IMG/VR virus record: IMGVR_UViG_3300031143_000006 | DNA length: 64,000 nucleotides | Strand: one strand, 5' to 3' | Source: a virus | Shown: in pieces, positions 1 to 64,000 of the stretch | Numbering within the stretch: the first letter of the stretch is position 1 | Layout: each line of letters opens with the position of its first letter | Translations under genes and position numbers: made by a program | Notes under the pieces: model-generated | What the model was told of the DNA's origin: nothing | What the model saw: the letters and a program-made list of their open reading frames with translations, nothing else | Database searches by the model: none

Positions 1-1
1 A

Positions 2-919
2 AGAGATGAAGCTGTATTTGAATTATTAAATAATTTAGATATAACAGGATGTCAGTTAATAGAAGAATCTTCTGGTGAAACTGTAGTTGATAAAAAAGAT
101 GGATTAGTTTTATTTGATGAAGGAGTTCAATATCCTATCAGTAAATTCATATCTATTGCTAAAAAATCAACTGAAGGTAAATATGAGCTTAAACAAAACA
201 ATTCATTCGGTAAAGGTATTCAATTAGCACAATTCTTAAAAAAGAATTTAAAATTACAATTTCAAGCTAAAGTATACAGATCGGAATGGAATTATGGTGG
301 AAACATGGTAGTGAGAATAACTCTTAAAGGAGATGATCGTGGTGAATTCTTTAGTTTTGGTTCAAACAATAGTACATCAAGCCCTAGATATTCTTTTGGA
401 GATGTATTTAGTGGAGTTAAACAAAAAGACGGTACTGAATTCGAATCAGGTTATGGAATTGTACACGGATCATTTAAACAAATAAGTAACTTCAAAGGAG
501 TTATGGATGATATCTTACATTTATTTAACGACTATGAAAGAGTTAACGGCGTTCCTTTCACGACAAGAGCTGCTATTAAAATCAAAAAGGTCGGAGCTAA
601 ATTAAATGCAGAATGGAGAGACAAAGTTTATCCAAAAATCATGAAAGAATATGGAATTGCTCAGAAAATGGCATCGGGAGTATCTCGTGGTATTGAAATG
701 AGAAGACCCACTCTTAAATCAAATAATAAGGTAGTGCATTTCTATCATGATGAGCCTAGATCACTAAGACATCCTGATGAAAATCCAGAGTGGTCTGATA
801 AACTAATGTCAAAACCTGAATATAACAAATACGAAAAAGCAATTTCAAAGATAGCAGATTTATGTACGAAGTTTACAGATAAGCATAGTATATCATTTGA
901 ATGGAACGCTAATAGATAA
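2..919 (+). CDS. hypothetical protein, 5'-partial. The reading frame is open from the window start; the ORF-track start at 305 is an internal Met.
   Basis: I checked frame 2 codon by codon from nt 2 to 304 and found no stop. The product is unknown. Confidence 0.5.
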   Translation, partial: RDEAVFELLNNLDITGCQLIEESSGETVVDKKDGLVLFDEGVQYPISKFISIAKKSTEGKYELKQNNSFGKGIQLAQFLKKNLKLQFQAKVYRSEWNYGGNMVVRITLKGDDRGEFFSFGSNNSTSSPRYSFGDVFSGVKQKDGTEFESGYGIVHGSFKQISNFKGVMDDILHLFNDYERVNGVPFTTRAAIKIKKVGAKLNAEWRDKVYPKIMKEYGIAQKMASGVSRGIEMRRPTLKSNNKVVHFYHDEPRSLRHPDENPEWSDKLMSKPEYNKYEKAISKIADLCTKFTDKHSISFEWNANR

Positions 920-941
920 GACTTAAAAAGAAAAAAGATAT

Positions 942-2822
942 ATGGCACTTCAAAAATTAAGAGAACATTTCCAAGGAGCTAATACTAATGAATTCCAAAG
1001 ATTGTTAAAAAATAGAGTGATGGTAGTTGAGAAAATCTCAGCTCCATCTTTCTACGTTAGGAGAGTGAATGACAAGTTTGAATACTATAAGTCTTCAAAT
1101 GGAAAGCCACTTACAATTATTGATAGGACTATAATGTCCTTGTATGAGGTCGCTATCAAACACATACAGAGTTTAAATCCAACAAACAAAGAGGAATTAC
1201 CTCAAGATTATAGATTTGGATTTGAATACTTACCAGAGGCTAATGTTTCTTCAATGTCATATGACAAAGCACCTTACAATAACTTAATATTGACACATGT
1301 TCAACAGATGACCGAGTCGGGAAAGGTTAAGAAGACTATAATAGATCCAGTTATTTTAACAAAATGGTCTAAAGTATTAGATGTTCAACAACAAGATGTT
1401 ATATTCGATGGGGTATTGAATCAATTACAAGTTGAAAAGTTAATTAAATTATTAGAGATGAATGATAAGGAATTCTCTCAATCATTTGATTATGATATTG
1501 AAACTGACGTTGAAACTAGTTTTACTAAAGAAGTTTATAAAATATTTAATCCAAATGCAAGAGCAACAGTTCTTCATGAGGATTTAGAACAAGAAATAGA
1601 TGCATTGGTATTAAATTTTGCAGAAGGAAAGAAAATCTCTTCATTTAAATTAGAAGATTTTAGTAGAACTTCTATAAATGAAAATAGAGAAAGCTCACAT
1701 ATGTATCAAATTGCAATCGCAGATATACTGGAGCACTTTATCAAGTATGATTTCAAAGCAGTTCAGTTAGTTGAAGAGAGTGCAAACAGGAGATACCTGG
1801 AACTAATGTCTGTTGTATTTAACGAATATATTAATAAGAATGCATCAAGATATATTGGAGTAAATTTTGACAATGCAGAATTCTCAAACTCAGACTCATT
1901 TAAATTAAACACGAACTTTATTAAGAATGAAAAGACATTAAGACATGTTTCAAACGAAGTTCTTTCGTCTTTATTCAAAATAACACTAGGTACATTTAGA
2001 AAACAAAAATCAAAGTCTTCAGATATTATTAACGATGACATGGTTCTTCAACTAAATAGTATTATAGATAAAATTAATGAAGCAATATTCGTAGAAAATA
2101 CTGATGAAAATTCAATATATGACTATAATAACTTTATGATGCACGGCAAGATTAAAGCTAGTGTTGATATTAATGAAGCTTTAACAGTAACTCATGGAGA
2201 ACAAGGTAAAGAGCTTGTAAATATATTTGTTGGAAGATTTCAACCATTTACATTAGGTCATGCTAAAGTATTAGAAGCAATTCACAAAGAGAACGGCCAT
2301 CCAGTTATTGTATTTTTAATTAAAGGAAAAGCAGTAAAGAAAGGTGATGATTTTAGAAAGCCATATTCTGAGGAAATGCAAATTGACATGTTCAAGAAAG
2401 TTAAGAAGCAGTATACATTCTTAAAAGAAATAATGGTTTTACCAAGTGCGGCAATCGATAAAATGTTTAATGCATTAAGACCTAAATACGAACCAATTCT
2501 ATGGGGAACAGGAACTGATAGAATGAAATCATACGGATATCAAGTAAACAATGATTCATATAGAGATCAATTAAACGTAAATAAAGATTTTGGTCTTTTT
2601 GAAATACCAAGGAATGATGACAATATTTCAGCAACTGCTGTTCGTAATGCATTATTAGATGGTGATGAAAAGACATTCAAGAAAATGACACCAAAGGGAA
2701 TTCACAAGATGTATTCTTTATTAAAGTCAGAATTAGAAAATTCAATGGAATTAGTATCGGCATCAGCTACGATAGATAGCAACCTAATGACGTTCGAACA
2801 ATATATGAACAACCTAAAATAA
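942..2822 (+). CDS. two-domain protein. The C-terminal ~220 aa form an NMN/NaMN adenylyltransferase-like nucleotidyltransferase domain. The N-terminal part has an Rnl2-like 'VVVEKISAPSF' motif (weak).
   Basis: 'GRFQPFTLGHAKVLE' matches the (H/T)xGH nucleotidyltransferase motif. 'ISATAVRNAL' matches the ISxTxxR motif of NMNAT/NadM-family enzymes. Confidence 0.45.
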   Translation: MALQKLREHFQGANTNEFQRLLKNRVMVVEKISAPSFYVRRVNDKFEYYKSSNGKPLTIIDRTIMSLYEVAIKHIQSLNPTNKEELPQDYRFGFEYLPEANVSSMSYDKAPYNNLILTHVQQMTESGKVKKTIIDPVILTKWSKVLDVQQQDVIFDGVLNQLQVEKLIKLLEMNDKEFSQSFDYDIETDVETSFTKEVYKIFNPNARATVLHEDLEQEIDALVLNFAEGKKISSFKLEDFSRTSINENRESSHMYQIAIADILEHFIKYDFKAVQLVEESANRRYLELMSVVFNEYINKNASRYIGVNFDNAEFSNSDSFKLNTNFIKNEKTLRHVSNEVLSSLFKITLGTFRKQKSKSSDIINDDMVLQLNSIIDKINEAIFVENTDENSIYDYNNFMMHGKIKASVDINEALTVTHGEQGKELVNIFVGRFQPFTLGHAKVLEAIHKENGHPVIVFLIKGKAVKKGDDFRKPYSEEMQIDMFKKVKKQYTFLKEIMVLPSAAIDKMFNALRPKYEPILWGTGTDRMKSYGYQVNNDSYRDQLNVNKDFGLFEIPRNDDNISATAVRNALLDGDEKTFKKMTPKGIHKMYSLLKSELENSMELVSASATIDSNLMTFEQYMNNLK

Positions 2823-2865
2823 TTCTTAGATATATAATCCTATAATATAAAACATAAAATAAATA

Positions 2866-4392
2866 ATGAGCGATAATTCACATATAAATCAATCAGACCG
2901 ATTCCTTAATGAAGGAAGAGTACAGTTAAAGAGGAGATATACTGAAAATCATCCTGCTAAAACTGCTGGAATGTCTGGTAAAATCAGAAACAAAGTATTA
3001 GAAGCTATTAAAGATGGTAAAATATCTCAAACAGATTTTGATACATTAGTCTCAGAATTATCGAATGATTCTAAAAGATGGTCTTCTAGAAACTCGAAAT
3101 ACTTTAGTGTTTCTGAGGAAGGAATTTCATTATCTAAATTCGGAATGAAAATCTTTAATTCAATAACAGTAAACGAAAAAACAGAGGAGAATCCAGAAAT
3201 ATGGGTACCTGGTGGTTTTGATAAAGCAATATCTAAATTCCCTAATTCTCAAATCACACTAGATTTAATAAAAAAATTAGCAAAAAAATATAAAGTATTT
3301 TTAGATGATGCTGTCAAATACGTTGAGTATGGATGGGCATTAGACTTACAAGAAAACAAAAACAATATGGAAAACACTAAATTTATTTTTGAATCATTTA
3401 CGGAATTCGTAGGTTCATTAAACGAAGATTCTAATGAATCTTTAAACGAAGCATTTAAATCTTCTAAATTAAGAAATTTATTAACAATGTCATCAGCGAA
3501 TGGCGGTAAACCGGAAGCTAGCTTAGGTAAAAGATTTTACGAATATACTAAAATTAAATTAGACCAAGTTGATGATAGCCATATATTAGATATGGATATG
3601 AACGACGCTTTTAAAGCATCTAAGGACGATGATAGAGTAATCTTTTATGTAATAGATACTGAAAAAAGAAGTCCTTATGGTGATGATAATCCATACCCGT
3701 TGAAACCAGGTCTTTTAGCAATTTCTAGAGGAAAAGATTTCTTAGGATATGATTATAAAGGTGGAGGAAGATTTAAAGCAGGTACAAAAACACTTTCTAA
3801 AAAAGGACAAGATTTAGGAGCTGATAAAAGATATAAAGGATATGGTGCAACTGGATTATCTTCAGTTAAAAGAATTATAGAAGTTGCAGATAGAGCTTAT
3901 TCAATAAGTATCTCAGCATTACAAACTCTTTTAGGATCAGCATCTAAATCGGCTGATCGTAAAGCTGCAAAAGCAGGAGCAATCGCGTTTTTATCGCATG
4001 ATGACTTTAAGAAACAAAACCAATCAAGATATATGTCGATATTGGCTAACAAAGCAGCATCACTTCCATTAGATAAATTAGTTGCAACTGCAATTGATGA
4101 AATCACTGAACAAATCAAAAATGGAATTAAATCAGGAGAAGTTGGAAGATATGGAGATCCAATCATCGGTAAGAGTAAAAAAGGAAAAGAAGTTAAATTA
4201 AAAGATGCAGGAAATCATATGTCAAATATATTAGATGATTATTCTAGATATGTTGATTATGTTAAACAAGAAGAAGAAGTTGTTGCAAAATACGGTAAGT
4301 CAGAATCTTGGTATGCTAAATCTGTTAAGGAATATGCTAAAAGAACTGCTGATAAAATCAAACAAGTAAAGGACATGTCTTACGCTTGGTAA
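2866..4392 (+). CDS. hypothetical protein (508 aa). It may be a packaged internal protein; the N-terminus contains FLNE|G.
   Basis: Long ORF with phage-like codon usage. 'LNE' fits the (L/I)xE cleavage consensus of T4-type prohead protease. Confidence 0.4.
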   Translation: MSDNSHINQSDRFLNEGRVQLKRRYTENHPAKTAGMSGKIRNKVLEAIKDGKISQTDFDTLVSELSNDSKRWSSRNSKYFSVSEEGISLSKFGMKIFNSITVNEKTEENPEIWVPGGFDKAISKFPNSQITLDLIKKLAKKYKVFLDDAVKYVEYGWALDLQENKNNMENTKFIFESFTEFVGSLNEDSNESLNEAFKSSKLRNLLTMSSANGGKPEASLGKRFYEYTKIKLDQVDDSHILDMDMNDAFKASKDDDRVIFYVIDTEKRSPYGDDNPYPLKPGLLAISRGKDFLGYDYKGGGRFKAGTKTLSKKGQDLGADKRYKGYGATGLSSVKRIIEVADRAYSISISALQTLLGSASKSADRKAAKAGAIAFLSHDDFKKQNQSRYMSILANKAASLPLDKLVATAIDEITEQIKNGIKSGEVGRYGDPIIGKSKKGKEVKLKDAGNHMSNILDDYSRYVDYVKQEEEVVAKYGKSESWYAKSVKEYAKRTADKIKQVKDMSYAW

Positions 4393-4393
4393 T

Positions 4394-5752
4394 ATGAAAG
4401 TACTTAAAGAAAATATAACACCAGCAGATATTACAGGAATGGGACCTATAAGTCTACCAACGCCAACGAAAGATGGTAGTGGAGATATTCCTGCAGGATC
4501 TGGCGATGCTAAACAAGAATACAAAAAGAAAAAAAGAATAATGGCAAAATTAAAAACATTTAAAGCATTCACTGAATCTACATCAGTTGAAGAATCTATT
4601 ATAACTGAAGCTAAATTTACTTTCTCAGAAAAAGAAGTAAAAGACGTTGCAGATAGATTAGCTAAAGCAATGGCAAAGGTAGATAATGTACATGTTGGAG
4701 TTCATGACTTTGAATATGACAAAGGTAAAGGAGCAGGATGGGAATTATCGTTTGGTGGTGAAGACTATGATGGTGGAAGTTATTTTATTAGAGCAAACGG
4801 AGATGTAGTTAACGCTGCAATCGGCGGAGGAACTGTTTATGGTAATATTAAATCTACAGAAAAAGACTTCATTAAATGGTTTAAAGCTAACGAATCAGTT
4901 TCTTTATTTGAAGGCGGAATGTCAGACATTTATATAATAGCACAAGACGCTAAGGATGAAACATCGTTTCTTAAAGATTTCTTTAAAGAATTTGGAGATA
5001 AAGTTAAAAAAACAGCAGATTCTATAGATTGGGCTAAATCAATATATGCCGATGCTAAAGCAATGACTTTAGAGTCTATATTAACTGAAGCTAGAGGAGA
5101 TCAATTCCTTATCATAAAAGATGGTAAAGATGTTAAAGGATTCAAATCATGGAAAGGTGCAAAGAAATTTGTATCAGGAGATAATGAATTTTCAACAGAT
5201 GATATTCAATCAGCAGAATGGTACCATGACAATAAAAGTGAATCAGTAATAGCTGAAGCTAAAACAGCGCAAGATTATCAAGAAGTTATTGATAGTGCAG
5301 AATCTAAGATATGGGAATTGCAAAATTCTAAAAAATCATGGATTCCTGAAGATAAATCAAAACGAGATAAAATGATTGGATCTTTTCAAAAGAAAGTGGA
5401 TGCCGCTCAAAAGAAATTAGATAATTTATCTGAAGCAGTCGTTAATGAAAAAGAAGTATCTATGCCAAGGGGTTTAGAATCATTCGCGAATGATTTAGAA
5501 TCAGAAAACAGAGACCCTCAAATACATTTAGCTACATTTGATGGAACTTCGTTTCAAGCACAATCAACTAATAAGACATGGGACGATGGAGTTCCAGTAA
5601 CTAAGAACTTTACAAGAGGAGGTTATAAGTCAGTTGGTCCTAAAGGAGAACATCACATAATTGAAGTTGACACATTCTGGTATTTTGTAATTGGAAGAAC
5701 ATGGTATGCTGTTAAGAGAAAAGATTATGGAACTCCTCCGTTCGAATATTAA
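4394..5752 (+). CDS. hypothetical protein (452 aa)
   Basis: Long ORF directly abutting the upstream gene. N-terminal 'VLKE|N'. Confidence 0.4.
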   Translation: MKVLKENITPADITGMGPISLPTPTKDGSGDIPAGSGDAKQEYKKKKRIMAKLKTFKAFTESTSVEESIITEAKFTFSEKEVKDVADRLAKAMAKVDNVHVGVHDFEYDKGKGAGWELSFGGEDYDGGSYFIRANGDVVNAAIGGGTVYGNIKSTEKDFIKWFKANESVSLFEGGMSDIYIIAQDAKDETSFLKDFFKEFGDKVKKTADSIDWAKSIYADAKAMTLESILTEARGDQFLIIKDGKDVKGFKSWKGAKKFVSGDNEFSTDDIQSAEWYHDNKSESVIAEAKTAQDYQEVIDSAESKIWELQNSKKSWIPEDKSKRDKMIGSFQKKVDAAQKKLDNLSEAVVNEKEVSMPRGLESFANDLESENRDPQIHLATFDGTSFQAQSTNKTWDDGVPVTKNFTRGGYKSVGPKGEHHIIEVDTFWYFVIGRTWYAVKRKDYGTPPFEY

Positions 5753-5771
5753 ACAAATATAAGATATAACA

Positions 5772-6176
5772 ATGAAACATTTAAAATCAATAGAATCATT
5801 CTCAGTAACAGAATCATCTAATACGGAGATTAACGAATCTATCGAATCATATTACTTTAACAAAAGTAATTTTAAAGGATTTGATTTACCAGGAAAGGGA
5901 GAAACTTTATACGCAGTTATTTCGCATAATAAAGTAGAGATAAACAAAGAACAAATACACTTAAAATTACAGAGTGATAATGTCATAGGTTCATCTTTTA
6001 AACCAGTCGTTTTATTTGTATTAAAAGACGAAGCTAGTGCAAAATCAGCATATGACTTAGAAGTTAAAAAAGGAGGATCAGGTGCAAATCTATCGTTTTC
6101 TTTTGGAACTATTGGATCTAAAGGTTCAAATGTACCTTACGAACAAATTGAAGGTATTATCAAGACTTTAAAATAA
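5772..6176 (+). CDS. hypothetical protein with the conserved N-terminal MKHLKSIESF motif
   Basis: The ORF is followed by a strong terminator. Its N-terminus is shared with ORFs 26645 and 30919. Confidence 0.4.
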   Translation: MKHLKSIESFSVTESSNTEINESIESYYFNKSNFKGFDLPGKGETLYAVISHNKVEINKEQIHLKLQSDNVIGSSFKPVVLFVLKDEASAKSAYDLEVKKGGSGANLSFSFGTIGSKGSNVPYEQIEGIIKTLK

Positions 6177-6233
6177 TTAAAACATTCCGCGTATCATCGG
6201 AACTATCAACCACATGTGTTGAAACAATCAAAG

Positions 6234-6268
6234 AATGCTCTGTATAAACTACAGAGCATTTTTAATTT
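6234..6268 (+). terminator. intrinsic terminator (perfect 11-bp stem, then T-rich tail)
   Basis: aatgctctgta-taaac-tacagagcatt followed by tttaattt. Confidence 0.6.
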
Positions 6269-6282
6269 AAAAAGATACGTAA

Positions 6283-6522
6283 ATGAATAATCAATTCTTA
6301 TTTAAACCGGGTAATTACGAAGATTGGTCAATCTCGGCCCTTGATAAAGTAACAAAGGTAATAGATTCGTGTAATACTATAGAACATATTGAAACTGCTA
6401 AAAATATGGTAGATCATTTCATATTAATGATGGCAATTAACGAGACATACCCAGACGAAACAATACAAGACATTTCAAAACAACTTTATCTTTATTTAAC
6501 ATTAAAGAAAAACAAAATATGA
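6283..6522 (+). CDS. hypothetical protein (79 aa)
   Basis: ORF; its stop overlaps the start of the next gene (ATGA). Confidence 0.3.
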   Translation: MNNQFLFKPGNYEDWSISALDKVTKVIDSCNTIEHIETAKNMVDHFILMMAINETYPDETIQDISKQLYLYLTLKKNKI

Positions 6523-7097
6523 TTAACCCAAAAGGAATAGTAGGATTTACTGCAGGTAATTTCGATCTTCTGCACCCAGGTTACATATATACCTTTGAAA
6601 CTGCGAAAGAACATTGTGATTATTTCATGGTGTTTCTACAGATAGATCCATCAGAAACTAGATTCACTAAATACAAACCAGTTATTCCTCTATATGAGAG
6701 ATATAAGACGTTAATGGCAATTAAATACATTGATGAGGTTGTAACTTACCAAACAGAAGAAGATCTAATACAATTAATTGAATTTTATAAACCAGATGTA
6801 AGAATCCTAGGGGATGATTATATCGGTAAGAGATTCTCAGGAGATAATTTAAGCCCTGAAGTAGTTTACACAACAAGATCACATGGATGGTCTACTACTA
6901 AATTAAAGGATCTTATTACAATGCAAACTGTAAAGCAAAATCCGGAATTAATTGATAGAGCAAAGAACGAAGATTCAACATCAGCTGCCCAGAAATTAAT
7001 GCTAGAAATTAGAGATCAAATCGCACAATATTCTGAGGGTAAATTAACAGAGGTTGAATATAAGACTGGAATTAAAAAACTAATAGAACAAGCATGA
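6519..7097 (+). CDS. cytidylyltransferase-like nucleotidyltransferase (TagD / RfaE domain II-like)
   Basis: 'GFTAGNFDLLHPGY' matches the GxFDxxHxGH motif. The C-terminal 'SHGWSTTKL' motif is typical of the cytidylyltransferase superfamily. Confidence 0.55.
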   Translation: MINPKGIVGFTAGNFDLLHPGYIYTFETAKEHCDYFMVFLQIDPSETRFTKYKPVIPLYERYKTLMAIKYIDEVVTYQTEEDLIQLIEFYKPDVRILGDDYIGKRFSGDNLSPEVVYTTRSHGWSTTKLKDLITMQTVKQNPELIDRAKNEDSTSAAQKLMLEIRDQIAQYSEGKLTEVEYKTGIKKLIEQA

Positions 7098-8017
7098 GAA
7101 TAATCGTAACAGGAGGACTTGGATTTATAGGATCATCATTCGTAAACTTACTTAACAGAAGATTACCAAATGATGAGATAGTTATTTTAGATAAAATGAC
7201 ATATGCTGCAAATCCTAATAATATTAAAGTGGCGACAACCCTCATAATGAAAGATATATGTGATGTTGTCGCTGAAGACTTGGGGGACTATGATTACATG
7301 GTTCACTTTGCTGCGGAGAGCCATGTTGATAACTCTATTAAAGACGGTAAACCGTTTATTAGAACTAATGTAGAAGGAACATTCAATCTATTAGAGTGTG
7401 CCAGACAGAACCCTAACTTAAAGAAGTTCATACATATATCAACTGACGAAGTATACGGAGATATGGCAGATATTGGTTTATTAGCGGAAGCTAACGAATC
7501 TTTCGGACTAACAGGATCTTCATACTATTCAGCATCAAAAGCTGCTAGTGATTTATTAGTTGAAGCATGTGGAAGGACGTTTGGATTACCGTATTTAATT
7601 ACAAGAACATGTAATAATTATGGAGAACACCAGAACGAAGAGAAATTCATTCCAAAGATAATGAAATCCATAGCAAATGATTTAACCATTCCAGTTTATG
7701 GAGATGGTAGACAGGTTAGAGAATGGATCGACACTGAAGATAACGTCCAATTAATTTACGAATTAATGTTATCTGATATGGAAGGAGAAGTATATAATAT
7801 CGGAAGTGGAGAAAAGTATGAGAATATAGAGATCATTAATATGATAGGAGAAATGTTAGGAAAGACTCCTAAGTTTGAATTCGTAGAAGATAGATTAGGT
7901 CATGATAAAAGATATGCATTAGATTCTACTAAAGTTAGGGAAGTATTCTCAGATTGGGAAACATTATCATTCAAAGAATTTTTATTGGAACAAATAAATG
8001 CATTAAAGAACAAATAA
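7094..8017 (+). CDS. rmlB: NDP-sugar 4,6-dehydratase of the dTDP-glucose 4,6-dehydratase (RmlB) type
   Basis: Matches: TGGLGFIGS Rossmann motif, AAESHVDNS, HISTDEVYGD, YYSASKAASD (YxxxK), CNNYGE and GHDKRYALD. These line up along the length with E. coli RmlB. Confidence 0.7.
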   Translation: MRIIVTGGLGFIGSSFVNLLNRRLPNDEIVILDKMTYAANPNNIKVATTLIMKDICDVVAEDLGDYDYMVHFAAESHVDNSIKDGKPFIRTNVEGTFNLLECARQNPNLKKFIHISTDEVYGDMADIGLLAEANESFGLTGSSYYSASKAASDLLVEACGRTFGLPYLITRTCNNYGEHQNEEKFIPKIMKSIANDLTIPVYGDGRQVREWIDTEDNVQLIYELMLSDMEGEVYNIGSGEKYENIEIINMIGEMLGKTPKFEFVEDRLGHDKRYALDSTKVREVFSDWETLSFKEFLLEQINALKNK

Positions 8018-8041
8018 ATGCAATTGTTAATAACTTTTATA

Positions 8042-8080
8042 AAATAAGTGAGTCAGGATTTTTCTGGTTCACTTTTTTTG
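8042..8080 (+). terminator. terminator-like hairpin followed by a T7 tract
   Basis: aagtgagtcagg-attttt-ctggttcactt then ttttttt. Confidence 0.35.
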
Positions 8081-8098
8081 TTTATATTTACTTATAAC
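8081..8098 (+). promoter_or_regulatory. conserved promoter-like element, copy 1 (TTATATTTACTTATAAC)
   Basis: One of 8 near-identical motif copies. It lies 18 nt upstream of the ATG at 8117. Confidence 0.5.
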
Positions 8099-8116
8099 TA
8101 ATAAACAACATATATT

Positions 8117-8536
8117 ATGATGAAAGTACAAGATTTAAAAGAAGGAGATATTGTTAACATGGATCCTAATAATATCAATGGAGATATTGTTTTAATTACA
8201 GGTAAATTGATAAGATACAACGGTATGAATAAATACCTTATGGAAGTTGAAGGTACTGACATGTTAATTGACGGTGAAACTACTGTCAATTTAATAGAAA
8301 GCAATTATACTCCTAAATCTGAACAAGATAGATTTAATGAGATAATGAATACTAAGGAATATTTAACGCAAGAGGAATATGACTTTTGTTTTGGTGTTGA
8401 TGGGTCTATTAGGATTGATACTTCATATGTCGGTAATAACGGTGAAACTCGATTGGGTGTTTATTTGAATTTAAGACTTTACTCAGAACATGATGAAGAA
8501 ATATATGACGGTGATGATTGTAACAATATGTACTAA
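8117..8536 (+). CDS. hypothetical protein (139 aa)
   Basis: ORF downstream of a conserved promoter motif. Confidence 0.35.
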   Translation: MMKVQDLKEGDIVNMDPNNINGDIVLITGKLIRYNGMNKYLMEVEGTDMLIDGETTVNLIESNYTPKSEQDRFNEIMNTKEYLTQEEYDFCFGVDGSIRIDTSYVGNNGETRLGVYLNLRLYSEHDEEIYDGDDCNNMY

Positions 8537-8593
8537 TTGTTAATAACTTTGTGAAAACAGTTGCACAAAAGTTTTTTTATATGACATAAAATG

Positions 8594-8611
8594 CTTATAT
8601 TTACTTATAAC
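8594..8611 (+). promoter_or_regulatory. conserved promoter-like element, copy 2
   Basis: CTTATATTTACTTATAAC, 16 nt upstream of the ATG at 8628. Confidence 0.5.
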
Positions 8612-8627
8612 TAATAAACTAAAAGAT

Positions 8628-8969
8628 ATGCCATTCATTACTAAAGATCAAATTACTACTAAAAGAAAACAATTAAAAGCTGCACTTCCACAGTATAAGC
8701 TTTCAGTAACAAACAAACACTTCTCGGGAATTAACGTAGCAATCATAGAGGGACCTAACGATCTTGGACATGAATACAATCAATTGAACGAAAATTGTGC
8801 CGATTGGTATAATGCAGAAGTTCAATCTATATTATCTACAATAATGCCAATATTAAACGAAGGAAAAGGAGCTTCAACTGAAGACGGTGATTACGGAATG
8901 ATTCCAGATTTTTACACATGGGTCCAGATTGGAAAATGGGACAAGCCATATATTTTAAAGAATAAATAA
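8628..8969 (+). CDS. hypothetical protein (113 aa)
   Basis: ORF downstream of a conserved promoter motif. Confidence 0.35.
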   Translation: MPFITKDQITTKRKQLKAALPQYKLSVTNKHFSGINVAIIEGPNDLGHEYNQLNENCADWYNAEVQSILSTIMPILNEGKGASTEDGDYGMIPDFYTWVQIGKWDKPYILKNK

Positions 8970-8972
8970 ATT

Positions 8973-9119
8973 ATGACAGATGAAGAAACAATAGCACTGC
9001 TAGAAAAAGAAGCAGAAGATTTAAAGTACAGAGATCCTATTGATACTACACAATGGGCATATAACGAAGGAATAGAAGATTTAATAATTAAATTCAGTAA
9101 TAAACTAAAAATAAACTAA
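8973..9119 (+). CDS. small hypothetical protein (48 aa), not in the ORF track
   Basis: ATG..TAA ORF that fills the gap between neighbouring genes. Confidence 0.2.
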   Translation: MTDEETIALLEKEAEDLKYRDPIDTTQWAYNEGIEDLIIKFSNKLKIN

Positions 9120-9124
9120 AAACT

Positions 9125-9325
9125 ATGGCAATCAACTACAAACATCATTGGGAAAAGAATCCAGTACTTAGCAGAACATTAACAAACAAAGAAGATTTCG
9201 ATGCTGTAAACAAGAAAGCTCTTGCTAAGAATGAGAAAGAAACAGTATTTCCATCGTATATTATGATGGATGGAGTTCCTCACAAAATGACAAAGGACGG
9301 ATGGGTTGCTTTTACTAAAATGTAA
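9125..9325 (+). CDS. hypothetical protein (66 aa)
   Basis: ORF. Confidence 0.3.
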   Translation: MAINYKHHWEKNPVLSRTLTNKEDFDAVNKKALAKNEKETVFPSYIMMDGVPHKMTKDGWVAFTKM

Positions 9326-9366
9326 ACAAATCCATTTAATAGAGTATAAGAATCAAACACAAATTT

Positions 9367-9636
9367 ATGAGGAGTATTTTAGAAGAAGCAAATGATATAG
9401 TAAACAATCGTAGCGAAGAAGCAGATAGATCTTACGGACCTTTTTCAGAAGGAATGGACAGAGCCGCTATGATTTTTCAAGGAATGACAGGGCACGAAGT
9501 AACGGGTGCAGATATGTTTAAAGCACTAGTAGCACTTAAATTCTCTAGGGAATCTTATAATCACAAGAAGGATAATTTATTAGATGCAGTAGCATACATA
9601 CAAGGATTAGAAAATTACGTTAACGAAAAAGGATAA
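9367..9636 (+). CDS. hypothetical protein (89 aa)
   Basis: ORF. Confidence 0.3.
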   Translation: MRSILEEANDIVNNRSEEADRSYGPFSEGMDRAAMIFQGMTGHEVTGADMFKALVALKFSRESYNHKKDNLLDAVAYIQGLENYVNEKG

Positions 9637-9637
9637 C

Positions 9638-10666
9638 ATGAAAGTAGCAATCACATCAGTTTTTTCTAACTTGACATACAATAAAAAGAATCATAGAGGT
9701 TTGGAGATTGTATATTTTAAACAATTGTTAGAAGAAAACAATTACGAAGTAGATCTTATAGGAAAGAAAGGACGCAACACCGCAGATTTAGATTTCTATG
9801 TAGATTACAAAGACGCTAAATGGGATGAATATGATGCAATCTTTATTCAATTAAGTACTGCTAACTTCTTCGGAGGTAAAGTTGGAGACCATACAGAATC
9901 TGTCGCTAGAGAAATAGCTGGATATGGCGGAAAGATCTTCACTCTCGTGAATGATCCTCGTATTGATTTCTTGAATCCAGTAGAAAAATTGAAGAGATTC
10001 AATCTAATCCAAGATCTTGAATCTGAGTGGTCCGATGTGATTGAGAATGCAACCTACTTATTCCCTGGTAAAGATATTAGTAAATTCTTAGGAAGAACAC
10101 CTAAAAACTGGAAACAATTAGACTGGTTCACTTATATGTTCAAGCAAAGAATGTCTAGTAATATGACAAAACCAACAAACTCTTTATTCGACTTCGACAC
10201 ACCTAAAAAAGAAAATGATTTAATTTATTATGGTGATAATCGCGCAGCATTTAGAGAGAAGCAAATTAGAAAGTACTTTCCAGATAGCGAAAACAATTTA
10301 CTAATAGGATATAAAACTAAAAAAGTAAATGCACCTTTTGTAAAGAAGATGGAACACTCTGTTTTATTAGATACAATTTCAAAAAGTAAAGCAAGTTTAA
10401 TTATAGGAGACGCAGAACACTTAGATAATGTAATAACATACAGGTTCTATGAAACTATGGCATCTGATTGTCTTGCTGCAATTCAAATAGAATACGATCC
10501 AAACAAAGAATTAATTAGTGATCCGGTTTTACGTGATATACTATATGTAAAATCAAAGTCTGATGTTGAGAAGTTAATAAGTTCTTACTCAGAAGATTTA
10601 ATTTCACGACAAAAGAAAGAATTAGAAAACATTTTCAATAATCTTGATATAACCTTTAAAATATAA
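9638..10666 (+). CDS. DNA beta-glucosyltransferase-like glycosyltransferase (T4 Bgt family, GT-B fold)
   Basis: 'MKVAITSVFSN', 'ANFFGGK', 'IYYGDNRAAFRE' and 'SLIIGDAEHLDNVITYRFYETMASD' align with T4 beta-glucosyltransferase at 'MKIAIINMGNN', 'NFFGGK', 'IYGGSFRSGQRE' and 'ALIIGDKNYNDNFITLRVWETMASD'. The T4 sequence is from memory. Confidence 0.6.
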   Translation: MKVAITSVFSNLTYNKKNHRGLEIVYFKQLLEENNYEVDLIGKKGRNTADLDFYVDYKDAKWDEYDAIFIQLSTANFFGGKVGDHTESVAREIAGYGGKIFTLVNDPRIDFLNPVEKLKRFNLIQDLESEWSDVIENATYLFPGKDISKFLGRTPKNWKQLDWFTYMFKQRMSSNMTKPTNSLFDFDTPKKENDLIYYGDNRAAFREKQIRKYFPDSENNLLIGYKTKKVNAPFVKKMEHSVLLDTISKSKASLIIGDAEHLDNVITYRFYETMASDCLAAIQIEYDPNKELISDPVLRDILYVKSKSDVEKLISSYSEDLISRQKKELENIFNNLDITFKI

Positions 10667-10669
10667 CAA

Positions 10670-11137
10670 ATGGCAAATATAGACAATGAATGTAAAGATC
10701 TAGAAGTAAAAGATTTTTACACAAACTCAACAACACATTTAGCGGACATCATGGAAAACCAAAAAAAGATGCAAGAGCAGACTTATGGTTTTAACTTTGA
10801 AGACATGTCAATACGAGAAGTAATGGATTTTTGGCATGTTAATACACATGCACTAGTCGATGAAATTCATGAAATGACTGACGCACTTGGAGGTATTAAA
10901 GATGGTTCTGGAAACGCAGTATGGAAATACTGGAAAAAAGACTTTAAGAAATATGATACAATGAAAGTATCAGATCTTTCTGAAGGAGATAAAAAAGAAC
11001 TGTATATGGAATGGGTAGATATTTTACACTTCTTTATGAATTATGCATCCTCAATTGGATTAGATGCAAAAACTGCTTTTAATTACTACTTCGCAAAAGC
11101 TGAAGAGAATGTTCAGAGGCAGAAACGCAATTATTAA
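10670..11137 (+). CDS. MazG-like nucleoside triphosphate pyrophosphohydrolase. It may be a dCTPase/dUTPase analogous to T4 gp56.
   Basis: All-alpha protein of ~155 aa with 'EIHEMTDALGG' and 'ELYMEWVDILHF', typical of MazG/dimeric dUTPase EExxE-type motifs. Confidence 0.5.
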   Translation: MANIDNECKDLEVKDFYTNSTTHLADIMENQKKMQEQTYGFNFEDMSIREVMDFWHVNTHALVDEIHEMTDALGGIKDGSGNAVWKYWKKDFKKYDTMKVSDLSEGDKKELYMEWVDILHFFMNYASSIGLDAKTAFNYYFAKAEENVQRQKRNY

Positions 11138-11188
11138 TTAAAATTGTCATAATGGGAAAGGTTCTCATTTACCTTTGATATATAATGT

Positions 11189-12067
11189 ATGAAGAAAGCA
11201 TTTATATATCAGTGGATTAACAAAATTAATAATAAGAAATATATTGGATCTCACATTGGAGTGCCTGAAGACAATTATACTGGCTCAGGCACTTACTTTA
11301 AGAACGCATATCTTAAAAATCCAGAATCATTCACTAGAGTTATTTTAGAAGTAATAGAAAGTGAAGACATACATTCGGAAATAAGAATTCTTGAAGAAAG
11401 TTATTTAAATAAAGTAGATGCTGCAAATAGCGTTGAATATTATAACATAACTAATAGATACTACGGAGGAGATACTTATTCAGGACTTAGTACTGAAGAC
11501 AAGGCAAAAATGATTAAAGGTTGGAGCGAATCTGGAAGATTAGACAGATTACATAATCCACAGAAGTATATTGAATTAAAGAGAAAACAAAGTATCGCAC
11601 AGAGAATTACAGGAAAGAATGTTTATCAATTTAGTAAAGATGGTTATTTGTTAAATGAGTATGATTGTTTAGAAGTAGCAGCAAATAAAACCAATACATC
11701 TAAAGGTAACTTACATAGTGCGCTGAATGAATCTAGAAATACCGCAGGAGGATTCCGATGGTCTTATAGTAAAAAACCTAATGATTTGATACCAGTTAAA
11801 CCTAGGGTATATTCTAAAACAGGAAAACAAAAGAATCCAAGTGGAAAAACAAATAAAATATTCACACAAGTATTACAATATGACTTAGAGAATAATTTAT
11901 TAAGAACTTGGAATAGTAGAAACGAAATTGAAGAAGAATTAGGTATTAGCAAAGGTATGATTAACCATGCACTTAATAACAAAGTAAAGAAAACCGGAGA
12001 ATATAAAGGTTTTATTTGGAAAAAAGGTAAACAAATCACAATTGTAGAATATAATAACAAATCTTAA
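11189..12067 (+). CDS. GIY-YIG homing endonuclease (I-TevI/Seg-like) with C-terminal NUMOD-type DNA-binding modules
   Basis: The N-terminal 'IYQWINKINNKKYIGS...G...Y' is the GIY-YIG motif. The C-terminus has repeated 'GNLHSALNESRNTAGGFRW' / 'ISKGMINHALNN' modules. Confidence 0.7.
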   Translation: MKKAFIYQWINKINNKKYIGSHIGVPEDNYTGSGTYFKNAYLKNPESFTRVILEVIESEDIHSEIRILEESYLNKVDAANSVEYYNITNRYYGGDTYSGLSTEDKAKMIKGWSESGRLDRLHNPQKYIELKRKQSIAQRITGKNVYQFSKDGYLLNEYDCLEVAANKTNTSKGNLHSALNESRNTAGGFRWSYSKKPNDLIPVKPRVYSKTGKQKNPSGKTNKIFTQVLQYDLENNLLRTWNSRNEIEEELGISKGMINHALNNKVKKTGEYKGFIWKKGKQITIVEYNNKS

Positions 12068-12077
12068 AAATACATTA

Positions 12078-13475
12078 ATGATATTAGATATTGAGCAAAG
12101 AGACAAGGACGTAATTGTATCGTATTACGATAAAGAAGGAAAAGTTGCATATAAACAATATCCAATAGCACAATATCAGAATTGGTATATTTGTGGTGAA
12201 AAAGAAAAAGGAGTAAGTAAGGAATATACAAATTGGGATGGCCGCCCTGTTAAATTAGGATACGGTCGTCAATTTAATAAGTTTTCTCTTAATTACTTCA
12301 TTGATGGTTTACCGGAAAAAGATCGTGAAGAGATCTTAGCATATAACTTGCCAAAGACATATTTCGTAGATATTGAAACAGAAATTGTTGATGGTTTTCC
12401 AAAAGCAGAAGAAGCGAAAACAAGAATCTTATCATTCTCAATTATTACACCTGATCGTAAGGCAATCGTTTTAGGATTAGAAGATATGGCCCCTGATAAA
12501 ATTCAAAAGATCGAAGATGATACTAACGAATATTTTAAAGACTTTGATCAAGATTGGGAATTTAAATACCATAAGTTCAAGAGCGAGTATGATATGGTTT
12601 ATACTTTCTTAATGAAGTTCTTACCCAAGTTCCCTATGATGACTGGTTGGAATTTTATAAACTATGACTGGCAATATATCGTAAACAGAAGTAAAATATT
12701 ACAGATAGATATTACTGAAGTTGGTATGACGGGGAAAGTTGATAGAAACGACAGTAGACCTTTGCATATCGGAATCTTAGATTACATGCAACTGTATGAC
12801 AAATACGATCGTAGTGTTAAAGTGAAAGAATCTAATTCACTCGATTACGTATCAGGTCAAGTTTTAAATGTTAAAAAAATAAAGTATACTGGGGGATTAC
12901 AAGATCTATACAGAGATAACTTTGTTAAATACATTTATTATAATGTAGTCGATTCAGTATTGGTATATTATATAGACCAGAAACTTAAATCAATGGAAGT
13001 TCTTTTAACATTGGCAAATATTACAAAGATGCCTCTTTATAAAGCAGCTTCGCCAGTGGCAGTTACAGAATCCCTAATGGCTAGGAAATTAGCAGAACAA
13101 GGAATGCGAATTGGAACTGAACAAAAGGAAGACTTTGAAAAAAGCACACAATACGCAGGAGCTTATGTTAAAGAACCATTAGTTGGATATTATGAAGGAG
13201 TAACGGCATTTGATTTTGCTTCCCTATATCCTTCAATAATGAGACAATTTAATATATCACCAGATGCATATATTGAACAAGTTAAGAAACACGAAATAAA
13301 AGAGAGAAGAAAGGATAATGAAGTAATTGTATGTGATAATGGCGTTGTATATTCAAAAGAAGATTCTGTTCTTAAGAAAATACTTTCAGATTTATATAAT
13401 CAACGTGTGGAATACAAAGATGAGTCATATAAATACTTTACTAAAGCTGATAATCTCAAAAAAAGATTAAAATAA
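12078..13475 (+). CDS. family-B DNA polymerase, N-terminal cistron (3'-5' exonuclease plus palm motif A)
   Basis: Contains 'YFVDIETE' (Exo I) and 'DFASLYPSIM' (PolB motif A DxxSLYPS). The ORF ends ~60 aa after motif A. Confidence 0.75.
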   Translation: MILDIEQRDKDVIVSYYDKEGKVAYKQYPIAQYQNWYICGEKEKGVSKEYTNWDGRPVKLGYGRQFNKFSLNYFIDGLPEKDREEILAYNLPKTYFVDIETEIVDGFPKAEEAKTRILSFSIITPDRKAIVLGLEDMAPDKIQKIEDDTNEYFKDFDQDWEFKYHKFKSEYDMVYTFLMKFLPKFPMMTGWNFINYDWQYIVNRSKILQIDITEVGMTGKVDRNDSRPLHIGILDYMQLYDKYDRSVKVKESNSLDYVSGQVLNVKKIKYTGGLQDLYRDNFVKYIYYNVVDSVLVYYIDQKLKSMEVLLTLANITKMPLYKAASPVAVTESLMARKLAEQGMRIGTEQKEDFEKSTQYAGAYVKEPLVGYYEGVTAFDFASLYPSIMRQFNISPDAYIEQVKKHEIKERRKDNEVIVCDNGVVYSKEDSVLKKILSDLYNQRVEYKDESYKYFTKADNLKKRLK

Positions 13476-13484
13476 ATATAACCT

Positions 13485-14465
13485 ATGAAAAACAATATTT
13501 TCGAAAAGAGGGTAAATATTCTACCATATGAATACCCATCGCTATTAGCATATAAAGACGCTATTAGACACTCATACTGGATTCATACTGAATTTAATTT
13601 CACAACCGACATTGATGATTTTAAAACTAAAATAACAGAACCAGAACGTGAAGTAATTAAAAGATCTATGTTAGCAATTGCACAGATCGAAGTTAGTGTT
13701 AAAACATTTTGGGCAGATCTTTATAAAAGAATGCCAATTACAGAAATAGGAGATGTTGGAATGACATTTGCAGAATCTGAAGTTAGACATAAAGATGCGT
13801 ATGCACAGTTACTTAGAATTTTAGGACTTGAAGAAGAGTTTGAACATGTTATTGAGATTCCTGCAATTAAGGACAGAATAGCATACCTAACAAAATATCT
13901 TGATGGAACTAGAAGCAAGGATAACAGAATGTACACCAAATCAGTACTGTTATTTTCATTGTTTATAGAGCATGTTAGTTTATTTAGTCAGTTTTTAATC
14001 ATGATGTCTTTCAATAAAGATAGGAACTTATTTAAGGGAATTTCTAATGTAGTTGAAGCAACTTCAAAAGAGGAAGAAATTCACGGAAATTTCGGAGCAG
14101 AACTTATTAACATTATTAAATCAGAAAATCCCGAATGGTTTGATGCAGAGTTTGAAAAGGTTATTGATTCAGCATGCAAGAAAGCATATTTAGCAGAGGT
14201 TAAGATTTTAGATTGGATCTTTGAAAAAGGAGAACTTAGTTTTTTATCTAAAGACACTATTAAAAACTTCATACAAAACAGATTCAACAACTCGTTACAA
14301 AGAATTGGGATGAAGCCAGTATTTGAAGTAGATTTCACAGAAATCGAAAAAACATTATGGTTTGACGTGGAGATTCTTTCAACTAAAGAAGGGGATTTCT
14401 TTTACAAAAAATCAATAGATTATAATAAAAAATCAAAATCAATAACCGAGGATGATTTATTCTAA
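13485..14465 (+). CDS. nrdB: ribonucleotide reductase class I beta subunit
   Basis: Ferritin-like di-iron motifs: 'ESEVRHKDAYAQLL', 'FIEHVSLFSQF' and 'EEEIHGNFGAELI'. Confidence 0.7.
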   Translation: MKNNIFEKRVNILPYEYPSLLAYKDAIRHSYWIHTEFNFTTDIDDFKTKITEPEREVIKRSMLAIAQIEVSVKTFWADLYKRMPITEIGDVGMTFAESEVRHKDAYAQLLRILGLEEEFEHVIEIPAIKDRIAYLTKYLDGTRSKDNRMYTKSVLLFSLFIEHVSLFSQFLIMMSFNKDRNLFKGISNVVEATSKEEEIHGNFGAELINIIKSENPEWFDAEFEKVIDSACKKAYLAEVKILDWIFEKGELSFLSKDTIKNFIQNRFNNSLQRIGMKPVFEVDFTEIEKTLWFDVEILSTKEGDFFYKKSIDYNKKSKSITEDDLF

Positions 14466-14515
14466 AGAATAATATTTTTAATTTAAAACCAAACAAAAAT
14501 AACAGACAAATTTAA

Positions 14516-16141
14516 ATGGATTACGAAAAAAATTATTGGCTAAACGAAGACAGTCGAACATTCTTAAATAGAGGTTACATTTCAGAATCTCCAGAGCAAC
14601 GAATCAAAGACGTTGCAAATACAGCAGAACATTACTTAAAAATTGAAGGATTCGCAAAGAAATTTGAAGACTATATGACTAGAGGTTTTTATAGTTTATC
14701 AACACCGGTTTGGATTAACTTTGGAAAAGATAAAGGATTACCAGTTAGTTGTTACGGATCAAACGTTGATGATACGTTAGATAGTATTTTAAACGCAAGT
14801 AGAGAAATTGGAATGATGTCCAAATACGGTGGAGGAACTTCTGCATATTTAGGTAACATTAGAGCAAGAGGAACAGTTATTTCAACAGGAGGAACAGCAG
14901 ATGGACCTGTTCATTACGCTAGGATGTATGATACTACAGTTGATGTATGTAAACAATCTGAAGCTAGAAGAGGGGCATGTGCTGCATGGCTACCGGTTGA
15001 ACATAATGATATTTTAGAATTCTTAGATATCGGAACAGATGGTAACCCTATTCAGAATTTACAATACGGAGTAACAGTTACTGATAAGTGGATTCAAGAA
15101 ATGAAAGATGGCGATGTATCTAAGCGTAAGATATGGGCTAAAGTTATTCAAAGAAGAAATGAATTTGGATTTCCATATATAATGTTTAAAGATAATTCAA
15201 ATAACAATTCACCATATAAAGAATTAGGACTTGAAATTACAGCATCTAATTTATGTAGTGAAATACAATTACCAACAGATTCTTTTAATTCATTCGTATG
15301 TTGTTTAGGTTCTATTAACCTTTTACACTGGGATGAAATTAAAAAGACAGATGCAATCGAAACTTACGTATTGTTCTTAAACGCAGTGATGGATGAATTC
15401 ATTAAAAAATCAGGAGCATTACCTGGAATGCAAAGAGCACATAGATTCGCAGAACAGCATAGGGCATTAGGATTAGGAGTTCTTGGATATCATTCATTAT
15501 TTCAATCTAAATTAATAGCATTCGATTCTTTACAATCAAAGGGATTAAACCACGATATATTCTCAACACTTCAAGAAAGAAGTGAAAAGGCATCAAGATG
15601 GTTACATGATGAAAGAGGTTATAGATCTATTAGAGATGGTTATGCAAATACAACTTTAAACGCAATAGCACCAACTAAATCTAGTTCTTTTATATTAGGT
15701 CAAGTTTCAATGGGAATCGAACCTATCAAATCTAATTATTTTATTAAGGATTTAGCGAAATCTAAAACCATTTATAAGAATCCATTTCTTATAGAGGAAT
15801 TAAATAAATATGATTTAAATACAACAGATGTTTGGGAAGGAATTCTTAAAAGAGATGGAAGTGTTCAGCACTTAGATTTCCCAACTAAAGAAGTTTTTAA
15901 ATCGTTTGTGGAAATTACACCAAAGGAAATAGTTTTACAAGCAGCACAAAGACAGAAGTTTATAGATCAATCACAATCTTTAAATTTAATGATACACCCT
16001 AGCGTTCCAGCAAAAGATATTAATCAATTATATTTATTTGCCCACGAAGAAGGAGTAAAAACTTTATACTATCAATTTAGTCAAAGTTCAGCTCAATCAT
16101 TTGCAAGAGATATCCTAGACTGCGCATCCTGTGAAGGATAA
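14516..16141 (+). CDS. nrdA: ribonucleotide reductase alpha subunit (compact, 541 aa)
   Basis: 'GGGTSAYLGNIRARGTVISTGG', 'EARRGACAAW', the active-site 'ASNLCSEIQLP' and a C-terminal Cys pair 'CASCEG'. Confidence 0.7.
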   Translation: MDYEKNYWLNEDSRTFLNRGYISESPEQRIKDVANTAEHYLKIEGFAKKFEDYMTRGFYSLSTPVWINFGKDKGLPVSCYGSNVDDTLDSILNASREIGMMSKYGGGTSAYLGNIRARGTVISTGGTADGPVHYARMYDTTVDVCKQSEARRGACAAWLPVEHNDILEFLDIGTDGNPIQNLQYGVTVTDKWIQEMKDGDVSKRKIWAKVIQRRNEFGFPYIMFKDNSNNNSPYKELGLEITASNLCSEIQLPTDSFNSFVCCLGSINLLHWDEIKKTDAIETYVLFLNAVMDEFIKKSGALPGMQRAHRFAEQHRALGLGVLGYHSLFQSKLIAFDSLQSKGLNHDIFSTLQERSEKASRWLHDERGYRSIRDGYANTTLNAIAPTKSSSFILGQVSMGIEPIKSNYFIKDLAKSKTIYKNPFLIEELNKYDLNTTDVWEGILKRDGSVQHLDFPTKEVFKSFVEITPKEIVLQAAQRQKFIDQSQSLNLMIHPSVPAKDINQLYLFAHEEGVKTLYYQFSQSSAQSFARDILDCASCEG

Positions 16142-16199
16142 CAGTTAAGAAACGGTGGTTTGAATACCACTCTTAGGACCGAAACTAGTTTTCGGATTA

Positions 16200-16237
16200 G
16201 ATGCCAGGGGTTCGCTACTTCCTGGCATCACTTTTTA
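16200..16237 (+). terminator. intrinsic terminator (9-bp stem gatgccagg/cctggcatc, then ACTTTTTA)
   Basis: Hairpin followed by a T tract immediately after nrdA. Two smaller hairpins precede it at 16155-16198. Confidence 0.55.
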
Positions 16238-16310
16238 GTTAGGAATAATATCTTTGATTAATTAATGAAACTTTATGTAAATTCTCGTTATAATACCTAC
16301 AAATAAAATA

Positions 16311-17090
16311 TTGTATTATAAATCCAAAAGAAACATGAAAATCACAATTAAAAAAGTAGATCAAACGAATTTCATCAACTTCATCAATAGATTGAAGGTA
16401 ATTGATTCATTCGTTTATTTTAAGATTAAAGATGGTATCGTTCAAGCATCAGCTTACTTACCACAAAGAGATGCTGTAAAGCACCACAGACTTCCGGTTA
16501 GTCAATTATTTCAAATTGAAGAAGGAACAATCACAACAACCAAAGAACTTAAAGTTGCTTTCTTTGATGCACAGAAATTAACAGATGCATTCAAGCAATT
16601 CGAGTATGATTCTATTCAAGGTGAAATTGAATTCATTGAGAATGACGAAGATTTCGTAGCATCTAGCTTCCGTATCTTTAATGACGAATTAGAAATTAAA
16701 TTAGCTTGTTCTGAACCATCATTAGGATATAAAGATCTTACGGATTCTCAAATCGCAACTATTTTCAATGTAGAAGATGCAAGTTTTAAATTTGACATGG
16801 ATTACACTACATTAAACAAAGTTAAATCACTTTTTGGATTAGATAAAGAAGAAACATTCTCTATCGAAGCAAATGGAAAAGGAGTTAAATTAACAGGTAA
16901 CACTTACAATATGTTAGTTACACCGGATTATGAAGGTACTGCAGGTAAAAAAGTTACATTATTCAAAAAATATTTAAATCTATTAGACAAAGAAGACTAT
17001 ACAGCGAATGTATTAGATAATCGTGTTGTATTGAGATCAAATGACTCAGAGACATTATTAACTATTGCAACTTGCCAAACCGCTGAATAA
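16311..17090 (+). CDS. putative sliding clamp (gp45-like). The true start may be the Met at 16335.
   Basis: Size ~250 aa. The N-terminal 'KITIKKVDQTNFINFINRL' resembles T4 gp45 'KLSKDTTALLKNFATIN'. The gene sits between the RNR and polymerase genes. Confidence 0.4.
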   Translation: MYYKSKRNMKITIKKVDQTNFINFINRLKVIDSFVYFKIKDGIVQASAYLPQRDAVKHHRLPVSQLFQIEEGTITTTKELKVAFFDAQKLTDAFKQFEYDSIQGEIEFIENDEDFVASSFRIFNDELEIKLACSEPSLGYKDLTDSQIATIFNVEDASFKFDMDYTTLNKVKSLFGLDKEETFSIEANGKGVKLTGNTYNMLVTPDYEGTAGKKVTLFKKYLNLLDKEDYTANVLDNRVVLRSNDSETLLTIATCQTAE

Positions 17091-17097
17091 ATAAAAC

Positions 17098-18300
17098 ATG
17101 ACTGATATAGAACAATTAATAGAGAAACCAGAAAACGAACTTAGCGTTGAAGAAACGACAGTATTGATAGCACATTACGAACAGATGTCTGCTAAATATA
17201 CTGCATATGAGCAAGCTGTCAAAGTAACGTTAAACTCGATTTATGGTGCATTTGGAAATAAATGGTTTCATTTCTTTGATATAGAAATTGCAGAGTCAAT
17301 TACCTTACAAGGTCAATCTGCTATTTTATATTCTGAAAAGATACTTAATAAGTATTTTCAAGAATTCTGGCCAAAGGATACTGCAGCTCACGAGCATTTT
17401 AATATTAAAGTAAAAGGAAGGTTAGTTAGACCATCAGTTGTTTATATTGACACAGATTCATGTTATGTTCAGTTTGAAGAAATGTATGAATCTATTGAAT
17501 GGTTAGGGCCAGACGAGCTTTCAATAGATAAATTCATTATGGAGTTGTATAATTTTAGAATTAAAGATTATATATCAAAATGTATGCAGAAATATGCAGA
17601 AGTAACTAATACAGAAAACTTCTTATATTTTGATATGGAAACAATAGCATACTCTGGAATATGGTTAGCTAAGAAAAAATACTTGCAGAATATCGCGTGG
17701 GAAGATAAACTTGATATTGATGATAGATACCCTTCTCTTAAGAAGATTAAAACTATCGGATTCGATACGATACAGAGTTCTACACCGGCGCTTGCACGTA
17801 AGCATTTAACAGAGGCACTTCAATTAGTACTTTCTGAGAAACCAACAGCAGATCTTTTAAAGAAGCTTGTTGAATATCTTAAGAAATGTAAGAAGGAATT
17901 CAGACTTGCAGATATAGACCAAATTGCGTTTAACAAAAGAACGAACAACATCGAGAAATATATTGTAGATGATACCATCGAATTCCAGATTGGACTTAAA
18001 TGTCCTCCTAATGTAAGAGCTGCTGGATTCTACAATTTCTTAATGAATACCAATCCTAAGTACAAGAACAAGTATAAGATGATAGGTAACGGAGAAAAGT
18101 TAAAACTATATAATTGTAAACATCATGTATCAGACATGTTCGCATATATGCCAGGTGATCACCCTTATGAGATTGCGCCTGAGGTTGATTATGAAATTCA
18201 ATTTGAAAAAAGTGTAATCGATCCTTTGAATAGGGTATTAAAAGCTGTAGGTTTACAACTACTAAATAGAAACTTAATTTACTCAACATCATTATTTTAA
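17098..18300 (+). CDS. family-B DNA polymerase, C-terminal cistron (motifs B and C, thumb)
   Basis: 'KVTLNSIYGAFG' matches motif B (KxxxNSxYG). 'VYIDTDS' matches motif C. Confidence 0.75.
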   Translation: MTDIEQLIEKPENELSVEETTVLIAHYEQMSAKYTAYEQAVKVTLNSIYGAFGNKWFHFFDIEIAESITLQGQSAILYSEKILNKYFQEFWPKDTAAHEHFNIKVKGRLVRPSVVYIDTDSCYVQFEEMYESIEWLGPDELSIDKFIMELYNFRIKDYISKCMQKYAEVTNTENFLYFDMETIAYSGIWLAKKKYLQNIAWEDKLDIDDRYPSLKKIKTIGFDTIQSSTPALARKHLTEALQLVLSEKPTADLLKKLVEYLKKCKKEFRLADIDQIAFNKRTNNIEKYIVDDTIEFQIGLKCPPNVRAAGFYNFLMNTNPKYKNKYKMIGNGEKLKLYNCKHHVSDMFAYMPGDHPYEIAPEVDYEIQFEKSVIDPLNRVLKAVGLQLLNRNLIYSTSLF

Positions 18301-18303
18301 ATT

Positions 18304-18495
18304 ATGAAAGCATCATTTTTCGACACAGTATTATCGATAGTTAAAAGCGAACCAAACAATATGAAGTTAGGAGCTATCATCAGAGAGTTTATAGATAAAA
18401 AGGTATTAGCAGACAACGAAGCAAAGACACAACAAATAATTAAAAGTCAAATAACAATATTTGACGACTTAAACAATTATGAAAATAGATCCTAA
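18304..18495 (+). CDS. hypothetical protein (63 aa)
   Basis: ORF. Confidence 0.3.
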   Translation: MKASFFDTVLSIVKSEPNNMKLGAIIREFIDKKVLADNEAKTQQIIKSQITIFDDLNNYENRS

Positions 18496-18679
18496 AAAAC
18501 TAATGGAAGATTTAACAGCTGAACAAAAAGAACAGTTGATTGAATATCAAAAAGTGTTTATGAGATTAAAAACTCTAAAAACACAGATGACAGATATACA
18601 AGAAGAAACAACAGATCTTCTTGCAATGCTCGGTAAAATGAGAGTAAAGGATAAAAATAAAAAAGAAAACAATGGCTAA
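18479..18679 (+). CDS. hypothetical protein (66 aa)
   Basis: ORF overlapping its neighbours by a few nt. Confidence 0.3.
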   Translation: MKIDPKKLMEDLTAEQKEQLIEYQKVFMRLKTLKTQMTDIQEETTDLLAMLGKMRVKDKNKKENNG

Positions 18680-19787
18680 AAAAGATTTTACATTTGGCGA
18701 TTTAAATAAGCAACTAGCAGATTTAAATCCACTAGGATCCGTTATGGATAAATCTAGTTTCAGTGAAGTTACTGAATGGATTCATACAGGGAACTATCAT
18801 TTAAATGCGTGTGTATCAGGTTCATTATTCGGCGGATGGCCTAATAATAGATCTTGTTCAGTTGCAGGTCCTTCAGGTACTGGGAAAACATTCCTTACAT
18901 TGAATTCAGTTAGAGAGGCAATCAACATGGGTTATCATATAATCTATTATGATTCAGAAGCTGCTGTTGACAAAGAACAGATGATTAAGTTTGGTATTGA
19001 TATTACTAAAGTAAATTATCAACCAATGAATACAGTTCAAGATTTCAGAACATCTATTACTACAATTACTCAAAAGATGCAAGAGATCAAGCATAATGGC
19101 GGGAAGATTCCTAAAATCATGATTATCTTAGATTCTGCAGGTAACTTAGCAACTAGAAAAGAAATTGATGATGCTGCATCTGGTTCTGAAAAATCAGATA
19201 TGACTCGTTCTAAAATTCTTAAATCAATCTTTAGAATTATAATGACACCTTTAGCGGATCTTAAGATTCCATTCATTTTTACAAATCACACGTACCAGTC
19301 ACAGTCTTTTATTCCAATGCAAATTGCAGGTGGAGGAACAGGTCCTGAATATGCTGCATCGATTGTATTAATGTTAAACAAAGCACAGTTAAAAGACGGT
19401 GCAGATAAAGTAGGTATTATTGTTACGGCAAAACCAACCAAAAATAGATTTGCAAAACCAACCCCTATTAAATTCCACCTAAACTTTAGTGAAGGTATGA
19501 ATCCTTATGTTGGATTAGAACAATATGCAACATGGGATATTTGTGGAATTACTAAAGGAACTATTGAAAAAGGAGTTAAAACTCCTAAAGCAACAGCAAG
19601 AGGATGGATTTGCGATCACTTAGATGCAACCGTTCCTAATAAGGAATTCTTTACTGAGAAAGTATTTACAAGAGAGGTTTTAGAGAAAATTGAAAAACAC
19701 ATCAAACCAATATTTAATTACAATTCTGATTCATCAACCATGGATATAGAGGGAATGTTAGATGATATTGAAGATACTGACGAATAA
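18672..19787 (+). CDS. uvsX: RecA-family recombinase UvsX
   Basis: Walker A 'GPSGTGKTF'. 'LDSAGNLATRKE', 'SDMTRSKILKSIFRI' and 'GGGTGPEYAAS' align along the length with T4 UvsX. Confidence 0.8.
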   Translation: MAKKDFTFGDLNKQLADLNPLGSVMDKSSFSEVTEWIHTGNYHLNACVSGSLFGGWPNNRSCSVAGPSGTGKTFLTLNSVREAINMGYHIIYYDSEAAVDKEQMIKFGIDITKVNYQPMNTVQDFRTSITTITQKMQEIKHNGGKIPKIMIILDSAGNLATRKEIDDAASGSEKSDMTRSKILKSIFRIIMTPLADLKIPFIFTNHTYQSQSFIPMQIAGGGTGPEYAASIVLMLNKAQLKDGADKVGIIVTAKPTKNRFAKPTPIKFHLNFSEGMNPYVGLEQYATWDICGITKGTIEKGVKTPKATARGWICDHLDATVPNKEFFTEKVFTREVLEKIEKHIKPIFNYNSDSSTMDIEGMLDDIEDTDE

Positions 19788-20098
19788 TGAAAGTGGACGT
19801 TCATTCAATAGTTGATGACAAACTACCAATAAAATATATACTAGGCATTCAGGATCAGTTAGAAGCTTTTCCTGATGCTTATGATATTTTATACATATTC
19901 ATCAACGAAGCTGTAAGAAGGCCAGACAGACAAAAGGAAACATTTACTAAGCATGCTTTAATGAGATACCATTCAAAGGGTAACCATAAAAATGCAGAAG
20001 AAGGTTTAAAAAGAGCAATGCAATTAGGTTTAATTGAACAAGTTAAATTTGATGAAGGCAAGGAAACATACGAAATAAAAATAAACCCATACACATGA
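19787..20098 (+). CDS. hypothetical protein (103 aa)
   Basis: ORF. Confidence 0.3.
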   Translation: MKVDVHSIVDDKLPIKYILGIQDQLEAFPDAYDILYIFINEAVRRPDRQKETFTKHALMRYHSKGNHKNAEEGLKRAMQLGLIEQVKFDEGKETYEIKINPYT

Positions 20099-20667
20099 TA
20101 GCAGTATTTGACGATTTCATAAAAGATGAAAATCTAATTAAAGACATTCAAAATGATCCTAATTTCTACATACCAACAGGATATTACAAATACTGGAAAG
20201 GATGGTGGAATAAAGAACCAGAAACAGTTAAACAAAGGTTGATACAATATATATGGAAAGAACATCTTCCAATTAAATTAAATGTATCAATTGACGGATT
20301 CGAACATTGGACTGGGTTACAAATTGCTGATTCAACGGATGGTAGACGAAACTATTTAGAATTACATTTAGATGATGATGTTGCATATAGAAAGGAAACA
20401 GGAAATAGAATGTTCCCTTTATTAGGATGCGTATACTATCCCCCTGGTTTTGAATTCGAAGGCGGAGATCTTCATATCTATACAGATGGGGAAGAAAACT
20501 CGCCAGAGGTAATCAAAACAAAAGCAAACAGATTAGTTATATTTAATCCAGGTGAATTCGTTCACGGAGTATCTGAAGTAACATCAGGAACAAGAGGAGC
20601 AATTGCAATTAATATATGGTCAACAGAGCCATGGTCAGTTGGTCAAGGACATATTGTGTTAGAATAG
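20095..20667 (+). CDS. 2OG-Fe(II) oxygenase superfamily protein (P4H/PhyH-like)
   Basis: 'LHLDDD' ... 'VHGV' ... 'RGAI' is compatible with the HxD...H...R 2-His-1-carboxylate/2OG-binding arrangement in a DSBH fold. Confidence 0.4.
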   Translation: MIAVFDDFIKDENLIKDIQNDPNFYIPTGYYKYWKGWWNKEPETVKQRLIQYIWKEHLPIKLNVSIDGFEHWTGLQIADSTDGRRNYLELHLDDDVAYRKETGNRMFPLLGCVYYPPGFEFEGGDLHIYTDGEENSPEVIKTKANRLVIFNPGEFVHGVSEVTSGTRGAIAINIWSTEPWSVGQGHIVLE

Positions 20668-20721
20668 ATTGAAACTATTATGATAACATTGATATAATAC
20701 GTATACAAAAACAAATCATAT

Positions 20722-22035
20722 ATGAAATTCGGAGCAGACTTTGAAAAGATCTTTTTTAAATTATCTCTTGCTAAACCCAAGTATTTTGAAACAATAGATC
20801 GTTCGTTTTATTCATCAGACGATATAGCAATATTGCATACACTAGCATCAAAGTTCCATGCTAAATTCCATGAAACTCCATCAGTCGACCAAATGGTTGT
20901 TCTTACAAAATCACCTAAAGTTAAAGGTAAAATTGATGAGAATATCGTAGAGTTATTATATAGAGTAGATCTATTACAATATGACGAAGAGTGGTTAACT
21001 CAGACAATGGAGTCCTGGATTAAATGGAGAAACTTCGAAGGTACATTAATGGATACGATCGAATATGTTAAAACAACCGACGTAACTCCAGAGAATGTAG
21101 ACAATATAGTATCTAAAGTTAAAACATTAATTAACGAAAGAAACGCAATAACATTTAATTCAGACATTGGATTAGATTTCTTTAATGCAGACGATCACTA
21201 TAGTGAAGATAGAGTCAAAGTAAGTTCTGGTTATAACTTTTTAGATAGAGTATTAAACGGAGGTTATGATAAAGACGGTTCTTTAGTAGTTTATGTAGGA
21301 GAACAAAATATTGGTAAATCTATATTCTTAGCAAATGACGCAGCAAACTTCGTAAAGATGGGAGTAAATACAACATTCATATCTGCGGAAATGTCAGCAC
21401 CTAAAGTCTTAAAAAGAATTGGAGCTAACTTACTAAGTATTACAATGAATGAATACGATGAAAAAGCAAAGAATCGTGATTTAATAAAAAGAAAGATTGA
21501 AAACGTTGGAGATGGCCTTACACCTCCAGGGCAATTATTCATTAAACAATTTCCAACTTCACAAGCGACAGTACCAGATATTGAATCATACTTAAAGCAA
21601 ATTGAAGAAGAAAGAAGAATAAAATTAGGAGCAATAGTTATTGATTATATCAATATACTTGCAAACTACAGAAATCCAAATTCAGAAAACACATACTTAA
21701 AGATCAAGCAGATCGCTGAAGATTTAAGAGCAATGGGAACACGTAACGGTTGGTTAATTGTTACAGCGACTCAGATTAATAGAAATAACTATAATTCAAG
21801 TGATATTGGAATGGGAGATGTTGCAGAGTCTGCAGGTCTATCTCACACAGCTGATATGATGTTAGGTATTATACAAGATGACTTGATGCGATCTAGTTAT
21901 GAATATTGGTTAAAAATCCTGAAAATCAGGGATGGTGAAGGTAAGGGAACTAAGTGTAAGTTAGAAATTAATTACAACTACATGAGACTTACAGAAACCG
22001 ATGAAACTACTAACTCAAATATACACAGTTTATAA
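20722..22035 (+). CDS. replicative DNA helicase (DnaB-like, T4 gp41 homolog)
   Basis: Walker A 'GEQNIGKSIF', 'IVIDYINILA' and arginine-finger-region motifs. Size 437 aa. Confidence 0.75.
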   Translation: MKFGADFEKIFFKLSLAKPKYFETIDRSFYSSDDIAILHTLASKFHAKFHETPSVDQMVVLTKSPKVKGKIDENIVELLYRVDLLQYDEEWLTQTMESWIKWRNFEGTLMDTIEYVKTTDVTPENVDNIVSKVKTLINERNAITFNSDIGLDFFNADDHYSEDRVKVSSGYNFLDRVLNGGYDKDGSLVVYVGEQNIGKSIFLANDAANFVKMGVNTTFISAEMSAPKVLKRIGANLLSITMNEYDEKAKNRDLIKRKIENVGDGLTPPGQLFIKQFPTSQATVPDIESYLKQIEEERRIKLGAIVIDYINILANYRNPNSENTYLKIKQIAEDLRAMGTRNGWLIVTATQINRNNYNSSDIGMGDVAESAGLSHTADMMLGIIQDDLMRSSYEYWLKILKIRDGEGKGTKCKLEINYNYMRLTETDETTNSNIHSL

Positions 22036-22511
22036 TGTCAGGAGAAAAAGAACAGAAAGATTCTCAAGGGAGAACTAAAAGAGATAAAATATTCGATAAT
22101 ACATTCGAAGAAACAGACTACGAATTCGATACGTCAATGTCATTTGCATTAGCGCCAAGAGCAGTAGATAATAGATCTGAAGAAGATAAGTTAGAAACAA
22201 ATTTAATTGCAACAGAGCTACATGATTTAATCATGAATTCTAGATTTAAGAAGTTTAATGTCATTGACGAATTTCAACAAACCGTCAAATTAAATAAAAT
22301 CGACATTAACGAGGTTTATGAATTTATATCTGGAGAAACAAAACAAGCACATTCACTTGTTGACGTATTTTCTGAGATGTGCGATTACTTTAATGTAAAT
22401 CCAACTAGATTCTACCAATCACTCGGTAACAAATTCAAAGAAGAGCTAATCGAAGAATTAGACGCAAGAACAAATATACTAAAAAAGAAAAATATCAATA
22501 GATTGTTTTAA
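22035..22511 (+). CDS. hypothetical protein (158 aa)
   Basis: ORF. Confidence 0.3.
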   Translation: MSGEKEQKDSQGRTKRDKIFDNTFEETDYEFDTSMSFALAPRAVDNRSEEDKLETNLIATELHDLIMNSRFKKFNVIDEFQQTVKLNKIDINEVYEFISGETKQAHSLVDVFSEMCDYFNVNPTRFYQSLGNKFKEELIEELDARTNILKKKNINRLF

Positions 22512-22512
22512 T

Positions 22513-23628
22513 ATGATTGAAAGTAAAATCTTAAAGAAGCCTGTAAAAAGGATCTGGGTTTTAGGTGATATGCACTTAGGCGTTCGTTCGAATTCTATGG
22601 AATGGTTAGACATTCAAAAAGACTTTTATGAAAACGTATTTATACCAACCCTAAAAGAAAAAGTTAGACCCGGGGATATATTAGTCCAGGTTGGAGATGC
22701 CTTTGATAATAGACAGAGTATTAATTTAAAAGTATTAAATTATGCTGTAAATCTATTTGAAAGATTAGGTGAAATCCTACCAACGCATGTTATATGCGGT
22801 AACCATGATATATGGGCAAAGAAGAGTAACGATGTTACTTCAATTGATTCACTTAAATGGATTCCAAATGTACAGATCTATAAAGAACCTAAGTTGTTTA
22901 AATGGGGAGAGAAGAATGTATTGTTAATGCCATGGCGAAGAGATACCGAGCATGAGGTTGAAACTCTTGCAGATTTCCCTCAAGCAAATATGGTATTTTG
23001 TCATTCAGAGGTTCGTGGAATTAAACTTAATTCAAAGGTTACAAATCTACATGGAGTCGAGGCAAATTCATATGATCAGTTTGACGGAGTTTGGTCAGGA
23101 CATATACACTATAGACAAAAGAAAGGAAAACTAAGAATGGTTGGAGTTCCTTACCAATTAACAAGATCTGATGCAAACAATGTAAAAGGATTCGATTTAA
23201 TTGATTTAAAGGATATGTCAGAAACTTTCTTTGAAAATGATAGATCACCTAAGTTTGTCAAAGCGTATTTAACAAGTCTATATAATGTATCTCTTGGTGA
23301 ATTTAAAGAAGAGATTAGAAATAACTTCGTTGATTTATTTATACCATCACACATAGCAGCTACGACTTCACTATCTAAATTTATTAATCAAATTCAAAAT
23401 GTAGGGAGAAGAATAGAACCTAACATATACGAACAAGACACATTTATAGATAAGGATATGTATGACATGGAGGAAATTGAAGATCTTTATAAGAACTACA
23501 ATATCTTACACTTATGTAATATGTATATTGATGGAATGCAGAAGGATGATGAAACAAAAGCACAAATCAAGGATAGAATAAAGAGATTGCACGACTTATG
23601 TGCTTATAATTACGATAGCGAACAATGA
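22513..23628 (+). CDS. recombination nuclease subunit gp47 (Mre11/SbcD-like phosphoesterase)
   Basis: 'VLGDMHLG', 'VQVGDAFDN' and 'CGNHD' are calcineurin-like phosphoesterase motifs. Confidence 0.75.
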   Translation: MIESKILKKPVKRIWVLGDMHLGVRSNSMEWLDIQKDFYENVFIPTLKEKVRPGDILVQVGDAFDNRQSINLKVLNYAVNLFERLGEILPTHVICGNHDIWAKKSNDVTSIDSLKWIPNVQIYKEPKLFKWGEKNVLLMPWRRDTEHEVETLADFPQANMVFCHSEVRGIKLNSKVTNLHGVEANSYDQFDGVWSGHIHYRQKKGKLRMVGVPYQLTRSDANNVKGFDLIDLKDMSETFFENDRSPKFVKAYLTSLYNVSLGEFKEEIRNNFVDLFIPSHIAATTSLSKFINQIQNVGRRIEPNIYEQDTFIDKDMYDMEEIEDLYKNYNILHLCNMYIDGMQKDDETKAQIKDRIKRLHDLCAYNYDSEQ

Positions 23629-25298
23629 GAATCCAATCAATAGAATTTAAGAACTTTGCAAGTTACGGAAATGCAATTCAACGGTTAGAATTTGAAGAAG
23701 ACCATTCAGAATTATTCCTAACACTTGGTAAAAACGGCCACGGAAAGACGACAATCGCTAACGCGATAGTTTTTGCGTTATATGGAAAAGTAGAAGGAGT
23801 TAAAATGTCTGATCTGCCTAACCGTATTAATAAAGAATTATGGGTAAAGATTAATCTACAATGTAAAACCACAGAAGTTTCAATAGAACGTGGATTAGCA
23901 CCTAGTAAATTTGAAGTAAAGCTTAATGGTATTGAATTCGATAAAGCAGGGAAAAGATCTGTTCAAGAATATTTAGAAGAGGAAATCTTCGGAATTCCAT
24001 ATCATGTATTTAAGAATATTATTATATTGTCAGTTAATGATTTCAAATCGTTTTTAACAATGACTAATAATGATAAGAAGCAAATTATCGATAAGATGTT
24101 TGGTTTCTCTATTCTTAATGAAATGCAACAATCAATCAAAGAAGAACGTAAAGGTCTAAAGGTTGATTTAGATTCGTATGAAAGAGAATTGACTCAGTTG
24201 AATGAGAATATCACTTCAGTTAATATGAAACTTAATGAATTGATGGCGGAATCTGACCAGAAGGACAAGAAAAGAATTCAAGAATTAAAAGATTCATTAA
24301 TCAAATACACAGATAATAGAAACAAATTAGAAACCGCTCAAACTGCAATTTCAAAGAGTTTAGGAAATGTCTCAGTAGATTTAAGATCCGCACAAGATGA
24401 TAAATCAAAACTTAATTATGAATTAACTTCTCTTAGAAAGAAATTAAGTTTATATGAAAGTAATGCATGTCCAACTTGTGAAGGAGAGCTTTCTACTGAA
24501 TTTCATGCAGATCGTAAATTAGAAATAAAAAATAAAGTAGAGCAATTGCCTTCGCAAATTAATATAGAATCAGCGAGAGTAATACAAATAGAAGAAGACA
24601 TACAAACACTACAAAGTAAAGATAGAGCAGTTAGAGATAAAGTTTCAACTATTAATACTAACATTAGAAATCTTAAGGGAGAACTAATAAAGATTAAAGA
24701 TTCTTTAAATAACGGTGATAGCTTTGCACACATGCAATCTTTGATAGATGGTTTCACTACACAAGAAACGAAGAAGACTAAAAATAAATCAAAGGTTAAT
24801 AGTGAATATTACTTCCTAGAAAATCTTGAAGAAATTCTAGGAGAAGATGGAGTTAAGAATCTTGCAGTTAAAACTATTCTACCAGGTCTAAATACGAATA
24901 TAGCGGCAATGGCACAGACCATGCACCTTTCATTCCATATTAGATTTGATGAAAAATTCAATTGTATTATTAATCATTTAGGTGAGGAAATTAATCCACT
25001 TACCCTTTCGACAGGAGAACGTAAAAAAGCAGATTTCATTATTATCATTGCAATCATTAAAATACTTAAATTGAGATTTCCACAGCTAAACTTGTTATTC
25101 TTAGATGAGTTGCTTAGTTCGGTTGATGCTGACGGAGTTCATAATATTTTAAAGATACTAAGTCAGGTTATTAAGGAAAGTAAAATCAACACATTTGTGA
25201 TAAATCACTCAGTGCTGCCTCATGAATTATTTGATAAAAAAATACAAATATATAAAGAGAACGGTTTCTCTAAATTCGATATTGAGACTATAGAGTAA
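23625..25298 (+). CDS. recombination ATPase gp46 (Rad50/SbcC-like)
   Basis: Walker A 'GKNGHGKTT', zinc hook 'CPTCEG', ABC signature 'LSTGERKK', Walker B / D-loop 'LFLDELLSSVD' and coiled coils. Confidence 0.8.
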   Translation: MRIQSIEFKNFASYGNAIQRLEFEEDHSELFLTLGKNGHGKTTIANAIVFALYGKVEGVKMSDLPNRINKELWVKINLQCKTTEVSIERGLAPSKFEVKLNGIEFDKAGKRSVQEYLEEEIFGIPYHVFKNIIILSVNDFKSFLTMTNNDKKQIIDKMFGFSILNEMQQSIKEERKGLKVDLDSYERELTQLNENITSVNMKLNELMAESDQKDKKRIQELKDSLIKYTDNRNKLETAQTAISKSLGNVSVDLRSAQDDKSKLNYELTSLRKKLSLYESNACPTCEGELSTEFHADRKLEIKNKVEQLPSQINIESARVIQIEEDIQTLQSKDRAVRDKVSTINTNIRNLKGELIKIKDSLNNGDSFAHMQSLIDGFTTQETKKTKNKSKVNSEYYFLENLEEILGEDGVKNLAVKTILPGLNTNIAAMAQTMHLSFHIRFDEKFNCIINHLGEEINPLTLSTGERKKADFIIIIAIIKILKLRFPQLNLLFLDELLSSVDADGVHNILKILSQVIKESKINTFVINHSVLPHELFDKKIQIYKENGFSKFDIETIE

Positions 25299-25312
25299 TA
25301 TACAAAAATACA

Positions 25313-26578
25313 ATGGCATCATACAATTTAAAATATAATAACGATGATAGCGTAATAAGACATGTTATTATTGGTCTATTGGCTGATTTAAATAACAAGG
25401 TTTATTTTCATCGACAAGCAACTGCAGATTCTAGAACGGTAATTGATGTTCCGTTTTATTATGCTATAACAGGGGATGATCAGTTTTTACGAGATAATTT
25501 CTTATTCAAAACAGCATCAGGTGCAGATTGCCATCCAGATATTGCATTTGCAGACGCAAACTATGATGTAGTTCCAAGAGGAGTTGTTAATTTAACAGGA
25601 ATGTCAATAGACTCAGGAAAACTAGTTAATAAGCGTAATATGGGAACATATACTAAAATGAATGCTGAAGGAGCTATGGAAGGCTATCAGGCAGAGTTTG
25701 AGATGGTTCCTATCACACTAAGTGTAGATGTTGAAATATTAGTTAGTTCTACATTGGATGCATTCAAGATCACTGAAATGCTTATCAAGCGTTTGTATAA
25801 ATCAAATTATTTTAACGTTGAAGTAGGTCATTTAGACGAGGCAACATATAGATTAAGTTCTTATTATTCAATGCCAGACGATTACGATGTACAAAAACCA
25901 ATTGATTTCACATTTGATGATAAGGACAAATATAAGATAACATTTCCAATAGAAATAAATACATTTATTCCATCATTTGAATGGGAAACTGAAACGCATG
26001 TTGGAAATAGAATGTATGAAATTAACACGAAAACAGTTTCAGCAAATGGATCAGATAACAAGCAAAAAGAAACAGTTACTGTAAATTCTAACGGTGCAAC
26101 ATCGGTTCAATCAACATCATTAGATGACACTAATCCAAATGCAGGTGGAGCAAGTGATATCCCAAAACACACAGGATGTTTAGTACAATTACCAATTACC
26201 AGAAGTGCTGGAGATAATCCTGATCCTTCTGGACTTTTACACATGGTTAATGTTACTTTATTAAACGGATCTTCCTTTACATTCGATGATAGGCTTTTAA
26301 CAACACCACATGCTTTTGATAATTCAAATACAGTAGGTAGGATTGAAGCTCCGGGAACATTAGATGGTCTTGTAGGTTTTAATACAAAATCAATGTTAAC
26401 AAACCCAACAGGTGATATTCAATTATATGAACCAAACTATGTATTTAGAATCAATAAAATTCCTAAAGGTATTTATACACTAGATGGAACATACGTTAAA
26501 ATGATAGGTATTTTAGATGCAGGTGGAAATACTATTCCATTTAATTCAACAAATAGCCCTGGATCATTTTGTATTTAA
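25313..26578 (+). CDS. hypothetical protein (421 aa) with a Ser/Thr/Asn-rich C-terminus; possibly structural
   Basis: ORF. Confidence 0.35.
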   Translation: MASYNLKYNNDDSVIRHVIIGLLADLNNKVYFHRQATADSRTVIDVPFYYAITGDDQFLRDNFLFKTASGADCHPDIAFADANYDVVPRGVVNLTGMSIDSGKLVNKRNMGTYTKMNAEGAMEGYQAEFEMVPITLSVDVEILVSSTLDAFKITEMLIKRLYKSNYFNVEVGHLDEATYRLSSYYSMPDDYDVQKPIDFTFDDKDKYKITFPIEINTFIPSFEWETETHVGNRMYEINTKTVSANGSDNKQKETVTVNSNGATSVQSTSLDDTNPNAGGASDIPKHTGCLVQLPITRSAGDNPDPSGLLHMVNVTLLNGSSFTFDDRLLTTPHAFDNSNTVGRIEAPGTLDGLVGFNTKSMLTNPTGDIQLYEPNYVFRINKIPKGIYTLDGTYVKMIGILDAGGNTIPFNSTNSPGSFCI

Positions 26579-26644
26579 ATAGAAAGAATCATTATTTTTC
26601 TAAGATATATAATAAAATAAAGAAAATAAAACAAATATAAAATT

Positions 26645-26932
26645 ATGAAACACGTAAAATTATTCGAAGCATTTACTTCAACATTAAACGAAGGAAATTC
26701 ATTCAAGAAAGAACTTAAAATTTTAAACAAGGAATATAACAAGGTGGATTCTGACGGTGAATCAATAACAGTATGGGATTTTCAAGAATCTGAAGACTAT
26801 GCCGTAGTATTTACATGGGATGTTGAAGAAGAATCAGTAATTGGTGAAGATCAAAAAAAGGCAAGATCTGACGAAGGAGAAGATATTAAAACTGCACAAG
26901 ATTTTATCGACTTTATCGATGATCACATATAA
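26645..26932 (+). CDS. hypothetical acidic protein with the conserved N-terminal MKHVKLFEAF...TLNE|G
   Basis: The N-terminal motif is shared with ORFs 5772, 30919 and 35450. The gene is preceded by the late-promoter-like ATATATAATAAAA. Confidence 0.35.
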   Translation: MKHVKLFEAFTSTLNEGNSFKKELKILNKEYNKVDSDGESITVWDFQESEDYAVVFTWDVEEESVIGEDQKKARSDEGEDIKTAQDFIDFIDDHI

Positions 26933-26958
26933 CATTAATAAAAACAAAACAAATTAAT

Positions 26959-27711
26959 ATGAAGACTAATATTTTAGCACCTTTTGTAAAAACAGAAGAA
27001 TCATTTAAATTTTACGTAAATGGTAGAGTTTTTGAAATGATCAATAATACTATTACTGAAACTGAAAACGTAGATTCTACTTTAAAGAATGCAATTGCTG
27101 CATTTGAATCGTTTGAATTCGCAACATCAACAGTAAAATGGTTCCATGGAGCCTCTAAATTTACTTATAGCTTAACTGAAAATACATTCTCAATTGGAGA
27201 TGTAGTTGTTGAAAACTTTACAGATCATGTATTATCTGCAGGATTAGTAAGATATGAAAACAAAGCAACTGCAGAGTTATTCGAATCTATTTCAACAATG
27301 GTAGAAAACTTTGTATCTTTAGATTTCGCAGCAACATTTGAAGGAAACGACAATATTGTTAACTTATTTAAAATCGAAGAAAAAGTTTATGTTTCTAGAT
27401 TTAACACAACAAACAGAATTGCAAAATTCTTTGAAGCTACTAACGCAAATGCAGCAGTAGATTTCGTAACTGAACAAACAGGTTTATCAGCTGCTACTTT
27501 CTTAAATGAATTAGTAGATGGACAAGCTCTAGAAATTGCACAGAACGAAGCAAAGATAGTTTCTTATCAAGATATGATCGCATTCTTGAAAGATCAAAGA
27601 GGTTTATTAGCAGAGGCTGATAAGTCTGTTGAAGAAATCAAAGCCGCTGATATTTTAATCAACGAAGAAATTTCTACTTGGGAAACTAAGATTGCTGATT
27701 TAAAAGCATAA
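26959..27711 (+). CDS. hypothetical protein (250 aa), probably an abundant virion or assembly protein
   Basis: Followed by a strong terminator. Confidence 0.4.
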   Translation: MKTNILAPFVKTEESFKFYVNGRVFEMINNTITETENVDSTLKNAIAAFESFEFATSTVKWFHGASKFTYSLTENTFSIGDVVVENFTDHVLSAGLVRYENKATAELFESISTMVENFVSLDFAATFEGNDNIVNLFKIEEKVYVSRFNTTNRIAKFFEATNANAAVDFVTEQTGLSAATFLNELVDGQALEIAQNEAKIVSYQDMIAFLKDQRGLLAEADKSVEEIKAADILINEEISTWETKIADLKA

Positions 27712-27724
27712 TTCTAACAAACAA

Positions 27725-27757
27725 CATTATTTAAAAAAAGGAGCTTCGGTTCCTTTT
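27725..27757 (+). terminator. intrinsic terminator (aaaaagga-gcttcggt-tccttttt plus T tract)
   Basis: 8-bp stem followed by TTTTTGTTTTTT. Confidence 0.6.
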
Positions 27758-27827
27758 TTGTTTTTTAAACAAAAGGCATTTATGGTGTATAACTCTTAAT
27801 TAAACACAAATAATATACATATACAGC

Positions 27828-28202
27828 GTGGCTAGAAAAAAGAATTACCTAAACAATAAAGACCTCTATAACGAGATGGTACTTTCAAAGGATGCAGATA
27901 AGTTAACGAAAACAGCGGAGAAGATGTTAATATTGTTAGCAGAAAAAACTATAAATAAAATGAGATATGTTAGTGAGGATGATCGTAATGACTGTCTTCA
28001 ATTTGCAATGTTAGATCTTCTTAAATACTGGAGAAACTTCAATCCAAAATATCCAAATGCTTTTGCATACTTTACAGAGATTGCAAAACGTGGATATGCT
28101 AAAGGATGGAATAAAATACACCCTCAAAAATACAAAGGAACAATATCAATTACTGGAAACGGTGGAGGTGATGGAGAACATTCAGGAATATACACATTAT
28201 AA
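27828..28202 (+). CDS. late-transcription sigma factor (T4 gp55 homolog), GTG start
   Basis: 'NYLNNKDL' and 'NFNPKYPNAFAYFTEIAKRGY' resemble T4 gp55 'NYVNNKEL' and '[22 protein letters not shown]' (T4 sequence from memory). The gene is adjacent to the gp4 homolog. Confidence 0.5.
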   Translation: MARKKNYLNNKDLYNEMVLSKDADKLTKTAEKMLILLAEKTINKMRYVSEDDRNDCLQFAMLDLLKYWRNFNPKYPNAFAYFTEIAKRGYAKGWNKIHPQKYKGTISITGNGGGDGEHSGIYTL

Positions 28203-28694
28203 ATGTCTATAAAGAATGTCAAACCAACAAAGAATTCTGGATTCAACCAAGGATATTATATCCCGGCCTTTCCTAAAAAATACATAGGTCCCACTCCAAT
28301 AATATATAGGAGCTCATGGGAACGTAAATTCTGCGTATGGTGTGATAATAATGACAAGGTATTGAATTGGTCAAGTGAGCCCCTAGAAATTAAGTATTGG
28401 TCTAGGCAAGATAATAAGGCACATAAGTATTATCCAGACTTTTATTTTAAGCAAATACAACCCGATGGTAATACATTAGAATATGTTGTAGAAATTAAAC
28501 CAAAAGCACAGATAACTAAACCACAGCCTCCAAAGAATCCTTCTAAAAAATCTATCCAGTCATATAAGTTCTTAGCGGAACAGTATGTTAAAAATATGGA
28601 TAAATATAATGCAGCACTAGAGTTTTGCGAAGGAAGAGGTTATAAATTTATTGTTTTAACTGAAGATACTATATTAAAGAATGGGTTACGTTAA
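28203..28694 (+). CDS. head completion protein (T4 gp4 homolog, PD-(D/E)xK fold)
   Basis: 'IIYRSSWERKFCVWCDNN', 'YYPDFYF' and 'EYVVEIKP' resemble T4 gp4. Confidence 0.55.
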   Translation: MSIKNVKPTKNSGFNQGYYIPAFPKKYIGPTPIIYRSSWERKFCVWCDNNDKVLNWSSEPLEIKYWSRQDNKAHKYYPDFYFKQIQPDGNTLEYVVEIKPKAQITKPQPPKNPSKKSIQSYKFLAEQYVKNMDKYNAALEFCEGRGYKFIVLTEDTILKNGLR

Positions 28695-29265
28695 GAATAG
28701 AATAAAGGAATTAAGCAAAGAAGCGGGTAGCAAGTCAAAGGCTAGATCTGCATCTGAGAAATGGTTTAAGGAAAGTTCTAAATCTAGGTCATTAACAGAG
28801 GCTCAGCAGACTAGATCAAGGTTTGAACCAGGTAAAATATACGTGTTTGATTATAAACCCATCACAAAAGATTTACCATGGTTTGATGCAAGCCCTCTAG
28901 TTCTAGCGTTAGAGCATAAAGGAGAAAATGACTTAGGTATTAATTTAAACTTACTACCTAATAAAATTAAAGAGGAATTATTAGATACATTATATGATAG
29001 GATGAAAGGTCAAATCAAAAATGCAACCTCAGGTAAACGAGGAGAAAATGCATTAAGACAGGCTCCTTTAAGAATTACATACGAAGGCATGTCAGCTTAC
29101 CTTAAAAGATATGGATATGATTTTGCAATCAGACAATATGTACCTAATAGAAAAATAAGACAAACAGTGGTTAGTTACACTAAATGGCCAGAAATTGCAT
29201 TATGCGATTTTATAGAGCTACATGGTACGACGATAGCCCAAATTAGAAGAATGTTTTTTAGCTAA
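28681..29265 (+). CDS. hypothetical protein (194 aa). By synteny it may be gp53/gp2-like.
   Basis: ORF overlapping the gp4 gene by 14 nt. Confidence 0.3.
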   Translation: MGYVKNRIKELSKEAGSKSKARSASEKWFKESSKSRSLTEAQQTRSRFEPGKIYVFDYKPITKDLPWFDASPLVLALEHKGENDLGINLNLLPNKIKEELLDTLYDRMKGQIKNATSGKRGENALRQAPLRITYEGMSAYLKRYGYDFAIRQYVPNRKIRQTVVSYTKWPEIALCDFIELHGTTIAQIRRMFFS

Positions 29266-29306
29266 TAAAAACAGAATATATAAACAAATATAATAAAGTA
29301 ATAACT

Positions 29307-30902
29307 ATGGCAGGATTCGTAGAGAGAAATGGCCCTTTAAGTTACAATAAGAAATCATTTAAACTAAAAGATCAGTTGAAAAAACTGTCTTCTTTTGGAA
29401 TGTTTTATGATGATTTAGTACTTAGACAATCACAGGCAATTGGACCAGTAGAGGATAAAATAGGATTTGGTCAGATGAACCAAATGGGATTAGACTCTGA
29501 TGATATGTATGGCGCATTCGCAGCATTATCAATGTCAGACACTAATATGCGTAAGAACATTCCGTTCTTCGATCAAGCATATGAGGGAAAACGTGAAGAA
29601 CTAAGAGCGTTTTCAACGTATGACGAAATAGAAGACATCTTAGATATTCTTTGTGATGAATCTATTGTATATGATAACAAAAACTTTTTCGCAAATCCTG
29701 AAATTATAGGGATGGATGTTTCTGAAGACGTTACTAAATATCTTCAAAAATCATTTAGAAATATTTACCAATATTTTGGTTTTACACAAGATCAATCAGC
29801 ATGGTACTATTTTAGAAAATTCTTAGTTGATGGTTATTTATCATTTGAGATTATATATAGCCCTGATCAAAGTGAGATTATTGGTTTTAAAGAAATTGAT
29901 CCTATTACACTAGTTCCGGGATATAATAAAGAAGACAAAAAGAAAGTTTGGACTCAGTTTAAAGACGATCCAATTAAAGAAAGAGTCCTATATGATTCAC
30001 AGATCATTTATATCTCTTATTCATCTATTACTACAGCATCTAGGGTAAGTTACTTAGAACGTCTTGTTCGTTCATTTAACTTAATGAGAATTATGGAACA
30101 CACTAGAGTTATTTGGGCAGTTACAAATTCATCTTACAGAATGAAATTTATTATCCCAGTCGGTGGTAAATCTAAAACTAGAGCAAAACAATCTCTTGCG
30201 CAATTAATGCATAACTATAAAGAGGTTGTAGATTTTGATTGGGAATCTGGGTCATTAATGACCGATGGTAAACCAATGTTACAATTTAATAAAGAATACT
30301 GGTTACCTTCAAAAGATGGTGAACAACCAGAAATCGAAACATTAGGTGGAGAAGGTCCTGAATTAAGCGACACTGAAGCACTTAAATACTTTACAGATAA
30401 ACTTAAAGCAGTTTCTAAGATTCCATTCAACAGATTCATGTATGAAGATGGTGGAGGAGACTTTAACTTAGCAGCTGATGGTATGATTAGAGATGAAATT
30501 AAATTCTCTAAATTTATCAAAAGATTAAGATCAACATTCCAAGAAATACTGGTAAAACCCTTATACATTCAAATGTGTTTAAAATATCCAGAGTTTCAAG
30601 ATGATGCTGCATTCAAAACACAAATATCTTTACAATTTATTGAAGAGAATATGTTTGCAGAACTTAAACATATGGAAATAATGGAACGTAGAATAAACTT
30701 CGTTACAGAACTTAAAGATTCTTTAGTTGAAACAGATCCAACGACTATGGAAGAAACATCATACTTTGATCAAGACTTCTTAGTAGATCGTTACCTGAAA
30801 TTATCACCAGATGATAAAGCAGCAAATGACGCATATAAAGCTCGTAGAGCAGCAAAAGATGCAGAAGAGCCTGAGGTTGATCCAATGGACATGGGAATCT
30901 AA
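29307..30902 (+). CDS. portal vertex protein (T4 gp20 homolog)
   Basis: 'EYWLPSKDGEQPEIETLGG', 'FSKFIKRLRSTFQEILVKPL' and 'FAELKHMEIMERRINF' align with T4 gp20 '[20 protein letters not shown]', '[20 protein letters not shown]' and 'FAELKEAEILERRINM'. Confidence 0.85.
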   Translation: MAGFVERNGPLSYNKKSFKLKDQLKKLSSFGMFYDDLVLRQSQAIGPVEDKIGFGQMNQMGLDSDDMYGAFAALSMSDTNMRKNIPFFDQAYEGKREELRAFSTYDEIEDILDILCDESIVYDNKNFFANPEIIGMDVSEDVTKYLQKSFRNIYQYFGFTQDQSAWYYFRKFLVDGYLSFEIIYSPDQSEIIGFKEIDPITLVPGYNKEDKKKVWTQFKDDPIKERVLYDSQIIYISYSSITTASRVSYLERLVRSFNLMRIMEHTRVIWAVTNSSYRMKFIIPVGGKSKTRAKQSLAQLMHNYKEVVDFDWESGSLMTDGKPMLQFNKEYWLPSKDGEQPEIETLGGEGPELSDTEALKYFTDKLKAVSKIPFNRFMYEDGGGDFNLAADGMIRDEIKFSKFIKRLRSTFQEILVKPLYIQMCLKYPEFQDDAAFKTQISLQFIEENMFAELKHMEIMERRINFVTELKDSLVETDPTTMEETSYFDQDFLVDRYLKLSPDDKAANDAYKARRAAKDAEEPEVDPMDMGI

Positions 30903-30918
30903 ATTATAAATAAGAACA

Positions 30919-31770
30919 ATGAAATATTTAAAATTATTTGAACAATTCGTTAACGAAGCAATAGAGCTGGTACATGTATATGATACTGACGGTTCTATGC
31001 ACGGAACTGGCGAACTAGTTAAAACAAAAGGTAAAAAATCTCTTGTTAGATGGGATGGTTCTCGAGAAGAGTGGTTTCCGTCAGAATTAGTAAAGTTAGT
31101 AGAATCAAACGTTAACGAAGCAAAGAAATTAGACAGAGACACGATGATGTCTTGGTTTAAAAGTAAAGGAAGGGACTTTGTAAAAACAAGTGATGAATTT
31201 AACGGAGAAGAATCTGGAATATGGTTAAGTAGGGAAGATGATGATAAACATATCGACCATACTTCTACAAGTTCTAAATTTGATAACAGTGTATTAAAGT
31301 CATTTAGAAAACAAGCAGCAGATAGAGGTTGGGAAATCACATTCCATGATAGATCAACTATAATGGTTTGGCCTGATTCTAATGAAGCAGCAAATGAAGC
31401 AGCAGTTAACGTAACTCCTGAATCAGATGTAGTTATTGATGATTACATGACAGATAACGGAGATGAGATTAAAGCTACTGAAATTGTTGGAGCTTTAGTT
31501 AGTTCTAAAACTGAAGATGAATATACAGAATACTTTTATACAACATTCGGCCAAGGTGCATTCACAGAGGCTGACATGTTCACTCTAATAAAGTATTACA
31601 ACGAATACTTAGAAGAATTAAATGCAGACGAAGTTGAAGCAGAAGAAGCCGAGGAAGAAGATCCTTTAGCAGATGCTGGAGTAGAAGATATTGAAACAAG
31701 CGATGATACTGAAGGAGAATCTGATGATGATGATCCAATTGAAGATGAATTAGCCGCATTAGAAAAATAA
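30919..31770 (+). CDS. hypothetical acidic protein with the MKYLKLFEQF N-terminus. By synteny it may be a prohead core/internal protein.
   Basis: Highly acidic C-terminus (EAEEAEEEDP...DDDDP). It sits between the portal and prohead protease genes, as gp67/gp68 do in T4. TATAAATA lies 7 nt upstream of the ATG. Confidence 0.35.
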   Translation: MKYLKLFEQFVNEAIELVHVYDTDGSMHGTGELVKTKGKKSLVRWDGSREEWFPSELVKLVESNVNEAKKLDRDTMMSWFKSKGRDFVKTSDEFNGEESGIWLSREDDDKHIDHTSTSSKFDNSVLKSFRKQAADRGWEITFHDRSTIMVWPDSNEAANEAAVNVTPESDVVIDDYMTDNGDEIKATEIVGALVSSKTEDEYTEYFYTTFGQGAFTEADMFTLIKYYNEYLEELNADEVEAEEAEEEDPLADAGVEDIETSDDTEGESDDDDPIEDELAALEK

Positions 31771-31831
31771 AACTTTTAAAAAGGACACCCTTTAAAGAAG
31801 ATATATAATCCAAATATAATAAAATAATAAC

Positions 31832-33766
31832 ATGAGCAATATCACAAAAGACTTATTAATCCTAGAAAGATCCTCTTCAAGTTTAGACTTAAAGAACGAG
31901 AATGGGGTTTACGTGCTAGAAGGTATTTTCGGAGAGTTAGATAAAAAGAATAAAAACAATAGAATCTACACTGCTGAAGAATATTTACCGCAAATCGAAG
32001 CGCTACAGGACAAAATTAAAGCATCAAAATTGTTAGGTGAATTAGATCACCCATCAAACTTTGATGTATCTTTAAAGAATGTATCACACATTATTGAAGA
32101 ACTTACTTACGATAAAGAAAGTAAGCAAATTAAAGGTCGTATCAGGTTATTAGATACAGATGCTGGTAGACAAGCTAAAGCTTTAGTTGATGCCGGTGTT
32201 CCTTTACAAATTTCATCTAGAGCAGCTGGAGCTGTTGAATCAGATGGAAAAGTAAAAATCAAACAATTATTTACATACGATTTAGTTGCAGATCCAGGAT
32301 TTGCTAACGCTGAATTATCTAGAGTTAATGAATCTTATGGATTTGATAACGATTCAGACATATTAATATATGAAATTTCAGGATCAACTGAAAAACCACA
32401 AACCCAATTAACAATAGAAAATAAAGAAACAGAAACAATGGCAGAATCTAAATTTATCAATGTTGAAGACTTTAATAAATATTCTAAATATCTTTCTGAA
32501 GAAATGAAGTCTATTAAAGAAGCTTTAACAGATACTACTGGTATCGATAGCGAATTAAAAGAATTAAAAGAGTACGCTACTTATTTAGCAGAAAAGTTAG
32601 ATCAATCAATACAGTACTCGGAAGAAGTTGCTGAAAAGACAGATCAATCAATACAGTATACGGAACATGTTGCTAAAAAGACAGATCAATCAATACAGTA
32701 TACTGAACATGTTGCTGAAAAATTAGATCAATCAATACAACATGCTGATCATATTGCTGAAAAGACAGATAGATCAATACAGTATGCTGAAATGTTAGCA
32801 GAAAAAGTAGATCAATCAATACAGTACTCAGAACATATTGCAACTGGAGTTGATCAAATTAAAGAATACACTAATTATTTAGCAGAATCTTATAACGACG
32901 GTGCGGCAACTCACGAAAACTTATTAGAATACGTTGGATATTTAAAAGAGAACTTAGAAAAAGTTACTGAATACGCAGAATATGTTGCAGAAACAGTAAA
33001 TACTAATTTAATATTAGAAGACGAAGCTGGAATCCCGGCTGAAGATATAGAAACAGAAACTAAAGATGTTACGGAACCTGTAGTAGACACTGATGGCGTA
33101 GAAGTAGATAGTGATGTTAAAGACGTTGAAGCAGACCTAGAACTTGATGGTAAAGGAGACGCTGAAGGAGAAGAAATCAAAGAAGATAAAGCTGAAGAAG
33201 TTGAAAATGATAAAGCTGAAGTTGAAGAAGGGGTAGTAGACTCATTAGACGCTTATAAAAATTCAATCACTGAGAAATTACAATCATTAATTAATAAAGC
33301 TGAAGAGAAAAAGACAAATGATCCACATTTCTTTAGATTTATATCTGAATCATCACAATCAGAGTATAATGAATTAGAAGTTGAAGACAAATCTAAAGTA
33401 TTAGCTTCAATTGAAGGAAGAGGATTCTTAACAGAATCACAAATCTTAGGATTATGGAAAAACTCTTTATTAGTAGCAACTGCACAAAACGAACCAAGTG
33501 TTATCGCATTAATGCCTAGCGAATATAAGGAAACTTATTCTAAATTATCAGAAGCTAAAAAGAATCAAATCTTAGCACAATCTAAATATCACAAGTTAGA
33601 AACTTCTTACCAAGTAGCAAACTTCTGGCAAACTAGAGATTTAAGAGATACTTCAGTATTAATGGAGAAAGTAGAATTAATTAAAGAATCTAAAGAAGTT
33701 AAACCTACTATCGGATATGATACTACTGATATAGCAGCAGAAATTGCTAAGAAGTTCAAAAAGTAA
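31832..33766 (+). CDS. prohead protease (T4 gp21 homolog) fused to a long coiled-coil, repeat-containing, scaffold-like C-terminal region
   Basis: The N-terminal ~200 aa carry 'GELDHPSNF' and 'ISSRAAG', compare gp21 'GELNHP' and 'VSSRGLG'. The C-terminal 440 aa are acidic and helical with 6x tandem 14-aa repeats. Confidence 0.7.
   Translation: MSNITKDLLILERSSSSLDLKNENGVYVLEGIFGELDKKNKNNRIYTAEEYLPQIEALQDKIKASKLLGELDHPSNFDVSLKNVSHIIEELTYDKESKQIKGRIRLLDTDAGRQAKALVDAGVPLQISSRAAGAVESDGKVKIKQLFTYDLVADPGFANAELSRVNESYGFDNDSDILIYEISGSTEKPQTQLTIENKETETMAESKFINVEDFNKYSKYLSEEMKSIKEALTDTTGIDSELKELKEYATYLAEKLDQSIQYSEEVAEKTDQSIQYTEHVAKKTDQSIQYTEHVAEKLDQSIQHADHIAEKTDRSIQYAEMLAEKVDQSIQYSEHIATGVDQIKEYTNYLAESYNDGAATHENLLEYVGYLKENLEKVTEYAEYVAETVNTNLILEDEAGIPAEDIETETKDVTEPVVDTDGVEVDSDVKDVEADLELDGKGDAEGEEIKEDKAEEVENDKAEVEEGVVDSLDAYKNSITEKLQSLINKAEEKKTNDPHFFRFISESSQSEYNELEVEDKSKVLASIEGRGFLTESQILGLWKNSLLVATAQNEPSVIALMPSEYKETYSKLSEAKKNQILAQSKYHKLETSYQVANFWQTRDLRDTSVLMEKVELIKESKEVKPTIGYDTTDIAAEIAKKFKK
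32591..32850 (+). repeat. about 6 tandem copies of a 42-bp repeat (encoding DQSIQY[ST]EHVAEKT) inside the protease-scaffold gene
   Basis: 'gatcaatcaatacagta' recurs every 42 nt. Confidence 0.8.
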
Positions 33767-33932
33767 TAAAATTGCAAAAATAAATGAAAAAATGAAAAAA
33801 TCATTTATTTAGCAAAATAATACTGATATATAGTAATATAGAAATACAATCGATTATTAGTTAAGAAGCAAAAGACTAAAAAAGAATCGAAATAATAAAC
33901 AATAAAAACCATTAAAAAAAATATAAAACAAA

Positions 33933-35336
33933 ATGGCAAATTTAATTAACGAGTCTGAAATCAGAGCAACATGGTCACCGATCATCGAATCTGCAACCGG
34001 AATCAACGATGCTAACAAATTAGCATGGATGTCGACTTACTGTCACAACCATAAACTTTACGAAGACGCAACAATCATGTCTTTAGGAGATAATCCTGGA
34101 CCAATGAACTTAGCTGGTATGGGTGCTGCTGCATTTCCAACTGCTAACGCAAACGGATCTGGAGACAAATCGCCTTCTTTATTACCTTTAGCAATGCAAG
34201 TTGCTGCTCAAACTGTAGGTTTAGATTTAGTACCTGTAGTTCCTATGGCTGGACCAATGGGATTATTATCTTATTTAGACTTCACATATGAAGGTGGTAG
34301 ATTAGACAACAAAACTGCTCCTACTTATATCAAAACTACTGCTGCTAAAGCTGGAGCTGATGTATTAGTTGGAACTTCTAGAATTGACGGAAAGAACATC
34401 ATCAAAATTGTTGATGCTTTAGCTGCTGATGAAGCTTCTATTGCAGATAGATATGCTGCTGCTGAATTAGTAAAAGGATTAGAAGATCACATTAAAGGAT
34501 TTACTGCATCTGACGAAGCTGGAACACCTTACTCTAGAGAAGCTGGAGAATCTACTGCTGATAAAGTAATGGGTCTTTCTTTATTCTCTAAATCAATTGC
34601 TGCTAACACTTACCAAGTTGCTGCTGCAGTTACAAGAGAGCAAGTTCAAGATTTAAAACAATTCGGTGTAGATGCTGTTGCTCAAGTTGAGTCAGTATTA
34701 ACTAACGAATTAACTCAATCTATTAACCAACACATTTTAGGTAAAATCAGATCTTTAGGAGCTACTAACGTTGCTGAAGCATTTGGAGCTGCTGATTTAT
34801 TTGATATCGAATTAGCTGCACAAGTTAGTTTATCAGGTGGAGAAACTGTTGCATCAACTCACAGACAAATCTTAACGCAAGTATTAGCAGCTGCTAATTT
34901 AATCGCGAATAGAGGTAGAAGAGGAGCTGGTAACTTTGCAGTAGTTGGAGCACAGGTTGCTACAGTATTACAATCAATTGCTGGTTTCGTTGCAAACCCA
35001 ATGTCTAACACTATTTCTCAATCGGCTGGAGCAATCTATCCATTAGGAGCAGTAGCAGGTATTAATATCTATACAGACCCAACACAAGCTTGGAATTCTT
35101 ACGAAGTAGCTGTAGGTAGAAAAGGAGACGGAAACGGACCTGGATTAGTATTCATGCCTTATTTAATGGCTGAATCAGTACAAACAATCGCTGAAGGAAC
35201 TATGGCTCCTAAGATTGCTGTAAAATCTAGATTCGCATTAGTTGAAGCTGGACACCATGCAGAAACTCAGTATGTTACATTTAATGTAACTTCACCGGTT
35301 GCAAATGGATGGACTAACTTAATCAACTTATCTTAA
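33933..35336 (+). CDS. major capsid protein (T4 gp23 homolog)
   Basis: 'AAQTVGLDLVPVVPMAGPMG' resembles gp23 'AIPNLIAFDICGVQPMNSPTG'. 'GNFAVVGAQVATVLQS' resembles 'GNFIIASRNVVNVLAS'. The gene is followed by a strong terminator. Confidence 0.85.
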   Translation: MANLINESEIRATWSPIIESATGINDANKLAWMSTYCHNHKLYEDATIMSLGDNPGPMNLAGMGAAAFPTANANGSGDKSPSLLPLAMQVAAQTVGLDLVPVVPMAGPMGLLSYLDFTYEGGRLDNKTAPTYIKTTAAKAGADVLVGTSRIDGKNIIKIVDALAADEASIADRYAAAELVKGLEDHIKGFTASDEAGTPYSREAGESTADKVMGLSLFSKSIAANTYQVAAAVTREQVQDLKQFGVDAVAQVESVLTNELTQSINQHILGKIRSLGATNVAEAFGAADLFDIELAAQVSLSGGETVASTHRQILTQVLAAANLIANRGRRGAGNFAVVGAQVATVLQSIAGFVANPMSNTISQSAGAIYPLGAVAGINIYTDPTQAWNSYEVAVGRKGDGNGPGLVFMPYLMAESVQTIAEGTMAPKIAVKSRFALVEAGHHAETQYVTFNVTSPVANGWTNLINLS

Positions 35337-35372
35337 TAAGTAGATTGGCTTAACAACCATATAATTTCTAGA

Positions 35373-35404
35373 AAGGGTAACATTAATTTGTTACCCTTTT
35401 TTTG
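35373..35404 (+). terminator. strong intrinsic terminator (10-bp stem aagggtaaca/tgttaccctt plus T7)
   Basis: Perfect hairpin followed by TTTTTTT immediately after the capsid gene. Confidence 0.7.
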
Positions 35405-35449
35405 TGAATATATACTTATATAACAGAGAACATAAAAACTAATAAAATT

Positions 35450-36520
35450 ATGATAGATAAATTCGAAAGTTGGTTAAACATAATCAATGAAAAAATAACA
35501 AGTAATGTGATCATTGAAGGAGATGTTGCAGAAAATCCAACAGTATCGACAAGCACTGAGGTATCTGTATCTTCTGATCCAGTTCAATCTGATGGTAGAA
35601 AGGGATTAATGAGTGATGTTGACGCTATAATGACTTCATTAGATGCGTTATCAGTGGAGTTAAAAGAATCATTAAACGAAGATCTTATAGATAAGGCAGC
35701 AGGTGCAGCTGGGGTTGTCGGAGTTGCAGCAATCGCAGGACTTGGTATTGCTGCTAAAAAAGCATATGATTTTTCATTTAATGCCCCTAAGGCGAAAAAA
35801 GCACAAGATGGTGTTAACAAGTTATCTATTAAAATCGCAGGAATTGAGGCTAAATTAGCAGATGCTAAAGGAGAAATGAAAGATAAGATAAAAGTAAAGA
35901 TAGATGCATCTAAAGAACAGAGAGATTCTCTACAGTCAGATGTTGATGCAAAATGGGGAGATAAGTCTACTGTTGTTAAAAAAGCATTAGCACTTTCTAG
36001 AAAAGAAGGTAAAATTGCTGTATTAAATATAACGATGGGAAATGGATCACCTAAACAACAGGCTGACACGAAGGCTCAATTAGCTAAATTGAAAACTTCA
36101 ATAGTACAAGATCAGGCAGATTTTATAAAATCTAAACCAAGTAAAGAAGCAAAGGCTGAATTGGATGACGCAATAAAACAAGATAAAAAAGAAAATCCTC
36201 CAGCTAAAACCCCAACCGATAATGCAGATGAAAAAACTATTAAAGATAGAGAAGTTAAAAACAAAAAGGATGGTCAATTAAACAGAGTAAATGATATGAT
36301 TGCTAAAGAGCAAGATAGAATGGACGCTGCTGGAACTGAAGAAAGCCCTAAATTAGATAAATTGAAAAAACTAATGGACAAGATATCTGCTAAAGAATCT
36401 TGGCAAATTGAAGGTACTGAATTAGGTAGATTATTTGAAATGGAAATCTCTAAATTAGAAGCAGATGATATGCTTACAGAATCAATATCAATTAGAGAAC
36501 GTTTTTCTAAGTTAATTTAA
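35450..36520 (+). CDS. hypothetical Lys/Ala-rich protein (356 aa) with N-terminal MIDKFESWLNIINE|K. It may be a head-associated or internal protein.
   Basis: Low-complexity, coiled-coil-like sequence. It sits downstream of the MCP gene. Confidence 0.35.
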   Translation: MIDKFESWLNIINEKITSNVIIEGDVAENPTVSTSTEVSVSSDPVQSDGRKGLMSDVDAIMTSLDALSVELKESLNEDLIDKAAGAAGVVGVAAIAGLGIAAKKAYDFSFNAPKAKKAQDGVNKLSIKIAGIEAKLADAKGEMKDKIKVKIDASKEQRDSLQSDVDAKWGDKSTVVKKALALSRKEGKIAVLNITMGNGSPKQQADTKAQLAKLKTSIVQDQADFIKSKPSKEAKAELDDAIKQDKKENPPAKTPTDNADEKTIKDREVKNKKDGQLNRVNDMIAKEQDRMDAAGTEESPKLDKLKKLMDKISAKESWQIEGTELGRLFEMEISKLEADDMLTESISIRERFSKLI

Positions 36521-37014
36521 GATTTAGAATTCTTACGAACAAGTTTTAAGAACTCCTTCTGTTGATTCAGTAGGAGTTTTTTTACGTGTTTTTGAAAGCG
36601 AACCGATGATTCCATTATTCTAGAATCTATGTTTCCACCTAAAGTGTCGTGATATTCTGGATGAACAAAGTTTTCAACGCTAAAATCATTGATATTAGAT
36701 CTAATAGGCTTTTCACTTAACGCGCATTCCCAATCAATTGTATCGTAACTTTCCTTTAATTCCTCCATTTTAACAAATTCATCAGTAGACCAATCATAGT
36801 ATAACTTATCGAAACGATCTACATGTCGATGTCTACATAATTCAAATATAATTTGTAAGAACTGATCATCCTGGGCACGTTCCTTTATAATAGGATGTTC
36901 CAATAATAATCTACGCTGTTGTTTTGAGATAGAGTCGTATCGGACACCATACCTATTCCTAGGGTAAGGTCCACCAGTTCTCTTTATCTTAGGGTATTTT
37001 TTATTGTATGCCAT
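36517..37014 (-). CDS. hypothetical protein (165 aa), the only convincing minus-strand gene; weak HNH-like C/H cluster
   Basis: Clean ORF whose stop overlaps the stop of the convergent upstream gene. 'ELCRHRHVDR' is a Cys/His cluster. The N-terminus is basic. Confidence 0.4.
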   Translation of the reverse strand: MAYNKKYPKIKRTGGPYPRNRYGVRYDSISKQQRRLLLEHPIIKERAQDDQFLQIIFELCRHRHVDRFDKLYYDWSTDEFVKMEELKESYDTIDWECALSEKPIRSNINDFSVENFVHPEYHDTLGGNIDSRIMESSVRFQKHVKKLLLNQQKEFLKLVRKNSKS

Positions 37015-37076
37015 ATAGTCTATTTATCTGAAACATTTCACAATACCTTTGTATAATAAACCTAAACACATACTAG

Positions 37077-38027
37077 ATGATTCACGCACTATTTACAGAA
37101 AAATACAGACCCAAAAACCTAGAAGATTTGATTTTACCAGAAAGGGTAATGTCGAAATTCAAAGATGGTTTATCGCAAAACATATTACTTGCAGGATCTC
37201 CTGGTACTGGTAAGACTTCAACTGCTAAAGCCATAGTGCAGCAGTTTAATTTACCATACCTTTATATTAATGCATCGACGGATACTTCAGTTGATGTTAT
37301 TAGAACACGAATAACAGATTTCTGTTCAACAATGTCTATATTAGATGATAGAGACAAATTTAAAGTAGTTATATTAGATGAGGTTGATGGAGTATCTGAC
37401 CAGTTCTTTAAAGCATTAAGAGCAACGATGGAGACTTTCGCATCAAACTCTAGATTTATTGCAACATGTAATTACATTAATAAATTACCAGATCCGATTC
37501 TTTCAAGATTCGAAGTAATTAATTTTGATTTTGATAAATCTGAAGAAACAGAATTAACAAAGAAATATATCAGAAGAGTATATGATATTTGTGGAAAAGA
37601 AGGAATGACAATTGAAAAACCAGCATTGGTTGAATTCGTTAAACGTAACTTTCCAGATTTAAGAACTACTCTTAATAAATTACAAGGATATAAAACACAA
37701 GGAACTACTAATATAACAGTAGCGGACGTTAAGAAATTCAATTCAGTCTATAAAGATGTATTTGAATTAATATTTAATGAAACAGATCCAGTAAAGAACT
37801 ATCAGCAGATTGTTGGAGAGTATTCAAATAGAGTTGATGATGTACTACAAACGCTAGGAGATGAATTTATACAATACATCCAGGCTGAAAAACAATCAGC
37901 GGTTAGATTTATTCCACAAATTGCAGTTACTGTAGCAAAACATCAAGCTCAACGTAACCTGGTAATCGATCAAGTCATTACCCTTTTATCATGCGTATAT
38001 TCCTTACAAGAAATAGTTAGACAATAA
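37077..38027 (+). CDS. clamp loader large subunit (T4 gp44 homolog, RFC-like AAA+)
   Basis: 'EKYRPKNL', Walker A 'GSPGTGKTS', 'ILDEVDG' and the sensor motif 'SRF'. Confidence 0.8.
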   Translation: MIHALFTEKYRPKNLEDLILPERVMSKFKDGLSQNILLAGSPGTGKTSTAKAIVQQFNLPYLYINASTDTSVDVIRTRITDFCSTMSILDDRDKFKVVILDEVDGVSDQFFKALRATMETFASNSRFIATCNYINKLPDPILSRFEVINFDFDKSEETELTKKYIRRVYDICGKEGMTIEKPALVEFVKRNFPDLRTTLNKLQGYKTQGTTNITVADVKKFNSVYKDVFELIFNETDPVKNYQQIVGEYSNRVDDVLQTLGDEFIQYIQAEKQSAVRFIPQIAVTVAKHQAQRNLVIDQVITLLSCVYSLQEIVRQ

Positions 38028-38049
38028 TTTTTTTATGTCGCAAAAAAGG

Positions 38050-38067
38050 TTTATATTTACTTATAAA
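38050..38067 (+). promoter_or_regulatory. conserved promoter-like element, copy 3 (TTTATATTTACTTATAAAAC)
   Basis: Motif copy upstream of the rnh gene. Confidence 0.45.
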
Positions 38068-38088
38068 ACAAAATAAAAAACACAAGAT

Positions 38089-39315
38089 ATGAAATTAGGC
38101 AAACACACATTAATAATAGACGGTAACTACTTTTTACATAGTAGGTTATTTGTATTACCAAGACCTAAAGGAGAGCAGCTTTTAAAAACAAGAGACAGTC
38201 AGGCAAGTTTAATGCGTAAATTATGTATTGACTTCGCTTCTGAATTACGAAGAATGTCCGGTTTTGTAGATCAAGTTGTAGTCGCTGTTGATGCAAAATC
38301 ATGGCGTAAAGACCTTTTCCCAGAAGCACAATATAAAGGTACAAGAACATATGACGATTCAGTCAACTGGGCTAATGTATTCGAAACATATAAAGCATGG
38401 CAAGATATTTTAGCAAAACAAGGCGTTGTAATTCACCAAGTACAGGGAGCAGAAGCAGATGATGTTATGTTTGGATGGGCTACTCAATTAAACAATGAAG
38501 GTAGGAATTGTATCGCTTGGACAGGAGATCGTGATTTAATTCAATTAGTTAATTATAATCAAGCAACTGATGCGTATACTTTATGGTATTATAATTCTAA
38601 AAGAAAACTTATTGCATTTGAAGGTTTTGAAAAAGTTCTAAATGAAAGAGCAACTGATTCTATGTCTAATGATGATTTAATGTTCAATATGAATTCAAAT
38701 ACTGTTATGCATGATCAGATGAAACAGAATTTAACAGACTGGACCTTAAAGAATGGAGTTACTATTGAAGAAATTAATTGTGATGATTTTATATTCACTA
38801 AGATTTTACAAGGTGATAAGAGTGATAATATTAAAAGTGTTGTTTCATGGACAAAGACTGCAAAGTCAGGTAAGATCATGAATTATTCTATTACTGAAAA
38901 AAATGCATTCAAAATATTAGATCAATATAAGGCAGAAAACGGTGGTTTTTCAATAGATGATTTCTTTAACAAGGATAGCGTTGATAAGATCGTAGAAATT
39001 ATACATAAAACACTTGATAAATCTACACTTGAAGAAATTAAAGGTAGATTCAATCAAAACCTAGATCTTATGTTACTTCATTTTAATACTATACCAGATC
39101 CTATTCAAAAGGAAATCTATAAAGCAATTGAAGCAGATTTCAATGCAGAACCTACGTTCTCAGGATTAACCAAGATGGAAGTAATATTAGAAGGAACAGA
39201 ATGGTTACAGAAAAAGGGTGCTAGTGCTCCAGGGGGATATGATCCATTTGCTGGATTAAAAACACCTGAAACAAAAACACAAGTTAATAATAAAATAACA
39301 AACGGGTTATTCTAA
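38089..39315 (+). CDS. rnh: RNase H / 5'-3' exonuclease (T4 rnh / FEN-1 family) with a C-terminal extension
   Basis: PIN-like 5'-nuclease motifs 'VDAKSW...', 'GAEADDV', 'TGDRDLIQL' and 'ILQGDKSDNIKSV', compare T4 'ILKGDKKDNVASV'. Confidence 0.7.
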   Translation: MKLGKHTLIIDGNYFLHSRLFVLPRPKGEQLLKTRDSQASLMRKLCIDFASELRRMSGFVDQVVVAVDAKSWRKDLFPEAQYKGTRTYDDSVNWANVFETYKAWQDILAKQGVVIHQVQGAEADDVMFGWATQLNNEGRNCIAWTGDRDLIQLVNYNQATDAYTLWYYNSKRKLIAFEGFEKVLNERATDSMSNDDLMFNMNSNTVMHDQMKQNLTDWTLKNGVTIEEINCDDFIFTKILQGDKSDNIKSVVSWTKTAKSGKIMNYSITEKNAFKILDQYKAENGGFSIDDFFNKDSVDKIVEIIHKTLDKSTLEEIKGRFNQNLDLMLLHFNTIPDPIQKEIYKAIEADFNAEPTFSGLTKMEVILEGTEWLQKKGASAPGGYDPFAGLKTPETKTQVNNKITNGLF

Positions 39316-39318
39316 AAT

Positions 39319-39747
39319 ATGGACGAAACTAAATTATTTGACTTCATAAAAATTATGTTTACGAAGCAAAAAGATTACCACAACATAAAACAATACAATA
39401 AGAAAAGACATCATTTCATGATTAATCGATTCTTCGCAATTAAGTTTCCTGCAAACGCACAGTTATTTAATGTTAATGGAATAAATCCAATTGCGGTAAT
39501 TGATAGTTGGGCATTAGTTGCATCTAGATTTAAAGGAGTTCCTCGCTGGATTTATACTAAAACAAAGAAATCTAAAAAGAAAGCAGTCTCTACTAAAGGC
39601 AAATATATACCAAGTGATGAAGCGATCCGAGTGTTCATAGATAAAAATGAAATCGGAATGCGAGAGTTTAAAGAACTAGAAAAGTTCGCACCAACTGAGT
39701 TATACACATCACTTAAGTCGATCGAAAGATCTATGAAAGTGTATTAA
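39319..39747 (+). CDS. possible clamp loader small subunit (gp62-like)
   Basis: Weak similarity: 'KQKDYHNI...FP...VPRWIYTKTKKSKKK' versus gp62 'AQKDYSKF...FP...VPRGKRYGKW'. Located in the replication module. Confidence 0.3.
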   Translation: MDETKLFDFIKIMFTKQKDYHNIKQYNKKRHHFMINRFFAIKFPANAQLFNVNGINPIAVIDSWALVASRFKGVPRWIYTKTKKSKKKAVSTKGKYIPSDEAIRVFIDKNEIGMREFKELEKFAPTELYTSLKSIERSMKVY

Positions 39748-39760
39748 TAAAGAACTAAAG

Positions 39761-40414
39761 ATGAATAATAGTAGCTTCCCGACTGCGGTCGACGTAACAC
39801 TACATAGATACAATCACATAGACAACCGCCTGTGGGTCCATATCAAAAATCAATTAGATTATGTTGAAGTCGACGACATGTCCGTGGTGGTGAGCCTAGG
39901 TCAGTTAACGACGATCTTGGAGATGCATTATATGCCAATGATTAATAGAATTAAATCAACTGGCGTGGAATTCCTACATAAGAAGGTAACTTCACCGTAT
40001 TTTATGTATATGATGTGCAAGGATATGCCAAACTTACAGTTTATTAAACTGACGCTAAGCCATGATAAGAAATTCACAAGACTTATAGAAAGTGAAGGAA
40101 GTAAGATGTTAAAGTTTGAATTTAAAATTCTTGCAATGACAATAAACTTACCAGATCTTTTTGATATGGAAGAAATTCAAGTACTTAATCCAATTTTTGA
40201 GGAATTAAATATATTAGAAGAGGGAATTCCATATAATAGAATGAGAATTGTAGAGGTATTAGATGATATAGATGATTGGATCGAAAGAGAAATAAATCTA
40301 GACTTTGATGAAGGGATGATAGATCCTATACCTTTATTAACTGCCTTTATGGATATGGTAGACCCTAAAGTTGAAGGTGATAATCCATTAACATTGATAG
40401 TTACTGATTATTGA
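39761..40414 (+). CDS. hypothetical acidic protein (217 aa)
   Basis: ORF. Confidence 0.35.
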   Translation: MNNSSFPTAVDVTLHRYNHIDNRLWVHIKNQLDYVEVDDMSVVVSLGQLTTILEMHYMPMINRIKSTGVEFLHKKVTSPYFMYMMCKDMPNLQFIKLTLSHDKKFTRLIESEGSKMLKFEFKILAMTINLPDLFDMEEIQVLNPIFEELNILEEGIPYNRMRIVEVLDDIDDWIEREINLDFDEGMIDPIPLLTAFMDMVDPKVEGDNPLTLIVTDY

Positions 40415-40453
40415 TATATTTTATCGAATATATAGATAAAATAAACTTTTTCA

Positions 40454-40861
40454 ATGAACTTATTTAAAAATTTCGGAAAGAGAGAAGCTTTAATCTATAT
40501 TATTGTTACTCTATGGATCTCTATGGGAATAGTTGCAGCGGTTAAAGCATCTAGCTTGACCGATTTAGCAGTATACTTTGGATCTCTAACAGCATATGCA
40601 GCCACTTATATTTGGGCTGAATCTAAAAGACCAAGCACAAAAACAGGAATAATGGCTAAAGGGCCTAGATCAAGAAGAGAAGTAATGATTTACGTAGTAG
40701 TTTTTATATGGGCAATTGCCGGTATAGTTTCTATGTACTTTTCATCATCACTTAAAGATCTTTCAATTTACTTTGCATCATTAACAGGATTTGTTGCATC
40801 ATGGATTGCTGGCGAAAAGATTAAACCAGAAGACGAAGTTAATCAAAATATTAAAAAATAA
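40454..40861 (+). CDS. small membrane protein with an internal duplication (2 x ~60-aa TM repeats)
   Basis: 'ALIYIIVTLWISMGIVAAVKASSLTDLAVYFGSLTAYAATYIWAE' is repeated as 'EVMIYVVVFIWAIAGIVSMYFSSSLKDLSIYFASLTGFVASWIAGE'. Confidence 0.4.
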   Translation: MNLFKNFGKREALIYIIVTLWISMGIVAAVKASSLTDLAVYFGSLTAYAATYIWAESKRPSTKTGIMAKGPRSRREVMIYVVVFIWAIAGIVSMYFSSSLKDLSIYFASLTGFVASWIAGEKIKPEDEVNQNIKK

Positions 40862-42813
40862 TGGTTACAGGATTTACAGCAACAGAATACGGTGATAGTT
40901 TAATAGCATCACTTAACGATCCATATTATAAAACAACGAATATAACGGGTTGGGAAATAATAGCGGGTTTACAAAACTTTAAAACAATTGGAACAATATC
41001 TACAGTAAAAGATACCAAAATAGTTAATGGTACTAGGACAGATTTTAATCAATTATCAGTAGGTAATAGCATTATTATTGGAAATACGACATTTGTGATA
41101 GAGACTATAGTATCTCAGAATCAATTAACATTAACAATAGCCCCTAATTTCACAACAAGTGGAATCGAATATTATCTACCAGTAGATTCTAATAATTATT
41201 TTGATTATGAATATAGATGGTCTAGCGATAATAGTCAATTCTCAGAACTTAGGCCTTTGAATACAACAAACGGACATCCAAATTTACTTGGATTAACGTT
41301 CGACCCATTAAAACCATTATGGTTAGATATTAGAGCTGAAGTCGCTGCAATATCTACAGGATATACTCTTTCAATAATTTCAGTAACATACACTACCGTA
41401 ACTGAGGATGGTGTTGTTGTAAGTTGTCCTAACTTCTGTGTTGAATGTTCTGATCCGTTTGCAATGTATGGATGCGCAAATATAATAGAGTCATGTGACA
41501 ATGATAATTTGTTTAATCCATATGATTTAAATAAGTCATCAAACATATATAAACAAATGGTGGACATGACTAGTAATATATTTGGTCATGAAGTTCAATA
41601 TTTTAGAACTGAACCAGACGCTAGAACCGAAGACGTCCATTTAATGGAGTATTCATTACACGATGTTGTTGATAAGAAAAATGTAAAGATCCTTGTACCA
41701 GATAATGAATTTCCTGACGAAGCAATGTCATATGATATTTTTGGAATGGAATTTGCAGAATTTGAAATACATATAGTTGCTTCCGCTTTTGAAAAAGCAT
41801 TCGGAGCAGGGAAATCACCAAGAAGTAAAGATTACATGTATATTCCATTAATTAATAGAATGTATGAAATTAATTCACTAGCAATTGCAGATGAATTTAA
41901 TAAAACAGCGTCATACTGGAGATGTAAACTTGTCAAATATCAAGAAAGAACATCAGTAATTAAAAATCAATTCGAAGTTGATACTGACTCTTTAATAACA
42001 GGAGTTGACGAAGTATTTGGAGAAAGACAAAAAGAAGAACAAGAGAAAGTTACAAACCCTCAACAGTTTCAAACAGTTACAGCTGCATATAGAGACGGTA
42101 TTAGAGGATTTATACATAACAATTTATCTATAGTTGATAGTGAATTAAAAAACAGATGGACAGTTGTTAGTAAAAATTACTACGATTTGAGTAAGATTAC
42201 TGCGGGACAAACTGCAATCGAATATGCAATACCATCAAAATTAGCATCTACTGATAATTTAGCTACTAGTATGTGGTTTTCACCTCAATTTGAAACAACA
42301 GATATAAGTGAATACGTTTTATTTGGAGATCTAGCAGCAATTGGAGGATTTAAATTATTTATTAGCAATACTAAATTTAAAGTGATGGTTAACGGTGTAA
42401 ATTATGAATGGTTGCATGGAACTAATTTAAAGAAAGGAGAATGGTATGGATTAATATTAAATATTAACAATAAGTTCTTACAATCATCAATATCATTATA
42501 CAGATTGGATTCGGCGAATAATACAGGAAATGCAGCAGGTTCCCGTCCTCAAGATAATAATAATAATTTAATTGAAGAATATACAGGAACATTAGAAATA
42601 AACCAACCTATGGTTTGGAATTCGAGTTCAAATTACCATATAAGAGGTAATAAAACTCATATGACAAATATAAGGGTATTTACTAATGTAATAGAATTAG
42701 AACAACATAGCAATATATTAAATCAATATGTTGTAAGAGACAATCAGTTATCAATCCTTATAGATAATGCTATTCCAAGTTTAGGCTATCAACGTTTCAA
42801 GAACGCTAGATAA
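40861..42813 (+). CDS. hypothetical large protein (650 aa), probably a virion structural protein
   Basis: Its start overlaps the upstream stop (ATGG). It lies just upstream of the terminase genes, where T4 carries neck and tail-completion genes. Confidence 0.35.
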   Translation: MVTGFTATEYGDSLIASLNDPYYKTTNITGWEIIAGLQNFKTIGTISTVKDTKIVNGTRTDFNQLSVGNSIIIGNTTFVIETIVSQNQLTLTIAPNFTTSGIEYYLPVDSNNYFDYEYRWSSDNSQFSELRPLNTTNGHPNLLGLTFDPLKPLWLDIRAEVAAISTGYTLSIISVTYTTVTEDGVVVSCPNFCVECSDPFAMYGCANIIESCDNDNLFNPYDLNKSSNIYKQMVDMTSNIFGHEVQYFRTEPDARTEDVHLMEYSLHDVVDKKNVKILVPDNEFPDEAMSYDIFGMEFAEFEIHIVASAFEKAFGAGKSPRSKDYMYIPLINRMYEINSLAIADEFNKTASYWRCKLVKYQERTSVIKNQFEVDTDSLITGVDEVFGERQKEEQEKVTNPQQFQTVTAAYRDGIRGFIHNNLSIVDSELKNRWTVVSKNYYDLSKITAGQTAIEYAIPSKLASTDNLATSMWFSPQFETTDISEYVLFGDLAAIGGFKLFISNTKFKVMVNGVNYEWLHGTNLKKGEWYGLILNINNKFLQSSISLYRLDSANNTGNAAGSRPQDNNNNLIEEYTGTLEINQPMVWNSSSNYHIRGNKTHMTNIRVFTNVIELEQHSNILNQYVVRDNQLSILIDNAIPSLGYQRFKNAR

Positions 42814-42849
42814 AATTGGAATAAATAATCTATAATAAAACATTGAAAT

Positions 42850-43497
42850 ATGCCAGAAGATAAGAAGAGTATTAAATCACAGGCCGAAGATATTAGAAAA
42901 GAGCTAGATGATTTAATCGGAAATAATGATCCAATTCAAACTGTTATAGAAACAGATCCTGAATTACCAGCAAAGAGAGAAGTTGCAGTTAGGCTTTCAT
43001 ATTCACAATTAAAAGAAAATGCTAGTAAGAAAGCTTCTAAAACTATAACAAGTTTAATGAAGTTTTATCTTGATGAAGATATTATCGAGAAGGATGAGTA
43101 TATCATAGCAAAGAAAAAGATAGATGAGATGACAATGTCTTCTTTAATTTATCAACTACAAGCTGGAGAAAGAGCTTTAACAACTCTTTTAGAAACAATC
43201 GAAGACGGTGAAATCGCTCCAAGAATGTTTGAAGTTTTAGCAACTTTACAAAAATCAATGTTAGACATTATCAAATCTCAAACTATGTATTTAATGGCAG
43301 CTGAAGAAGGCGCTAAAAGAATGGCAAGAGATATCGAATTATATAAAAAGCGAGACGATACCCGTGTTATTAGTGAGGCCGCTGGAGGAGCACCTACCAA
43401 TGATACAATACAGAGAGGTACTAAAGATATAATGAGAATGATCCAAAGTGGAATACAGAACGATCAGATAGAAGACGCTGAAATCACAGAAGAATAA
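42850..43497 (+). CDS. putative terminase small subunit (by synteny with gp16)
   Basis: 215-aa charged, helical protein immediately upstream of TerL. Preceded by a late-promoter-like CTATAATAAAAC. Confidence 0.35.
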   Translation: MPEDKKSIKSQAEDIRKELDDLIGNNDPIQTVIETDPELPAKREVAVRLSYSQLKENASKKASKTITSLMKFYLDEDIIEKDEYIIAKKKIDEMTMSSLIYQLQAGERALTTLLETIEDGEIAPRMFEVLATLQKSMLDIIKSQTMYLMAAEEGAKRMARDIELYKKRDDTRVISEAAGGAPTNDTIQRGTKDIMRMIQSGIQNDQIEDAEITEE

Positions 43498-43499
43498 AT

Positions 43500-45326
43500 A
43501 TGGGAGATTACGTAGGAGATAATAGGTGGATCCCTCAGGGACAGTCTGCTGATGAAGCTGGTAAACTAATCTGGTCATCAAAAAGTATCAACGAGTTGAT
43601 GCTAGCACTAGACCAGGGTTACCGTCCGTCTGTCTCTATGCCTTTTTACGAAGGTAAACAATTTTTACGTAGAGGTAATATTGTATTTGAGTATACTGAT
43701 GAAGAAATTACAGAATTAGCTAAATGTGCACATGACATTGTTTACTTTGCAGAAAAATACGCTGTTGTAATGACAGATAATGGAGTTCAGCAGGTTAAGT
43801 TGAGGGATTACCAAAAACAAATGTTAAGGGATTTTCAACATAATAGATTTAATATTGTGTTAGCCTCTAGACAAATGGGTAAAACTGTAACAGCATCTAT
43901 ATTTAATGCATGGTACTTGACATTTAATTATGATAAGACTACATTATTATTAGCAAATAAATCGGAATCAACTAAAGAAATTATTGATAAAGCAAAGATA
44001 GTTCTAGAAAACTTACCTTTCTTTATGAAGCCTGGAATTATTAAGTATGATGTAATGAATGTCCGTGCTGATAACGGATGTAGATTGGTTGGACAGTCAA
44101 CTACTGCAAAATCTGGTATTGGTTTTACTATTCATAATTTATACCTTGATGAGTTTGCACATATCCATCCTACTATTGTAGATTCATTCTATGAAAACGT
44201 TTATCCAACATTATCAGCTTCGAAAATATCGAGAATTAATATAACTTCAACTCCAAATGGATTTAATAAGTTTTATGAAATTTACTCAGATGCAGAAAAA
44301 GGTGACAATGAGTATAAAGCAACAAGAATAGATTGGTGGCAACACCCTGATAGAGACGATGATTGGTATAAGAGAGAATTAGGAAATTTAGGATCTGAAG
44401 ATTCTTTTAATAGACAATATGGAAATGAATTTACAAGTTCATCAAGTTTATTACTAAGTCCAGGTACTATGAAGAATATTAGATCAAATGCACAAAAGTT
44501 TGAATGGTATGATTTTGAAGAATTTGACAACATACATATAGATACTAAAGGATATTTAGGGTTTGCTCCTCACTTCGATCCAGAAGATGCAGGAAATTCA
44601 CAGAAATATTTCATGTTTTCAGTAGATATTGCCGAGGGAAATGGAGGAGATCATTCAGTTATTAATATGTTTGAAGTTGTTCCAATGGAAGATAGGGATA
44701 TTGAAAACTTTATAAGCCCAGGAGCAATGTATGATTTCTTTAAATTAGATCAAGTTGGAGTGTTTAGGAGTAATGAACATCCCATCGAAGATTTTGCAAA
44801 GATATTATATACACTCGCGTTGGATATATTCAACTCAGAAAATACTAAACTAATTATCGAATACAATACGTATGGGAGTATATTGTTACAATATTTAAGT
44901 ACAGTATTTCCAGGTCGTAACGATTTCGAGGATGAAATGGTATTAAGATTTAAACACAGGCATGATTCTAAAACACTTAAACCAGGAATTAGGCTAAAGA
45001 GCGATAATAAATCGGTATTCTGTCAAAACTTTAAAAAGCAGATAGAATTAAACAAAATTAAAATCAATGATATAGTAACTGTACAAGAAGCTAGTTTATT
45101 TGGAGTACTTAAGAATAATAGCTACGGAGCACAAATGGGGCATGATGATATAATTATGACTGCCATCACTGCTACTGAATTCTTTGGTACAACGGATTAC
45201 GCAGATTATGTCGAAGAACTATTAGATATTATACCAGAAGAAAAGGTTAAACTAATGGAACACATCTTATATAAAGATAGTGATGTACAAGGAGATTTAC
45301 AGTTCGACATTTACGATTTACTGTAA
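43500..45326 (+). CDS. terminase large subunit (T4 gp17 homolog)
   Basis: Walker A 'LASRQMGKT', Walker B 'LYLDEF', and a C-terminal nuclease domain with 'GHDDIIM'. Confidence 0.85.
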   Translation: MGDYVGDNRWIPQGQSADEAGKLIWSSKSINELMLALDQGYRPSVSMPFYEGKQFLRRGNIVFEYTDEEITELAKCAHDIVYFAEKYAVVMTDNGVQQVKLRDYQKQMLRDFQHNRFNIVLASRQMGKTVTASIFNAWYLTFNYDKTTLLLANKSESTKEIIDKAKIVLENLPFFMKPGIIKYDVMNVRADNGCRLVGQSTTAKSGIGFTIHNLYLDEFAHIHPTIVDSFYENVYPTLSASKISRINITSTPNGFNKFYEIYSDAEKGDNEYKATRIDWWQHPDRDDDWYKRELGNLGSEDSFNRQYGNEFTSSSSLLLSPGTMKNIRSNAQKFEWYDFEEFDNIHIDTKGYLGFAPHFDPEDAGNSQKYFMFSVDIAEGNGGDHSVINMFEVVPMEDRDIENFISPGAMYDFFKLDQVGVFRSNEHPIEDFAKILYTLALDIFNSENTKLIIEYNTYGSILLQYLSTVFPGRNDFEDEMVLRFKHRHDSKTLKPGIRLKSDNKSVFCQNFKKQIELNKIKINDIVTVQEASLFGVLKNNSYGAQMGHDDIIMTAITATEFFGTTDYADYVEELLDIIPEEKVKLMEHILYKDSDVQGDLQFDIYDLL

Positions 45327-45380
45327 TGCTCACATAATAATAAAGATATATAATAAAAGAAAAAATAAAAATATAATACT

Positions 45381-47663
45381 ATGGCACTAAGTCCGAATTT
45401 ATTACAATTTAAGTCAAGTGGAGTATATCGTTTAGAGTTTGACAAGTCAACGACTGCAAACATAAACGTTGAAACACTTCGATTAGTAGTAGGTCACTCT
45501 AGAAAGGGTCCCTACAACACACCAATACTTATTACAAACACTGAAGAGTTTGCTAATGTATTTGGATCTATCGATAAAAAGTTAGAGAAAAAAGGAATGT
45601 TTTTCCACAGATCTGCGGTAGAAGCTCTTTCAAGAGGTCCTATCTTAGTTTTAAACACTTCTAAATTTACAGGAGAATCTACAGCTAGCACACAGAAGCC
45701 TGTATCTAATGGAACATTAGGAACATCTGCTCCTGTAATAGCAGATAAAAAATACACAAGTTTCTTCGAATCTGATAAATTTATGGTACCTTCTGATGCT
45801 AAAGTTCTTAAAGCAATTGGAACTGAAGGAGCATCTGGAGCAAATGCAATTAACTTTGTAAATATCAAACAATCAGCAGTTACTGTCTTCGTAAGAGAAG
45901 CACAGGATGTTAATGAATTTGATATCACAGCAAGAGAATGGTATGGCGAAGGTAATGTACCAGCTTACATGAATGATTTCGATTATATTTCAGATTTCAT
46001 GGTAGATATTTTCGTATTTAAAGGAGATTTTTCAGACGTAGCAACTGATCCAGTTTATGGAGCATATTTTAACGCAGAAGGATTAGACAAATCTAAATTA
46101 GCAGAATTTGCTAACTTAAGACAAGTTACTTTAGAAGCACAATATACAGGATCTTTACTTCCAGGATTTAAGGATTTAGAAGGAAGAAACTTATATGTTG
46201 AAACAATGATTAACAATGAATCAAGAAAAACTGGTTTATTTTGTGCAATTGATGAAGATGCTGTAATGGATGAAGAAGGAACAGAGATTGATTTAGTAGG
46301 ACATGTATATACTGGAAATGAAACAGAAATGTTATCTTATGTAATTGGAAATGGTGAAAGATCAGTATCAACAACATTCACAGGAGTCGCTGCAACACCA
46401 GTAGATGCAACAGTTGAATTTGCAGGAGATATGTTTACTGTAGATTATTTAGAAATTATAAATACACCAGCCGTTTTTGAAATTAAAGCAGGAGATTTTG
46501 TACAAGCTGCTGCAACCGGTAGATTAGCAAAAGTAAAAAGAATTTCTAAAGTAGGAACAAAATACACAGTATATTGTGATGTTGCCGTAGAAACAACATG
46601 GGGTGGAGCATTCTTCAAATCATGGGAATCAGTTGCAACTAGATATAAGCCTTTCGCTTTAAAAGGAGCTAACTTAGAAGATCAAGTTATCCAAGACTGT
46701 TTAGACGCTCTTAAGGGAGGTACTGGATTACATGCTGGATTAATTGACAAAGACGTAATTGACTTTAGATATGTTGTAGATACATTCGCATCTTTCGATA
46801 CAAATGGTTTACAAAATAAATCTCAATTAGCAGAATTAGCTAAAGCAAGACAGAATGCATCAGCAATCTTAAATGCACCGACAGTTTCAGACTTTAAAGC
46901 TTCAACAGATCCATCATTCATGGATATCAATGGAGATTTCAAAGTAGCATTTATCGCAACTGGAGGAAACTTAGATAAAAATCCAACAAGTACTTATTCT
47001 TTACCAGGAATCGTTGCAGGAGCAAATTACGCATTCTACTACGGACCAGGATTATTAGTATCAGATGGAGGAAAAGATTTAATCGTTCCACCTGCAGCAT
47101 ACGTATCAAATAACTTTATCGATAAATATACAAGTGCTCAGCCTTGGTCAATCATAGCAGGTCCAAGAAGAGGAGTTGTAGGAGGATCAGGATTAAAAGG
47201 AGTAGAATATGCATTTGATAAAGCAGATAGAGATGTATTAGAACCTTTCGGAATCAATCCAATTGTATTTCAAAGAGGAGTTGGTCTTACAATTTTAGGA
47301 AACAAAACTGGACAACAGTCTATTAAATCAGCACTTTCTTCAGCTCACGTTAGAGAAGCACTTATTTATATTCAAGAAGGTATGGCAAATATCCTAAAAG
47401 ATTACGTATTTGAATTTAACAATACTCAAACTAGATTAGAAATTAAAACTTTAGCAGATTCATTTATGGAATCAGTAAAAGCAGACGGTGGAGTTTTTGA
47501 ATTCAAAAATATTATGGATCAATCAAACAACACTGATGATGTAATTGATAACAACTTTGGTATTATTGATACTTATGTTGAGCCAGTTAAAGGATTAGAA
47601 ATAGTTGTTCATAGAACTACAATACTAAATACTGGGGAAATTTCAACAGGTAACTTTAGTTAA
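45381..47663 (+). CDS. tail sheath protein (T4 gp18 homolog)
   Basis: 'MALSPNLL...' resembles gp18 'MTLLSPGIEL'. 'INPIVFQRGVGLTILGNKTG' resembles gp18 'INPVTGTGGDGYVLYGDKTA'. Size 760 aa. Confidence 0.8.
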   Translation: MALSPNLLQFKSSGVYRLEFDKSTTANINVETLRLVVGHSRKGPYNTPILITNTEEFANVFGSIDKKLEKKGMFFHRSAVEALSRGPILVLNTSKFTGESTASTQKPVSNGTLGTSAPVIADKKYTSFFESDKFMVPSDAKVLKAIGTEGASGANAINFVNIKQSAVTVFVREAQDVNEFDITAREWYGEGNVPAYMNDFDYISDFMVDIFVFKGDFSDVATDPVYGAYFNAEGLDKSKLAEFANLRQVTLEAQYTGSLLPGFKDLEGRNLYVETMINNESRKTGLFCAIDEDAVMDEEGTEIDLVGHVYTGNETEMLSYVIGNGERSVSTTFTGVAATPVDATVEFAGDMFTVDYLEIINTPAVFEIKAGDFVQAAATGRLAKVKRISKVGTKYTVYCDVAVETTWGGAFFKSWESVATRYKPFALKGANLEDQVIQDCLDALKGGTGLHAGLIDKDVIDFRYVVDTFASFDTNGLQNKSQLAELAKARQNASAILNAPTVSDFKASTDPSFMDINGDFKVAFIATGGNLDKNPTSTYSLPGIVAGANYAFYYGPGLLVSDGGKDLIVPPAAYVSNNFIDKYTSAQPWSIIAGPRRGVVGGSGLKGVEYAFDKADRDVLEPFGINPIVFQRGVGLTILGNKTGQQSIKSALSSAHVREALIYIQEGMANILKDYVFEFNNTQTRLEIKTLADSFMESVKADGGVFEFKNIMDQSNNTDDVIDNNFGIIDTYVEPVKGLEIVVHRTTILNTGEISTGNFS

Positions 47664-47696
47664 TCAGATATATAAAAAAACAAAAACAATATAAAA

Positions 47697-48251
47697 ATGG
47701 CTTTACCACATTATTCACAAGATCAAACAAGCAGAAGCGGTAGACAATTCGAACCAGTTCAAGCGAACTTATTCGAAGTTACAGTTCTTCCTCCAGCAGG
47801 AGTTTCTGACGCACCGCTAATGATTCAACATGTAAATTCTATCTCAGGATTAGAATTATACAAAGAAGTATCAGCTGTTGAGCAGAAATATAAATTCTCA
47901 ACACGTTCATTCGCAGGAATGCCGGATTCAACAACAGTAGATGTTGGAATTGAATTTTCATTAAACTTAAACGATGCTAACCAAGCGTACCTTTATAAGT
48001 CACTAAGACAATGGTACAATAATCAATATGATCCTCAAACAGGGGCTATGGGATTAAAGAAAGACTATGTCGGAACGATAGTAGTAGTTCAATTCAATAG
48101 AGCCGGAGATATTTACAGAACAGTAACTTTAGAAGACTGTTTCATTACCTCTGGATTACCTTTTACAACCGATCTAGGTTATGAAACAACTGATGTACAA
48201 TCTATCGAGGTTACATGGAGATGTGACACTTGGAAAGAAGTTTTAGCTTAA
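47697..48251 (+). CDS. tail tube protein (T4 gp19 homolog)
   Basis: 'QANLFEVTVLPP' resembles gp19 'RPNLFQVEISYL'. The gene sits immediately after the sheath gene. Confidence 0.7.
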   Translation: MALPHYSQDQTSRSGRQFEPVQANLFEVTVLPPAGVSDAPLMIQHVNSISGLELYKEVSAVEQKYKFSTRSFAGMPDSTTVDVGIEFSLNLNDANQAYLYKSLRQWYNNQYDPQTGAMGLKKDYVGTIVVVQFNRAGDIYRTVTLEDCFITSGLPFTTDLGYETTDVQSIEVTWRCDTWKEVLA

Positions 48252-48339
48252 TCATACTTACAAATATGGGGATTCATAATAGTTTCCCCTATTTTTATGA
48301 AACAAAAACATATTATGTTGATATAATAATAACTAAACA

Positions 48340-48555
48340 ATGGATAAACTGACAAGAAAATTACAAGTACTTCTCTCAGAAACAGAAGTAACGTCAATAA
48401 ACAGGATTATCTTAACTGAGGCAATTGAAGGTGGAGAAAGACCAGTATCGATATCTGCATTCATAAGAGATATAATTCGCAAAGAAATTGAATTAAAAGG
48501 TGATTCAATAATAGAATGGAAAAAAGAGAATATTAAGAAACTTAAAAAGAAGTAA
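48340..48555 (+). CDS. hypothetical protein (71 aa)
   Basis: ORF. Confidence 0.3.
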   Translation: MDKLTRKLQVLLSETEVTSINRIILTEAIEGGERPVSISAFIRDIIRKEIELKGDSIIEWKKENIKKLKKK

Positions 48556-48558
48556 CAA

Positions 48559-49503
48559 ATGAGCGATCACAAAGAAGACGATGCAAATTTAGACGATGCA
48601 TATAAAACTATCGTGGAAAATCAGGAAAACCCGAAACCTGTAGATTTAGGGTCAGTAAGCATGGAGAAGTACGGAACGCAAAAGGCACAGGATGCTGATA
48701 CGTTATTAGGATATCATGTAATCAAAACAACATCAATGCCATCTGCTGGTATGTTTTATCCAAAAGGAACACAGATCCATATAAGATCTGCTAAAGTATC
48801 TGAAATCAGGCATTTTTCAACAATAGATGAACAAAATATTTTAGATGTTGATGAAAAGCTAAATGCTATAGTAGAGTCATGTACTAGGGTAACTAATAAC
48901 AAGACTAGAATGTCTTATAAAGATCTTCTAGAAGAAGACAGGTTCTTTTTAATACTTTCAATAAGAGATTTAACATTTCCAGAACCAGAATCTAACTTAA
49001 ATATAGATCATCTAGATAAAAAAGGAATTGCTCACAAAATTGAAATAAATAAAGATAACTTTACATATTTTAAAATACCAGAAACACTAGATAAGTATTA
49101 TGATGATGAAGCTAGAACGTTTTTAATTGAAACTAAATCATTTGGTATAATAAAAATTTCACCACCGACTATTGGTATCATGCAAAAAATGACGGCTTAT
49201 ATTAAAGACCGCCAAGAAAAAGGTCAAAAAATTGATCAATCAGTTTTGCAAATAATGCCGTATCTTGTTAGTGAATGGCGAGGTTTTGCAGACAATGACA
49301 TTTTCAAATTTGAAATGGAAATGAATAGTTGGTCAAACAAAAAATATAGTTTAATTTATAAATTATCAGAACAGATGAAGGTTGGTATTAAACCAGACAT
49401 GGCTGTTCAAATCGGGGATGATTGGGAGGACGTCCCTATTGGGTTTCGCGACGGAATCAAGTCTCTTTTCATTGTTCAAGATATCACTGGAGAACTTCTT
49501 TAA
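48559..49503 (+). CDS. hypothetical protein (314 aa), possibly tail/baseplate associated
   Basis: ORF in the tail module. Confidence 0.35.
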   Translation: MSDHKEDDANLDDAYKTIVENQENPKPVDLGSVSMEKYGTQKAQDADTLLGYHVIKTTSMPSAGMFYPKGTQIHIRSAKVSEIRHFSTIDEQNILDVDEKLNAIVESCTRVTNNKTRMSYKDLLEEDRFFLILSIRDLTFPEPESNLNIDHLDKKGIAHKIEINKDNFTYFKIPETLDKYYDDEARTFLIETKSFGIIKISPPTIGIMQKMTAYIKDRQEKGQKIDQSVLQIMPYLVSEWRGFADNDIFKFEMEMNSWSNKKYSLIYKLSEQMKVGIKPDMAVQIGDDWEDVPIGFRDGIKSLFIVQDITGELL

Positions 49504-49797
49504 AACCAAGTTTTATATTTATAAAAACCTTCACATTCAACCTAGCGAATTGGAAGCGTTGGAATATTATGAATTTCACTACTTAGTTAAAGATTTACTT
49601 GATTTTATGAAAAAAGAAAATGAGAGTAATTCACAGCAAAATGAACAACAGAATTCAGCAGCATCCGGGATGAAGATACCTAGTATGAAGATACCTTCAA
49701 TGAAGATGCCGAAACTTTAAATAATTATATAAAAATAACGGGACTTGCTCCCGTTATTTCTGTAATATATAGAATATAATAAAAACAAATAATTCCA

Positions 49798-50025
49798 ATG
49801 AAACATATAAAACATATAAATAATTTAGGAAATTCTGAATCCCTAGATGAAAACGCAAAATCTAAAGCAGTTCGTGTAATTGCAGATTTAGGAAAGCATG
49901 CTACTCTTGCTATGGTTCAATATCTATCAGATAACCCAGAATTAATAAGCGACATGTGGGCTAAATTAAAAGACTCTGCAGAAAGCAGTACAAAGGTACA
50001 AAATGCAATCACAGACTTAGATTAA
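49798..50025 (+). CDS. hypothetical protein (75 aa)
   Basis: ORF. Confidence 0.3.
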   Translation: MKHIKHINNLGNSESLDENAKSKAVRVIADLGKHATLAMVQYLSDNPELISDMWAKLKDSAESSTKVQNAITDLD

Positions 50026-50065
50026 TACAATACAATTAAATACTTTAAAAATTATACTTATATAA

Positions 50066-52558
50066 ATGGCTAAGAACCCCATATTTGATTTACTATTGTC
50101 CCCCTTACAAAGGATTCAGAGGATATCAGAGGAAGATAGCAAAGTTTTATCATATATTAATACCTCTGTTGAATTGTTAGTAAAATCATCAACAGAAGTT
50201 AAAAATGTATTTATTGAACAGAGGGATCTTTTAATAGATATGAACGCTTCTCTAAAGGCAATATCTAATCAGTTAGCGAATTCAGCCGGTTCAGGCGGCG
50301 GCGCGGCTAAAAAAGGTATTTCAATGCCTTCTCCTGGTCAATCATTTAGTTTTTCTACGTTCTTAGTACTAGGAGCTGCTGGATTAGCAGGAGCATCTTT
50401 CTTCCTAAACATGGTAACACCTGTTTCTTTAACGAAATTAGTAACAGCAATTGCAATATCAATTGCACTTGTTCCAATCGTTAAAGTAATGATAGGTATC
50501 GTACAATTATTATCTCCTGTTCAATCTCTATTAGGTAGAGCAGCTGGTTTTGCACTAGATAAAATAGGAGCAAGGAAGCAAACAAACGGGATGTCTAAGA
50601 ATAAAGCAATGGGAATGGCTTTAATGGTTATAATAGGGGCGGCTATTTCAGTAGCAATGGCATCTGTCATATTACAATTAGTTATGCCATTATCTATTAC
50701 TCAATTAGCTACTGCGTTTATGATAGGTATTGCAATTGGCCCAATGACTGGTGTTTTCATTGCTTTAGTAAAATCATTAAGAGCTGCTAGAATTGCACCT
50801 AGTAAAAAAGGATTAAAAACCGTTGGTTTCGCATCACTTGTTATGGTTGCTATTGCCGCTGGGATTGCCGGAGTTGCTCTTGCGTTAGGGTTACTTCCAC
50901 CTAGTTTTGTGGAACCTCCTGAGATAATGTGGGTATTACAAACCGGTTTTATGTTATATGTTTTCGCTTTGCCAATGACAATGATATTGAAAGCTACTAA
51001 AGGATTAACAACAAAACAATTAATTTTCTCAGCGATTGCAATCCCACTTATAGCGCTTGCTGTTGTTGCTGTTTCTTTGGTTCTCCAAGGTCTTAAGGCA
51101 GTTGGTTCATACTATACCCCTCCATTGAAATGGGTCGGTAAGGCAGCATTAACGTTATTGGTATTTGGTGTACCTATGTTCTTTCTAGCAAGAGCATTTA
51201 GTGGAAAGGTTAGTTTTAAGGGTATACTTAAGGCGTCTTTAGGAATGTTGCTAATAGCAGGTACGATTGTAGGTATATCAATGATATTTCAAGCACTTGA
51301 TGGCGTTGGATGGTTCACTCCTCCACCTGCTTGGTCTTTTACTGCAGGATTAAATATTCTTGCATTCGGAGCAGCTTTTGTATTAATAGCAGTCATGTCA
51401 AAGATTTTAAAACCAAAAGATATGTTAATGGCTACTTTAGCTATTGTATTAATAGCAGGATCAGTTCTTGCAGTTGCATGGATATTTAGTTTCTTAGACG
51501 GAGTTAGCTTTGTTGCACCTCCGATGGACTGGGCAATTGACGCTGCGATAACGATAACAATATTTGCAATACCAATGGCAATTATCGGAGCAATGGCAAT
51601 GTTACTTACACCAGTTGGTTTATTATTAGGAGCTGCTGGTATCATATTAATGGCAGGGGTTATTTGGGTTGTTGCATGGATATTTGGTAAAATACCAGTA
51701 GTCGGCGATGGATTTAAAACATTAATAGACGCGTTACTTTATCCAATAAATGCAATGGTAACTATTTTAGGTAGATTTAAGAATGAAATTGGAATTGAAA
51801 ATATGCTACCAATAGCTGGGGGTATTCTTGCAATTGCAGGATCTTGGTTAGCGTTAACTGCAGCAATGGCAGGATCTGCTCTTGGTGGATTAGCAGGGGC
51901 TGCTGCTGGAGTGGGGACAGCATTGCTTGATACTATCGGTGGTTTTTTCGGAGGTGAAAAAACCAAAACACCATTTGATCTATTGAATTTATTAATAGAT
52001 TCTTCAGATAAAATAATAGCTTTAACAGGGCCTATTACTAAATTTGCAGAAGGATTCGGTCTGATCGCATTAAATACCGCAGCAGTTGTTAGTGGATTAG
52101 GTGCTTTCTCACAATTTATGGTTGAAGATAATGTAACTCAATTAGATGATGCTGCTACTGCGATTAAGAAAATAGCAACAGGATATAAATCAATATCAGA
52201 TTCGTCTAATGTAATGAATATTGATGCTATCAATGCTTCTTCTAGGATGTTTGAAGCTATTGCAGATATTGCAAAGAATGGCGGAGATGATGCGATAACG
52301 ACTATTTCTGAGAAACTAATGGAAGCTGTTGAAAAATTATCAGAAACTGTTGAAAACTTAGAGAGTGCTAATAGCGCTAATTCACAGTCAATGACAGATG
52401 CTATATCAGATACAATCGGAGGATTTATCGATAAGATTAAAGGTACTAAAGAAGATGGTGCTGAAGAATCTGGACTAATAGATGTTGAACCAATCGTTCT
52501 TGCAATACAAGAATTAGAAGAAAGATTCAGTAGAACTATTAAGGTAAAACATGTATAA
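50066..52558 (+). CDS. large hydrophobic multi-repeat protein (830 aa). It is a candidate tail tape-measure or membrane-channel (ejection) protein.
   Basis: About 18-20 predicted hydrophobic helices in repeated ~45-aa units, each starting with a 'PPxxW' / 'PSF' motif. Gly/Ala-rich. It sits in the tail module. Confidence 0.35.
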   Translation: MAKNPIFDLLLSPLQRIQRISEEDSKVLSYINTSVELLVKSSTEVKNVFIEQRDLLIDMNASLKAISNQLANSAGSGGGAAKKGISMPSPGQSFSFSTFLVLGAAGLAGASFFLNMVTPVSLTKLVTAIAISIALVPIVKVMIGIVQLLSPVQSLLGRAAGFALDKIGARKQTNGMSKNKAMGMALMVIIGAAISVAMASVILQLVMPLSITQLATAFMIGIAIGPMTGVFIALVKSLRAARIAPSKKGLKTVGFASLVMVAIAAGIAGVALALGLLPPSFVEPPEIMWVLQTGFMLYVFALPMTMILKATKGLTTKQLIFSAIAIPLIALAVVAVSLVLQGLKAVGSYYTPPLKWVGKAALTLLVFGVPMFFLARAFSGKVSFKGILKASLGMLLIAGTIVGISMIFQALDGVGWFTPPPAWSFTAGLNILAFGAAFVLIAVMSKILKPKDMLMATLAIVLIAGSVLAVAWIFSFLDGVSFVAPPMDWAIDAAITITIFAIPMAIIGAMAMLLTPVGLLLGAAGIILMAGVIWVVAWIFGKIPVVGDGFKTLIDALLYPINAMVTILGRFKNEIGIENMLPIAGGILAIAGSWLALTAAMAGSALGGLAGAAAGVGTALLDTIGGFFGGEKTKTPFDLLNLLIDSSDKIIALTGPITKFAEGFGLIALNTAAVVSGLGAFSQFMVEDNVTQLDDAATAIKKIATGYKSISDSSNVMNIDAINASSRMFEAIADIAKNGGDDAITTISEKLMEAVEKLSETVENLESANSANSQSMTDAISDTIGGFIDKIKGTKEDGAEESGLIDVEPIVLAIQELEERFSRTIKVKHV

Positions 52559-52613
52559 TTGAAACTTTTAGATCATGGTGTGTATAATTTTAAATAATTA
52601 TTAACAACACACC

Positions 52614-52943
52614 ATGGATAGAGAATCAATTATTGAAAGACTATTAGATCAAGGTCACATTACAATCAAATGGGCAGACATTATTCTTAATAAAAAAGAA
52701 AGATGTATTGAACGAATCACGGAACTACATACTGACGGTAATGTAAATACAAACGAAGCAGTATTATTACTTAACGAGAATGTAGTAGTTCCTAGAATCA
52801 CAATCCCTTCATTCCCATTTGGAACACCAAATATAATGCCAAACAGCCCACACCCATTTCCAACATGGCCAGATAATATCCCACCGAATGTTTATTGTCA
52901 AACAACAACGGCGCCTAATACTGACCAAACCCCTAATACCTAA
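52614..52943 (+). CDS. hypothetical protein (109 aa) with a Pro-rich C-terminus
   Basis: ORF. Confidence 0.3.
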   Translation: MDRESIIERLLDQGHITIKWADIILNKKERCIERITELHTDGNVNTNEAVLLLNENVVVPRITIPSFPFGTPNIMPNSPHPFPTWPDNIPPNVYCQTTTAPNTDQTPNT

Positions 52944-52946
52944 TTT

Positions 52947-53378
52947 ATGTATACTTACAAAGCAAAGGTTAATAGAATAATTGACGGAGATAGTGTAGTC
53001 TTTGATATTGATTTAGGATTCGATACTTGGTTAAACAAGCAATCAATTCGTTTATATGGAATAGACACCCCAGAATCAAGAACAAGAGATCTTACTGAAA
53101 AACAATTTGGAATGTTAGCAAAGACTAGAATTCAGGGGTTACTTCCAGTTGGTTCTACTGTTACGATTAAAACGGTTAAAGACAAAGGTGGAAAATACGG
53201 AAGAATCCTAGCAGAGATAATCACAGGAGAGGAAATCAATGTTAATTTAACAATGATAGAAGAGAAACTAGCAGTTTATTATGAAGGTCAATCTAAGGAT
53301 CTTATTGAAATGGAACATTTAGAAAATAGAAAGTTTTTAATAAAGGAAGGTAAAATTATACTGAATGAAAATAAATAA
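52947..53378 (+). CDS. staphylococcal-nuclease-like (SNase / thermonuclease family) nuclease
   Basis: 'VNRIIDGDSVVF...IRLYGIDTPE' is the SNase catalytic core (DGDT...R..GIDAPE). Confidence 0.6.
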   Translation: MYTYKAKVNRIIDGDSVVFDIDLGFDTWLNKQSIRLYGIDTPESRTRDLTEKQFGMLAKTRIQGLLPVGSTVTIKTVKDKGGKYGRILAEIITGEEINVNLTMIEEKLAVYYEGQSKDLIEMEHLENRKFLIKEGKIILNENK

Positions 53379-53931
53379 GAATTTTAAACTAGATGGTCTT
53401 TTAGAGTTTCAACCAAATGTATATGGCGATGACAGGGGCCAATTCATCGAAACGTTTAACGAGGATATCATGAGGGAGCTCGGGTTTAACAAACACTTTA
53501 AACAGGATAATCAAAGTATCTCTCAGAGAGGGGTCTTTAGAGGGATCCATTTACAATCAGAACCACGTTCACAAGGAAAGCTCGTTCGAGTAGCAAAGGG
53601 AAGCGTTATTGATTATGCAATAGATTTAAGGAGAAATTCACCAACTTATGGAGAATGGGATTCTATTCTATTAACTGCAGAAAAAGGAAATCAATTCTGG
53701 ATCCCAGACGGATTTGGACATGCATTCCTATCGTTAGAAGATGATACTATATTTTGTTATAAATGTACAGAAACATATGCACCTGATAATCAAGTAAGTA
53801 TTTTATGGAATGATGAAGACATTAGCTTAGACGTTAGTTCACAAATAGACATCCCATTATTAATATCAGATAAAGATTTGGAAGCAATGACGCTTCTTGA
53901 ATATTCAATAAAATTTAATTCATCATTATAA
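53365..53931 (+). CDS. rmlC: dTDP-4-dehydrorhamnose 3,5-epimerase-like cupin (RmlC family)
   Basis: 'FQPNVYGDDRGQFIETF', 'RGIHLQSEP...QGKLVRVAKGSVIDYAIDLRRNSPTYGEW' and 'WIPDGFGHAFLSL' are RmlC signature blocks. Confidence 0.65.
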   Translation: MKINKNFKLDGLLEFQPNVYGDDRGQFIETFNEDIMRELGFNKHFKQDNQSISQRGVFRGIHLQSEPRSQGKLVRVAKGSVIDYAIDLRRNSPTYGEWDSILLTAEKGNQFWIPDGFGHAFLSLEDDTIFCYKCTETYAPDNQVSILWNDEDISLDVSSQIDIPLLISDKDLEAMTLLEYSIKFNSSL

Positions 53932-54149
53932 TGAAACAAGTAATATCAATCATAGTAGTTCTTTTAGCATATTCTCTAGTATTAGCACTCCCAGTTCAAT
54001 TCTTATGGAATTTTGCATTATTACCGGCAGTAGAAGGACTTTATCCAATAGGGTTCTTGCAAGCAATAGGTATTAATCTATTAGCATCTATATTATTCAA
54101 AAATGCAACACCGTCTGAAAAAGACAATAAGGATGCAATCGAAGAGTAG
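53931..54149 (+). CDS. small hydrophobic membrane protein (72 aa)
   Basis: ORF with 2 predicted TM segments and ATGA start/stop overlap. Confidence 0.3.
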   Translation: MKQVISIIVVLLAYSLVLALPVQFLWNFALLPAVEGLYPIGFLQAIGINLLASILFKNATPSEKDNKDAIEE

Positions 54150-54247
54150 TATTTATTATTAAAGTAACTTCCCTATCTATATTCATTATAAATAACACAT
54201 TTATCAAAAAATAAATGATTAAATGTTTTTTATATTCAATATAAAGT

Positions 54248-54265
54248 GTTATATTTACTTATAAC
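54248..54265 (+). promoter_or_regulatory. conserved promoter-like element, copy 4
   Basis: GTTATATTTACTTATAAC, 13 nt upstream of the ATG at 54278. Confidence 0.5.
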
Positions 54266-54277
54266 TTAAAATAAATT

Positions 54278-54733
54278 ATGAAAAAACAAACAGTAATATT
54301 CGATCTAGACGGAACATTAGCATTAATCGACGAAAGAAGAGCTTTAGCAGATAGACCAGGGGAAAAGATGAACTGGAAAGTATTCTTCGCACCAGAAAAC
54401 ATCCAATTAGATAAACCAAATAAACCAGTTATTGAATCTTTCAAAGCTTTAAAAGCTTCAGGATTTACCGTTGGTGTATTTAGTGGAAGAGATGATATTA
54501 GTATTAAAGAAACTAAAGCATGGTTAATTGAAAATGGAATTGAAGTAGATTTCTTGAAGATGAGAAGAAGCGGAAGTTTCGTTCCAGATGATAAGTTAAA
54601 GAAACTTTGGTTAGAAGACATCCAAGCAGAAGGACATGAAGTTATGTGTGTTTTTGATGATAGAGACAAGGTAGTTAAGATGTGGAGAGAGAATGGAATT
54701 TCTTGTTTCCAAGTTGCCGAAGGTCCTTTCTAA
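54278..54733 (+). CDS. HAD-superfamily phosphatase
   Basis: Motif I 'VIFDLDGTL', motif III 'K' and motif IV 'VFDDRD'. Confidence 0.55.
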   Translation: MKKQTVIFDLDGTLALIDERRALADRPGEKMNWKVFFAPENIQLDKPNKPVIESFKALKASGFTVGVFSGRDDISIKETKAWLIENGIEVDFLKMRRSGSFVPDDKLKKLWLEDIQAEGHEVMCVFDDRDKVVKMWRENGISCFQVAEGPF

Positions 54734-54850
54734 TTTAAAGGAATGTTATTTCTATTAGAAGATGCGGTGGTTCTTCTTTAAAGACTCAGATTCTCTCATC
54801 AAAGGGAAATTTTTAAAACAGGCACCCTTACCCGGAGCCCGGAGCCGTTC

Positions 54851-54894
54851 AAAGATACTCAAAGATACTCAAAGGTACTCAGAGACACTCAACC
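54851..54894. repeat. tandem decamer repeat (AAAGATACTC x ~4, degenerating) inside a GC-rich structured intergenic island
   Basis: aaagatactc aaagatactc aaaggtactc agagacactc, flanked by the inverted repeat cccttacccgg (54824-54834) / ccgggttaggg (54933-54943). Confidence 0.7.
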
Positions 54895-55048
54895 GGTAAC
54901 AGAATAACGGATTCTTAATAGAAATATCCGATCCGGGTTAGGGACCTTACAGATCTAGCAGACTCACAAGGGTTACCGCAGGGGTTTTTTACATACTCAG
55001 AGTAATTATAATGTATAATATATAAAATTAATTTAAAAACGTTAAACT

Positions 55049-55177
55049 ATGACACTGTTTATTATAGTATGTATTATTATTGCAGTCTATGTTACAATAG
55101 CAATTGAATTAATAAATTCCCCAGTCTATGATGAGAATATGAATGTCATAGAGGATAAAAAAGAAACAAAAGAATAA
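55049..55177 (+). CDS. small TM peptide (42 aa), not in the ORF track
   Basis: MTLFIIVCIIIAVYVTIAIELINSPVYDENMNVIEDKKETKE; its stop overlaps the next ATG. Confidence 0.2.
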   Translation: MTLFIIVCIIIAVYVTIAIELINSPVYDENMNVIEDKKETKE

Positions 55178-55413
55178 TGAATTTAGAAGGATTTATAATA
55201 ACAATAGTAATTGGAGTAGTTGCATACATTGTAGGATATATGATGGGTATTGAAAACGAACGACGTAGGATCTATTCAGCATTTAGCTTAAAGAATGGAA
55301 TTTCACTAGGCAACTTTAATCAGATTCTTGGAGAATATGAGGATCTATTAGAATCTATAAGGAACAGAAAAACTAATTTCATAAAAAGATTAATAGAACG
55401 TATTAAAAGATAA
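55177..55413 (+). CDS. small membrane protein (78 aa)
   Basis: ORF with an N-terminal TM segment. Confidence 0.3.
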   Translation: MNLEGFIITIVIGVVAYIVGYMMGIENERRRIYSAFSLKNGISLGNFNQILGEYEDLLESIRNRKTNFIKRLIERIKR

Positions 55414-55416
55414 AAG

Positions 55417-56013
55417 ATGATTGTTTATGTTGCACCTCCCAGAGGGAAACTAGAAAAAATAGCCTTTACTAATTGGTTGGAATCTTATGGATTTGTACCA
55501 ATTTGGTTAGATGATAGTTTTACAACAATGGAAGGACCTTTAATACTATGCGGAGGAGCAGATATTGGAGTTAGACCTGAACGAGATCTTAATGAAAACA
55601 AATGGATTGATATGGCGCTAGCCAACAATCAAACGATAATTGGAGTTTGCAGAGGAATGCAAGTATTGAATCTTTATTTTGGAGGGGAAGTTGCAGACAT
55701 TGATTGCGACATATTAGAGTACCACAAGAATGATGATTTTTCTGATGATACTGATCATAGTCATAGACTTTCGCAGTTTCATAAGATAGAAGACTCCAAT
55801 AAAAATATTCTTACAGTTAATTCTAGACATCACCAACATTGTTCTAGAGTAGCGGATAACTTCACAGTAACACATACGGCACTCCCTGATGGACTAGTAG
55901 CGGAAGCATTTGAAGATATAAGTAGGAATATATGGGCCGTACAATGGCACCCTGAAAGAACAGAATCTCAAGACAATATGTACCCTTTAAATAAAATTGT
56001 TAATAACTTTTAA
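55417..56013 (+). CDS. class I glutamine amidotransferase-like protein (peptidase C26 / gamma-glutamyl hydrolase type)
   Basis: Nucleophile elbow 'IGVCRGMQVLN'. The His motif 'VQWHPE' matches the QFHPE motif of GATase1. Confidence 0.5.
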   Translation: MIVYVAPPRGKLEKIAFTNWLESYGFVPIWLDDSFTTMEGPLILCGGADIGVRPERDLNENKWIDMALANNQTIIGVCRGMQVLNLYFGGEVADIDCDILEYHKNDDFSDDTDHSHRLSQFHKIEDSNKNILTVNSRHHQHCSRVADNFTVTHTALPDGLVAEAFEDISRNIWAVQWHPERTESQDNMYPLNKIVNNF

Positions 56014-56052
56014 AAATAAGTGCATAAAAGTTTTTTTATATCAATATAAAGT

Positions 56053-56070
56053 GTTATATTTACTTATAAC
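56053..56070 (+). promoter_or_regulatory. conserved promoter-like element, copy 5 (full ~45-nt block 56027-56070)
   Basis: TTTTTTTATATCAATATAAAGTGTTATATTTACTTATAAC. Confidence 0.5.
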
Positions 56071-56087
56071 ATTAAAACAAACGTATT

Positions 56088-56399
56088 ATGCAAAATTTAT
56101 TATCATTTATTTACAAGAACGAATTAGGAGATTCTACGAACAAAGGTCTTAGTAGCAAACACACAGATTTACCAGTATACTATGGAGATATTGATGTTGA
56201 ATTCTTAATGAATTTGAAAGAGGATGGATTATTGCATATCAAACGTAAAATGTTTGGAGAATGCGCAGACTATATAGTTCCTGTTAGTGTTTACTTAAGT
56301 GGGAAACATTCAATGTTCGGAGGTAATTTCGCGTATACTTCTCATAGTGGATTTCCATCTAATGCACCTATAAAAATTCATGATAGATTAGAAAGATAA
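56088..56399 (+). CDS. hypothetical protein (103 aa)
   Basis: ORF downstream of the motif. Confidence 0.3.
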   Translation: MQNLLSFIYKNELGDSTNKGLSSKHTDLPVYYGDIDVEFLMNLKEDGLLHIKRKMFGECADYIVPVSVYLSGKHSMFGGNFAYTSHSGFPSNAPIKIHDRLER

Positions 56400-56513
56400 T
56401 GACAAACTCAGAAAAATTAATATTCCTTATTAAAAAGTTTCAAACTCCTAAAGGTAATTATCTAATAGAGTTATTAATGGAAGAAGAGGAAAGAACATCT
56501 AAAAACAAATAAT

Positions 56514-56711
56514 ATGGCACCAATAGAGATAATAGCATTATTTTCAGTATTTATAATATACACCGCATCCCAACACTTATTAAATTGGTGGTGGAGGATT
56601 GAAGACCCAAAGGAACCATATGAATCTAAATTAGTATTAGTAATGCTAACGCTAGTTGTTACAAATATACTGTTTATATTATTCGCGGTGTGGTCAATAC
56701 GAAATATATGA
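56514..56711 (+). CDS. small membrane protein (65 aa, 2 TM)
   Basis: ORF. Confidence 0.3.
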   Translation: MAPIEIIALFSVFIIYTASQHLLNWWWRIEDPKEPYESKLVLVMLTLVVTNILFILFAVWSIRNI

Positions 56712-56840
56712 AAAAAGATTTAGAAATAGTAGGACTATATGAATATGATGATGAGTATCAAGTAATAGACTCAGATAGAACAGTATGGTTCCAAGGAAGC
56801 AAAAAGGATTGTAAAGAATATAAACGTAAAAACAAATAAC

Positions 56841-57083
56841 ATGCCAACAATTTACCCAGATAGCATAGACTTAGATGTTGAGGACTTCATAGATGACTGT
56901 TCAGACCGCGAAATCGAAAAATTAATTGCATATTTAAGAGAAACAAAGAGGCACTTAGGTAGCTTCATTGCCCCTCAATATGACTCGTGGAATATTGAGG
57001 TTGATAAACTTATAGATTCTAAATGGAGATTATCAAACGAAGATGAGGCAACTATTCTAGAAATAACAGATAAACTATTATAA
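56841..57083 (+). CDS. hypothetical acidic protein (80 aa)
   Basis: ORF. Confidence 0.3.
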   Translation: MPTIYPDSIDLDVEDFIDDCSDREIEKLIAYLRETKRHLGSFIAPQYDSWNIEVDKLIDSKWRLSNEDEATILEITDKLL

Positions 57084-57093
57084 ATTAGGAGAA

Positions 57094-57714
57094 ATGATGA
57101 AAAAAATATTATTAATATTATTAATAGGAATTAGTTCGATTGTTCATGGACAAAAATATGGAGTTGGTATTACTTTAGGTAATTCTAATTACAGTGGAGA
57201 CGTTGGTAAAACATTCGAAGGCACTTCAGCATTATCAGGTAGTTTATTTTTTAAATACAATTATGATGATAGAATTACATTTAGAACATCATACAGTCGT
57301 ATCAATATTGAAGGAAACGGAACAGATAGTAATATGTCCTTCGAGAATAATATAGATGAATTGGAATTAGGAGTAGAATTTAATTTATTTAATTACGAAA
57401 TTAATTCATATAATAAATACTGGACACCATACATATCAACAGGGATAGTCTTATTTAATTATAAGGTTCCTATGGTAGAAAGGGATATTAATGGAAATAT
57501 AGTAATAGGTGATAAGATTGCACATGCACTCCCACTTGGAATAGGGATCAAATCAATATTAACAGGTCCGTTTGCATTTTCAATAGAAACTAAAATCAGA
57601 TATACGTTTGAGGATGATCTAGATGATATTGTAGCGGGAGCAAGAGATGACTGGTATTTTTTTACTGGAGTATCTTTGATTTATACATTTGGAAGGGAAA
57701 GATCATGGCATTAA
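57094..57714 (+). CDS. secreted outer-membrane beta-barrel-like protein (signal peptide; OmpA/porin-like 8-strand barrel)
   Basis: The N-terminal 'MMKKILLILLIGISSIVHGQ' is a signal peptide. The mature part shows an alternating hydrophobic, Gly/aromatic-rich pattern and ends in 'LIYTFGRE'. Confidence 0.4.
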   Translation: MMKKILLILLIGISSIVHGQKYGVGITLGNSNYSGDVGKTFEGTSALSGSLFFKYNYDDRITFRTSYSRINIEGNGTDSNMSFENNIDELELGVEFNLFNYEINSYNKYWTPYISTGIVLFNYKVPMVERDINGNIVIGDKIAHALPLGIGIKSILTGPFAFSIETKIRYTFEDDLDDIVAGARDDWYFFTGVSLIYTFGRERSWH

Positions 57715-57962
57715 TGAAAGATTGGTATGTCTATATAGTTAAATGCTCTGATGGATCTCTATACACTGGAATAACGGTTGATAGAGTTCGTAGAGTAATA
57801 GAGCATAATGAATCTAAGAAAGGTGCGAAATACACAAGAACTAGACGACCTGTTGTTCTTGTATATTCCGAAACACTGAAAGATAGATCAAGCGCATCAA
57901 AACGTGAAATTGCTATTAAGAAATTAAATAGAATAGACAAATTAAAATTATGTAAATTATGA
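57705..57962 (+). CDS. small stand-alone GIY-YIG domain protein (UPF0213 / YhbQ / Slx1-like nuclease family)
   Basis: 'WYVYIVKCSDGSLYTGITVDRVRRVIEHN...GAKYT' ... 'LVYSE' ... 'EIAIKKL'. Confidence 0.6.
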   Translation: MALMKDWYVYIVKCSDGSLYTGITVDRVRRVIEHNESKKGAKYTRTRRPVVLVYSETLKDRSSASKREIAIKKLNRIDKLKLCKL

Positions 57963-58369
57963 AAAAGTTATTATGGTTAGACGACATTAGAGATCCTTTC
58001 GTTGGAGATTGGTTAATGCGATACGCTCCACAATTCGCATATGGTGAAGGAGAAGTAACTTGGGTAAAGAGTTATAATGCATTTGTTGATTGGATCAATG
58101 ATAATGGATTACCTCACATGGTTGCGTTCGACCATGACTTAGGACAAGATGTTGCAAACGAAAAAGTAGCTAACGGAATGTCTAAGCGTAAATCACGAAT
58201 TCAAAAAAGAACTGAAATGAGTGGGTTTGAATGTGCTAAGTGGTTAGTAGACTATTGCATTGATAATGATATGGATTTACCACAATGGACTATTCAAAGT
58301 GCAAACCCAGTAGGAGCAGACAATATCAATGGTATTTTAAACAACTACAAGAAATTCAGAATGAAATAG
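57959..58369 (+). CDS. hypothetical protein (136 aa) with 'WLDDIRDP' ... 'FDHDLG' motifs
   Basis: ORF overlapping the upstream gene (ATGA). Confidence 0.3.
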   Translation: MKKLLWLDDIRDPFVGDWLMRYAPQFAYGEGEVTWVKSYNAFVDWINDNGLPHMVAFDHDLGQDVANEKVANGMSKRKSRIQKRTEMSGFECAKWLVDYCIDNDMDLPQWTIQSANPVGADNINGILNNYKKFRMK

Positions 58370-58609
58370 TATAACATTATAAAATAAAACAAATGGTATT
58401 TAGAACTGGAAAATACGCTGGAATGACAGCATCTCATGTTAATAAAATAGCCCCATGGTATATTAAATGGGTTCGACTCCTATTCAACCACTATAAAATA
58501 AGTCAAAGTAAGAAAGCTCGTACTGACTCTTAACTGAGAGGTACATGTATACTAGAATGCTGGTGAAGCTCCAGAAGACTTTTTTTTAATTTAACTAAAA
58601 TAATTTATC

Positions 58610-58912
58610 ATGAAGAAAATAGTAGCAATTATTATATTATCGTTGGCAGTTTACGGATGTAGAGATACTCCAAGGCCGACACTTGAAAGAATAGAATCAT
58701 TAAAGGTGATAGTAGCAAAAACAACCGAAACTGTAAATGCGACATCATTAAGTAGTGGATATACAACATATAAATTAGCATTCAATGACGGTTGGACATC
58801 AAAGACCTCTTTTGGTTTTTATAGTTGTTTACAGGTAGGTGATACCGTTAAATTTACTAAATTAAAAGATTATTCAGATTATTGGTTAAGAATGGAACCA
58901 GTTTGTAAATAG
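58610..58912 (+). CDS. small lipoprotein (signal peptide plus lipobox 'AVYGC')
   Basis: MKKIVAIIILSLAVYGC... Confidence 0.4.
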   Translation: MKKIVAIIILSLAVYGCRDTPRPTLERIESLKVIVAKTTETVNATSLSSGYTTYKLAFNDGWTSKTSFGFYSCLQVGDTVKFTKLKDYSDYWLRMEPVCK

Positions 58913-58988
58913 TCTTATCTATAATGAGTATAAATAACACTTTATTTGAAAATAAGTCACTTAAAGTTTTTTAGTATCAATATAAAGT

Positions 58989-59006
58989 GTTATATTTACT
59001 TATAAC
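58989..59006 (+). promoter_or_regulatory. conserved promoter-like element, copy 6 (block 58921-59006 is nearly identical to 60791-60886)
   Basis: An ~85-nt intergenic block is duplicated at 60.8 kb. Confidence 0.5.
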
Positions 59007-59026
59007 AAATAATTAACACCACTATT

Positions 59027-59944
59027 ATGAAAAAAGAAACAATCAAAATCGGATACGATAAAGAGACATCATTATATACAATGAAAGCTCCGGCTTCATA
59101 CAGTATTAATAACTTAGAAGTAAATGGAGTTTCAATATTAGATCCATTACAAGGATATTCTTCAGGATCTTTAATTGTTACCTCAATTAAACCAGAAACA
59201 ATTACTTATAAGAAAACTTCAAACAAACATATTGGATACGACAACATTGAGGATCATTCTACTATTTCACCTAAAGAATATAACGAAACTATCGTATCGT
59301 TCAATAGAGAGTACGACGATGATAACGAGGAGTATTTTTATGTTGATTTAGAAACTGAAATCAAAGCAACTAGATTTATTAGAAATCATAAAAGAATTTA
59401 TGAAAATACAGAAGAAATTATTCATTTTGAAATTGAAATGATTGAATATCCTGCAAGTTCTTTTCCTGAGATTGTTCCTTTATATTCAATGGATGCAAAG
59501 CATGTATTTGAAACTAAATGTAAATACACACCTAATTTAATGAAGGTTCTTGAAAATTCATTATCAAAATATGGAGTAAGTTTAAGTGATTTAAAGATCC
59601 CAACGCATTCCGGTATCAGATACGTTCAAATTAATGGAAAGTATATTACAGATATTGAAGCATATCAAAGAAGATTTGATAGAACCCATATTGGAATGTA
59701 TAATGAATGTACTGAATTTTTCGAAAGAACAATCTCAGACATGGATGCTATTATTCAATTACATTTTGCTAAAGAATCTAAGAAGATCTTAGATAAAGAA
59801 ACAGTAGGTTCTATTGTAACGTCATTAGTATCATTATCTAATTCAGTAGCTGGATTAGATGTTAAACAAAAAGATACTTCATCACAACGTGCAATTCAAC
59901 AAAGAATGAATGAATTAGTTAAAGTATACAAAGAATTAGCATAA
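59027..59944 (+). CDS. hypothetical protein (305 aa)
   Basis: ORF. Confidence 0.35.
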   Translation: MKKETIKIGYDKETSLYTMKAPASYSINNLEVNGVSILDPLQGYSSGSLIVTSIKPETITYKKTSNKHIGYDNIEDHSTISPKEYNETIVSFNREYDDDNEEYFYVDLETEIKATRFIRNHKRIYENTEEIIHFEIEMIEYPASSFPEIVPLYSMDAKHVFETKCKYTPNLMKVLENSLSKYGVSLSDLKIPTHSGIRYVQINGKYITDIEAYQRRFDRTHIGMYNECTEFFERTISDMDAIIQLHFAKESKKILDKETVGSIVTSLVSLSNSVAGLDVKQKDTSSQRAIQQRMNELVKVYKELA

Positions 59945-59951
59945 TATAAAT

Positions 59952-60239
59952 ATGGAATTTAATTTACCAATAGACTATACTAAACTATCTGGAAAGAATA
60001 GAAGATTAGTTAGAGAGCAATACACTAAAGAACAAGATGGAAAGTGTTATTACTGTAAAGAAGATTTGGATAAAAAACCACCAAAGAAAATCACTGATTT
60101 AAAAATCAATTTAAAGTTATTTCCACCAGGTATGTTAAGAAATCCAATACACTTACAACATAATCATTATAGTGGTATGACAGAAGGATCAGTTCATGCA
60201 TATTGCAATTGTGTAATGTGGCAATATAACGGAAAATAA
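59952..60239 (+). CDS. hypothetical Cys/His-rich protein (95 aa); possibly zinc-binding
   Basis: CYYC ... HLQHNH ... HAYCNC. Confidence 0.3.
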   Translation: MEFNLPIDYTKLSGKNRRLVREQYTKEQDGKCYYCKEDLDKKPPKKITDLKINLKLFPPGMLRNPIHLQHNHYSGMTEGSVHAYCNCVMWQYNGK

Positions 60240-60246
60240 AATAATT

Positions 60247-60792
60247 ATGAAAATATTTAAAGGTAAAAAGAAAGGAATGATCCATACTATGGATATTAAA
60301 TTTAGTCACGTGTTGGCTGTCTTTTTTCCAAGAACCTTCGCTGAAAAGTACAGATATCTTGGAACAAGCATATGGAATGAGGAAAGTTCTGCATTTAAAG
60401 CATTATTCCCATTAGTACTTGCATTAGATTATGAAGCAAAACCTAAATATTGTCCAAGATGGTTTTTACGATTCTTACATTTATTTGGTTCTGATAATTC
60501 TATTGTTAGAGTTCGGAATCGCAAACTACATAACTTAGAAAAGAAATTAACTAAAGGTATTATGTTTGTCGATTGGAAAACTAAATGGTCAGATTATGAT
60601 TTAAGAATTACAATTTATGCACCATCTCACTTAAACGATTTAGCATCTGCTATTGAAAACAAATTCTACAAAGATGGTAGATGTAAAGAATTAGTAGAGC
60701 AAATTAAAGAAATAGATCCTGATGCTTCGATTATGTGGGGTAGTATTGAAAGGTTAGAAAAGCAATTAGAAGAATTAGAAGCAAAGGAATAG
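60247..60792 (+). CDS. hypothetical protein (181 aa)
   Basis: ORF. Confidence 0.3.
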   Translation: MKIFKGKKKGMIHTMDIKFSHVLAVFFPRTFAEKYRYLGTSIWNEESSAFKALFPLVLALDYEAKPKYCPRWFLRFLHLFGSDNSIVRVRNRKLHNLEKKLTKGIMFVDWKTKWSDYDLRITIYAPSHLNDLASAIENKFYKDGRCKELVEQIKEIDPDASIMWGSIERLEKQLEELEAKE

Positions 60793-60868
60793 TCTTATCT
60801 ATAATGAGTATAAATAACACTTTATTTGAAAACAAGTCACTTAAAGTTTTTTAGTATCAATATAAAGT

Positions 60869-60886
60869 GTTATATTTACTTATAAC
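60869..60886 (+). promoter_or_regulatory. conserved promoter-like element, copy 7
   Basis: 18 nt upstream of the ATG at 60905. Confidence 0.5.
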
Positions 60887-60904
60887 TAATAAAACAATAG
60901 TATT

Positions 60905-61102
60905 ATGGCTAAAGAAAATAAGTTTGAAGAACAAGTATTTTGGAAGGATGGTTTCGATGGAAAGGCAAAAGGTGGTATTCACTTTAGATCTTTTGATTTA
61001 AACAAATTCATAAAAGAAGTTGAAAAAAGTGAAACAAATGAAGAAGTCGTCGGTATAAAATTCGAAGGCAACAATCTAGAATTAATAATTAAACAACAAT
61101 AA
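60905..61102 (+). CDS. hypothetical protein (65 aa)
   Basis: ORF. Confidence 0.3.
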   Translation: MAKENKFEEQVFWKDGFDGKAKGGIHFRSFDLNKFIKEVEKSETNEEVVGIKFEGNNLELIIKQQ

Positions 61103-61219
61103 TATGAAAGGTATAATAATGTTAATAGTAGTTTCCGGAATTTTATGGGGGACATGGATGAGTTACCAGTGGTTAAGAAACCCTGAAAACAGGAAAACTA
61201 AATCTAAAAAAAGAAAATA

Positions 61220-61552
61220 ATGCATTTATTTGAAATAGGATCAATTTTAGGTGCAATTACAGCACCGACCTTCTTAATACTTACGTTGAAAAGGAGATGG
61301 CTAGATGATGACTTTTTAGAGGATTTATTTAAATGGTGGGACGGAAGCAGAAACATCTATGATAATGTAGATGTAATATTGGGAGGAGCCTTGTTATTTT
61401 TAATTACATTAGTTATATTTTTATTAACATTAATCGCGTGGCCATTTGTAATACCTATTGCAATATTAGCATATATCGTTAATATGATTAGAAACAAGCG
61501 AGTTGCTAAAATGAAAAAACAAGCATTAGAAGAAACGTACGGTAAACAATAA
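61220..61552 (+). CDS. small membrane protein (110 aa, 2-3 TM)
   Basis: ORF. A 38-aa TM peptide ORF lies upstream at 61104-61220. Confidence 0.3.
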   Translation: MHLFEIGSILGAITAPTFLILTLKRRWLDDDFLEDLFKWWDGSRNIYDNVDVILGGALLFLITLVIFLLTLIAWPFVIPIAILAYIVNMIRNKRVAKMKKQALEETYGKQ

Positions 61553-61577
61553 ATATAAACAATTAAAACAAGTAAAG

Positions 61578-62378
61578 ATGAAGAAATCATTATTAGTAGG
61601 AGTATTTATTTTAGGATTATTAAGTTCATGTGAAACAGTGGACAGTGGACATAAAGGAGTTAGAGTCTCTTGGGGTGGAGAAACAGACATGCAAACCGTA
61701 TATAACGAGGGAATGCATAATGGATTAGGATTTCTTTTTGATGACATGATTGAATATGATGTTAGAGAGAAAACAACAGTACAACGATTTGAATTTAATG
61801 ATAAGAACAACATGGCAACCGTCGTTGAATTAGCGTTAGATTATAGTTTAAATCCAAGTAAAGTGAATCTATTACATACAAGAATCACAGACGTTGAGGT
61901 TAAGATCTTAAAAACATTGAAGTCAGCAGGTAAGGAAGTTGTACCACAATATTCTGCCATTGAATTAAATATATCTAAGAGAAATGAAGCAGAATCAAAA
62001 TTAGCAGAAATCATTGCAGCTGAATTACCTGAATTCTATATTGAATTTAAGCGATTACAAATGACAGATGTCGATATTCCAAAAGCGGTAGCAAATTTAG
62101 CTGAGGAAACTGCAGTGCAATTAGGACGTAATGAATTAGCTAAGAAGAAAGAAGCAGAACAAACAGCATTAGCAAAAGCAACAGTAGCAAAATCTAAAGG
62201 ATTATTCGAAGCAGCTGAGTATGATGTAAAAACTAAGAGATTGATGTCACAACCAGCAGTATTGAAATTATACGAAGCTGAAACAGATAGACAATGGGCA
62301 CTTAAGGGTAAATCTAAATATGGTAACAACAATGTATTTGGAGCCGGAGTTAGTATCTTGAAAGGATTAAATAAATAA
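61578..62378 (+). CDS. SPFH (band-7 / prohibitin / HflC-like) domain lipoprotein
   Basis: Signal peptide plus lipobox 'LLSSC'. The band-7 core begins at 'HKGVRVSWGGE'. The C-terminus is a coiled coil rich in A/K/E. Confidence 0.5.
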   Translation: MKKSLLVGVFILGLLSSCETVDSGHKGVRVSWGGETDMQTVYNEGMHNGLGFLFDDMIEYDVREKTTVQRFEFNDKNNMATVVELALDYSLNPSKVNLLHTRITDVEVKILKTLKSAGKEVVPQYSAIELNISKRNEAESKLAEIIAAELPEFYIEFKRLQMTDVDIPKAVANLAEETAVQLGRNELAKKKEAEQTALAKATVAKSKGLFEAAEYDVKTKRLMSQPAVLKLYEAETDRQWALKGKSKYGNNNVFGAGVSILKGLNK

Positions 62379-62493
62379 TAAAATACAATAAAATCCGTTG
62401 GTTATCATTACGACGGTATATAAAAGAACAATGTGATAGTTTATAGGTCGTTCTGTCCTTAGGTTCTAGTATAAAAAACCTTAAAAAAGGCAA

Positions 62494-62566
62494 GTTCTCT
62501 TAGCTCAGACGGTAGAGCAGCTCGCTCATAACGAGAAGGTCACTGGTTCAAATCCAGTAGGGAACA
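62494..62566 (+). tRNA. tRNA-Met (anticodon CAT; could also be tRNA-Ile2/fMet), no encoded CCA
   Basis: Manual fold. Acceptor: gttctct/agggaac (7 bp, one G-U). D stem: gctc/gagc. Anticodon stem: ctcg/cgag with loop cTCATAa. T arm: actgg-ttcaaat-ccagt. Confidence 0.75.
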
Positions 62567-62570
62567 CATA

Positions 62571-62642
62571 TAAGCCGATATGTTTTGGAAACGAGATCAT
62601 CTCATTAATGATTTCTATTAGGTTCGAATCCTTCCCCCGCAA
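62571..62642 (+). other. degenerate tRNA-like element (CAT anticodon-like stem-loop plus GGTTCGAATCC T-loop, but no acceptor stem can be formed)
   Basis: atcat-ctcatta-atgat hairpin and ttagg-ttcgaat-cc. I could find no pairing 5'/3' ends. Confidence 0.25.
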
Positions 62643-62703
62643 CTAAATTGTTAATAACTTTTGAAAATAAGTGCTCCAGGGTTTTTTTATATCAATTAAA
62701 AGT

Positions 62704-62721
62704 GTTATATTTACTTATAAC
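62704..62721 (+). promoter_or_regulatory. conserved promoter-like element, copy 8
   Basis: GTTATATTTACTTATAAC, 18 nt upstream of the ATG at 62739. Confidence 0.5.
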
Positions 62722-62738
62722 CAATAAACAATAGCATT

Positions 62739-62972
62739 ATGTCATTTCAACAAAATTTAATATGTAATTTACACGAAGTAGCTCGACAAACAACAGATCC
62801 AAAAACTAAAGAGCAATTGATGAATTTATGGAGAAATACTTGTAATTTTAAAAGAGCTAAAGAGACAATAGGATTATCAGTACATAGTGAATTAACTATC
62901 AGACAATCTAAATCAGAGATCAATATGTTAAGCAGTGCAAAGGATTTAATTTCAACAATAATTTTAAAATAA
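62739..62972 (+). CDS. hypothetical protein (77 aa)
   Basis: ORF downstream of the motif. Confidence 0.3.
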   Translation: MSFQQNLICNLHEVARQTTDPKTKEQLMNLWRNTCNFKRAKETIGLSVHSELTIRQSKSEINMLSSAKDLISTIILK

Positions 62973-62979
62973 AACAACC

Positions 62980-63309
62980 ATGAAAAAAACAATATTCGGA
63001 TTAGTAATAGTAGCATTAGTATTATCAATAGGCTACAATGCCGCATTACTCTCAAACCAACAAACAGTTACTGCAAGCGTAACAGATAAAGAACGTATTG
63101 TTGAAATGTCAGAAGGAACATCCGCTTCTTATTATTTAATATACACTGACAAAGGAACATATAAATTAGAAGATAATTTATTCTATGGTAACTTTAGAAG
63201 TTCAGATTGGTATGGTAAAATTAAAAGAGATTCAACATACACCTTTGATCTTATCGGATATAGGATTGGTATCACTAGTACTTATCAAGAAATAGTTAAA
63301 TTCAAATAG
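62980..63309 (+). CDS. small secreted or membrane-anchored protein (109 aa)
   Basis: N-terminal hydrophobic segment MKKTIFGLVIVALVLSIGYNAALL. Confidence 0.3.
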   Translation: MKKTIFGLVIVALVLSIGYNAALLSNQQTVTASVTDKERIVEMSEGTSASYYLIYTDKGTYKLEDNLFYGNFRSSDWYGKIKRDSTYTFDLIGYRIGITSTYQEIVKFK

Positions 63310-63376
63310 AGATGATAAAGATTATTCAGATAATATCTGGAGACTTATTAAACCAGAATATAAAAGACTATAAATC

Positions 63377-63691
63377 ATGGAGCAGCCAGTAAAATATTTA
63401 GTAAGACCACATGATTGCCATATATGGGAATTAGATGAAAGTAATAACCGATACCGTTCATGGTCGACCAAGGAAGTAACATACCCTGACGGCACAAGAC
63501 CAAATGCACACAAGGAACATACATTTGAAAACTTGACAGAGAATCATAACTTCTTTCCAATAGATGAAAGTGAGCTTCAAACATATGAAGATAAAAATAA
63601 TGAACATCATAAGTTCATATCTTGGCAAACGCGTTCTGATGGACACGGCGGTTCAAAGGGTGGAACATATGAAGAATATAAAAGACTATAA
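63377..63691 (+). CDS. hypothetical protein (104 aa)
   Basis: ORF. Confidence 0.3.
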   Translation: MEQPVKYLVRPHDCHIWELDESNNRYRSWSTKEVTYPDGTRPNAHKEHTFENLTENHNFFPIDESELQTYEDKNNEHHKFISWQTRSDGHGGSKGGTYEEYKRL

Positions 63692-63697
63692 ATAATT

Positions 63698-63871
63698 ATG
63701 ATGATTTTTAAAACCGACAATGACAAATTAATTGCAACACAAGCCCAGCTTGAATTAATATCCAATATCAAGGAACAAGTGCTAGAATTAGAATCTAGGA
63801 CCTCAGATGGATTTGACCTAGCACTAGATATATTATCATTATTGAAAAATATAAAACCTACAATAAAATAA
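63698..63871 (+). CDS. small hypothetical protein (57 aa), not in the ORF track
   Basis: ATG..TAA ORF filling the gap. Confidence 0.2.
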   Translation: MMIFKTDNDKLIATQAQLELISNIKEQVLELESRTSDGFDLALDILSLLKNIKPTIK

Positions 63872-63872
63872 T

Positions 63873-64000
63873 ATGCAACATACCAAAGAACTAACGATCA
63901 ATGAGTTAATTACAAACCTTAAAAAAGATTGGAAGCCAAAGACCGAAGTCAAAACAGGATATGGATATCACGGGAGTATTAAAGGTGATGAGATTGAATA
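63873..64000 (+). CDS. hypothetical protein, 3'-partial at the window end
   Basis: ATG at 63873; the frame stays open to the end of the window. Confidence 0.25.
   Translation, partial: MQHTKELTINELITNLKKDWKPKTEVKTGYGYHGSIKGDEIE

Follow-up and report, generated by a model that had tools for sequence, protein, structure and literature searches.

Why would a phage encode a relative of the T4 DNA β-glucosyltransferase (Bgt) beside an enzyme that destroys dCTP and near genes for making deoxy sugars? The locus lies in a stretch of 64,000 nucleotides (the window) from an uncultured marine T4-like myovirus (31-32% G+C), which probably infects Bacteroidota and whose genome, we infer, is at least about 225 kb. 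The original prediction, an undescribed variant of T-even glycosylation in which hmC- or hmU-type bases carry a deoxy-hexose-derived sugar, named open reading frames that are all present on the + strand at the positions given. Because a true relative of T4 Bgt adjoins a dCTP-destroying enzyme near deoxy-sugar-making genes, it is probable that the DNA of this phage bears sugars, perhaps of a kind not previously observed on DNA. As the best reading we retain the hmC glycosylation system with its Bgt-family enzyme; a deoxy-hexose donor made by RmlB and RmlC is not established. The relevant features are as follows.

6519..7097, +, small TagD/RfaE-domain-II-like nucleotidyltransferase, 192 aa (PF01467, 47 bits; phrog_7878, 110 bits)
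7094..8017, +, RmlB-like NDP-hexose 4,6-dehydratase, 307 aa (Epimerase, 173 bits)
8046..8084, +, terminator-like hairpin with a 13-bp stem and T-run, closing the nucleotidyltransferase/dehydratase pair
8082..8106, +, copy of a repeated intergenic element, core TTATATTTACTTATAACTAATAAAC, upstream of ORF 8117 (blastn-short)
8117..9325, +, three small ORFs of 139, 113 (with an LPD29 domain) and 66 aa, separating the sugar genes from the glycosyltransferase unit
9367..9636, +, DUF6378 protein, 89 aa (PF19905, 40.8 bits), 1 nt upstream of the glycosyltransferase gene
9638..10666, +, T4 β-glucosyltransferase-family DNA glycosyltransferase (GT), 342 aa (Pfam, PHROG, phmmer, Foldseek)
10670..11137, +, T4 gp56-like dCTPase/dUTPase, all-alpha NTP pyrophosphatase, 155 aa (NTP pyrophosphohydrolase profile phrog_173, 59 bits)
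11189..12067, +, GIY-YIG/NUMOD homing endonuclease, inserted between the gp56-like gene and PolB
53365..53931, +, RmlC, NDP-4-keto-6-deoxyhexose 3,5-epimerase, 188 aa (PF00908, 207 bits)

A glycosyltransferase of the T4 Bgt family

The assignment of the GT to the T4 Bgt family is confirmed. The protein scores 37.6 bits against Pfam T4-Gluco-transf (gathering cutoff 27) and 75 bits, over its full length, against the PHROG beta-glucosyltransferase profile, and phmmer aligns it with T4 Bgt (1BGT) over residues 1-311 (E 5.5e-16). The blocks that had first suggested the relationship, NFFGGK, IYxGxxR and LIIGD...ITxRxxETMASD, are all visible in this alignment. Residues E23, D106, R202, R206, R269 and E272 correspond to T4 E22, D100, R191, R195, R269 and E272, and none of these six catalytic and UDP-binding residues varies among 15 family members with identities as low as 44%. 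With an AF2 model (pLDDT 89.5), the best six Foldseek matches are T4 Bgt (E 2e-18 to 6e-16) and the next GT-B follows at 6e-7, making T4 Bgt the nearest fold by 11 orders of magnitude over other GT-Bs. A protein without the Bgt catalytic residues, or nearer to polysaccharide GTs, would have pointed to an O-antigen/LPS-modifying cluster; the residues are kept, and no polysaccharide GT comes anywhere near as close to the protein as T4 Bgt does. It is likely, in our judgment, that this enzyme acts on hydroxymethylpyrimidine DNA. No second GT was found in the ~122 kb of the source phage examined.

A dCTPase homolog and hydroxymethylcytosine cassettes

The pyrophosphatase gene starts 3 nt past the GT stop codon and is kept beside the GT across the lineage. 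It had been described as a MazG-like dNTPase in the role of the T4 gp56 dCTPase, and by sequence its product is indeed a homolog of gp56 (phmmer, 52 bits; BLASTP, 33% identity over 94 aa, E 1e-17), from which we predict the activity. Together with the gene for DUF6378, the GT and gp56-like genes form a tightly packed unit (gaps of 1 nt and 3 nt) in the PolB/UvsX/gp41 neighborhood, where the order in T4 is 43-42-beta-gt-uvsX-41.

In relatives, this GT family is embedded in dCMP-hydroxymethylase cassettes. About 100 viral contigs share the gene order DUF6378, a variable slot, dCMP hydroxymethylase and MazG, the slot being filled either by a glycosyltransferase-type protein (Bgt-like, or of the T4 alpha-GT family; AGT, 52 bits) or by another modifying enzyme (SAM methyltransferase or PLP enzyme). 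A ThyA homolog with the T4 gp42 specificity residues (N177D, D169 kept) adjoins the GT in 30 GT loci. DUF6378, for which neither the PDB nor the literature provided a function, accompanies the GT and dCMP hydroxymethylase genes more faithfully than any other partner; it is found in 81 of 89 GT loci and in 135 loci overall, mostly upstream of the slot and hydroxymethylase. In our scheme it belongs to hmC cassettes of this type as an obligatory component.

A hydroxymethylase in the lineage

Where is the hydroxymethylase of the phage itself? Neither the window nor the region from about -18 kb to +103.5 kb (~122 kb) of the source phage contains a ThyA or ThyX homolog, and the hydroxymethylase positions canonical in other T4-like phages are empty. 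The search for this enzyme, which the original prediction had called for, nevertheless succeeded in relatives. A T4 gp42-type hydroxymethylase (P0153) is encoded on Ga0206128_1000047 (145,564 bp), a contig of a close relative that is syntenic with the right flank of the source phage at 68-86% identity. Its 89% identical ortholog, P0146, lies in the same ClpB-hydroxymethylase-ClpP context and was recovered from samples that also yielded exact-match contigs of the source phage, on a contig that carries the intergenic repeat family of that phage. The gp42-type residues are present in all 120 of the 120 members of the P0153/P0146 family; these two proteins and every hydroxymethylase linked to the GT family have Asp at the N177 position, as in dCMP-specific T4 gp42. 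A gp42-type hydroxymethylase therefore exists in the lineage, on contigs that are not physically joined to the window.

A proposed pathway to glycosylated hmC

The Bgt-family GT with its catalytic residues, the gp56 homolog, the hydroxymethylase cassettes of relatives and the gp42-type enzyme of the lineage together make T-even-like hmC glycosylation the best reading of the module. If the GT acts on hydroxymethylpyrimidine DNA, the base is very likely hmC and not hmU. The full proposal, in which 5-hydroxymethylcytosine replaces cytosine and is then glycosylated, perhaps from a phage-tailored donor, we favor by a modest degree.

First, the gp56-like pyrophosphatase would turn dCTP/dCDP into dCMP. 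A gp42-type dCMP hydroxymethylase encoded far from the GT (by analogy with the relative at about window +136 kb, ~125 kb from the GT) would then produce hm-dCMP, from which a nucleotide kinase, perhaps the guanylate-kinase-like gene product encoded ~2.4 kb past the window end, and the host NDP kinase would yield hm-dCTP for incorporation by the split B-family polymerase. In the fourth step, the GT, with Asp106 as the proposed catalytic base, would take the sugar of an NDP-sugar and attach it to the hydroxymethyl group in duplex DNA, an acceptor suggested by the genomic context. The fifth and weakest element is the donor, probably something other than plain host UDP-glucose and more likely a phage-tailored 6-deoxy NDP-sugar. 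Candidates for its synthesis are the nucleotidyltransferase/4,6-dehydratase pair and RmlC in the window and, beyond it, an RmlD-like reductase, a further SDR, a cupin, a second, canonical small nucleotidyltransferase and a carbamoyltransferase.

The nucleotide-sugar genes

An ATGA overlap couples the nucleotidyltransferase translationally to the dehydratase. The former had been taken for a TagD/RfaE-like cytidylyltransferase, a family placement supported by its profile matches (CTP_transf_like, 47 bits; rfaE_dom_II, 64.6 bits, about equal to g3p_cytidyltrns, 63.6 bits, both far under cutoff) and by TagD 1COZ (E 3e-16); its active-site motif is degenerate, however, with HPGY in place of HxGH, invariant across clade orthologs. 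The dehydratase assignment stands. The best ten PDB matches are all dTDP-glucose 4,6-dehydratases (E down to 6e-68), the catalytic motifs GGLGFIG, TDEVYG and YSASK are present, Pfam GDP_Man_Dehyd scores 162 bits, and TIGR01181 reaches 309 bits, under its equivalog cutoff of 365. RmlC, 43 kb from the GT, was also correctly named (TIGR01221, 196.9 bits; equivalog cutoff 155.75). The HAD protein at 54278-54733, proposed as a phosphatase of the sugar pathway, is ruled out in that role: it has a polynucleotide kinase-phosphatase-type domain (HAD_PNKP, 104 bits; best PDB matches Pnkp1 and T4 Pnk) and is a polynucleotide 3'-phosphatase.

The search for the remaining rhamnose-type genes, also part of the original prediction, yielded an RmlD-like reductase (SDR, 232 aa) beyond the window but no RmlA in the source phage. 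A NodU/CmcH-type carbamoyltransferase encoded ~8 kb beyond the window adjoins a small nucleotidyltransferase rather than a hydroxymethylase and may for this reason act on a sugar rather than on 5hmC. The other sugar genes, RmlC and the RmlD-like gene among them, are dispersed over ~85 kb.

Is the donor made by the phage?

We give somewhat less than an even chance to the tentative proposal that the phage itself makes the donor, as a deoxy sugar or some other unusual sugar. The link of RmlB and RmlC to the GT is not established; its support consists of proximity, comparative association and a single published precedent. The nucleotidyltransferase/RmlB pair is conserved upstream of the GT in all clade loci that extend far enough. 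When the window clade is compared with the L031 clade, neighboring genes are 70-89% identical (DUF6378, 89%), whereas the GT drops to 46%, and this drop coincides with a swap of the adjacent biosynthetic genes. In unrelated lineages, too, the hydroxymethylase or the GT has small TagD/RfaE-like nucleotidyltransferases beside it, in some cases together with an SDR and a cupin.

A simpler scheme is plain T4-style glucosylation, in which the GT, the gp56-like enzyme, DUF6378 and a distant hydroxymethylase work together to form glucosyl-hmC, with UDP-glucose supplied by the host. The nucleotide-sugar genes, including a UDP-sugar dehydrogenase, the carbamoyltransferase, the SDR and the cupin, would then be unrelated auxiliaries for remodeling host surface polysaccharides, virion glycosylation or superinfection exclusion. 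The GT keeps the UDP-contacting residues of T4, including E272, whose T4 counterpart contacts the UDP ribose, so ordinary UDP-glucose is compatible as a donor. The sugar pair is parted from the GT unit by the terminator-like hairpin, the repeat and three to four small ORFs, which are only partly conserved in the clade. The repeat is probably a phage promoter or 5' leader, with further copies at 8595-8619 (within the small-ORF region), 54236, 56027, 58990, 60870 and 62705 and on flanking contigs (blastn-short). In related contigs (L244), RmlB-like/SDR genes accompany a canonical ThyA, and the ~19 kb locus that was fetched contains neither a GT nor DUF6378 nor a gp56-like gene; in the L030-L051 clade, DUF6378 and the GT occur without sugar genes nearby. 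Near the candidate hydroxymethylase, its contig also encodes a GT2-family protein and DUF2827, and these may be what actually uses the sugars. The hairpin and small ORFs, the degenerate HPGY motif and these RmlB-like genes without a GT are why the deoxy-hexose claim is not established, real though the RmlB-like, RmlC and RmlD-like genes are. Still, the divergence of the GT with the swapped biosynthetic genes between conserved flanks, the recurrence of small nucleotidyltransferases, SDRs and cupins in unrelated lineages, and an experimental precedent for a cytidylyltransferase-dependent betaGT-like DNA GT all speak against plain glucosylation, as does the finding of no polysaccharide-type GT, flippase or polymerase in ~122 kb of the source phage. 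We regard it as rather unlikely, though the most serious alternative.

Much less probable is thymidine hypermodification, with 5-hydroxymethyluracil DNA glycosylated by the GT in the manner of base J. Genes for HMUDK_hel (5-hmdU DNA kinase), a methyltransferase and inositol-1-phosphate synthase flank the GT in the L031/L052-L055 clade, and the pyrophosphatase weakly matches the dimeric dUTPase family. This pyrophosphatase is a homolog of the dCTPase gp56, however, no HMUDK homolog occurs in the window, the Asp of the linked hydroxymethylases is that of a dCMP-specific enzyme, and a relative has a canonical ThyA, which an hmU phage would not need. Least likely of all is a non-DNA system, in which the GT glycosylates polysaccharide, lipid or protein in an O-antigen/LPS-type or virion-glycosylation cluster with a house-cleaning pyrophosphatase: GT-B enzymes are versatile, and surface polysaccharides are the classical setting of RmlB, RmlC and the nucleotidyltransferase, but fold, sequence and residues are those of Bgt by a wide margin, the gene lies in a replication module between DUF6378/gp56-like and PolB, and the family adjoins dCMP hydroxymethylase in ~30 loci and alternates with a T4 alpha-GT-family enzyme in one slot.

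Relation to known systems

T-even-like hmC glycosylation, our preferred reading, brings the module closest to the T4 pathway (gp56, gp42, gp1 kinase, alpha/beta-GT), with which it shares a homologous GT of the same catalytic residues and fold, a homologous dCTPase, a gp42-type hydroxymethylase in the lineage and the PolB-UvsX-gp41 neighborhood. Unlike in T4, the GT (only about 28-35% identical to T4 Bgt) has a DUF6378 partner and sugar-nucleotide genes nearby, the hydroxymethylase is not adjacent but roughly 125 kb off by analogy, neither a gp1-type kinase nor an alpha-GT was seen in the source phage, the host is probably a member of the Bacteroidota and the genome is of ~225 kb.

Phage-encoded donor synthesis for DNA GTs is already published for arabinose, galactofuranose and heptose; hence, the system is not undescribed in kind and would vary a known theme. 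In phage "contig 53," a cytidylyltransferase, a bifunctional HAD/APH enzyme and a T4-betaGT-like GT-B produce heptosyl- and di-heptosyl-5hmC, and reconstitution of heptosyl-5hmC required all three (Pyle et al. 2023, bioRxiv 10.1101/2023.12.21.572611). The common element is a PF01467-type nucleotidyltransferase beside a T4-betaGT-like DNA GT, with a phage-made donor in contig 53. There, however, 5hmC arises from a methyltransferase plus TET, with no ThyA homolog, and the GTs resemble T4 Bgt at the fold level only (E 1e-5 to 1e-7), whereas ours matches by sequence; the source phage has no sugar kinase/HAD partner that we found, and its 4,6-dehydratase, 3,5-epimerase and reductase would give a deoxy sugar. 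Phages RB69, DLP3 and HY126 (arabinosyl-5-hydroxycytosine) and RL38J1 (galactosyl/glucosyl 5hoC) likewise combine their own NDP-sugar pathway with a dCTPase, ThyA homolog, nucleotide kinase and DNA GTs in one program (NAR 2026, PMC13326640). Their ThyA homologs carry D169N and make 5-hydroxy-dCMP, whereas the source-lineage enzyme keeps D169, like gp42; their GTs are GT4-like (BshA/MshA-like), not Bgt family, and their sugars are arabinofuranose and galactofuranose rather than the 6-deoxy series. The 5hmC carbamoyltransferase cassettes (MetaGPA, eLife 2021, PMC8670742) share a NodU/CmcH-type enzyme in a phage that also has a ThyA-type hydroxymethylase and an NTP pyrophosphatase, and differ in the location of that enzyme, which in the source phage is beyond the window.

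The bacterial dTDP-L-rhamnose pathway (RmlA-RmlB-RmlC-RmlD) is matched by the RmlB-like protein with its catalytic motifs, by RmlC and by the RmlD-like SDR. In the source phage, two HIGH-superfamily (TagD/RfaE-like) nucleotidyltransferases stand in place of RmlA, the genes form no operon, RmlB is short (307 aa) and below the equivalog cutoff, and the RmlD-like protein has only 232 aa.

The homing endonuclease downstream of the gp56-like gene is polymorphic, being absent from many close relatives (e.g., L001, L002 and L029), and lies outside the pathway.

A Bgt-family glycosyltransferase and a gp56 homolog

At the level of sequence, a putative T-even-like DNA glycosylation module in this uncultured marine phage appears real and well supported. 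The ORFs named in the original prediction are all present, and the genes that matter most are the following.

Genes of the proposed module and its sugar donor (coordinates refer to the + strand)
6519-7097, 192-aa nucleotidyltransferase
7094-8017, RmlB-like dehydratase
9367-9636, DUF6378 protein
9638-10666, 342-aa glycosyltransferase of the T4 Bgt family (GT)
10670-11137, 155-aa gp56-like protein
53365-53931, RmlC-type 3,5-epimerase

The N-terminal domain of the GT passes the Pfam threshold of T4-Gluco-transf (PF09198, 37.6 bits; gathering cutoff, 27). The protein also matches the beta-glucosyltransferase family phrog_7922 over residues 1 to 320 (75 bits) and aligns with T4 Bgt chains over residues 1 to 311 (E-value of 5.5e−16), and the blocks quoted when it was first described as a Bgt relative are visible in this alignment. 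The T4 Bgt residues E22, D100, R191, R195, R269, and E272 correspond to E23, D106, R202, R206, R269, and E272 of the GT, the NFFGG loop also maps, and the six GT residues do not vary among 15 homologs with identities as low as 44%. We take Asp100 and Glu22 of T4 Bgt to be catalytic and Arg191, Arg195, Arg269, and Glu272 to bind UDP; the UDP-contacting residues are kept in the GT. An AF2 model (pLDDT, 89.5; pTM, 0.86) is predicted to have a GT-B fold with T4 Bgt as its nearest structural neighbor: in a Foldseek search of the PDB, ranks 1 to 6 were all T4 Bgt (E-values of 2e−18 to 6e−16; TM, 0.64 to 0.71), rank 7 followed at 6e−7, and every other GT-B enzyme scored 6e−7 or worse. All testable characteristics of the Bgt family were found in the GT. 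The alternative that it is more similar to polysaccharide GTs fails on the T4 Bgt sequence match, the kept residues, and the PDB ranking of the model.

The family of the GT is large and found in metagenomes only, and its best matches in cultured phages are the T-even Bgts (26 to 30% identity). Sequence, and not fold alone, thereby carries the Bgt family past the enterobacterial T-even phages into uncultured marine phages that are abundant and probably infect Bacteroidota.

The neighboring ORF had been proposed as a MazG-like protein in the role of T4 gp56. Its sequence goes beyond this and identifies it as a homolog of gp56 itself and a predicted dCTPase (phmmer, 52 bits; BLASTP, 62 bits, 33% identity across 94 aa, E-value of 1e−17 for the pair), with common blocks that include DEfrEl..LG, AVWKkWK, and E.VDI.HF. 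A PDB sequence search with this protein found no relative.

DUF6378 and a variable slot in relatives

The genes of ~160 viral loci (numbered with the prefix L) were fetched and clustered locally. DUF6378 is present in 81 of the 89 loci with a GT and is 60 to 70% identical between otherwise unrelated contigs. Small marine phages have a cassette with the order DUF6378, variable slot, ThyA homolog, and MazG-type pyrophosphatase, often with a dCMP deaminase added, and this cassette is widespread (L056-L158, IMG/VR contigs). The slot holds a Bgt-like GT, a T4 alpha-GT-family protein (AGT, 52 bits), a SAM methyltransferase, a 344-aa protein with no Pfam match (cluster 70), a three-gene set (clusters 22 and 25 plus a PLP enzyme), or nothing. 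The ThyA homologs have an Asp at the N177 position and keep D169, which are the specificity residues of T4 gp42. Because of these residues, we predict that they are dCMP hydroxymethylases (HMases) and not 5-hydroxy-dCMP synthases, which in RB69 and DLP3 carry D169N (PMC13326640). A gp42-type HMase adjoins a member of the GT family in ~30 loci. This context of DUF6378, slot, and HMase is strong evidence, by analogy, that the GT family would act on hmC DNA.

A literature search found no function described for DUF6378. It was rejected as a MazG-like pyrophosphatase (hhalign probability of at most 2% against MazG and gp56-like profiles), a 23-sequence profile had no match in the PDB, and a single-sequence AF2 model was too poor for use (pLDDT, 61). 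New hmC-modifying enzymes could be sought where DUF6378 and the variable slot lie beside an HMase.

A candidate hydroxymethylase gene on related contigs

In the clade of the window phage, the order is DUF6378, GT, gp56-like gene, a homing endonuclease in some members, and PolB, with no ThyA homolog between DUF6378 and PolB. The endonuclease (GIY-YIG/NUMOD, 11189-12067) precedes PolB in the window, and even near-identical contigs differ in whether they carry it.

A search of the window ORFs for a divergent ThyA (hmmsearch --max with a ThyA/gp42 profile) returned nothing. Contigs that matched exactly or at 94% identity or more were used to walk outward, leftward to ~−18 kb and rightward to ~+103.5 kb (~122 kb examined). 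Neither ThyA nor ThyX was found in this stretch, the last 78 ORFs being covered by a Pfam census. Other T4-like lineages encode the HMase between PolB and UvsX/gp41 or near UvsW/gp46/47, and at these positions the window phage has no HMase. Among the matches listed (at least 600) from an HMase profile search of IMG/VR, only other lineages appeared. A rightward walk via a Band-7 gene was discarded, as this is a mobile gene and the loci that carry it lack synteny.

The hydroxymethylase that the original prediction called for is thus absent from the window and the ~122 kb, but a gp42-type gene was found on a 145-kb relative and, as an ortholog, in the samples of the window phage. A large protein database was queried with the HMase of L246, a contig with accessory genes common to the window phage, and this yielded P0153, whose longest contig (Ga0206128_1000047; 145,564 bp) is syntenic with the right flank of the window phage (16 ORFs, 68 to 86% identity). 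P0153 is flanked by ClpB-like and ClpP genes and lies ~64 kb beyond the syntenic region, equivalent to ~+136 kb of the window. A second protein, P0146, shares 89% identity with P0153 and has the same ClpB-like/ClpP context; its contigs come from samples that also gave exact-match contigs of the window phage (ERZ27316540, Ga0308024, and 3300031141). The P0146 contig has a G+C content of 33.7% versus 31.9% for the window and 5 to 6 copies of the intergenic repeat of the window phage. Gp42-type residues are present in 120/120 listed members of this HMase family. Because P0153 is on a syntenic relative and P0146 is from the same samples, with similar G+C content and common repeats, it is quite likely that the window phage has a dCMP hydroxymethylase gene of its own, as predicted from these separate contigs.

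Other candidates were set aside. For the gp42-sized, unannotated ORF 16335-17090 (251 aa), considered as an HMase substitute, comparisons with ThyA, Pfam, PHROG, and the PDB gave no similarity, and a sliding-clamp identity was not confirmed. The 2OG-Fe(II) oxygenase at 20095-20667 (190 aa) was considered as a TET/JBP-type hydroxylase; it matches the P4H-like PF13640 and not Tet_JBP, and no C5-methyltransferase is present. A gp1-type dNMP kinase was not found; a guanylate-kinase-family protein (55.5 bits) is encoded ~2.4 kb beyond the window.

Identity of the sugar genes

The dehydratase had been called near-canonical, and it is an RmlB-type 4,6-dehydratase by all measures but the NCBIfam equivalog cutoff (TIGR01181, 309.1 bits; cutoff, 365.1). 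TIGR01181 is by far its best family (next, LegB at 105 bits), 10 of its 10 best PDB matches are RmlB, and the NAD-binding GxxGxxG (GGLGFIG at residue 7), the catalytic TDE (TDEVYG at residue 117), and the YxxxK (YSASK at residue 145) are all present. The assignment of an RmlC-type 3,5-epimerase holds as well, with the equivalog cutoff exceeded (TIGR01221, 196.9 bits; cutoff, 155.75) and 207 bits to PF00908. For the nucleotidyltransferase, described as TagD/RfaE-like, the family (PF01467, 47.4 bits) and the C-terminal RTxGISTT-type motif (RSHGWSTT at residue 120) agree, but the HxGH signature reads HPGY, also in all clade orthologs, and no equivalog cutoff is reached (rfaE_dom_II, 64.6 bits, cutoff, 181.5; g3p_cytidyltrns, 63.6 bits, cutoff, 165.4). 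HAGH is found in a 170-aa paralog beyond the window and in homologs beside an HMase or GT elsewhere. A search for RmlA and RmlD gave no RmlA but did give an RmlD-like SDR beyond the window. The HAD protein at 54278, proposed as a sugar phosphatase, instead has a PNKP-type polynucleotide 3′-phosphatase domain, which is unrelated to the sugar pathway.

Further candidate genes of the same phage beyond the window
Cupin_2 protein, 290-aa SDR, guanylate-kinase-like protein, NT5C deoxynucleotidase, and ATP-grasp protein
NodU/CmcH carbamoyltransferase, followed by a second small nucleotidyltransferase (canonical HAGH)
232-aa RmlD-like SDR and a UDP-glucose/GDP-mannose dehydrogenase-family protein

For a Peptidase_C26/GATase protein at 55417-56013, gamma-glutamyl-CDP-amidate hydrolase is the best NCBIfam family, though the match is weak (52.9 bits; cutoff, 250). 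Viewed alongside the ATP-grasp protein, carbamoyltransferase, and cytidylyltransferases beyond the window (L259 5310-9653), it hints, speculatively, at CDP-activated amide or phosphoramidate chemistry.

Do the sugar genes feed the glycosyltransferase?

The nucleotidyltransferase and RmlB-like genes overlap (ATGA), and this pair is kept next to the GT throughout the clade, which favors a link between the pair and the GT. The L031 sister clade has swapped the sugar pair for another gene set; its GT is 46% identical to that of the window, but its DUF6378 is 89%, its gp56-like protein 81%, and its PolB 70 to 74% identical.

Genes around the GT in the sister clade (L031 7000-13700, also L052-L055)
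349-aa protein, myo-inositol-1-phosphate synthase, and a small HAD-like DxDGV-motif protein (no Pfam match)
Methyltransf_21 protein, 5-hmdU DNA kinase-domain protein, and cREC_REC protein

This set suggests that the sister clade may hypermodify its DNA in another way, one that depends on a kinase and/or inositol. Also in favor of the link, relatives of the small nucleotidyltransferase are encoded beside an HMase or GT in unrelated lineages (L101/102, L342, L351, and L391-395), in some cases joined by an SDR and a cupin. In a described system, heptosyl-5hmC requires a phage cytidylyltransferase, a HAD/APH enzyme, and a T4-betaGT-like GT (Pyle et al., bioRxiv 10.1101/2023.12.21.572611).

Against the link, the sugar pair is set apart from the GT unit at the level of transcription: the pair is followed by a terminator-like hairpin (13-bp stem) and then a copy of a promoter-like repeat, and the GT unit lies ~1.3 kb further on. 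The nucleotidyltransferase has the HPGY motif, RmlA is missing, and the sugar genes are dispersed. Moreover, RmlB-like genes occur on contigs with a canonical ThyA and no GT within the fetched locus, and the candidate HMase has a GT2-family gene and DUF2827 in its vicinity.

On balance, the neighboring sugar genes suggest that the GT may use a donor other than UDP-glucose. That this donor is a deoxy- or otherwise unusual sugar we hold at slightly less than an even chance, and the deoxy-hexose decoration of DNA that was first proposed is plausible but unproven. The most complete reading combines hmC carrying a 6-deoxy sugar (possibly carbamoylated; a rhamnose-type 6-deoxyhexose or 6-deoxyheptose) made as a donor by the phage and transferred by the Bgt-family enzyme, DUF6378 as a core component of ThyA-based hmC pathways flanking a plug-in slot (beta-GT-like, alpha-GT-like, methyltransferase, and PLP modules), and a sister clade with an inositol- or kinase-dependent modification; taken as a whole, it is rather unlikely to be right in every part.

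The proposed modification was also thought to be undescribed, which as a concept it is not, since phage-made donors for DNA glycosylation have been published for arabinose (RB69, DLP3, and HY126) and galactofuranose (RL38J1) (PMC13326640) and for heptose (bioRxiv 10.1101/2023.12.21.572611). A 5hmC carbamoyltransferase is already known, too (PMC8670742). Novelty would lie in the class of the sugar (6-deoxy, possibly carbamoylated), in the phage lineage with its host, and in the part played by DUF6378. If true, a 6-deoxy sugar on hmC would be the first deoxy-sugar DNA modification, for which we propose a concrete and cheaply testable gene set, and DUF6378 would be a previously unrecognized core component of ThyA-based hmC pathways. 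Whether a phage genome can be cut by restriction enzymes, CRISPR nucleases, and type IV systems depends on its DNA hypermodifications, and each new sugar chemistry has also become an enzyme source for epigenetic sequencing and DNA labeling.

The phage, its host, and the extent of its genome

The window has a G+C content of 31 to 32%, with nearly all genes on the + strand.

T4-type genes in the window
Virion and packaging: portal, major capsid protein, gp15, large terminase, and sheath
Replication: clamp loader, gp46/47, UvsX, gp41-like helicase, RNR, and B-family polymerase

DNA-level comparison with deposited phages found none close to the window. The capsid protein is nearest to that of an uncultured 462-kb phage (52%), followed by the Prevotella Lak phages, and Tenacibaculum phages also matched. 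An outer membrane beta-barrel gene of DUF6089, which we take to be a Bacteroidota family, is present at 57094-57714 (118 bits). The capsid relatives and the DUF6089 gene suggest a host among marine Bacteroidota.

The window is the final ~64 kb of the ENA contig k141_923735 (134,433 bp), and a related 175-kb contig starts at the window equivalent of ~+78.5 kb and ends at ~+28.6 kb. The GT gene is found ~19 to 20 kb into the 175-kb contig (IMGVR_UViG_3300027810_000002; 175,162 bp). From the extents of these contigs, we infer a genome of at least ~225 kb. ORF 305-919 is the C-terminal part of a 753-aa gene whose start precedes the window.

Intergenic repeats and other genes

A family of intergenic repeats has the 25-nt core TTATATTTACTTATAACTAATAAAC, with longer copies of 50 to 130 nt that are up to 98% identical.

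Repeat copies in the window
8082-8106
8595-8619
54236-54266
56027-56090
58908-59012
60781-60910
62681-62741

Many accessory genes have a copy directly upstream, and the flanking contigs and the candidate HMase contig carry copies as well. The elements probably serve as phage promoters or 5′ leaders. A sigma-70 promoter scan gave matches not above the shuffled expectation, the sigma-70 model being uninformative for a Bacteroidota-type host.

The B-family polymerase is split into an exonuclease with the N-terminal polymerase part (12078-13475) and a C-terminal part (17098-18300), 3.6 kb apart with nrdB, nrdA, and the 251-aa ORF between them, and the split is kept in L029, L031, and L055. NrdB and NrdA (13485-16141) share 30 to 39% identity with their counterparts in close relatives, against 80 to 94% for the other genes of these relatives, and the nrdB DNA is 66 to 70% identical to nrdB of a Staphylococcus myovirus; judged by sequence, the RNR genes look like a recent replacement.

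The 626-aa protein at 942-2822, kept in the lineage, is NMN-adenylyltransferase-like over residues ~426 to 594 (PF01467, 35 bits; weak NadR/NMNAT matches), with no match for its N-terminal 400 aa, and might act in NAD salvage or counter-defense. At ~+83 to +103 kb (L400), a Tad3-family anti-Thoeris protein (E-value of 9e−22), an RNA ligase with a PHA02142 OB domain, a LOG/SLOG-family protein, an M42 peptidase, and a second 2OG-Fe(II) oxygenase are encoded. These genes and the PNKP-type phosphatase at 54278 suggest that the phage may have an RNA repair and counter-defense repertoire.

A cREC_REC cyclic-phosphate-processing receiver protein is encoded at 57959-58369 (70 bits), and its counterpart in the L031 clade adjoins an HMUDK-like gene. 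Mobile endonuclease genes also include one for a TnsA-like endonuclease amid the structural genes (28203-28694) and a small GIY-YIG gene (L255 2959-3216) that is present in some assemblies only. A lone tRNA-Met (CAT) gene lies at 62494-62567. Beyond the window, L259 12750-14867 holds a run of four paralogous small genes whose products all start with MKH(V/I)(K/R)LFE(E/Q/G)(F/Y).

Follow-up and report, generated by a model that had tools for sequence, protein, structure and literature searches.

In the 64,000-nucleotide (64-kb) stretch of DNA analysed here (the window), which comes from an uncultured marine T4-like phage, the replicative DNA polymerase is encoded by two separate genes, polN and polC, which lie 3.6 kb apart (gap, 3,622 nt) and are split at the tip of the "fingers" domain. 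The open reading frame coordinates given in an earlier reading of this DNA (the original prediction) were all borne out, and the nrdB, nrdA, terminator, and sliding clamp that it placed between the halves were found there by Pfam searches, a hairpin scan, and fold prediction (Table 1).

Table 1. Features of the split polymerase locus and of the genes around it
Feature	Position	Strand	Content or basis
NTP pyrophosphohydrolase (MazG/dUTPase_2-like)	10670..11137	+	phrog_173, E 9.8e-16
Free-standing GIY-YIG/NUMOD1 homing-endonuclease cassette (ORF 11189-12067) with its own TATAAT-like element	11138..12077	+	Pfam, PHROG
polN	12078..13475	+	N-terminal domain, 3'-5' exonuclease (Exo I-III), palm motif A, first finger helix; 465 aa, 54.8 kDa
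nrdB, ribonucleotide reductase small subunit	13485..14465	+	Pfam Ribonuc_red_sm, E 4.6e-58
nrdA, ribonucleotide reductase large subunit, short form	14516..16141	+	Pfam Ribonuc_red_lgC, E 9.6e-94; phrog_84, E 1.2e-141
Three-hairpin RNA-like element, directly 3' of nrdA, conserved	16152..16240	+	Terminator scan and relatives
Promoter-like site TGAAAC-N17-TATAAT, upstream of clamp gene	16266..16294	+	Conserved in relatives
Sliding clamp, gp45/PCNA-like, two domains, 251 aa, pI 4.9	16335..17090	+	Predicted fold
polC, C-terminal polymerase half	17098..18300	+	Second finger helix with motif B, palm motif C, KKKY, thumb, C-terminal tail; 400 aa, 46.9 kDa
uvsX-like recombinase	18672..19787	+	phrog_97, E 8.7e-59
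Clamp-loader large subunit, gp44-like	37077..38027	+	phrog_168, E 1.6e-73

The catalytic motifs are divided between the two genes as predicted, and neither ORF alone holds all of them. Exo I (FVDIE), Exo II (NFINYD), Exo III (YNVVD), and motif A (DFASLYPS) are at residues 96, 192, 288, and 379 of polN, which ends 79 aa past motif A rather than the roughly 60 aa first estimated, and motif B (KVTLNSIYG), motif C (YIDTDS, residue 116), and KKKY (residue 192) are in polC. Pfam matches in polN were to DNA_pol_B_exo1 and to positions 17 to 137 of the DNA_pol_B profile, of which polC matched positions 150 to 237, and the PHROG of full-length polymerases (phrog_262) was matched at positions 96 to 496 by polN and 487 to 843 by polC. 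Pairwise alignments to RB69 gp43 spanned residues 114 to 487 for polN and 533 to 819 for polC. In a joint alignment, the last residue of polN corresponded to RB69 residue 504 and the first residue of polC to residue 505; the two ORFs cover the polymerase with no overlap and no missing motif. The fingertip loop is shorter in polN/polC than in RB69 gp43 in this alignment. Each half is also matched end to end by a PHROG family of its own (phrog_2062, 502 positions; phrog_1918, 382 positions). AlphaFold, run without an alignment on polN and polC as a fused chain, gave a pLDDT of 33.7, too low to model the interface. The C terminus of polC homologues is conserved (...L-F), and this tail is a putative clamp-binding peptide.

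The last hairpin of the element that follows nrdA (positions 16200 to 16229) precedes a T run and resembles an intrinsic terminator. The three-hairpin element is present as a single copy in the window and has 33 sequence variants among the 66 sources (of 92) in which it was detected, with compensatory changes in hairpins 1 and 2; a comparison with Rfam returned no family. The promoter-like motif occurs five times in the window (0.27 expected), always on the plus strand and outside the listed ORFs, and two of the other copies are just before the helicase and clamp-loader genes, the latter at 37029. Because polN is upstream of the terminator and the clamp gene and polC are after the promoter-like site, the halves are probably in adjacent but separate transcription units, as judged from consensus matches and conservation. 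The clamp gene ends 7 nt before polC and probably starts at ATG 16335 rather than TTG 16311, because its homologues have 250 to 251 aa. The presence of a gp44-like clamp loader in the window supports the identification of this ORF as a canonical loaded clamp. No ATP-cone match was found in nrdA, and the nrdB gene is one of two very different cassettes found among relatives.

The window is metagenome-type sequence for which megablast gave no close match among cultured phages, and a split polymerase in such sequence could be an assembly artefact or a decaying pseudogene. However, an identical polN protein was found on 18 contigs, and the four places among the matches listed, from four samples (JGI, ENA), had the same gene order, which indicates that the window is not chimeric. 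All 80 related IMG/VR loci were consistent with the gene order of the window, and every one that reached far enough had the order NTP pyrophosphohydrolase-polN-nrdB-nrdA-(0.15 to 4.2 kb)-clamp-polC-uvsX, in which the uvsX-like gene is the conserved downstream neighbour of polC. The polN ORF had 465 to 469 aa in at least 120 protein clusters (90% clusters), and dN/dS was 0.03 to 0.05 for polN, 0.025 to 0.046 for polC, and 0.03 to 0.06 across polN, the clamp gene, and polC. With all of the catalytic motifs intact as well, the probability of artefact or decay is negligible. The split is real and under purifying selection.

Relatives at 30 to 45% identity share the split, and 112 of the 121 near-complete representatives of 50%-identity clusters related to polC are stand-alone C halves with a common start point. 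The arrangement is inherited and does not reflect a recent event. Full-length relatives share a clade and a gene neighbourhood with split ones, which suggests that the two states are interchangeable. These relatives are scattered among the split ones in a rough NJ tree, and the split may be ancestral or may have arisen several times.

In a relative with an unsplit polymerase, the gene order is nrdB-nrdA-NUDIX-clamp-pol-uvsX. Therefore, nrdB-nrdA-clamp is probably the ordinary upstream neighbour of the polymerase rather than an insert, as the original prediction had it, and the displaced piece is probably polN, which lies upstream of its usual neighbours.

The homing endonuclease gene (HEG) upstream of polN is real (NUMOD1, E 6e-10; phrog_314 homing endonuclease, E 1.5e-18; Pfam GIY-YIG, 20.2 bits, under the 22.6 cut-off), but its description as lying at the junction of the halves was misleading. 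The NTP pyrophosphohydrolase gene adjoins polN upstream in all 80 related loci, and in relatives that lack the HEG its stop codon overlaps the polN start (TAATG); the cassette is inserted exactly between the two. A recent double-strand break by this GIY-YIG enzyme, followed by repair, might have broken a contiguous polymerase gene and placed nrdB-nrdA-clamp inside it, and the proximity of the HEG is consistent with such a rearrangement. HEGs are known to split T4-like genes, as mobE has done to the nrdA gene of Aeh1 and mobA to gene 60 (PMC2988022), an HNH-like ORF lies between nrdB and nrdA in the related locus L090, and TnpB lies between the clamp-like ORF and polC in phage MA9V-2. However, the HEG is 1.4 kb from the split, and apart from the window just 2 of the 80 related loci contained it (L064 and, in partial form, L004), whereas the polymerase is split in all loci that extend far enough, whether or not they have the HEG, and in relatives as distant as those above. 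A HEG with 61% identity is at the same spot in L090 and L091. The window and L064 are ∼100% identical over the tract from 11100 to 12099, although the flanks are 81 to 95% identical (differing by 5 to 19%), and the HEG therefore arrived long after the split. The HEG is recently mobile, free-standing, and unrelated to the polymerase split, and it is very unlikely that it caused the rearrangement.

Another explanation is that polN and polC carry the remnant of an intein or split intein, with protein trans-splicing linking the halves now or in the past. Nanoarchaeum has a PolB of the split-intein type, and the C halves of some relatives carry mini-inteins (P0250, P0258, P0263, and P0283; Pfam Intein_splicing, E 1e-11 to 2e-15). 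However, these inteins follow motif C, at about residue 120 in the C half, and are away from the split, and neither polN nor polC had a Pfam intein match. The halves tile RB69 gp43 with no added sequence at the end of polN or the start of polC and with the shorter fingertip loop, and a lost intein is thus highly improbable. The fingertip is an insertion hotspot in T4-like gp43, according to PMC3061061, citing Petrov et al.; the original prediction was right in this respect but not in calling it a hotspot for inteins.

Of the three explanations first proposed, only a trans-assembling split polymerase survives. We consider it likely (probability, about 0.85) that the locus encodes a T4 gp43-type family-B replicative polymerase of an uncultured marine T4-like myovirus as two stably inherited, fingertip-cut genes whose products form a 1:1 heterodimer. 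The polN protein supplies the N-terminal domain, the proofreading exonuclease, the catalytic aspartate of motif A, and the first finger helix. The other finger helix, which carries motif B, comes from polC, as do the aspartates of motif C, the thumb, and a C-terminal tail that may bind the clamp. The two proteins would be held together non-covalently where their antiparallel finger helices pair and where the palm sheet is completed, giving a composite active site, and the partners of the heterodimer would be the sliding clamp encoded next to polC and the clamp loader whose gene is at a greater distance. Apparently, polN is expressed with the NTP pyrophosphatase and nrdB-nrdA before the structured terminator, and the clamp gene and polC lie after the conserved promoter-like site. 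There is experimental precedent for assembly from two chains: in Aeromonas phage 25, the two parts of gp43 co-purify as an active enzyme (PMC2988022), and fragments of Pfu polymerase that is cut near the fingertip, when made separately, assemble into a 1:1 complex whose kinetics match those of the wild type (PMC3061061). The window covers 64 kb of a genome that may reach about 130 to 235 kb, and a second, intact polymerase may be encoded beyond the window.

The split might also be kept not neutrally but because it changes the properties or regulation of the enzyme, such as by relaxing nucleotide selection for hypermodified dNTPs or by allowing the dosage of each half to be controlled separately. 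The fingertip split in Pfu made the enzyme more tolerant of a bulky gamma-phosphate substituent (PMC3061061). Candidate DNA-modification genes are near the polymerase, namely a beta-glucosyltransferase-like gene (9638-10666), the NTP pyrophosphatase, a 2OG-Fe(II) oxygenase (20095-20667), and sugar-nucleotide enzymes (942-8017); in addition, the split state dominates a large clade, and a terminator and promoter pair separates the halves. However, full-length relatives persist in the same clade and neighbourhood, and the link to substrate range is hypothetical. T4 uses modified bases with an unsplit gp43. A functional role for the split seems unlikely.

Fingertip-split PolB enzymes are already known from other phages, and the window provides a new example rather than a new principle. 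Bicistronic gp43 is described by Petrov et al. 2006/2010 (as cited in PMC3061061 and PMC2988022) in Aeromonas phages 44RR2.8t, 25, 31, and 65 and Acinetobacter phage 133. The expectation that such 43A/43B halves are close together was incomplete: their spacing is given as '2 bp to 3 Kb' (PMC3061061), the halves are separated by 2.9 kb and 8 ORFs in phage 133, by 2.4 kb in PAU, and by 3.5 kb in MA9V-2, and they are about 13, 100, and 280 kb apart in three huge-phage assemblies. As in the window, the T4-related 43A/43B enzymes are family-B replicative polymerases cut between the two finger helices, with a start codon for each half, and the split sites of PAU, MA9V-2, and 44RR are within 12 residues of that in the window (RB69 512/513 in 44RR compared to 504/505). 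However, the window polymerase has 29% identity to T-even-type gp43 and belongs to a separate, deeply diverged clade on its own tree branch. Its intervening genes are the conserved replication genes nrdB, nrdA, and clamp, rather than small ORFs of unknown function, and, unlike in the 43A/43B phages, a terminator/promoter pair separates the halves. The split is rare and derived in the T-even group but is the majority state in the group of the window.

The closest cultured relatives (31 to 34% identity) are in phage PAU (Sphingomonas/Sphingobacterium; gp105/gp110) and Chryseobacterium phages MA9V-1/-2 (ORF135/ORF138; MA9V2_192/196), which share the fingertip split and the local order polN ... 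clamp-like gene ... polC; their split is not discussed in the deposited annotations or accessible literature. In PAU, gp109 has been recognized as a clamp of the gp45 type 'next to the DNA polymerase' (PMC4889955). Unlike the window, neither has nrdBA between the halves, where PAU has a dUTPase and small ORFs and MA9V-2 has two unknown ORFs and TnpB.

The chimallivirus PhiKZ also has a PolB made of two polypeptides from distant genes, gp82 and gp50 (DNAP-N/DNAP-C), which form a stable, proven 1:1 complex with a composite active site that draws motif A from the N subunit and motif C from the C subunit, and its activity is boosted by the clamp-fold protein Rhc (PMC13648687). However, PhiKZ is cut in a large palm insertion, which leaves both finger helices in the C subunit, and the clamp-like protein that assists it is one RNase H-clamp fusion, which operates without a clamp loader (PMC13648687), whereas the window encodes a plain two-domain clamp and a gp44-like loader. 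Methanothermobacter PolB1/PolB2 and the engineered Pfu enzyme likewise demonstrate that PolB tolerates a two-chain make-up, but the Methanothermobacter enzyme is cut about 83 residues further on, in the palm, and its genes are 85 kb apart, and the Pfu split, near the fingertip as in the window, is artificial (PMC3061061).

The family-B DNA polymerase of the window is encoded in two cistrons, as the original prediction proposed. The exonuclease motifs Exo I FVDIE (residue 96), Exo II NFINYD (192) and Exo III YNVVD (288) are found in polN, the ORF for the N-terminal half, which matched Pfam DNA_pol_B_exo1 (E 4.4e-10) and also contains motif A, DFASLYPS. Motif B (KVTLNSIYG), motif C (YIDTDS) and KKKY are found in polC, the ORF for the C-terminal half. 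PolN and PolC aligned to successive stretches of RB69 gp43 (residues 114-487, E 1.4e-32; residues 533-819, E 5e-25) and of the full-length polymerase family phrog_262 (positions 96-496 and 487-843 of 856), and motif and alignment checks revealed no single ORF with the full set of catalytic motifs. Because these motifs are divided between the two proteins, the active site is expected to require both chains. By its exonuclease motifs, motifs A to C and similarity to gp43, the enzyme belongs to the T4 gp43 type. polN terminates at a TAA codon that is followed two codons later by a second in-frame TAA, and polC begins with its own ATG. PHROGs contains separate families that the two halves match end to end. 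The structure predicted without an alignment for the fused polN+polC chain had a pLDDT of 33.7 and no usable interface.

For four phages with split polymerases (the window, PAU, MA9V-2 and 44RR), the two halves were joined end to end and aligned together with RB69 gp43. The break fell at RB69 residues 504/505 in the window, 508 in MA9V-2, 512/513 in 44RR and 515/516 in PAU, in all four cases within the loop joining two finger helices, and the window loop is shorter than that of RB69. A split intein, or an intein interrupting the gene, might also produce a divided polymerase, and relatives do carry mini-inteins, which follow motif C, near C-half residue 120. However, the joint alignment revealed no surplus sequence at the break relative to RB69, there was no intein Pfam match in polN or polC, and intein blocks were absent from the ends facing the break, which led us to reject this explanation.

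Features of the window and of related loci (positions in nucleotides of the respective sequence)
Genome or locus	Feature	Position	Strand	Remark
Window	Sugar-nucleotide/transferase cluster	942-10666
Window	NTP pyrophosphohydrolase (NTPppase)	10670-11137
Window	Homing endonuclease gene (HEG)	11189-12067
Window	polN	12078-13475	+
Window	nrdB	13485-14465
Window	nrdA	14516-16141
Window	Three-hairpin RNA-like element	16152-16240	+	~90 nt, conserved, 3' of nrdA
Window	Insert hot spot	16240-16265
Window	TGAAAC-N17/18-TATAAT	16266, 20670, 37029, 48298, 52560	+
Window	Clamp ORF	16335-17090
Window	polC	17098-18300	+
Window	uvsX	18672-19787
Window	2OG-Fe(II) oxygenase	20095-20667
Window	gp44-like clamp loader	37077-38027
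L088	nrdB called as two ORFs	11408-12388		119 and 153 aa
L090	HNH-like ORF	12477-13298
L083 (Chryseobacterium phage MA9V-2)	TnpB gene	15693-16859
L079	Interrupted nrdA	12874-15924
L081	Interrupted nrdA	8602-11657
L085 (LR756500)	C half in two ORFs	29721-33121
PAU	gp105 ... gp109 clamp, gp110			Halves 2.4 kb apart
MA9V-2	ORF 192 ... clamp-like ORF, TnpB, ORF 196			Halves 3.5 kb apart
LR756500 (huge phage)	polN ... clamp-polC-uvsX retained			Halves ~13 kb apart
LR745206 (huge phage)	Halves on opposite strands			~100 kb apart
LR756504 (huge phage)	Halves on opposite strands			~280 kb apart

The identical PolN protein was present on 18 contigs. Four of its places, from four JGI and ENA samples, were displayed and had a common gene order; 10 similar places lay outside the displayed set. 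A length of 465 to 469 aa was retained in at least 120 of the 90%-identity clusters among those listed. Ten window genes were mapped to 80 related loci from IMG/VR, in which PolN identity was 80 to 96%. The order NTPppase-polN-nrdB-nrdA-(spacer)-clamp-polC-uvsX was found in every locus of sufficient length, so the arrangement that the original prediction proposed to seek in related phages was indeed there. In comparisons with five relatives dN/dS was 0.03 to 0.05 for polN, 0.04 to 0.06 for the clamp ORF and 0.025 to 0.046 for polC; dS was saturated in part and, for the clamp ORF and polC, undefined against the most distant of the five. The 18 contigs, the 80 loci, the retained length and the low dN/dS rule out an assembly artifact or a decaying gene. 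The two cistrons are independent and stably inherited. On one contig with the identical PolN (L088), nrdB was called as two ORFs, which reflects a sequencing error, a frameshift or a stop variant.

The genes between the halves had been described as an insert into the polymerase gene, which is the wrong word. In the nearest full-length relative (P0251; 869 aa, 44% identical to PolN and 48% to PolC), the order is nrdB-nrdA-NUDIX-clamp-pol-uvsX-...-dnaB-gp47-gp46, with a clamp 38% identical to that of the window (E 1e-63). This order indicates that nrdBA and the clamp gene are normal upstream neighbors of the polymerase, and it is the polN module that lies on the far side of nrdBA-clamp in the window lineage. 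The clamp gene adjoined polC in all relatives examined, and the position of polN was variable; for two relatives, P0252 and P0253, the context was limited to 2.8-kb contigs. In the 462-kb phage LR756500 the C half is found in two ORFs (polC residues 15-188 and 120-400) separated by a 567-aa ORF with a DUF7487 and a restriction-endonuclease-like domain (REase_MTES_1575); this may be a polymerase in three pieces or an inserted nuclease.

The closest database relatives carry the same split. Exhaustive HMMER searching with PolC as the query matched 2,839 of 1.84 billion cluster representatives, 313 of them at E ≤ 1e-30. Among the best 150 of the 2,839, 91 start where PolC starts (71 of these being 360 to 445 aa long) and 10 look full length. 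Near-complete representatives at 50% identity numbered 121, with 112 stand-alone C halves versus 9 full-length forms, which indicates that the split is the usual state in this clade. In a rough neighbor-joining tree without support values the full-length forms were scattered, and the clade was separate from the T-even group. The split may be ancestral, with later re-fusions, or may have occurred repeatedly. Mini-inteins (Pfam Intein_splicing) were observed directly after motif C in four stand-alone C halves (P0250, P0258, P0263 and P0283), and inserts longer than 100 aa are present inside 17 of the 121 near-complete representatives.

The GIY-YIG/NUMOD1 homing endonuclease gene, originally placed at the junction of the split, lies instead at the NTPppase/polN boundary, upstream of polN and outside the interval between the halves. 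Its product matched phrog_314, 'homing endonuclease' (E 1.5e-18), and the DNA-binding module NUMOD1 (39.5 bits; cut-off, 22.8), and contains the sequence FIYQW...KYIGS. A candidate N-terminal GIY-YIG catalytic domain scored 20.2 bits in Pfam, below the cut-off of 22.6. In relatives lacking the gene, the NTPppase stop overlaps the polN start as TAATG. The window has a cassette of ~940 bp exactly at this junction, with ATTAAT at both ends and TATAAT directly ahead of the HEG start. Of the 80 IMG/VR loci screened, only 2 had the HEG (L064 and, in part, L004), and a more distant relative has a 61%-identical HEG at the same spot. Window positions 11100-12099 are ~100% identical to positions 6000-6940 of locus L064, the flanks of which are only 81 to 95% identical, with almost no co-converted flank beside the cassette; the flank identity profile of L064 to the window is that of L003, a locus without the HEG. 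An identical cassette in diverged flanks suggests a recently transferred, free-standing T4 Seg-type HEG (reviewed in PMC2988022), and its patchy occurrence at one constant intergenic position is consistent with such an element. Judged from these sequence comparisons, the HEG is an independent, recently mobile element unconnected to the polymerase split. Relatives have further mobile genes in this region: an HNH-like ORF sits between nrdB and nrdA in L090, and a TnpB gene between the clamp-like ORF and polC in MA9V-2.

The nrdB-nrdA genes occur in two very different cassettes, with ~90% versus ~30%/38% amino acid identity to those of the window. Cassette type is independent of PolN identity, as in L002 versus L003 (both with 96% PolN identity), L006 and others, and the swapped segment is bounded by the 3' end of polN on one side and a conserved RNA element on the other. 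An insert hot spot lies downstream of this element, ahead of the clamp promoter. Relatives have between 0.15 and 4.2 kb from nrdA to the clamp gene, and the variable inserts there make the polN-polC distance vary from 3.6 to ~7.6 kb within the lineage (e.g., L058). In L079 and L081, nrdA is interrupted by ~1.2 kb, and the two matching pieces, residues 1-293 and 247-541, overlap. An intron, an intein or a HEG may have inserted here, comparable to mobE/nrdA of phage Aeh1.

All genes from 10.6 to 19.8 kb are codirectional, in the order NTPppase, HEG, polN, nrdB, nrdA, 193-nt spacer, 251-aa clamp ORF, polC, two small ORFs and uvsX. The polN-nrdB gap is 9 nt, and the clamp gene stops 7 nt ahead of polC. 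The three-hairpin RNA-like element is also present among L002 to L091 (66 of 92 sources, in 33 sequence variants), ~30 nt past the nrdA stop, and its position is constant whichever nrdA cassette precedes it and whatever the size of the insert that follows. Hairpins 1 and 2 have compensatory changes, with double changes in 7 of 10 predicted pairs. Hairpin 3, after which comes a T run, has a constant loop, TTCGCTAC, on wholly different stems, and the element includes an invariant single-stranded motif, TTAGGACCG. Rfam yielded no match for the nrdA-clamp spacer at the gathering threshold or at E ≤ 10. The element might do more than terminate transcription, for example, as an mRNA 3'-end stabilizer or a small RNA. 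A repeated promoter/stem-loop cassette of the PeSL type was also considered for this element but was ruled out, since the window has a single copy of the structured part; the promoter-like motif alone recurs.

That motif, TGAAAC-N17-TATAAT, follows the hairpin element ahead of the clamp gene and is conserved in relatives. With a spacing of 17 or 18 nt it occurs five times in the window (0.27 expected), always on the plus strand and outside the listed ORFs, and three copies immediately precede the genes for the clamp, the helicase and the clamp loader. The phage probably uses this motif as one of its promoter classes. From these signals, (NTPppase)-polN-nrdB-nrdA and clamp-polC would form two adjacent transcription units.

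The 251-aa ORF had no match in Pfam, PHROG or PDB sequences. Its sole sequence link is weak similarity (BLASTP E 1e-4) to PAU gp109, a gp45-like clamp encoded beside the polymerase (Kazlauskas et al., PMC4889955). An AlphaFold model from 13 homologues (pLDDT 69.8) has repeated strand-helix-strand-strand-strand units, as expected for the two or three repeated beta-alpha-beta-beta-beta domains of a clamp. The protein is acidic (pI 4.89), falls in the ~230- to 270-aa range of this clamp class, carries no RNase H part and has a cognate gp44-like loader in the window. By its predicted fold, the protein is assigned as a sliding clamp. Mechanical ORF calling starts the gene at TTG 16311; ATG 16335 is the likely start because gene calls begin there and homologues are 250 to 251 aa long. 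PolC homologues across the clade share a conserved C-terminal tail, ...N-L-x-x-x-x-x-L-F. T4 and RB69 gp43 have a C-terminal clamp-binding peptide, and by analogy the PolC tail may contact the clamp.

The window, the 64 kb of the genome that the analysis covered, contains gp23-, gp20-, gp21-, gp46/47-, gp4-, gp2- and gp44-like genes and encodes a UvsX-like protein, a DnaB-type helicase, terminase and tail sheath, a gene content that points to a T4-like phage as carrier of the split polymerase. Megablast of the 7.1-kb region against 50,697 phage records gave no match, indicating that there is no close cultured relative. The G+C content is ~31%. Start codons without obvious Shine-Dalgarno sequences and the Bacteroidota hosts of cultured relatives hint at a Bacteroidota host. 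The sugar-nucleotide/transferase cluster (cytidylyltransferase-like, nucleotide-sugar epimerase and T4 beta-glucosyltransferase-like genes) and the 2OG-Fe(II) oxygenase flank the replication genes, which suggests that the phage DNA is hypermodified. It is conceivable that the split, as opposed to an accident that is tolerated, is the ancestral and selected state of a very large environmental polymerase clade from T4-like and jumbo phages, kept since two-chain fingers alter nucleotide selection (e.g., of hypermodified dNTPs from the neighboring modification genes), with full-length forms as secondary re-fusions, but we consider this scenario improbable.

Literature searches found no paper on this marine lineage or on the prevalence of the split. 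Three points are new: an abundant uncultured marine lineage is documented to conserve the polN-nrdBA-terminator/promoter-clamp-polC layout, the evidence points to the split as the majority state in its clade, and the neighboring HEG is shown to be independent and recently mobile. The lineage is a well-documented natural case of a replicative family-B polymerase from two genes in different, inferred transcription units, and the few T-even examples greatly understate how common the split is in nature. Annotation pipelines and marker surveys expecting a gp43 of ~900 aa will mishandle or double-count such phages, and PolN and PolC are natural starting material for split-polymerase engineering.

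The fingertip-split gp43 itself was already known, and the window opens no new mechanism. According to the statement in PMC3061061 that cites Petrov et al., five T4-related phages have such splits, with ORFs '2 bp to 3 Kb' apart. In the records that we checked, 43 and 43B of 44RR2.8t are 49 nt apart, and 43A and 43B of Acinetobacter phage 133 are 2.9 kb apart with eight intervening ORFs. The split enzyme of phage 25 copurifies and is active (PMC2988022), separate fragments of Pfu polymerase cut near the fingertip reconstitute (PMC3061061), and PhiKZ DNAP, whose N and C halves are encoded by genes far apart, is a 1:1 complex with a structure at 2.1 Å (PMC13648687). By these precedents PolN and PolC would form an active complex. 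A three-subunit polymerase of the PhiKZ type (DNAP-N, DNAP-C and Rhc) likewise has halves from separate genes, but it was rejected for the window, in which the split is at the fingertip, the clamp lacks RNase H and a loader is present; PhiKZ has another cut site and another clamp-derived partner.

Follow-up and report, generated by a model that had tools for sequence, protein, structure and literature searches.

Why do otherwise unrelated proteins of one uncultured, T4-like marine phage begin with the same short peptide? The window analysed here is a stretch of 64,000 nucleotides from IMG/VR virus record IMGVR_UViG_3300031143_000006, whose position 1 is position 9060 of L204. The contig, k141_923735 (134 kb), also occurs in ENA ERZ27317808 and in JGI 3300031688, 3300031167 and 3300031687. 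An initial annotation had picked out a common N-terminal leader in four open reading frames and proposed that it sends them into the capsid; the N-termini that it quoted are all found at their coordinates. The four are listed below, and throughout the text a slash marks a candidate cut.

5772-6176, + strand: ORF 5772, 134 aa; divergent leader MKHLKSIESFSVTESSNTEINE/S at 5772-5837
26645-26932, + strand: ORF 26645, 95 aa, pI 4.3
30919-31770, + strand: ORF 30919, 283 aa, between portal and protease
35450-36520, + strand: ORF 35450, 356 aa, K/E/A-rich and scaffold-like, behind the capsid gene

A leader shared by otherwise unrelated proteins

The common leader is real and was, in fact, under-called. 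Its consensus, M-K-[H/Y]-[I/L/V]-K-[L/T]-F-E-x-F-[I/V/L]-N-E, spans 13 residues in which K, E, Q and N alternate with hydrophobics, and leader length across the set is 13-22 aa. The pattern MK.[LIVM]K.[LIVMF]E.[FW] has three matches in the six frames of the window, which are the starts of ORFs 5772, 26645 and 30919; ORF 35450 is out of register. We ranked the 84 N-termini of the window with a position matrix trained on independent viral instances. ORF 30919 scores 34 bits and ORF 26645 scores 25 bits, against a peak of 13 bits among 20 shuffled proteomes. ORF 5772 ranks third at 9.5 bits, yet falls inside the whole-proteome shuffle range. Its homologues have a canonical leader (MKNIKTFESF...VDE/S); the one in L288 starts MKNIKTFESFTEANNIPVDE/S, and the one in L260 shows ..SEVNE/S.

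The leader is the sole similarity among these four proteins and, in an alignment of 127 leader proteins, the only conserved portion. Conservation falls to background past residue 13, so that the Glu is the last conserved position. Positions that the search pattern leaves free are biased in viral leaders (H/Y3 67%, L/T6 80%, h11 51%, N12 34%, E13 53%). The residue following E13 (P1') is A in 34%, S in 19%, K in 14% and G in 8%, and a second [LIV]NE occurs in residues 14-28 at 20 sites versus ~3 in equally long later stretches, a 7-fold enrichment. E13 is missing from ~30% of matches to the loose pattern; some of these, such as a Dcm methylase and a lysozyme, arose by chance.

The initial annotation had further taken (L/I)xE sites near N-termini as evidence, and this part is weaker. 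The generic [LIV]xE is found within the first 25 residues of 30 of the 84 window genes, with 40 sites against 37 expected. Since it is not above chance at N-termini, it carries no weight by itself and was dropped as a criterion. The narrower [LIV]NE occurs seven times in the first 25 residues of window genes, compared with 3.6 expected.

Leader genes at the start of the window and upstream of it

1-919, + strand: C-terminal end of a 753-aa leader-bearing protein (L204:7717-9978)
942-2822, + strand: ORF 942, 626 aa, within the leader-gene cluster
2866-4392, + strand: ORF 2866, 508 aa
4394-5752, + strand: ORF 4394, 452 aa
49798-50025, + strand: small ORF 49798, 75 aa; possible degenerate leader MKHIKHINNLGNSESLDE/N at 49798-49851

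Looking for the leader beyond the window revealed seven further leader genes directly upstream on the same contig. The 753-aa protein begins MKTQTTFESFINGSINE/K, ~1.3 kb before the window, and both of its ES-h-h-TE junction motifs lie upstream, outside the window. The upstream array genes L204:4145-6421, 6423 and 7717 have no Pfam or PHROG match, and L204:2220 (620 aa) matches PHROGs without known function. These seven genes had been missed at first, as had an internal leader in ORF 2866 and possible leaders in ORFs 942 and 49798.

It is uncertain whether ORF 942 belongs to the set: its possible degenerate leader, MALQKLREHFQGANTNE at 942-992, scores -2.7 bits, the fifth-best N-terminus. The C-terminal domain is cytidylyltransferase-like (Pfam CTP_transf_like; PHROG cytidyltransferase), the N-terminal domain is kept in LR7565xx megaphages, and its only matches are in uncultured megaphages and to distant cytidylyltransferases. 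ORF 49798, the fourth-best N-terminus at 3.2 bits, is a weak candidate for a leader gene and has no orthologue at the syntenic site of L108.

Two genes of this cluster may encode polyproteins. ORF 2866 starts with the degenerate leader MSDNSHINQSDRFLNE/G (2866-2913), and its FLNE site, noted previously, is borne out by orthologues that begin MNFEEFLNE/S. An internal leader, KFIFESFTEFVGSLNE/DSNESLNE/AF, occupies residues 172-195 (3379-3450). Orthologues conserve FESFxEFVxxLNE...NE/AF, and L090 encodes the C-terminal part as a leader gene by itself, starting MKHIKLFEQFINE/SDSSLNE/AF. We read ORF 2866 as a putative two-part polyprotein. In ORF 4394, the VLKE site proposed earlier is not conserved; there is instead a conserved internal leader at residues 50-67, MAKLKTFKAFTESTSVEE at 4541-4594, with a pre-leader module GMGP..LPTP..GSGDIPAGSGDA..KKKK at 4436-4534. 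Its junction motifs are ESIITE/A (4592-4609) and ESILTE/A (5072-5089) and, further on, ESVIAE/A (5240-5257) and EAVVNE/K (5432-5449), and we read this protein likewise as a candidate polyprotein. Nine junction motifs occur in the 16 leader-set proteins, compared with none in the 17,078 aa of other window proteins.

Leader genes flanking the protease and capsid genes

31832-33766, + strand: prohead protease, 644 aa, gp21/S77 family, with a long C-terminal extension
33933-35336, + strand: major capsid protein, gp23-like, 467 aa

The leader is present on both conserved genes that flank the protease and capsid genes. The protease matches PHROG 207 and exceeds the Pfam cut-offs for both Peptidase_S77 (46.3 bits, cut-off 27) and S80 (28.8 bits, cut-off 23.4). 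Alignment to the T4 gp21 structure 5JBL identifies the catalytic His74 (ELDHP) and Ser129/130 (ISSRAAG). The suggestion of a LILE site in the protease itself (LLILE/R at 31853-31867) agrees with a conserved LLI[LV]E, and T4 gp21 has QLLIE9. A LINE site proposed for the capsid protein stands only in part: most related loci have LINE[SA]E, and 17 loci have LINSAE. The capsid N-terminus, MANLINE/SE, resembles MAKINELLRE/S of T4 gp24, and its cleavage at LINE is uncertain.

ORF 30919 begins with MKYLKLFEQFVNE/A (30919-30957), followed by module A. The junction SNVNE/A (31105-31119) precedes module B, and SNEAANE/A (31378-31398) precedes domain C, a conserved head-core domain with an acidic tail. 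Homologues of this protein are mosaics built of shuffled modules. All 41 copies of seven modules start 1-2 residues past h-x-E, irrespective of whether the upstream part is the leader or another module, and across 6,370 aa S[LIV][LIVN][NT]E turns up 17 times where 0.21 is expected. Module I, for example, stands behind the leader in L204:4145 and behind HIASE/ inside P0030.

The leader variant of ORF 35450, MIDKFESWLNIINE/K at 35450-35491, is +3-spaced, and orthologues behind the capsid gene keep K-x-F-E-x-W-x-x-x-(I/V)-N-E, followed by a variable region. ORFs 30919 and 35450, put forward earlier as candidates for injection, are conserved head-module genes that occupy the places of gp67/68 and gp22 in T4. 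Components of the prohead core or scaffold that are degraded (in ORF 30919, module C) are a likelier role for them than injected effectors. As with gp67, gp68 and gp22, the genes lie between portal and protease and beside the capsid gene, and the proteins have acidic tails and N-terminal LxE sites. Unlike the T4 core genes, ORF 30919 has additional shuffled modules, and the scaffold-like gene follows the capsid gene instead of preceding it. No sequence or fold similarity between the leader head genes and T4 gp67, gp68 or gp22 was detected.

Spread across viruses and cellular genomes

A codon pattern for the 13 residues matched at least 119 IMG/VR stretches and five sites in 596 Gb of cellular genomes, all five on MAG contigs; the codon-permuted control gave no matches. 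By these counts, the tag is virus-exclusive. A profile from 130 leader N-termini, run against a set of 5.8 billion proteins, returned only 187 candidates and 17 weak matches, too little to be informative. A homologue of a window protein lies within ~9-10 kb at 66 of 120 leader loci in one set and ~60 of 86 in another, and the tag is tied to the clade of the present phage. The closest cultured phages, PTm1 and PAU, have ~33% capsid-protein identity. The leader is absent from the examined head-module regions of PTm1 and LR756500, despite homologous proteases, and ORFs 30919 and 2866 have no homologue among 50,697 phage records. The leader-core strings KLFEQF, KLFENF, KLFEEF, KTFEEF, KTFESF and KLFEDF were found in no paper, and a comparative paper on jumbo phages does not mention capsid targeting or propeptides.

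Could it be the DNA or RNA, rather than the peptide, that is conserved? A translation start, an operator or microhomology for cassette shuffling would leave the peptide functionless, and the conserved stretch does coincide precisely with the starts of genes and the borders of modules, the places where cassettes would be shuffled by recombination, with A-rich upstream regions that lack a Shine-Dalgarno sequence. However, the residues are kept while synonymous codons vary (CAC/CAT, TTA/CTA, TTT/TTC, AAT/AAC, GAA/GAG), the junctions ESIITE, ESILTE, ESVIAE and EAVVNE differ in residues and share the same chemical pattern, and the +3 spacing variants preserve helical register. Codon variation and the empty codon-permuted control led us to reject DNA-level conservation and chance as the source of the tag, and we give hardly any weight to an explanation at the nucleic acid level. 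Judging from its codons, the leader is kept by selection at the peptide level.

Sec, Tat and lipoprotein signals have a positive n-region, a hydrophobic h-region of 7-15 residues and an A-x-A motif or lipobox, and they occur in cellular proteins. The leader is without a hydrophobic core and is therefore not a signal of these types, which were also rejected on the count of five matches in the cellular genomes.

Accessory members and their cargo

ORF 26645 carries the +3-spaced leader MKHVKLFEAFTSTLNE/G at 26645-26692. Leader residues 1-10 are identical in four homologues, whose overall identity is 42-63%. This is an accessory gene, missing at the same position in the six relatives examined for gene order; tagged accessory genes turn over between close relatives. 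In the AF2 model, pLDDT is <50 at residues 1-18 and ~83 at residues 19-95, and the cargo is predicted to be a 79-residue acidic alpha/beta domain. Neither the AF2 model of ORF 26645 nor that of module C (ORF 30919) had a significant match in the PDB (best E-values for the pair, 0.45 and 0.66). ORF 26645 resembles T4 IPI* as described (sheets flanked by helices, ~76-79 residues), a likeness that the fold search did not confirm.

Isoelectric points of 4.2-4.4 are shared by ORFs 26645 and 30919 and by L204:4591, L204:4993 and L204:5560, and other leader proteins reach pI 9.2 and 753 aa. ORFs 26645, 5772, 30919, 35450, 2866 and 4394 have no Pfam or PHROG match. Cargo domains on other contigs include ATP-grasp, cytidylyltransferase and polynucleotide kinase, which could act in the cytoplasm equally well; among tagged enzymes there are a 2H phosphoesterase (Acb1-like), a cREC_REC protein (cyclic-phosphate-processing) and an NMNAT-like nucleotidyltransferase. 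Leader-gene arrays elsewhere comprise 14 genes in L226 and 6 in L128. In the 73 kb examined, ~1/8 of genes, about a dozen unrelated proteins, carry the tag.

An upstream motif

2828-2838, + strand: late-promoter-like motif AGATATATAAT, 28 nt before ORF 2866
26603-26613, + strand: late-promoter-like motif AGATATATAAT, 32 nt before ORF 26645
31799-31809, + strand: late-promoter-like motif AGATATATAAT, 23 nt before the protease gene

The exact 11-mer AGATATATAAT has four copies in the window, all on the + strand, compared with 0.36 expected, and precedes ORFs 2866, 26645, 31832 (protease) and 45381 (sheath). No gene preceded by the early-type motif has the leader. Enrichment of the upstream motif at other loci is weak (8.4% vs 4.6%), so the late-promoter argument, convincing in the window, serves as supporting evidence only.

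Is the leader a capsid-targeting propeptide?

The same tag on unrelated proteins and on hundreds of related viral contigs may mark proteins that are loaded into the head. In T4, mutagenesis of the capsid-targeting sequence MKTYQEFIAE mapped targeting to Y4 and F7, and processing to I8 and E10 (PMC9026906, PMC8442874). The analogy with this sequence, drawn in the initial annotation, gains from a closer look: aromatic-x-x-aromatic, a hydrophobic P3, any residue and a P1 Glu match position by position, and sequence comparison gives F7, F10, h11 and E13 the same spacing as the T4 determinants. Further support comes from the gp21-family protease, from conservation that ends at the Glu and from modules that begin after h-x-E. 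We conclude that the leader is probably a capsid-targeting propeptide with a cleavable junction for the prohead protease, the counterpart in this lineage of the T4 sequence.

The parallels with T4 go beyond the peptide. Both systems place a short N-terminal tag on otherwise unrelated proteins, in which two aromatics spaced i/i+3 lead straight into I/V/L-x-E, with a small residue at P1'; in both, the gp21-family protease gene adjoins portal, scaffold and capsid genes, and the tagged genes differ between relatives. Unlike that of T4, the leader here runs to 13-16 residues, adds an MK-x-h-K head and favours Asn at P2, and it also serves as an internal polyprotein junction. Each genome carries at least a dozen tagged genes, arrayed in groups of up to 14, where T4 has 3-4. 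The T4 internal proteins are basic, whereas the small cargoes here, known from sequence alone, are acidic, and no sequence homology was found between cargo proteins and T4 internal proteins.

A second point of comparison is phiKZ, 201phi2-1 and SPN3US, in which a gp21-related protease cuts many head, ejection and inner-body proteins after Glu (PMC5694885). These proteases (gp175 and gp245) belong to family S80, for which the window protease also lies above the cut-off. Substrates often have several cut sites, paralogues may have identical N-termini, and propeptides are mostly >100 residues with the motif S/A/G-x-E (PMC5694885). The present system differs in its short leader, its I/V/L at P3, an S77 score above that for S80, and a single tag conserved over hundreds of unrelated proteins.

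These comparisons also bear on whether the tag has to do with the capsid at all. A signal for membrane or compartment localisation, chaperone recruitment, or cytoplasmic protease activation or degradation would suit the numerous cargo domains that are common cytoplasmic enzymes and the many tagged genes per genome. It would leave unexplained the tag on both conserved genes that flank the protease and capsid genes, the residue-by-residue match to the mapped T4 determinants (PMC9026906) and the module borders that obey the h-x-E rule of gp21-type proteases; the tag is, moreover, nearly missing from cellular genomes. We consider such a signal very unlikely.

If the leader is a capsid-targeting propeptide, the tagged proteins would be produced late, and F7 and F10, which a short helix would place on the same side, would dock them on the scaffolding core of the prohead. 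After shell closure, the ORF 31832 protease would cut past the Glu of h-x-E, with preference for I/V/L at P3, E at P1 and mostly A, S, K or G at P1', and free the cargo within the head. Reuse of h-x-E between modules would make ORFs 2866, 4394 and 30919 and the upstream 620- and 753-aa proteins polyproteins that yield several pieces. The accessory members (26645, 5772 and the upstream tandem array) would be candidates for retention in the head and entry into the host with the DNA. We infer each of these steps, core binding, cleavage, retention and injection.

Injection is where a narrower account departs: the tag would still direct proteins to the prohead and be cut there, yet every tagged protein would be an assembly part (core, scaffold or filler), degraded and expelled before or during DNA packaging. 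The best-conserved members do occupy the positions of T4 gp67/68 and gp22, strong acidity, as in T4 gp67 and in the module C tail, is common among tagged proteins and unfavourable beside packed DNA, and the several internal h-x-E sites recall the fragmentation of T4 gp22 and gp68. But the variable members act as accessory genes in large arrays, which is odd for assembly parts, and the enzyme cargoes on other contigs (2H phosphoesterase, cREC_REC, nucleotidyltransferase) fit poorly; in T4, Alt and the internal proteins targeted to the capsid undergo a single cut and are then retained (PMC8442874, PMC9026906). We judge an assembly-only role unlikely.

Several observations count against the capsid-targeting reading. 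One tagged gene in about eight is many for packaged proteins. The small cargo is acidic, the leader is modelled by AF2 at low confidence, and the head-module regions examined in PTm1 and LR756500 are tag-free.

Wider significance

To our knowledge, injected proteins are known for just a handful of cultured phages. Because they act ahead of phage gene expression, they are prime anti-defence candidates. More tentatively, and at less than even odds, the tag may mark a large, fast-evolving set of proteins that uncultured T4-like jumbo phages load into the head in advance and deliver along with their DNA, including counter-defence enzymes, for which the tagged enzymes on related contigs would be candidates, and combinatorial polyproteins that the prohead protease would separate at ES-h-h-(T/N)-E junctions.

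Should the tag be a capsid address, a sequence pattern would list packaged candidates in hundreds of uncultured large phages from marine and other sources, and the tag would be a portable means to load foreign proteins into such capsids, as has already been done with the capsid-targeting tag of T4. Capsid targeting by a short propeptide would then reach far past the T-even phages and extend to modular polyproteins, and mature N-termini would start directly after the Glu residues named above.

The shuffling of small effector-type modules also recalls the polyvalent proteins of phages and conjugative elements (Iyer et al. 2017, PMC5512222), which are thought to be delivered along with DNA (PMC5512222), and polymorphic toxins. 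A constant trafficking part is joined to variable cargo in each case, and the domains overlap with those of polyvalent proteins (GNAT, NUDIX, methyltransferase, peptidoglycan hydrolase). Unlike in polyvalent proteins, MuF or portal fusions are absent here, the modules are mostly small and lack annotation, a tag of 13 residues forms the constant part, and sites of the prohead-protease type separate the modules.

Head module and N-terminal leader

The window, AT-rich at 32% GC and with almost every gene on the + strand, comes from a T4-like phage; it makes up the final 64 kb of a metagenomic contig of 134,433 bp. Among database phages, uncultured megaphages are nearest (capsid protein 52% identical to LR756500), and Lak phages, Tenacibaculum phage PTm1 and Sphingomonas phage PAU follow at 32-36% identity. 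Closer uncultured relatives, with capsid-protein identity of 66-83%, number in the hundreds in IMG/VR. The head module is complete within the window, with the large terminase, tail sheath and tail tube genes downstream.

Head-module genes in the window
28203: gp4-like head closure protein
28681: gp2-like protein
29307-30902: portal
30919-31770: small ORF 30919, between portal and protease
31832-33766: prohead protease
33933-35336: gp23-like capsid protein
35450-36520: K/E/A-rich, scaffold-like ORF 35450

The protease exceeds the curated Pfam cut-offs for Peptidase_S77 (46.3 vs 27) and S80 (28.8 vs 23.4). In an alignment to T4 gp21 (structure 5JBL) it retains both the catalytic His (ELDHP) and the catalytic Ser (ISSRAAG).

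The initial annotation proposed a leader common to the starts of ORFs 5772, 26645, 30919 and 35450 (named by start coordinate), and all N-termini it quoted are found in the window. Across six frames, MK.[LIVM]K.[LIVMF]E.[FW] matches three sites, the starts of ORFs 5772, 26645 and 30919; ORF 35450 belongs with them as a spacing variant, and its orthologues conserve K-x-F-E-x-W-x-x-x-(I/V)-N-E, beyond which their sequence varies. No similarity was found among the four proteins outside the leader. Scored with a position matrix derived from independent viral instances, ORF 30919 reaches 34 bits, ORF 26645 25 bits and ORF 5772 9.5 bits, against a maximum of 13 bits in shuffled proteomes; the ORF 5772 score is significant only because the match lies exactly at the N-terminus. 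Homologues of ORF 5772 have MKNIKTFESF...VDE|S (a vertical bar marks the predicted cut after Glu).

Generic [LIV]xE occurs near the N-termini of 30 of 84 genes, which is not above chance, and the secondary sites suggested initially were therefore judged by orthology. This supports the N-terminal sites of ORF 2866, whose orthologues begin MNFEEFLNE|S, and of the protease, where LLI[LV]E is conserved and T4 gp21 has QLLIE. The capsid-protein LINE is mostly borne out, although 17 loci have LINSAE instead, and VLKE of ORF 4394 finds no support in its orthologues.

Spread of the leader

A degenerate DNA pattern for M-K-x-h-K-x-F-E-x-F (h = I/V/L) recovered at least 120 stretches in IMG/VR. Among the matches listed, almost all are ORF starts of very diverse proteins, positions unconstrained by the pattern are strongly non-random (H/Y3, L/T6, I/V/L11, N12, E13), synonymous codons vary and conservation falls to background past residue 13, so selection acts on the peptide. 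The stringent pattern for the 13-residue leader, M-K-[H/Y]-h-K-[L/T]-F-E-x-F-h-N-E, matched at least 119 viral stretches; in 596 Gb of genomes from bacteria and archaea its only matches were five MAG contigs. When the order of its codons was permuted as a control, nothing matched. In about two-thirds of the leader loci among the matches listed, a window-protein homologue lies no more than ~9-10 kb away, so the tag is a property of a broad clade of large, AT-rich, T4-like phages. Some loose-pattern matches lack E13 or arise by chance (Dcm methylase, lysozyme), and statements about cargo, the protein behind the leader, concern full leaders only.

The five MAG contigs (L208-L212) come from Helicobacteraceae, Saccharofermentanales, Muribaculaceae, Trichloromonas and Woesearchaeota bins, and three are short (4-7 kb). 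Leader ORFs longer than 100 residues occur in L209, L210 and L211, the ORFs begun by the L208 and L212 matches are just 8 and 36 residues long, and L211 alone carries a window-protein homologue. These could be phage contigs binned with cells.

A putative capsid-targeting and cleavage tag

The leader is best read, from its sequence, as a capsid-targeting and cleavage tag. T4 internal proteins share MKTYQEFIAE, which gp21 removes (PMC8442874), and mutagenesis assigned targeting to residues 4 and 7 and processing to residues 8 and 10 (PMC9026906); F7-x-x-F10-h11-x-E13 of the leader reproduces this layout. In 75% of cases E13 is followed by A, S, K or G, and a second [LIV]NE within 15 residues past E13 is 7-fold enriched, in agreement with the double sites of T4 N-termini. 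At the sequence level the leader has every property of a T4 capsid-targeting sequence, but its small cargoes are acidic, not basic as in T4. It also differs in consensus, length, scale, cargo type and internal use as a polyprotein junction, and is unlike the long phiKZ-type propeptides with S/A/G-x-E. The motif would work like the T4 sequence; we found no description of it in the searchable literature.

Homologues of ORF 30919 provide the strongest new evidence for predicted targeting and cleavage. These proteins are mosaic, drawing on at least seven modules in differing orders, and in 41 of 41 copies a module starts 1-2 residues past h-x-E, irrespective of whether the upstream element is a leader (..FVNE|, ..FISE|) or a further module (ESVVTE|, ESVNE|, SAVSE|, SSVKE|). 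The gp23 maturation site of T4, SFLTE|A, which ends a 65-residue propeptide (PMC5694885), is formed like the ESVVTE|A junction. The 6,370 aa of these homologues contain S[LIV][LIVN][NT]E 17 times (0.21 expected). ORF 4394 accounts for four of the nine junction motifs that tagged proteins of this genome contain; the remaining 17,078 residues of the proteins examined contain none. ORF 30919 itself runs leader, module A, SNVNE, module B, SNEAANE, module C, the last being the part kept between portal and protease in most relatives. Residues 1-80 of module C are confidently folded in an AF2 model, for which a fold search returned no match. ORFs 30919 and 35450 are conserved head-module genes, probably with core or scaffold roles and not effectors.

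A hypervariable cluster of tagged genes

Sought beyond the window, the same leader recurs in a tandem array in the 10 kb upstream on the same contig (L204, in which window position 1 is position 9060), making the family much larger than initially noted.

Tagged genes of the upstream array, with N-termini
L204:4145: MKHIKLFEEYTE
L204:4591: MKHIKLFEAFTSTLSE
L204:4993 and L204:5560: MKHVKLFEAFVANISE, paralogues
L204:6113: MKQVRLFEQYVHE
L204:6423: MKKILSYNNFIIE, 428 aa
L204:7717: MKTQTTFESFINGSINE, 753 aa, C-terminal end at window 1-919

With the leaders in the first ORFs, this makes window 1-6176 and the array one hypervariable tagged-gene cluster. Internal leader copies occur in ORFs 2866 and 4394. 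That of ORF 2866 (residues 172-195, KFIFESFTEFVGSLNE|DSNESLNE|AF) is kept in orthologues, and in the related locus L090 the downstream part is its own gene, starting MKHIKLFEQFINE|SDSSLNE|AF.

ORF 26645, absent at its position in all six relatives examined for gene order, is a tagged accessory gene, an insertion into the late region. Its AF2 model has low confidence over leader residues 1-18 and moderate confidence over a 77-residue alpha/beta domain without a PDB match. Two other relatives, at L174:5100-5567 (+) and L108:10501-10968 (-), carry a 155-aa leader gene (MKH[FV]KLFE[EQ]F[IL]FE|IGDSS...) directly upstream of the large terminase, between homologues of ORFs 42850 and 43500 (large terminase), where the window has no gene.

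The longest array, 14 consecutive leader-started genes in ~8 kb, lies on a 34-kb viral contig (L226:5879-13537, -), and many of these genes have a second (I/L)NE 5-9 residues past the first. In the ORF 4394 family, a conserved module of ~35 residues, GMG(P/A)..LP...GSGD(I/V)PAGSGDA..E(Y/F)KKKK(K), stands just before the internal leader, and in MAG contig L210 just after the N-terminal one. Possibly it acts as a second element for targeting or DNA binding.

Occurrences of the GMG(P/A)...KKKK(K) module
window 4436-4534
L090:2351-3169
L136:1565-1999
L102:364-792 (-)
L210:4627-5796 (-)

Upstream motifs

The exact 11-mer AGATATATAAT has four copies in the window (0.36 expected), all 23-32 nt upstream of genes: ORFs 2866 and 26645, the protease and the tail sheath gene. 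Its enrichment at other loci is weak. A repeated intergenic cassette ending in TTATATTTACTTATAAC, often preceded by ..aagtg..ttttt(t)atatcaatataaagtg, lies upstream of ORFs 8117, 8628, 38089, 54278, 56088, 59027, 60905 and 62739. This cassette resembles a promoter module of early or middle genes and differs from the late-gene motif AGATATATAAT. The leader is absent from all genes behind this early-type cassette in the window. ORFs 57094-57714, 58610-58912, 61578-62378 and 62980-63309 of the early-type region have classical signal- or lipoprotein-like starts (MKKILLILLIGISS.., MKKIVAIIILSLAVYGC.., MKKSLLVGVFILGLLSSC.., MKKTIFGLVIVALVL..), clearly unlike the leader.

Cargo and neighbouring genes

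On other contigs, 123 full-leader proteins were compared with Pfam, and over 100 had no domain. The remainder include two 2H phosphoesterases of Acb1/LigT type, cREC_REC, cytidylyltransferase-like, ATP-grasp and DUF5824 domains, which fit delivered counter-defence enzymes and are also compatible with cytoplasmic roles. Both phosphoesterases have paired H-x-T motifs.

L227:982-1518 (-): MKHIKLFEEFVTE|, barely over the Pfam Acb1 (anti-CBASS) and 2_5_RNA_ligase2 cut-offs
L125:3747-4292 (+): MKHVKLFEEFMNE|, under both cut-offs

If the tag directs packaging, a tagged 2H phosphoesterase would be a pre-loaded enzyme degrading defence signals.

Six uncultured megaphage genomes (LR756500-LR756504, LR745206) conserve the N-terminal 380 residues of ORF 942 (window 942-2822), for which no family assignment was found; in this phage that region is fused to a cytidylyltransferase-like domain. 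Precomputed annotation marks three further genes, close together, which hint at sugar-nucleotide chemistry, possibly DNA hypermodification.

6519-7097: second cytidylyltransferase-like gene
7094-8017: NAD-dependent sugar epimerase/dehydratase
9638-10666: T4 glucosyltransferase-like (weak match)
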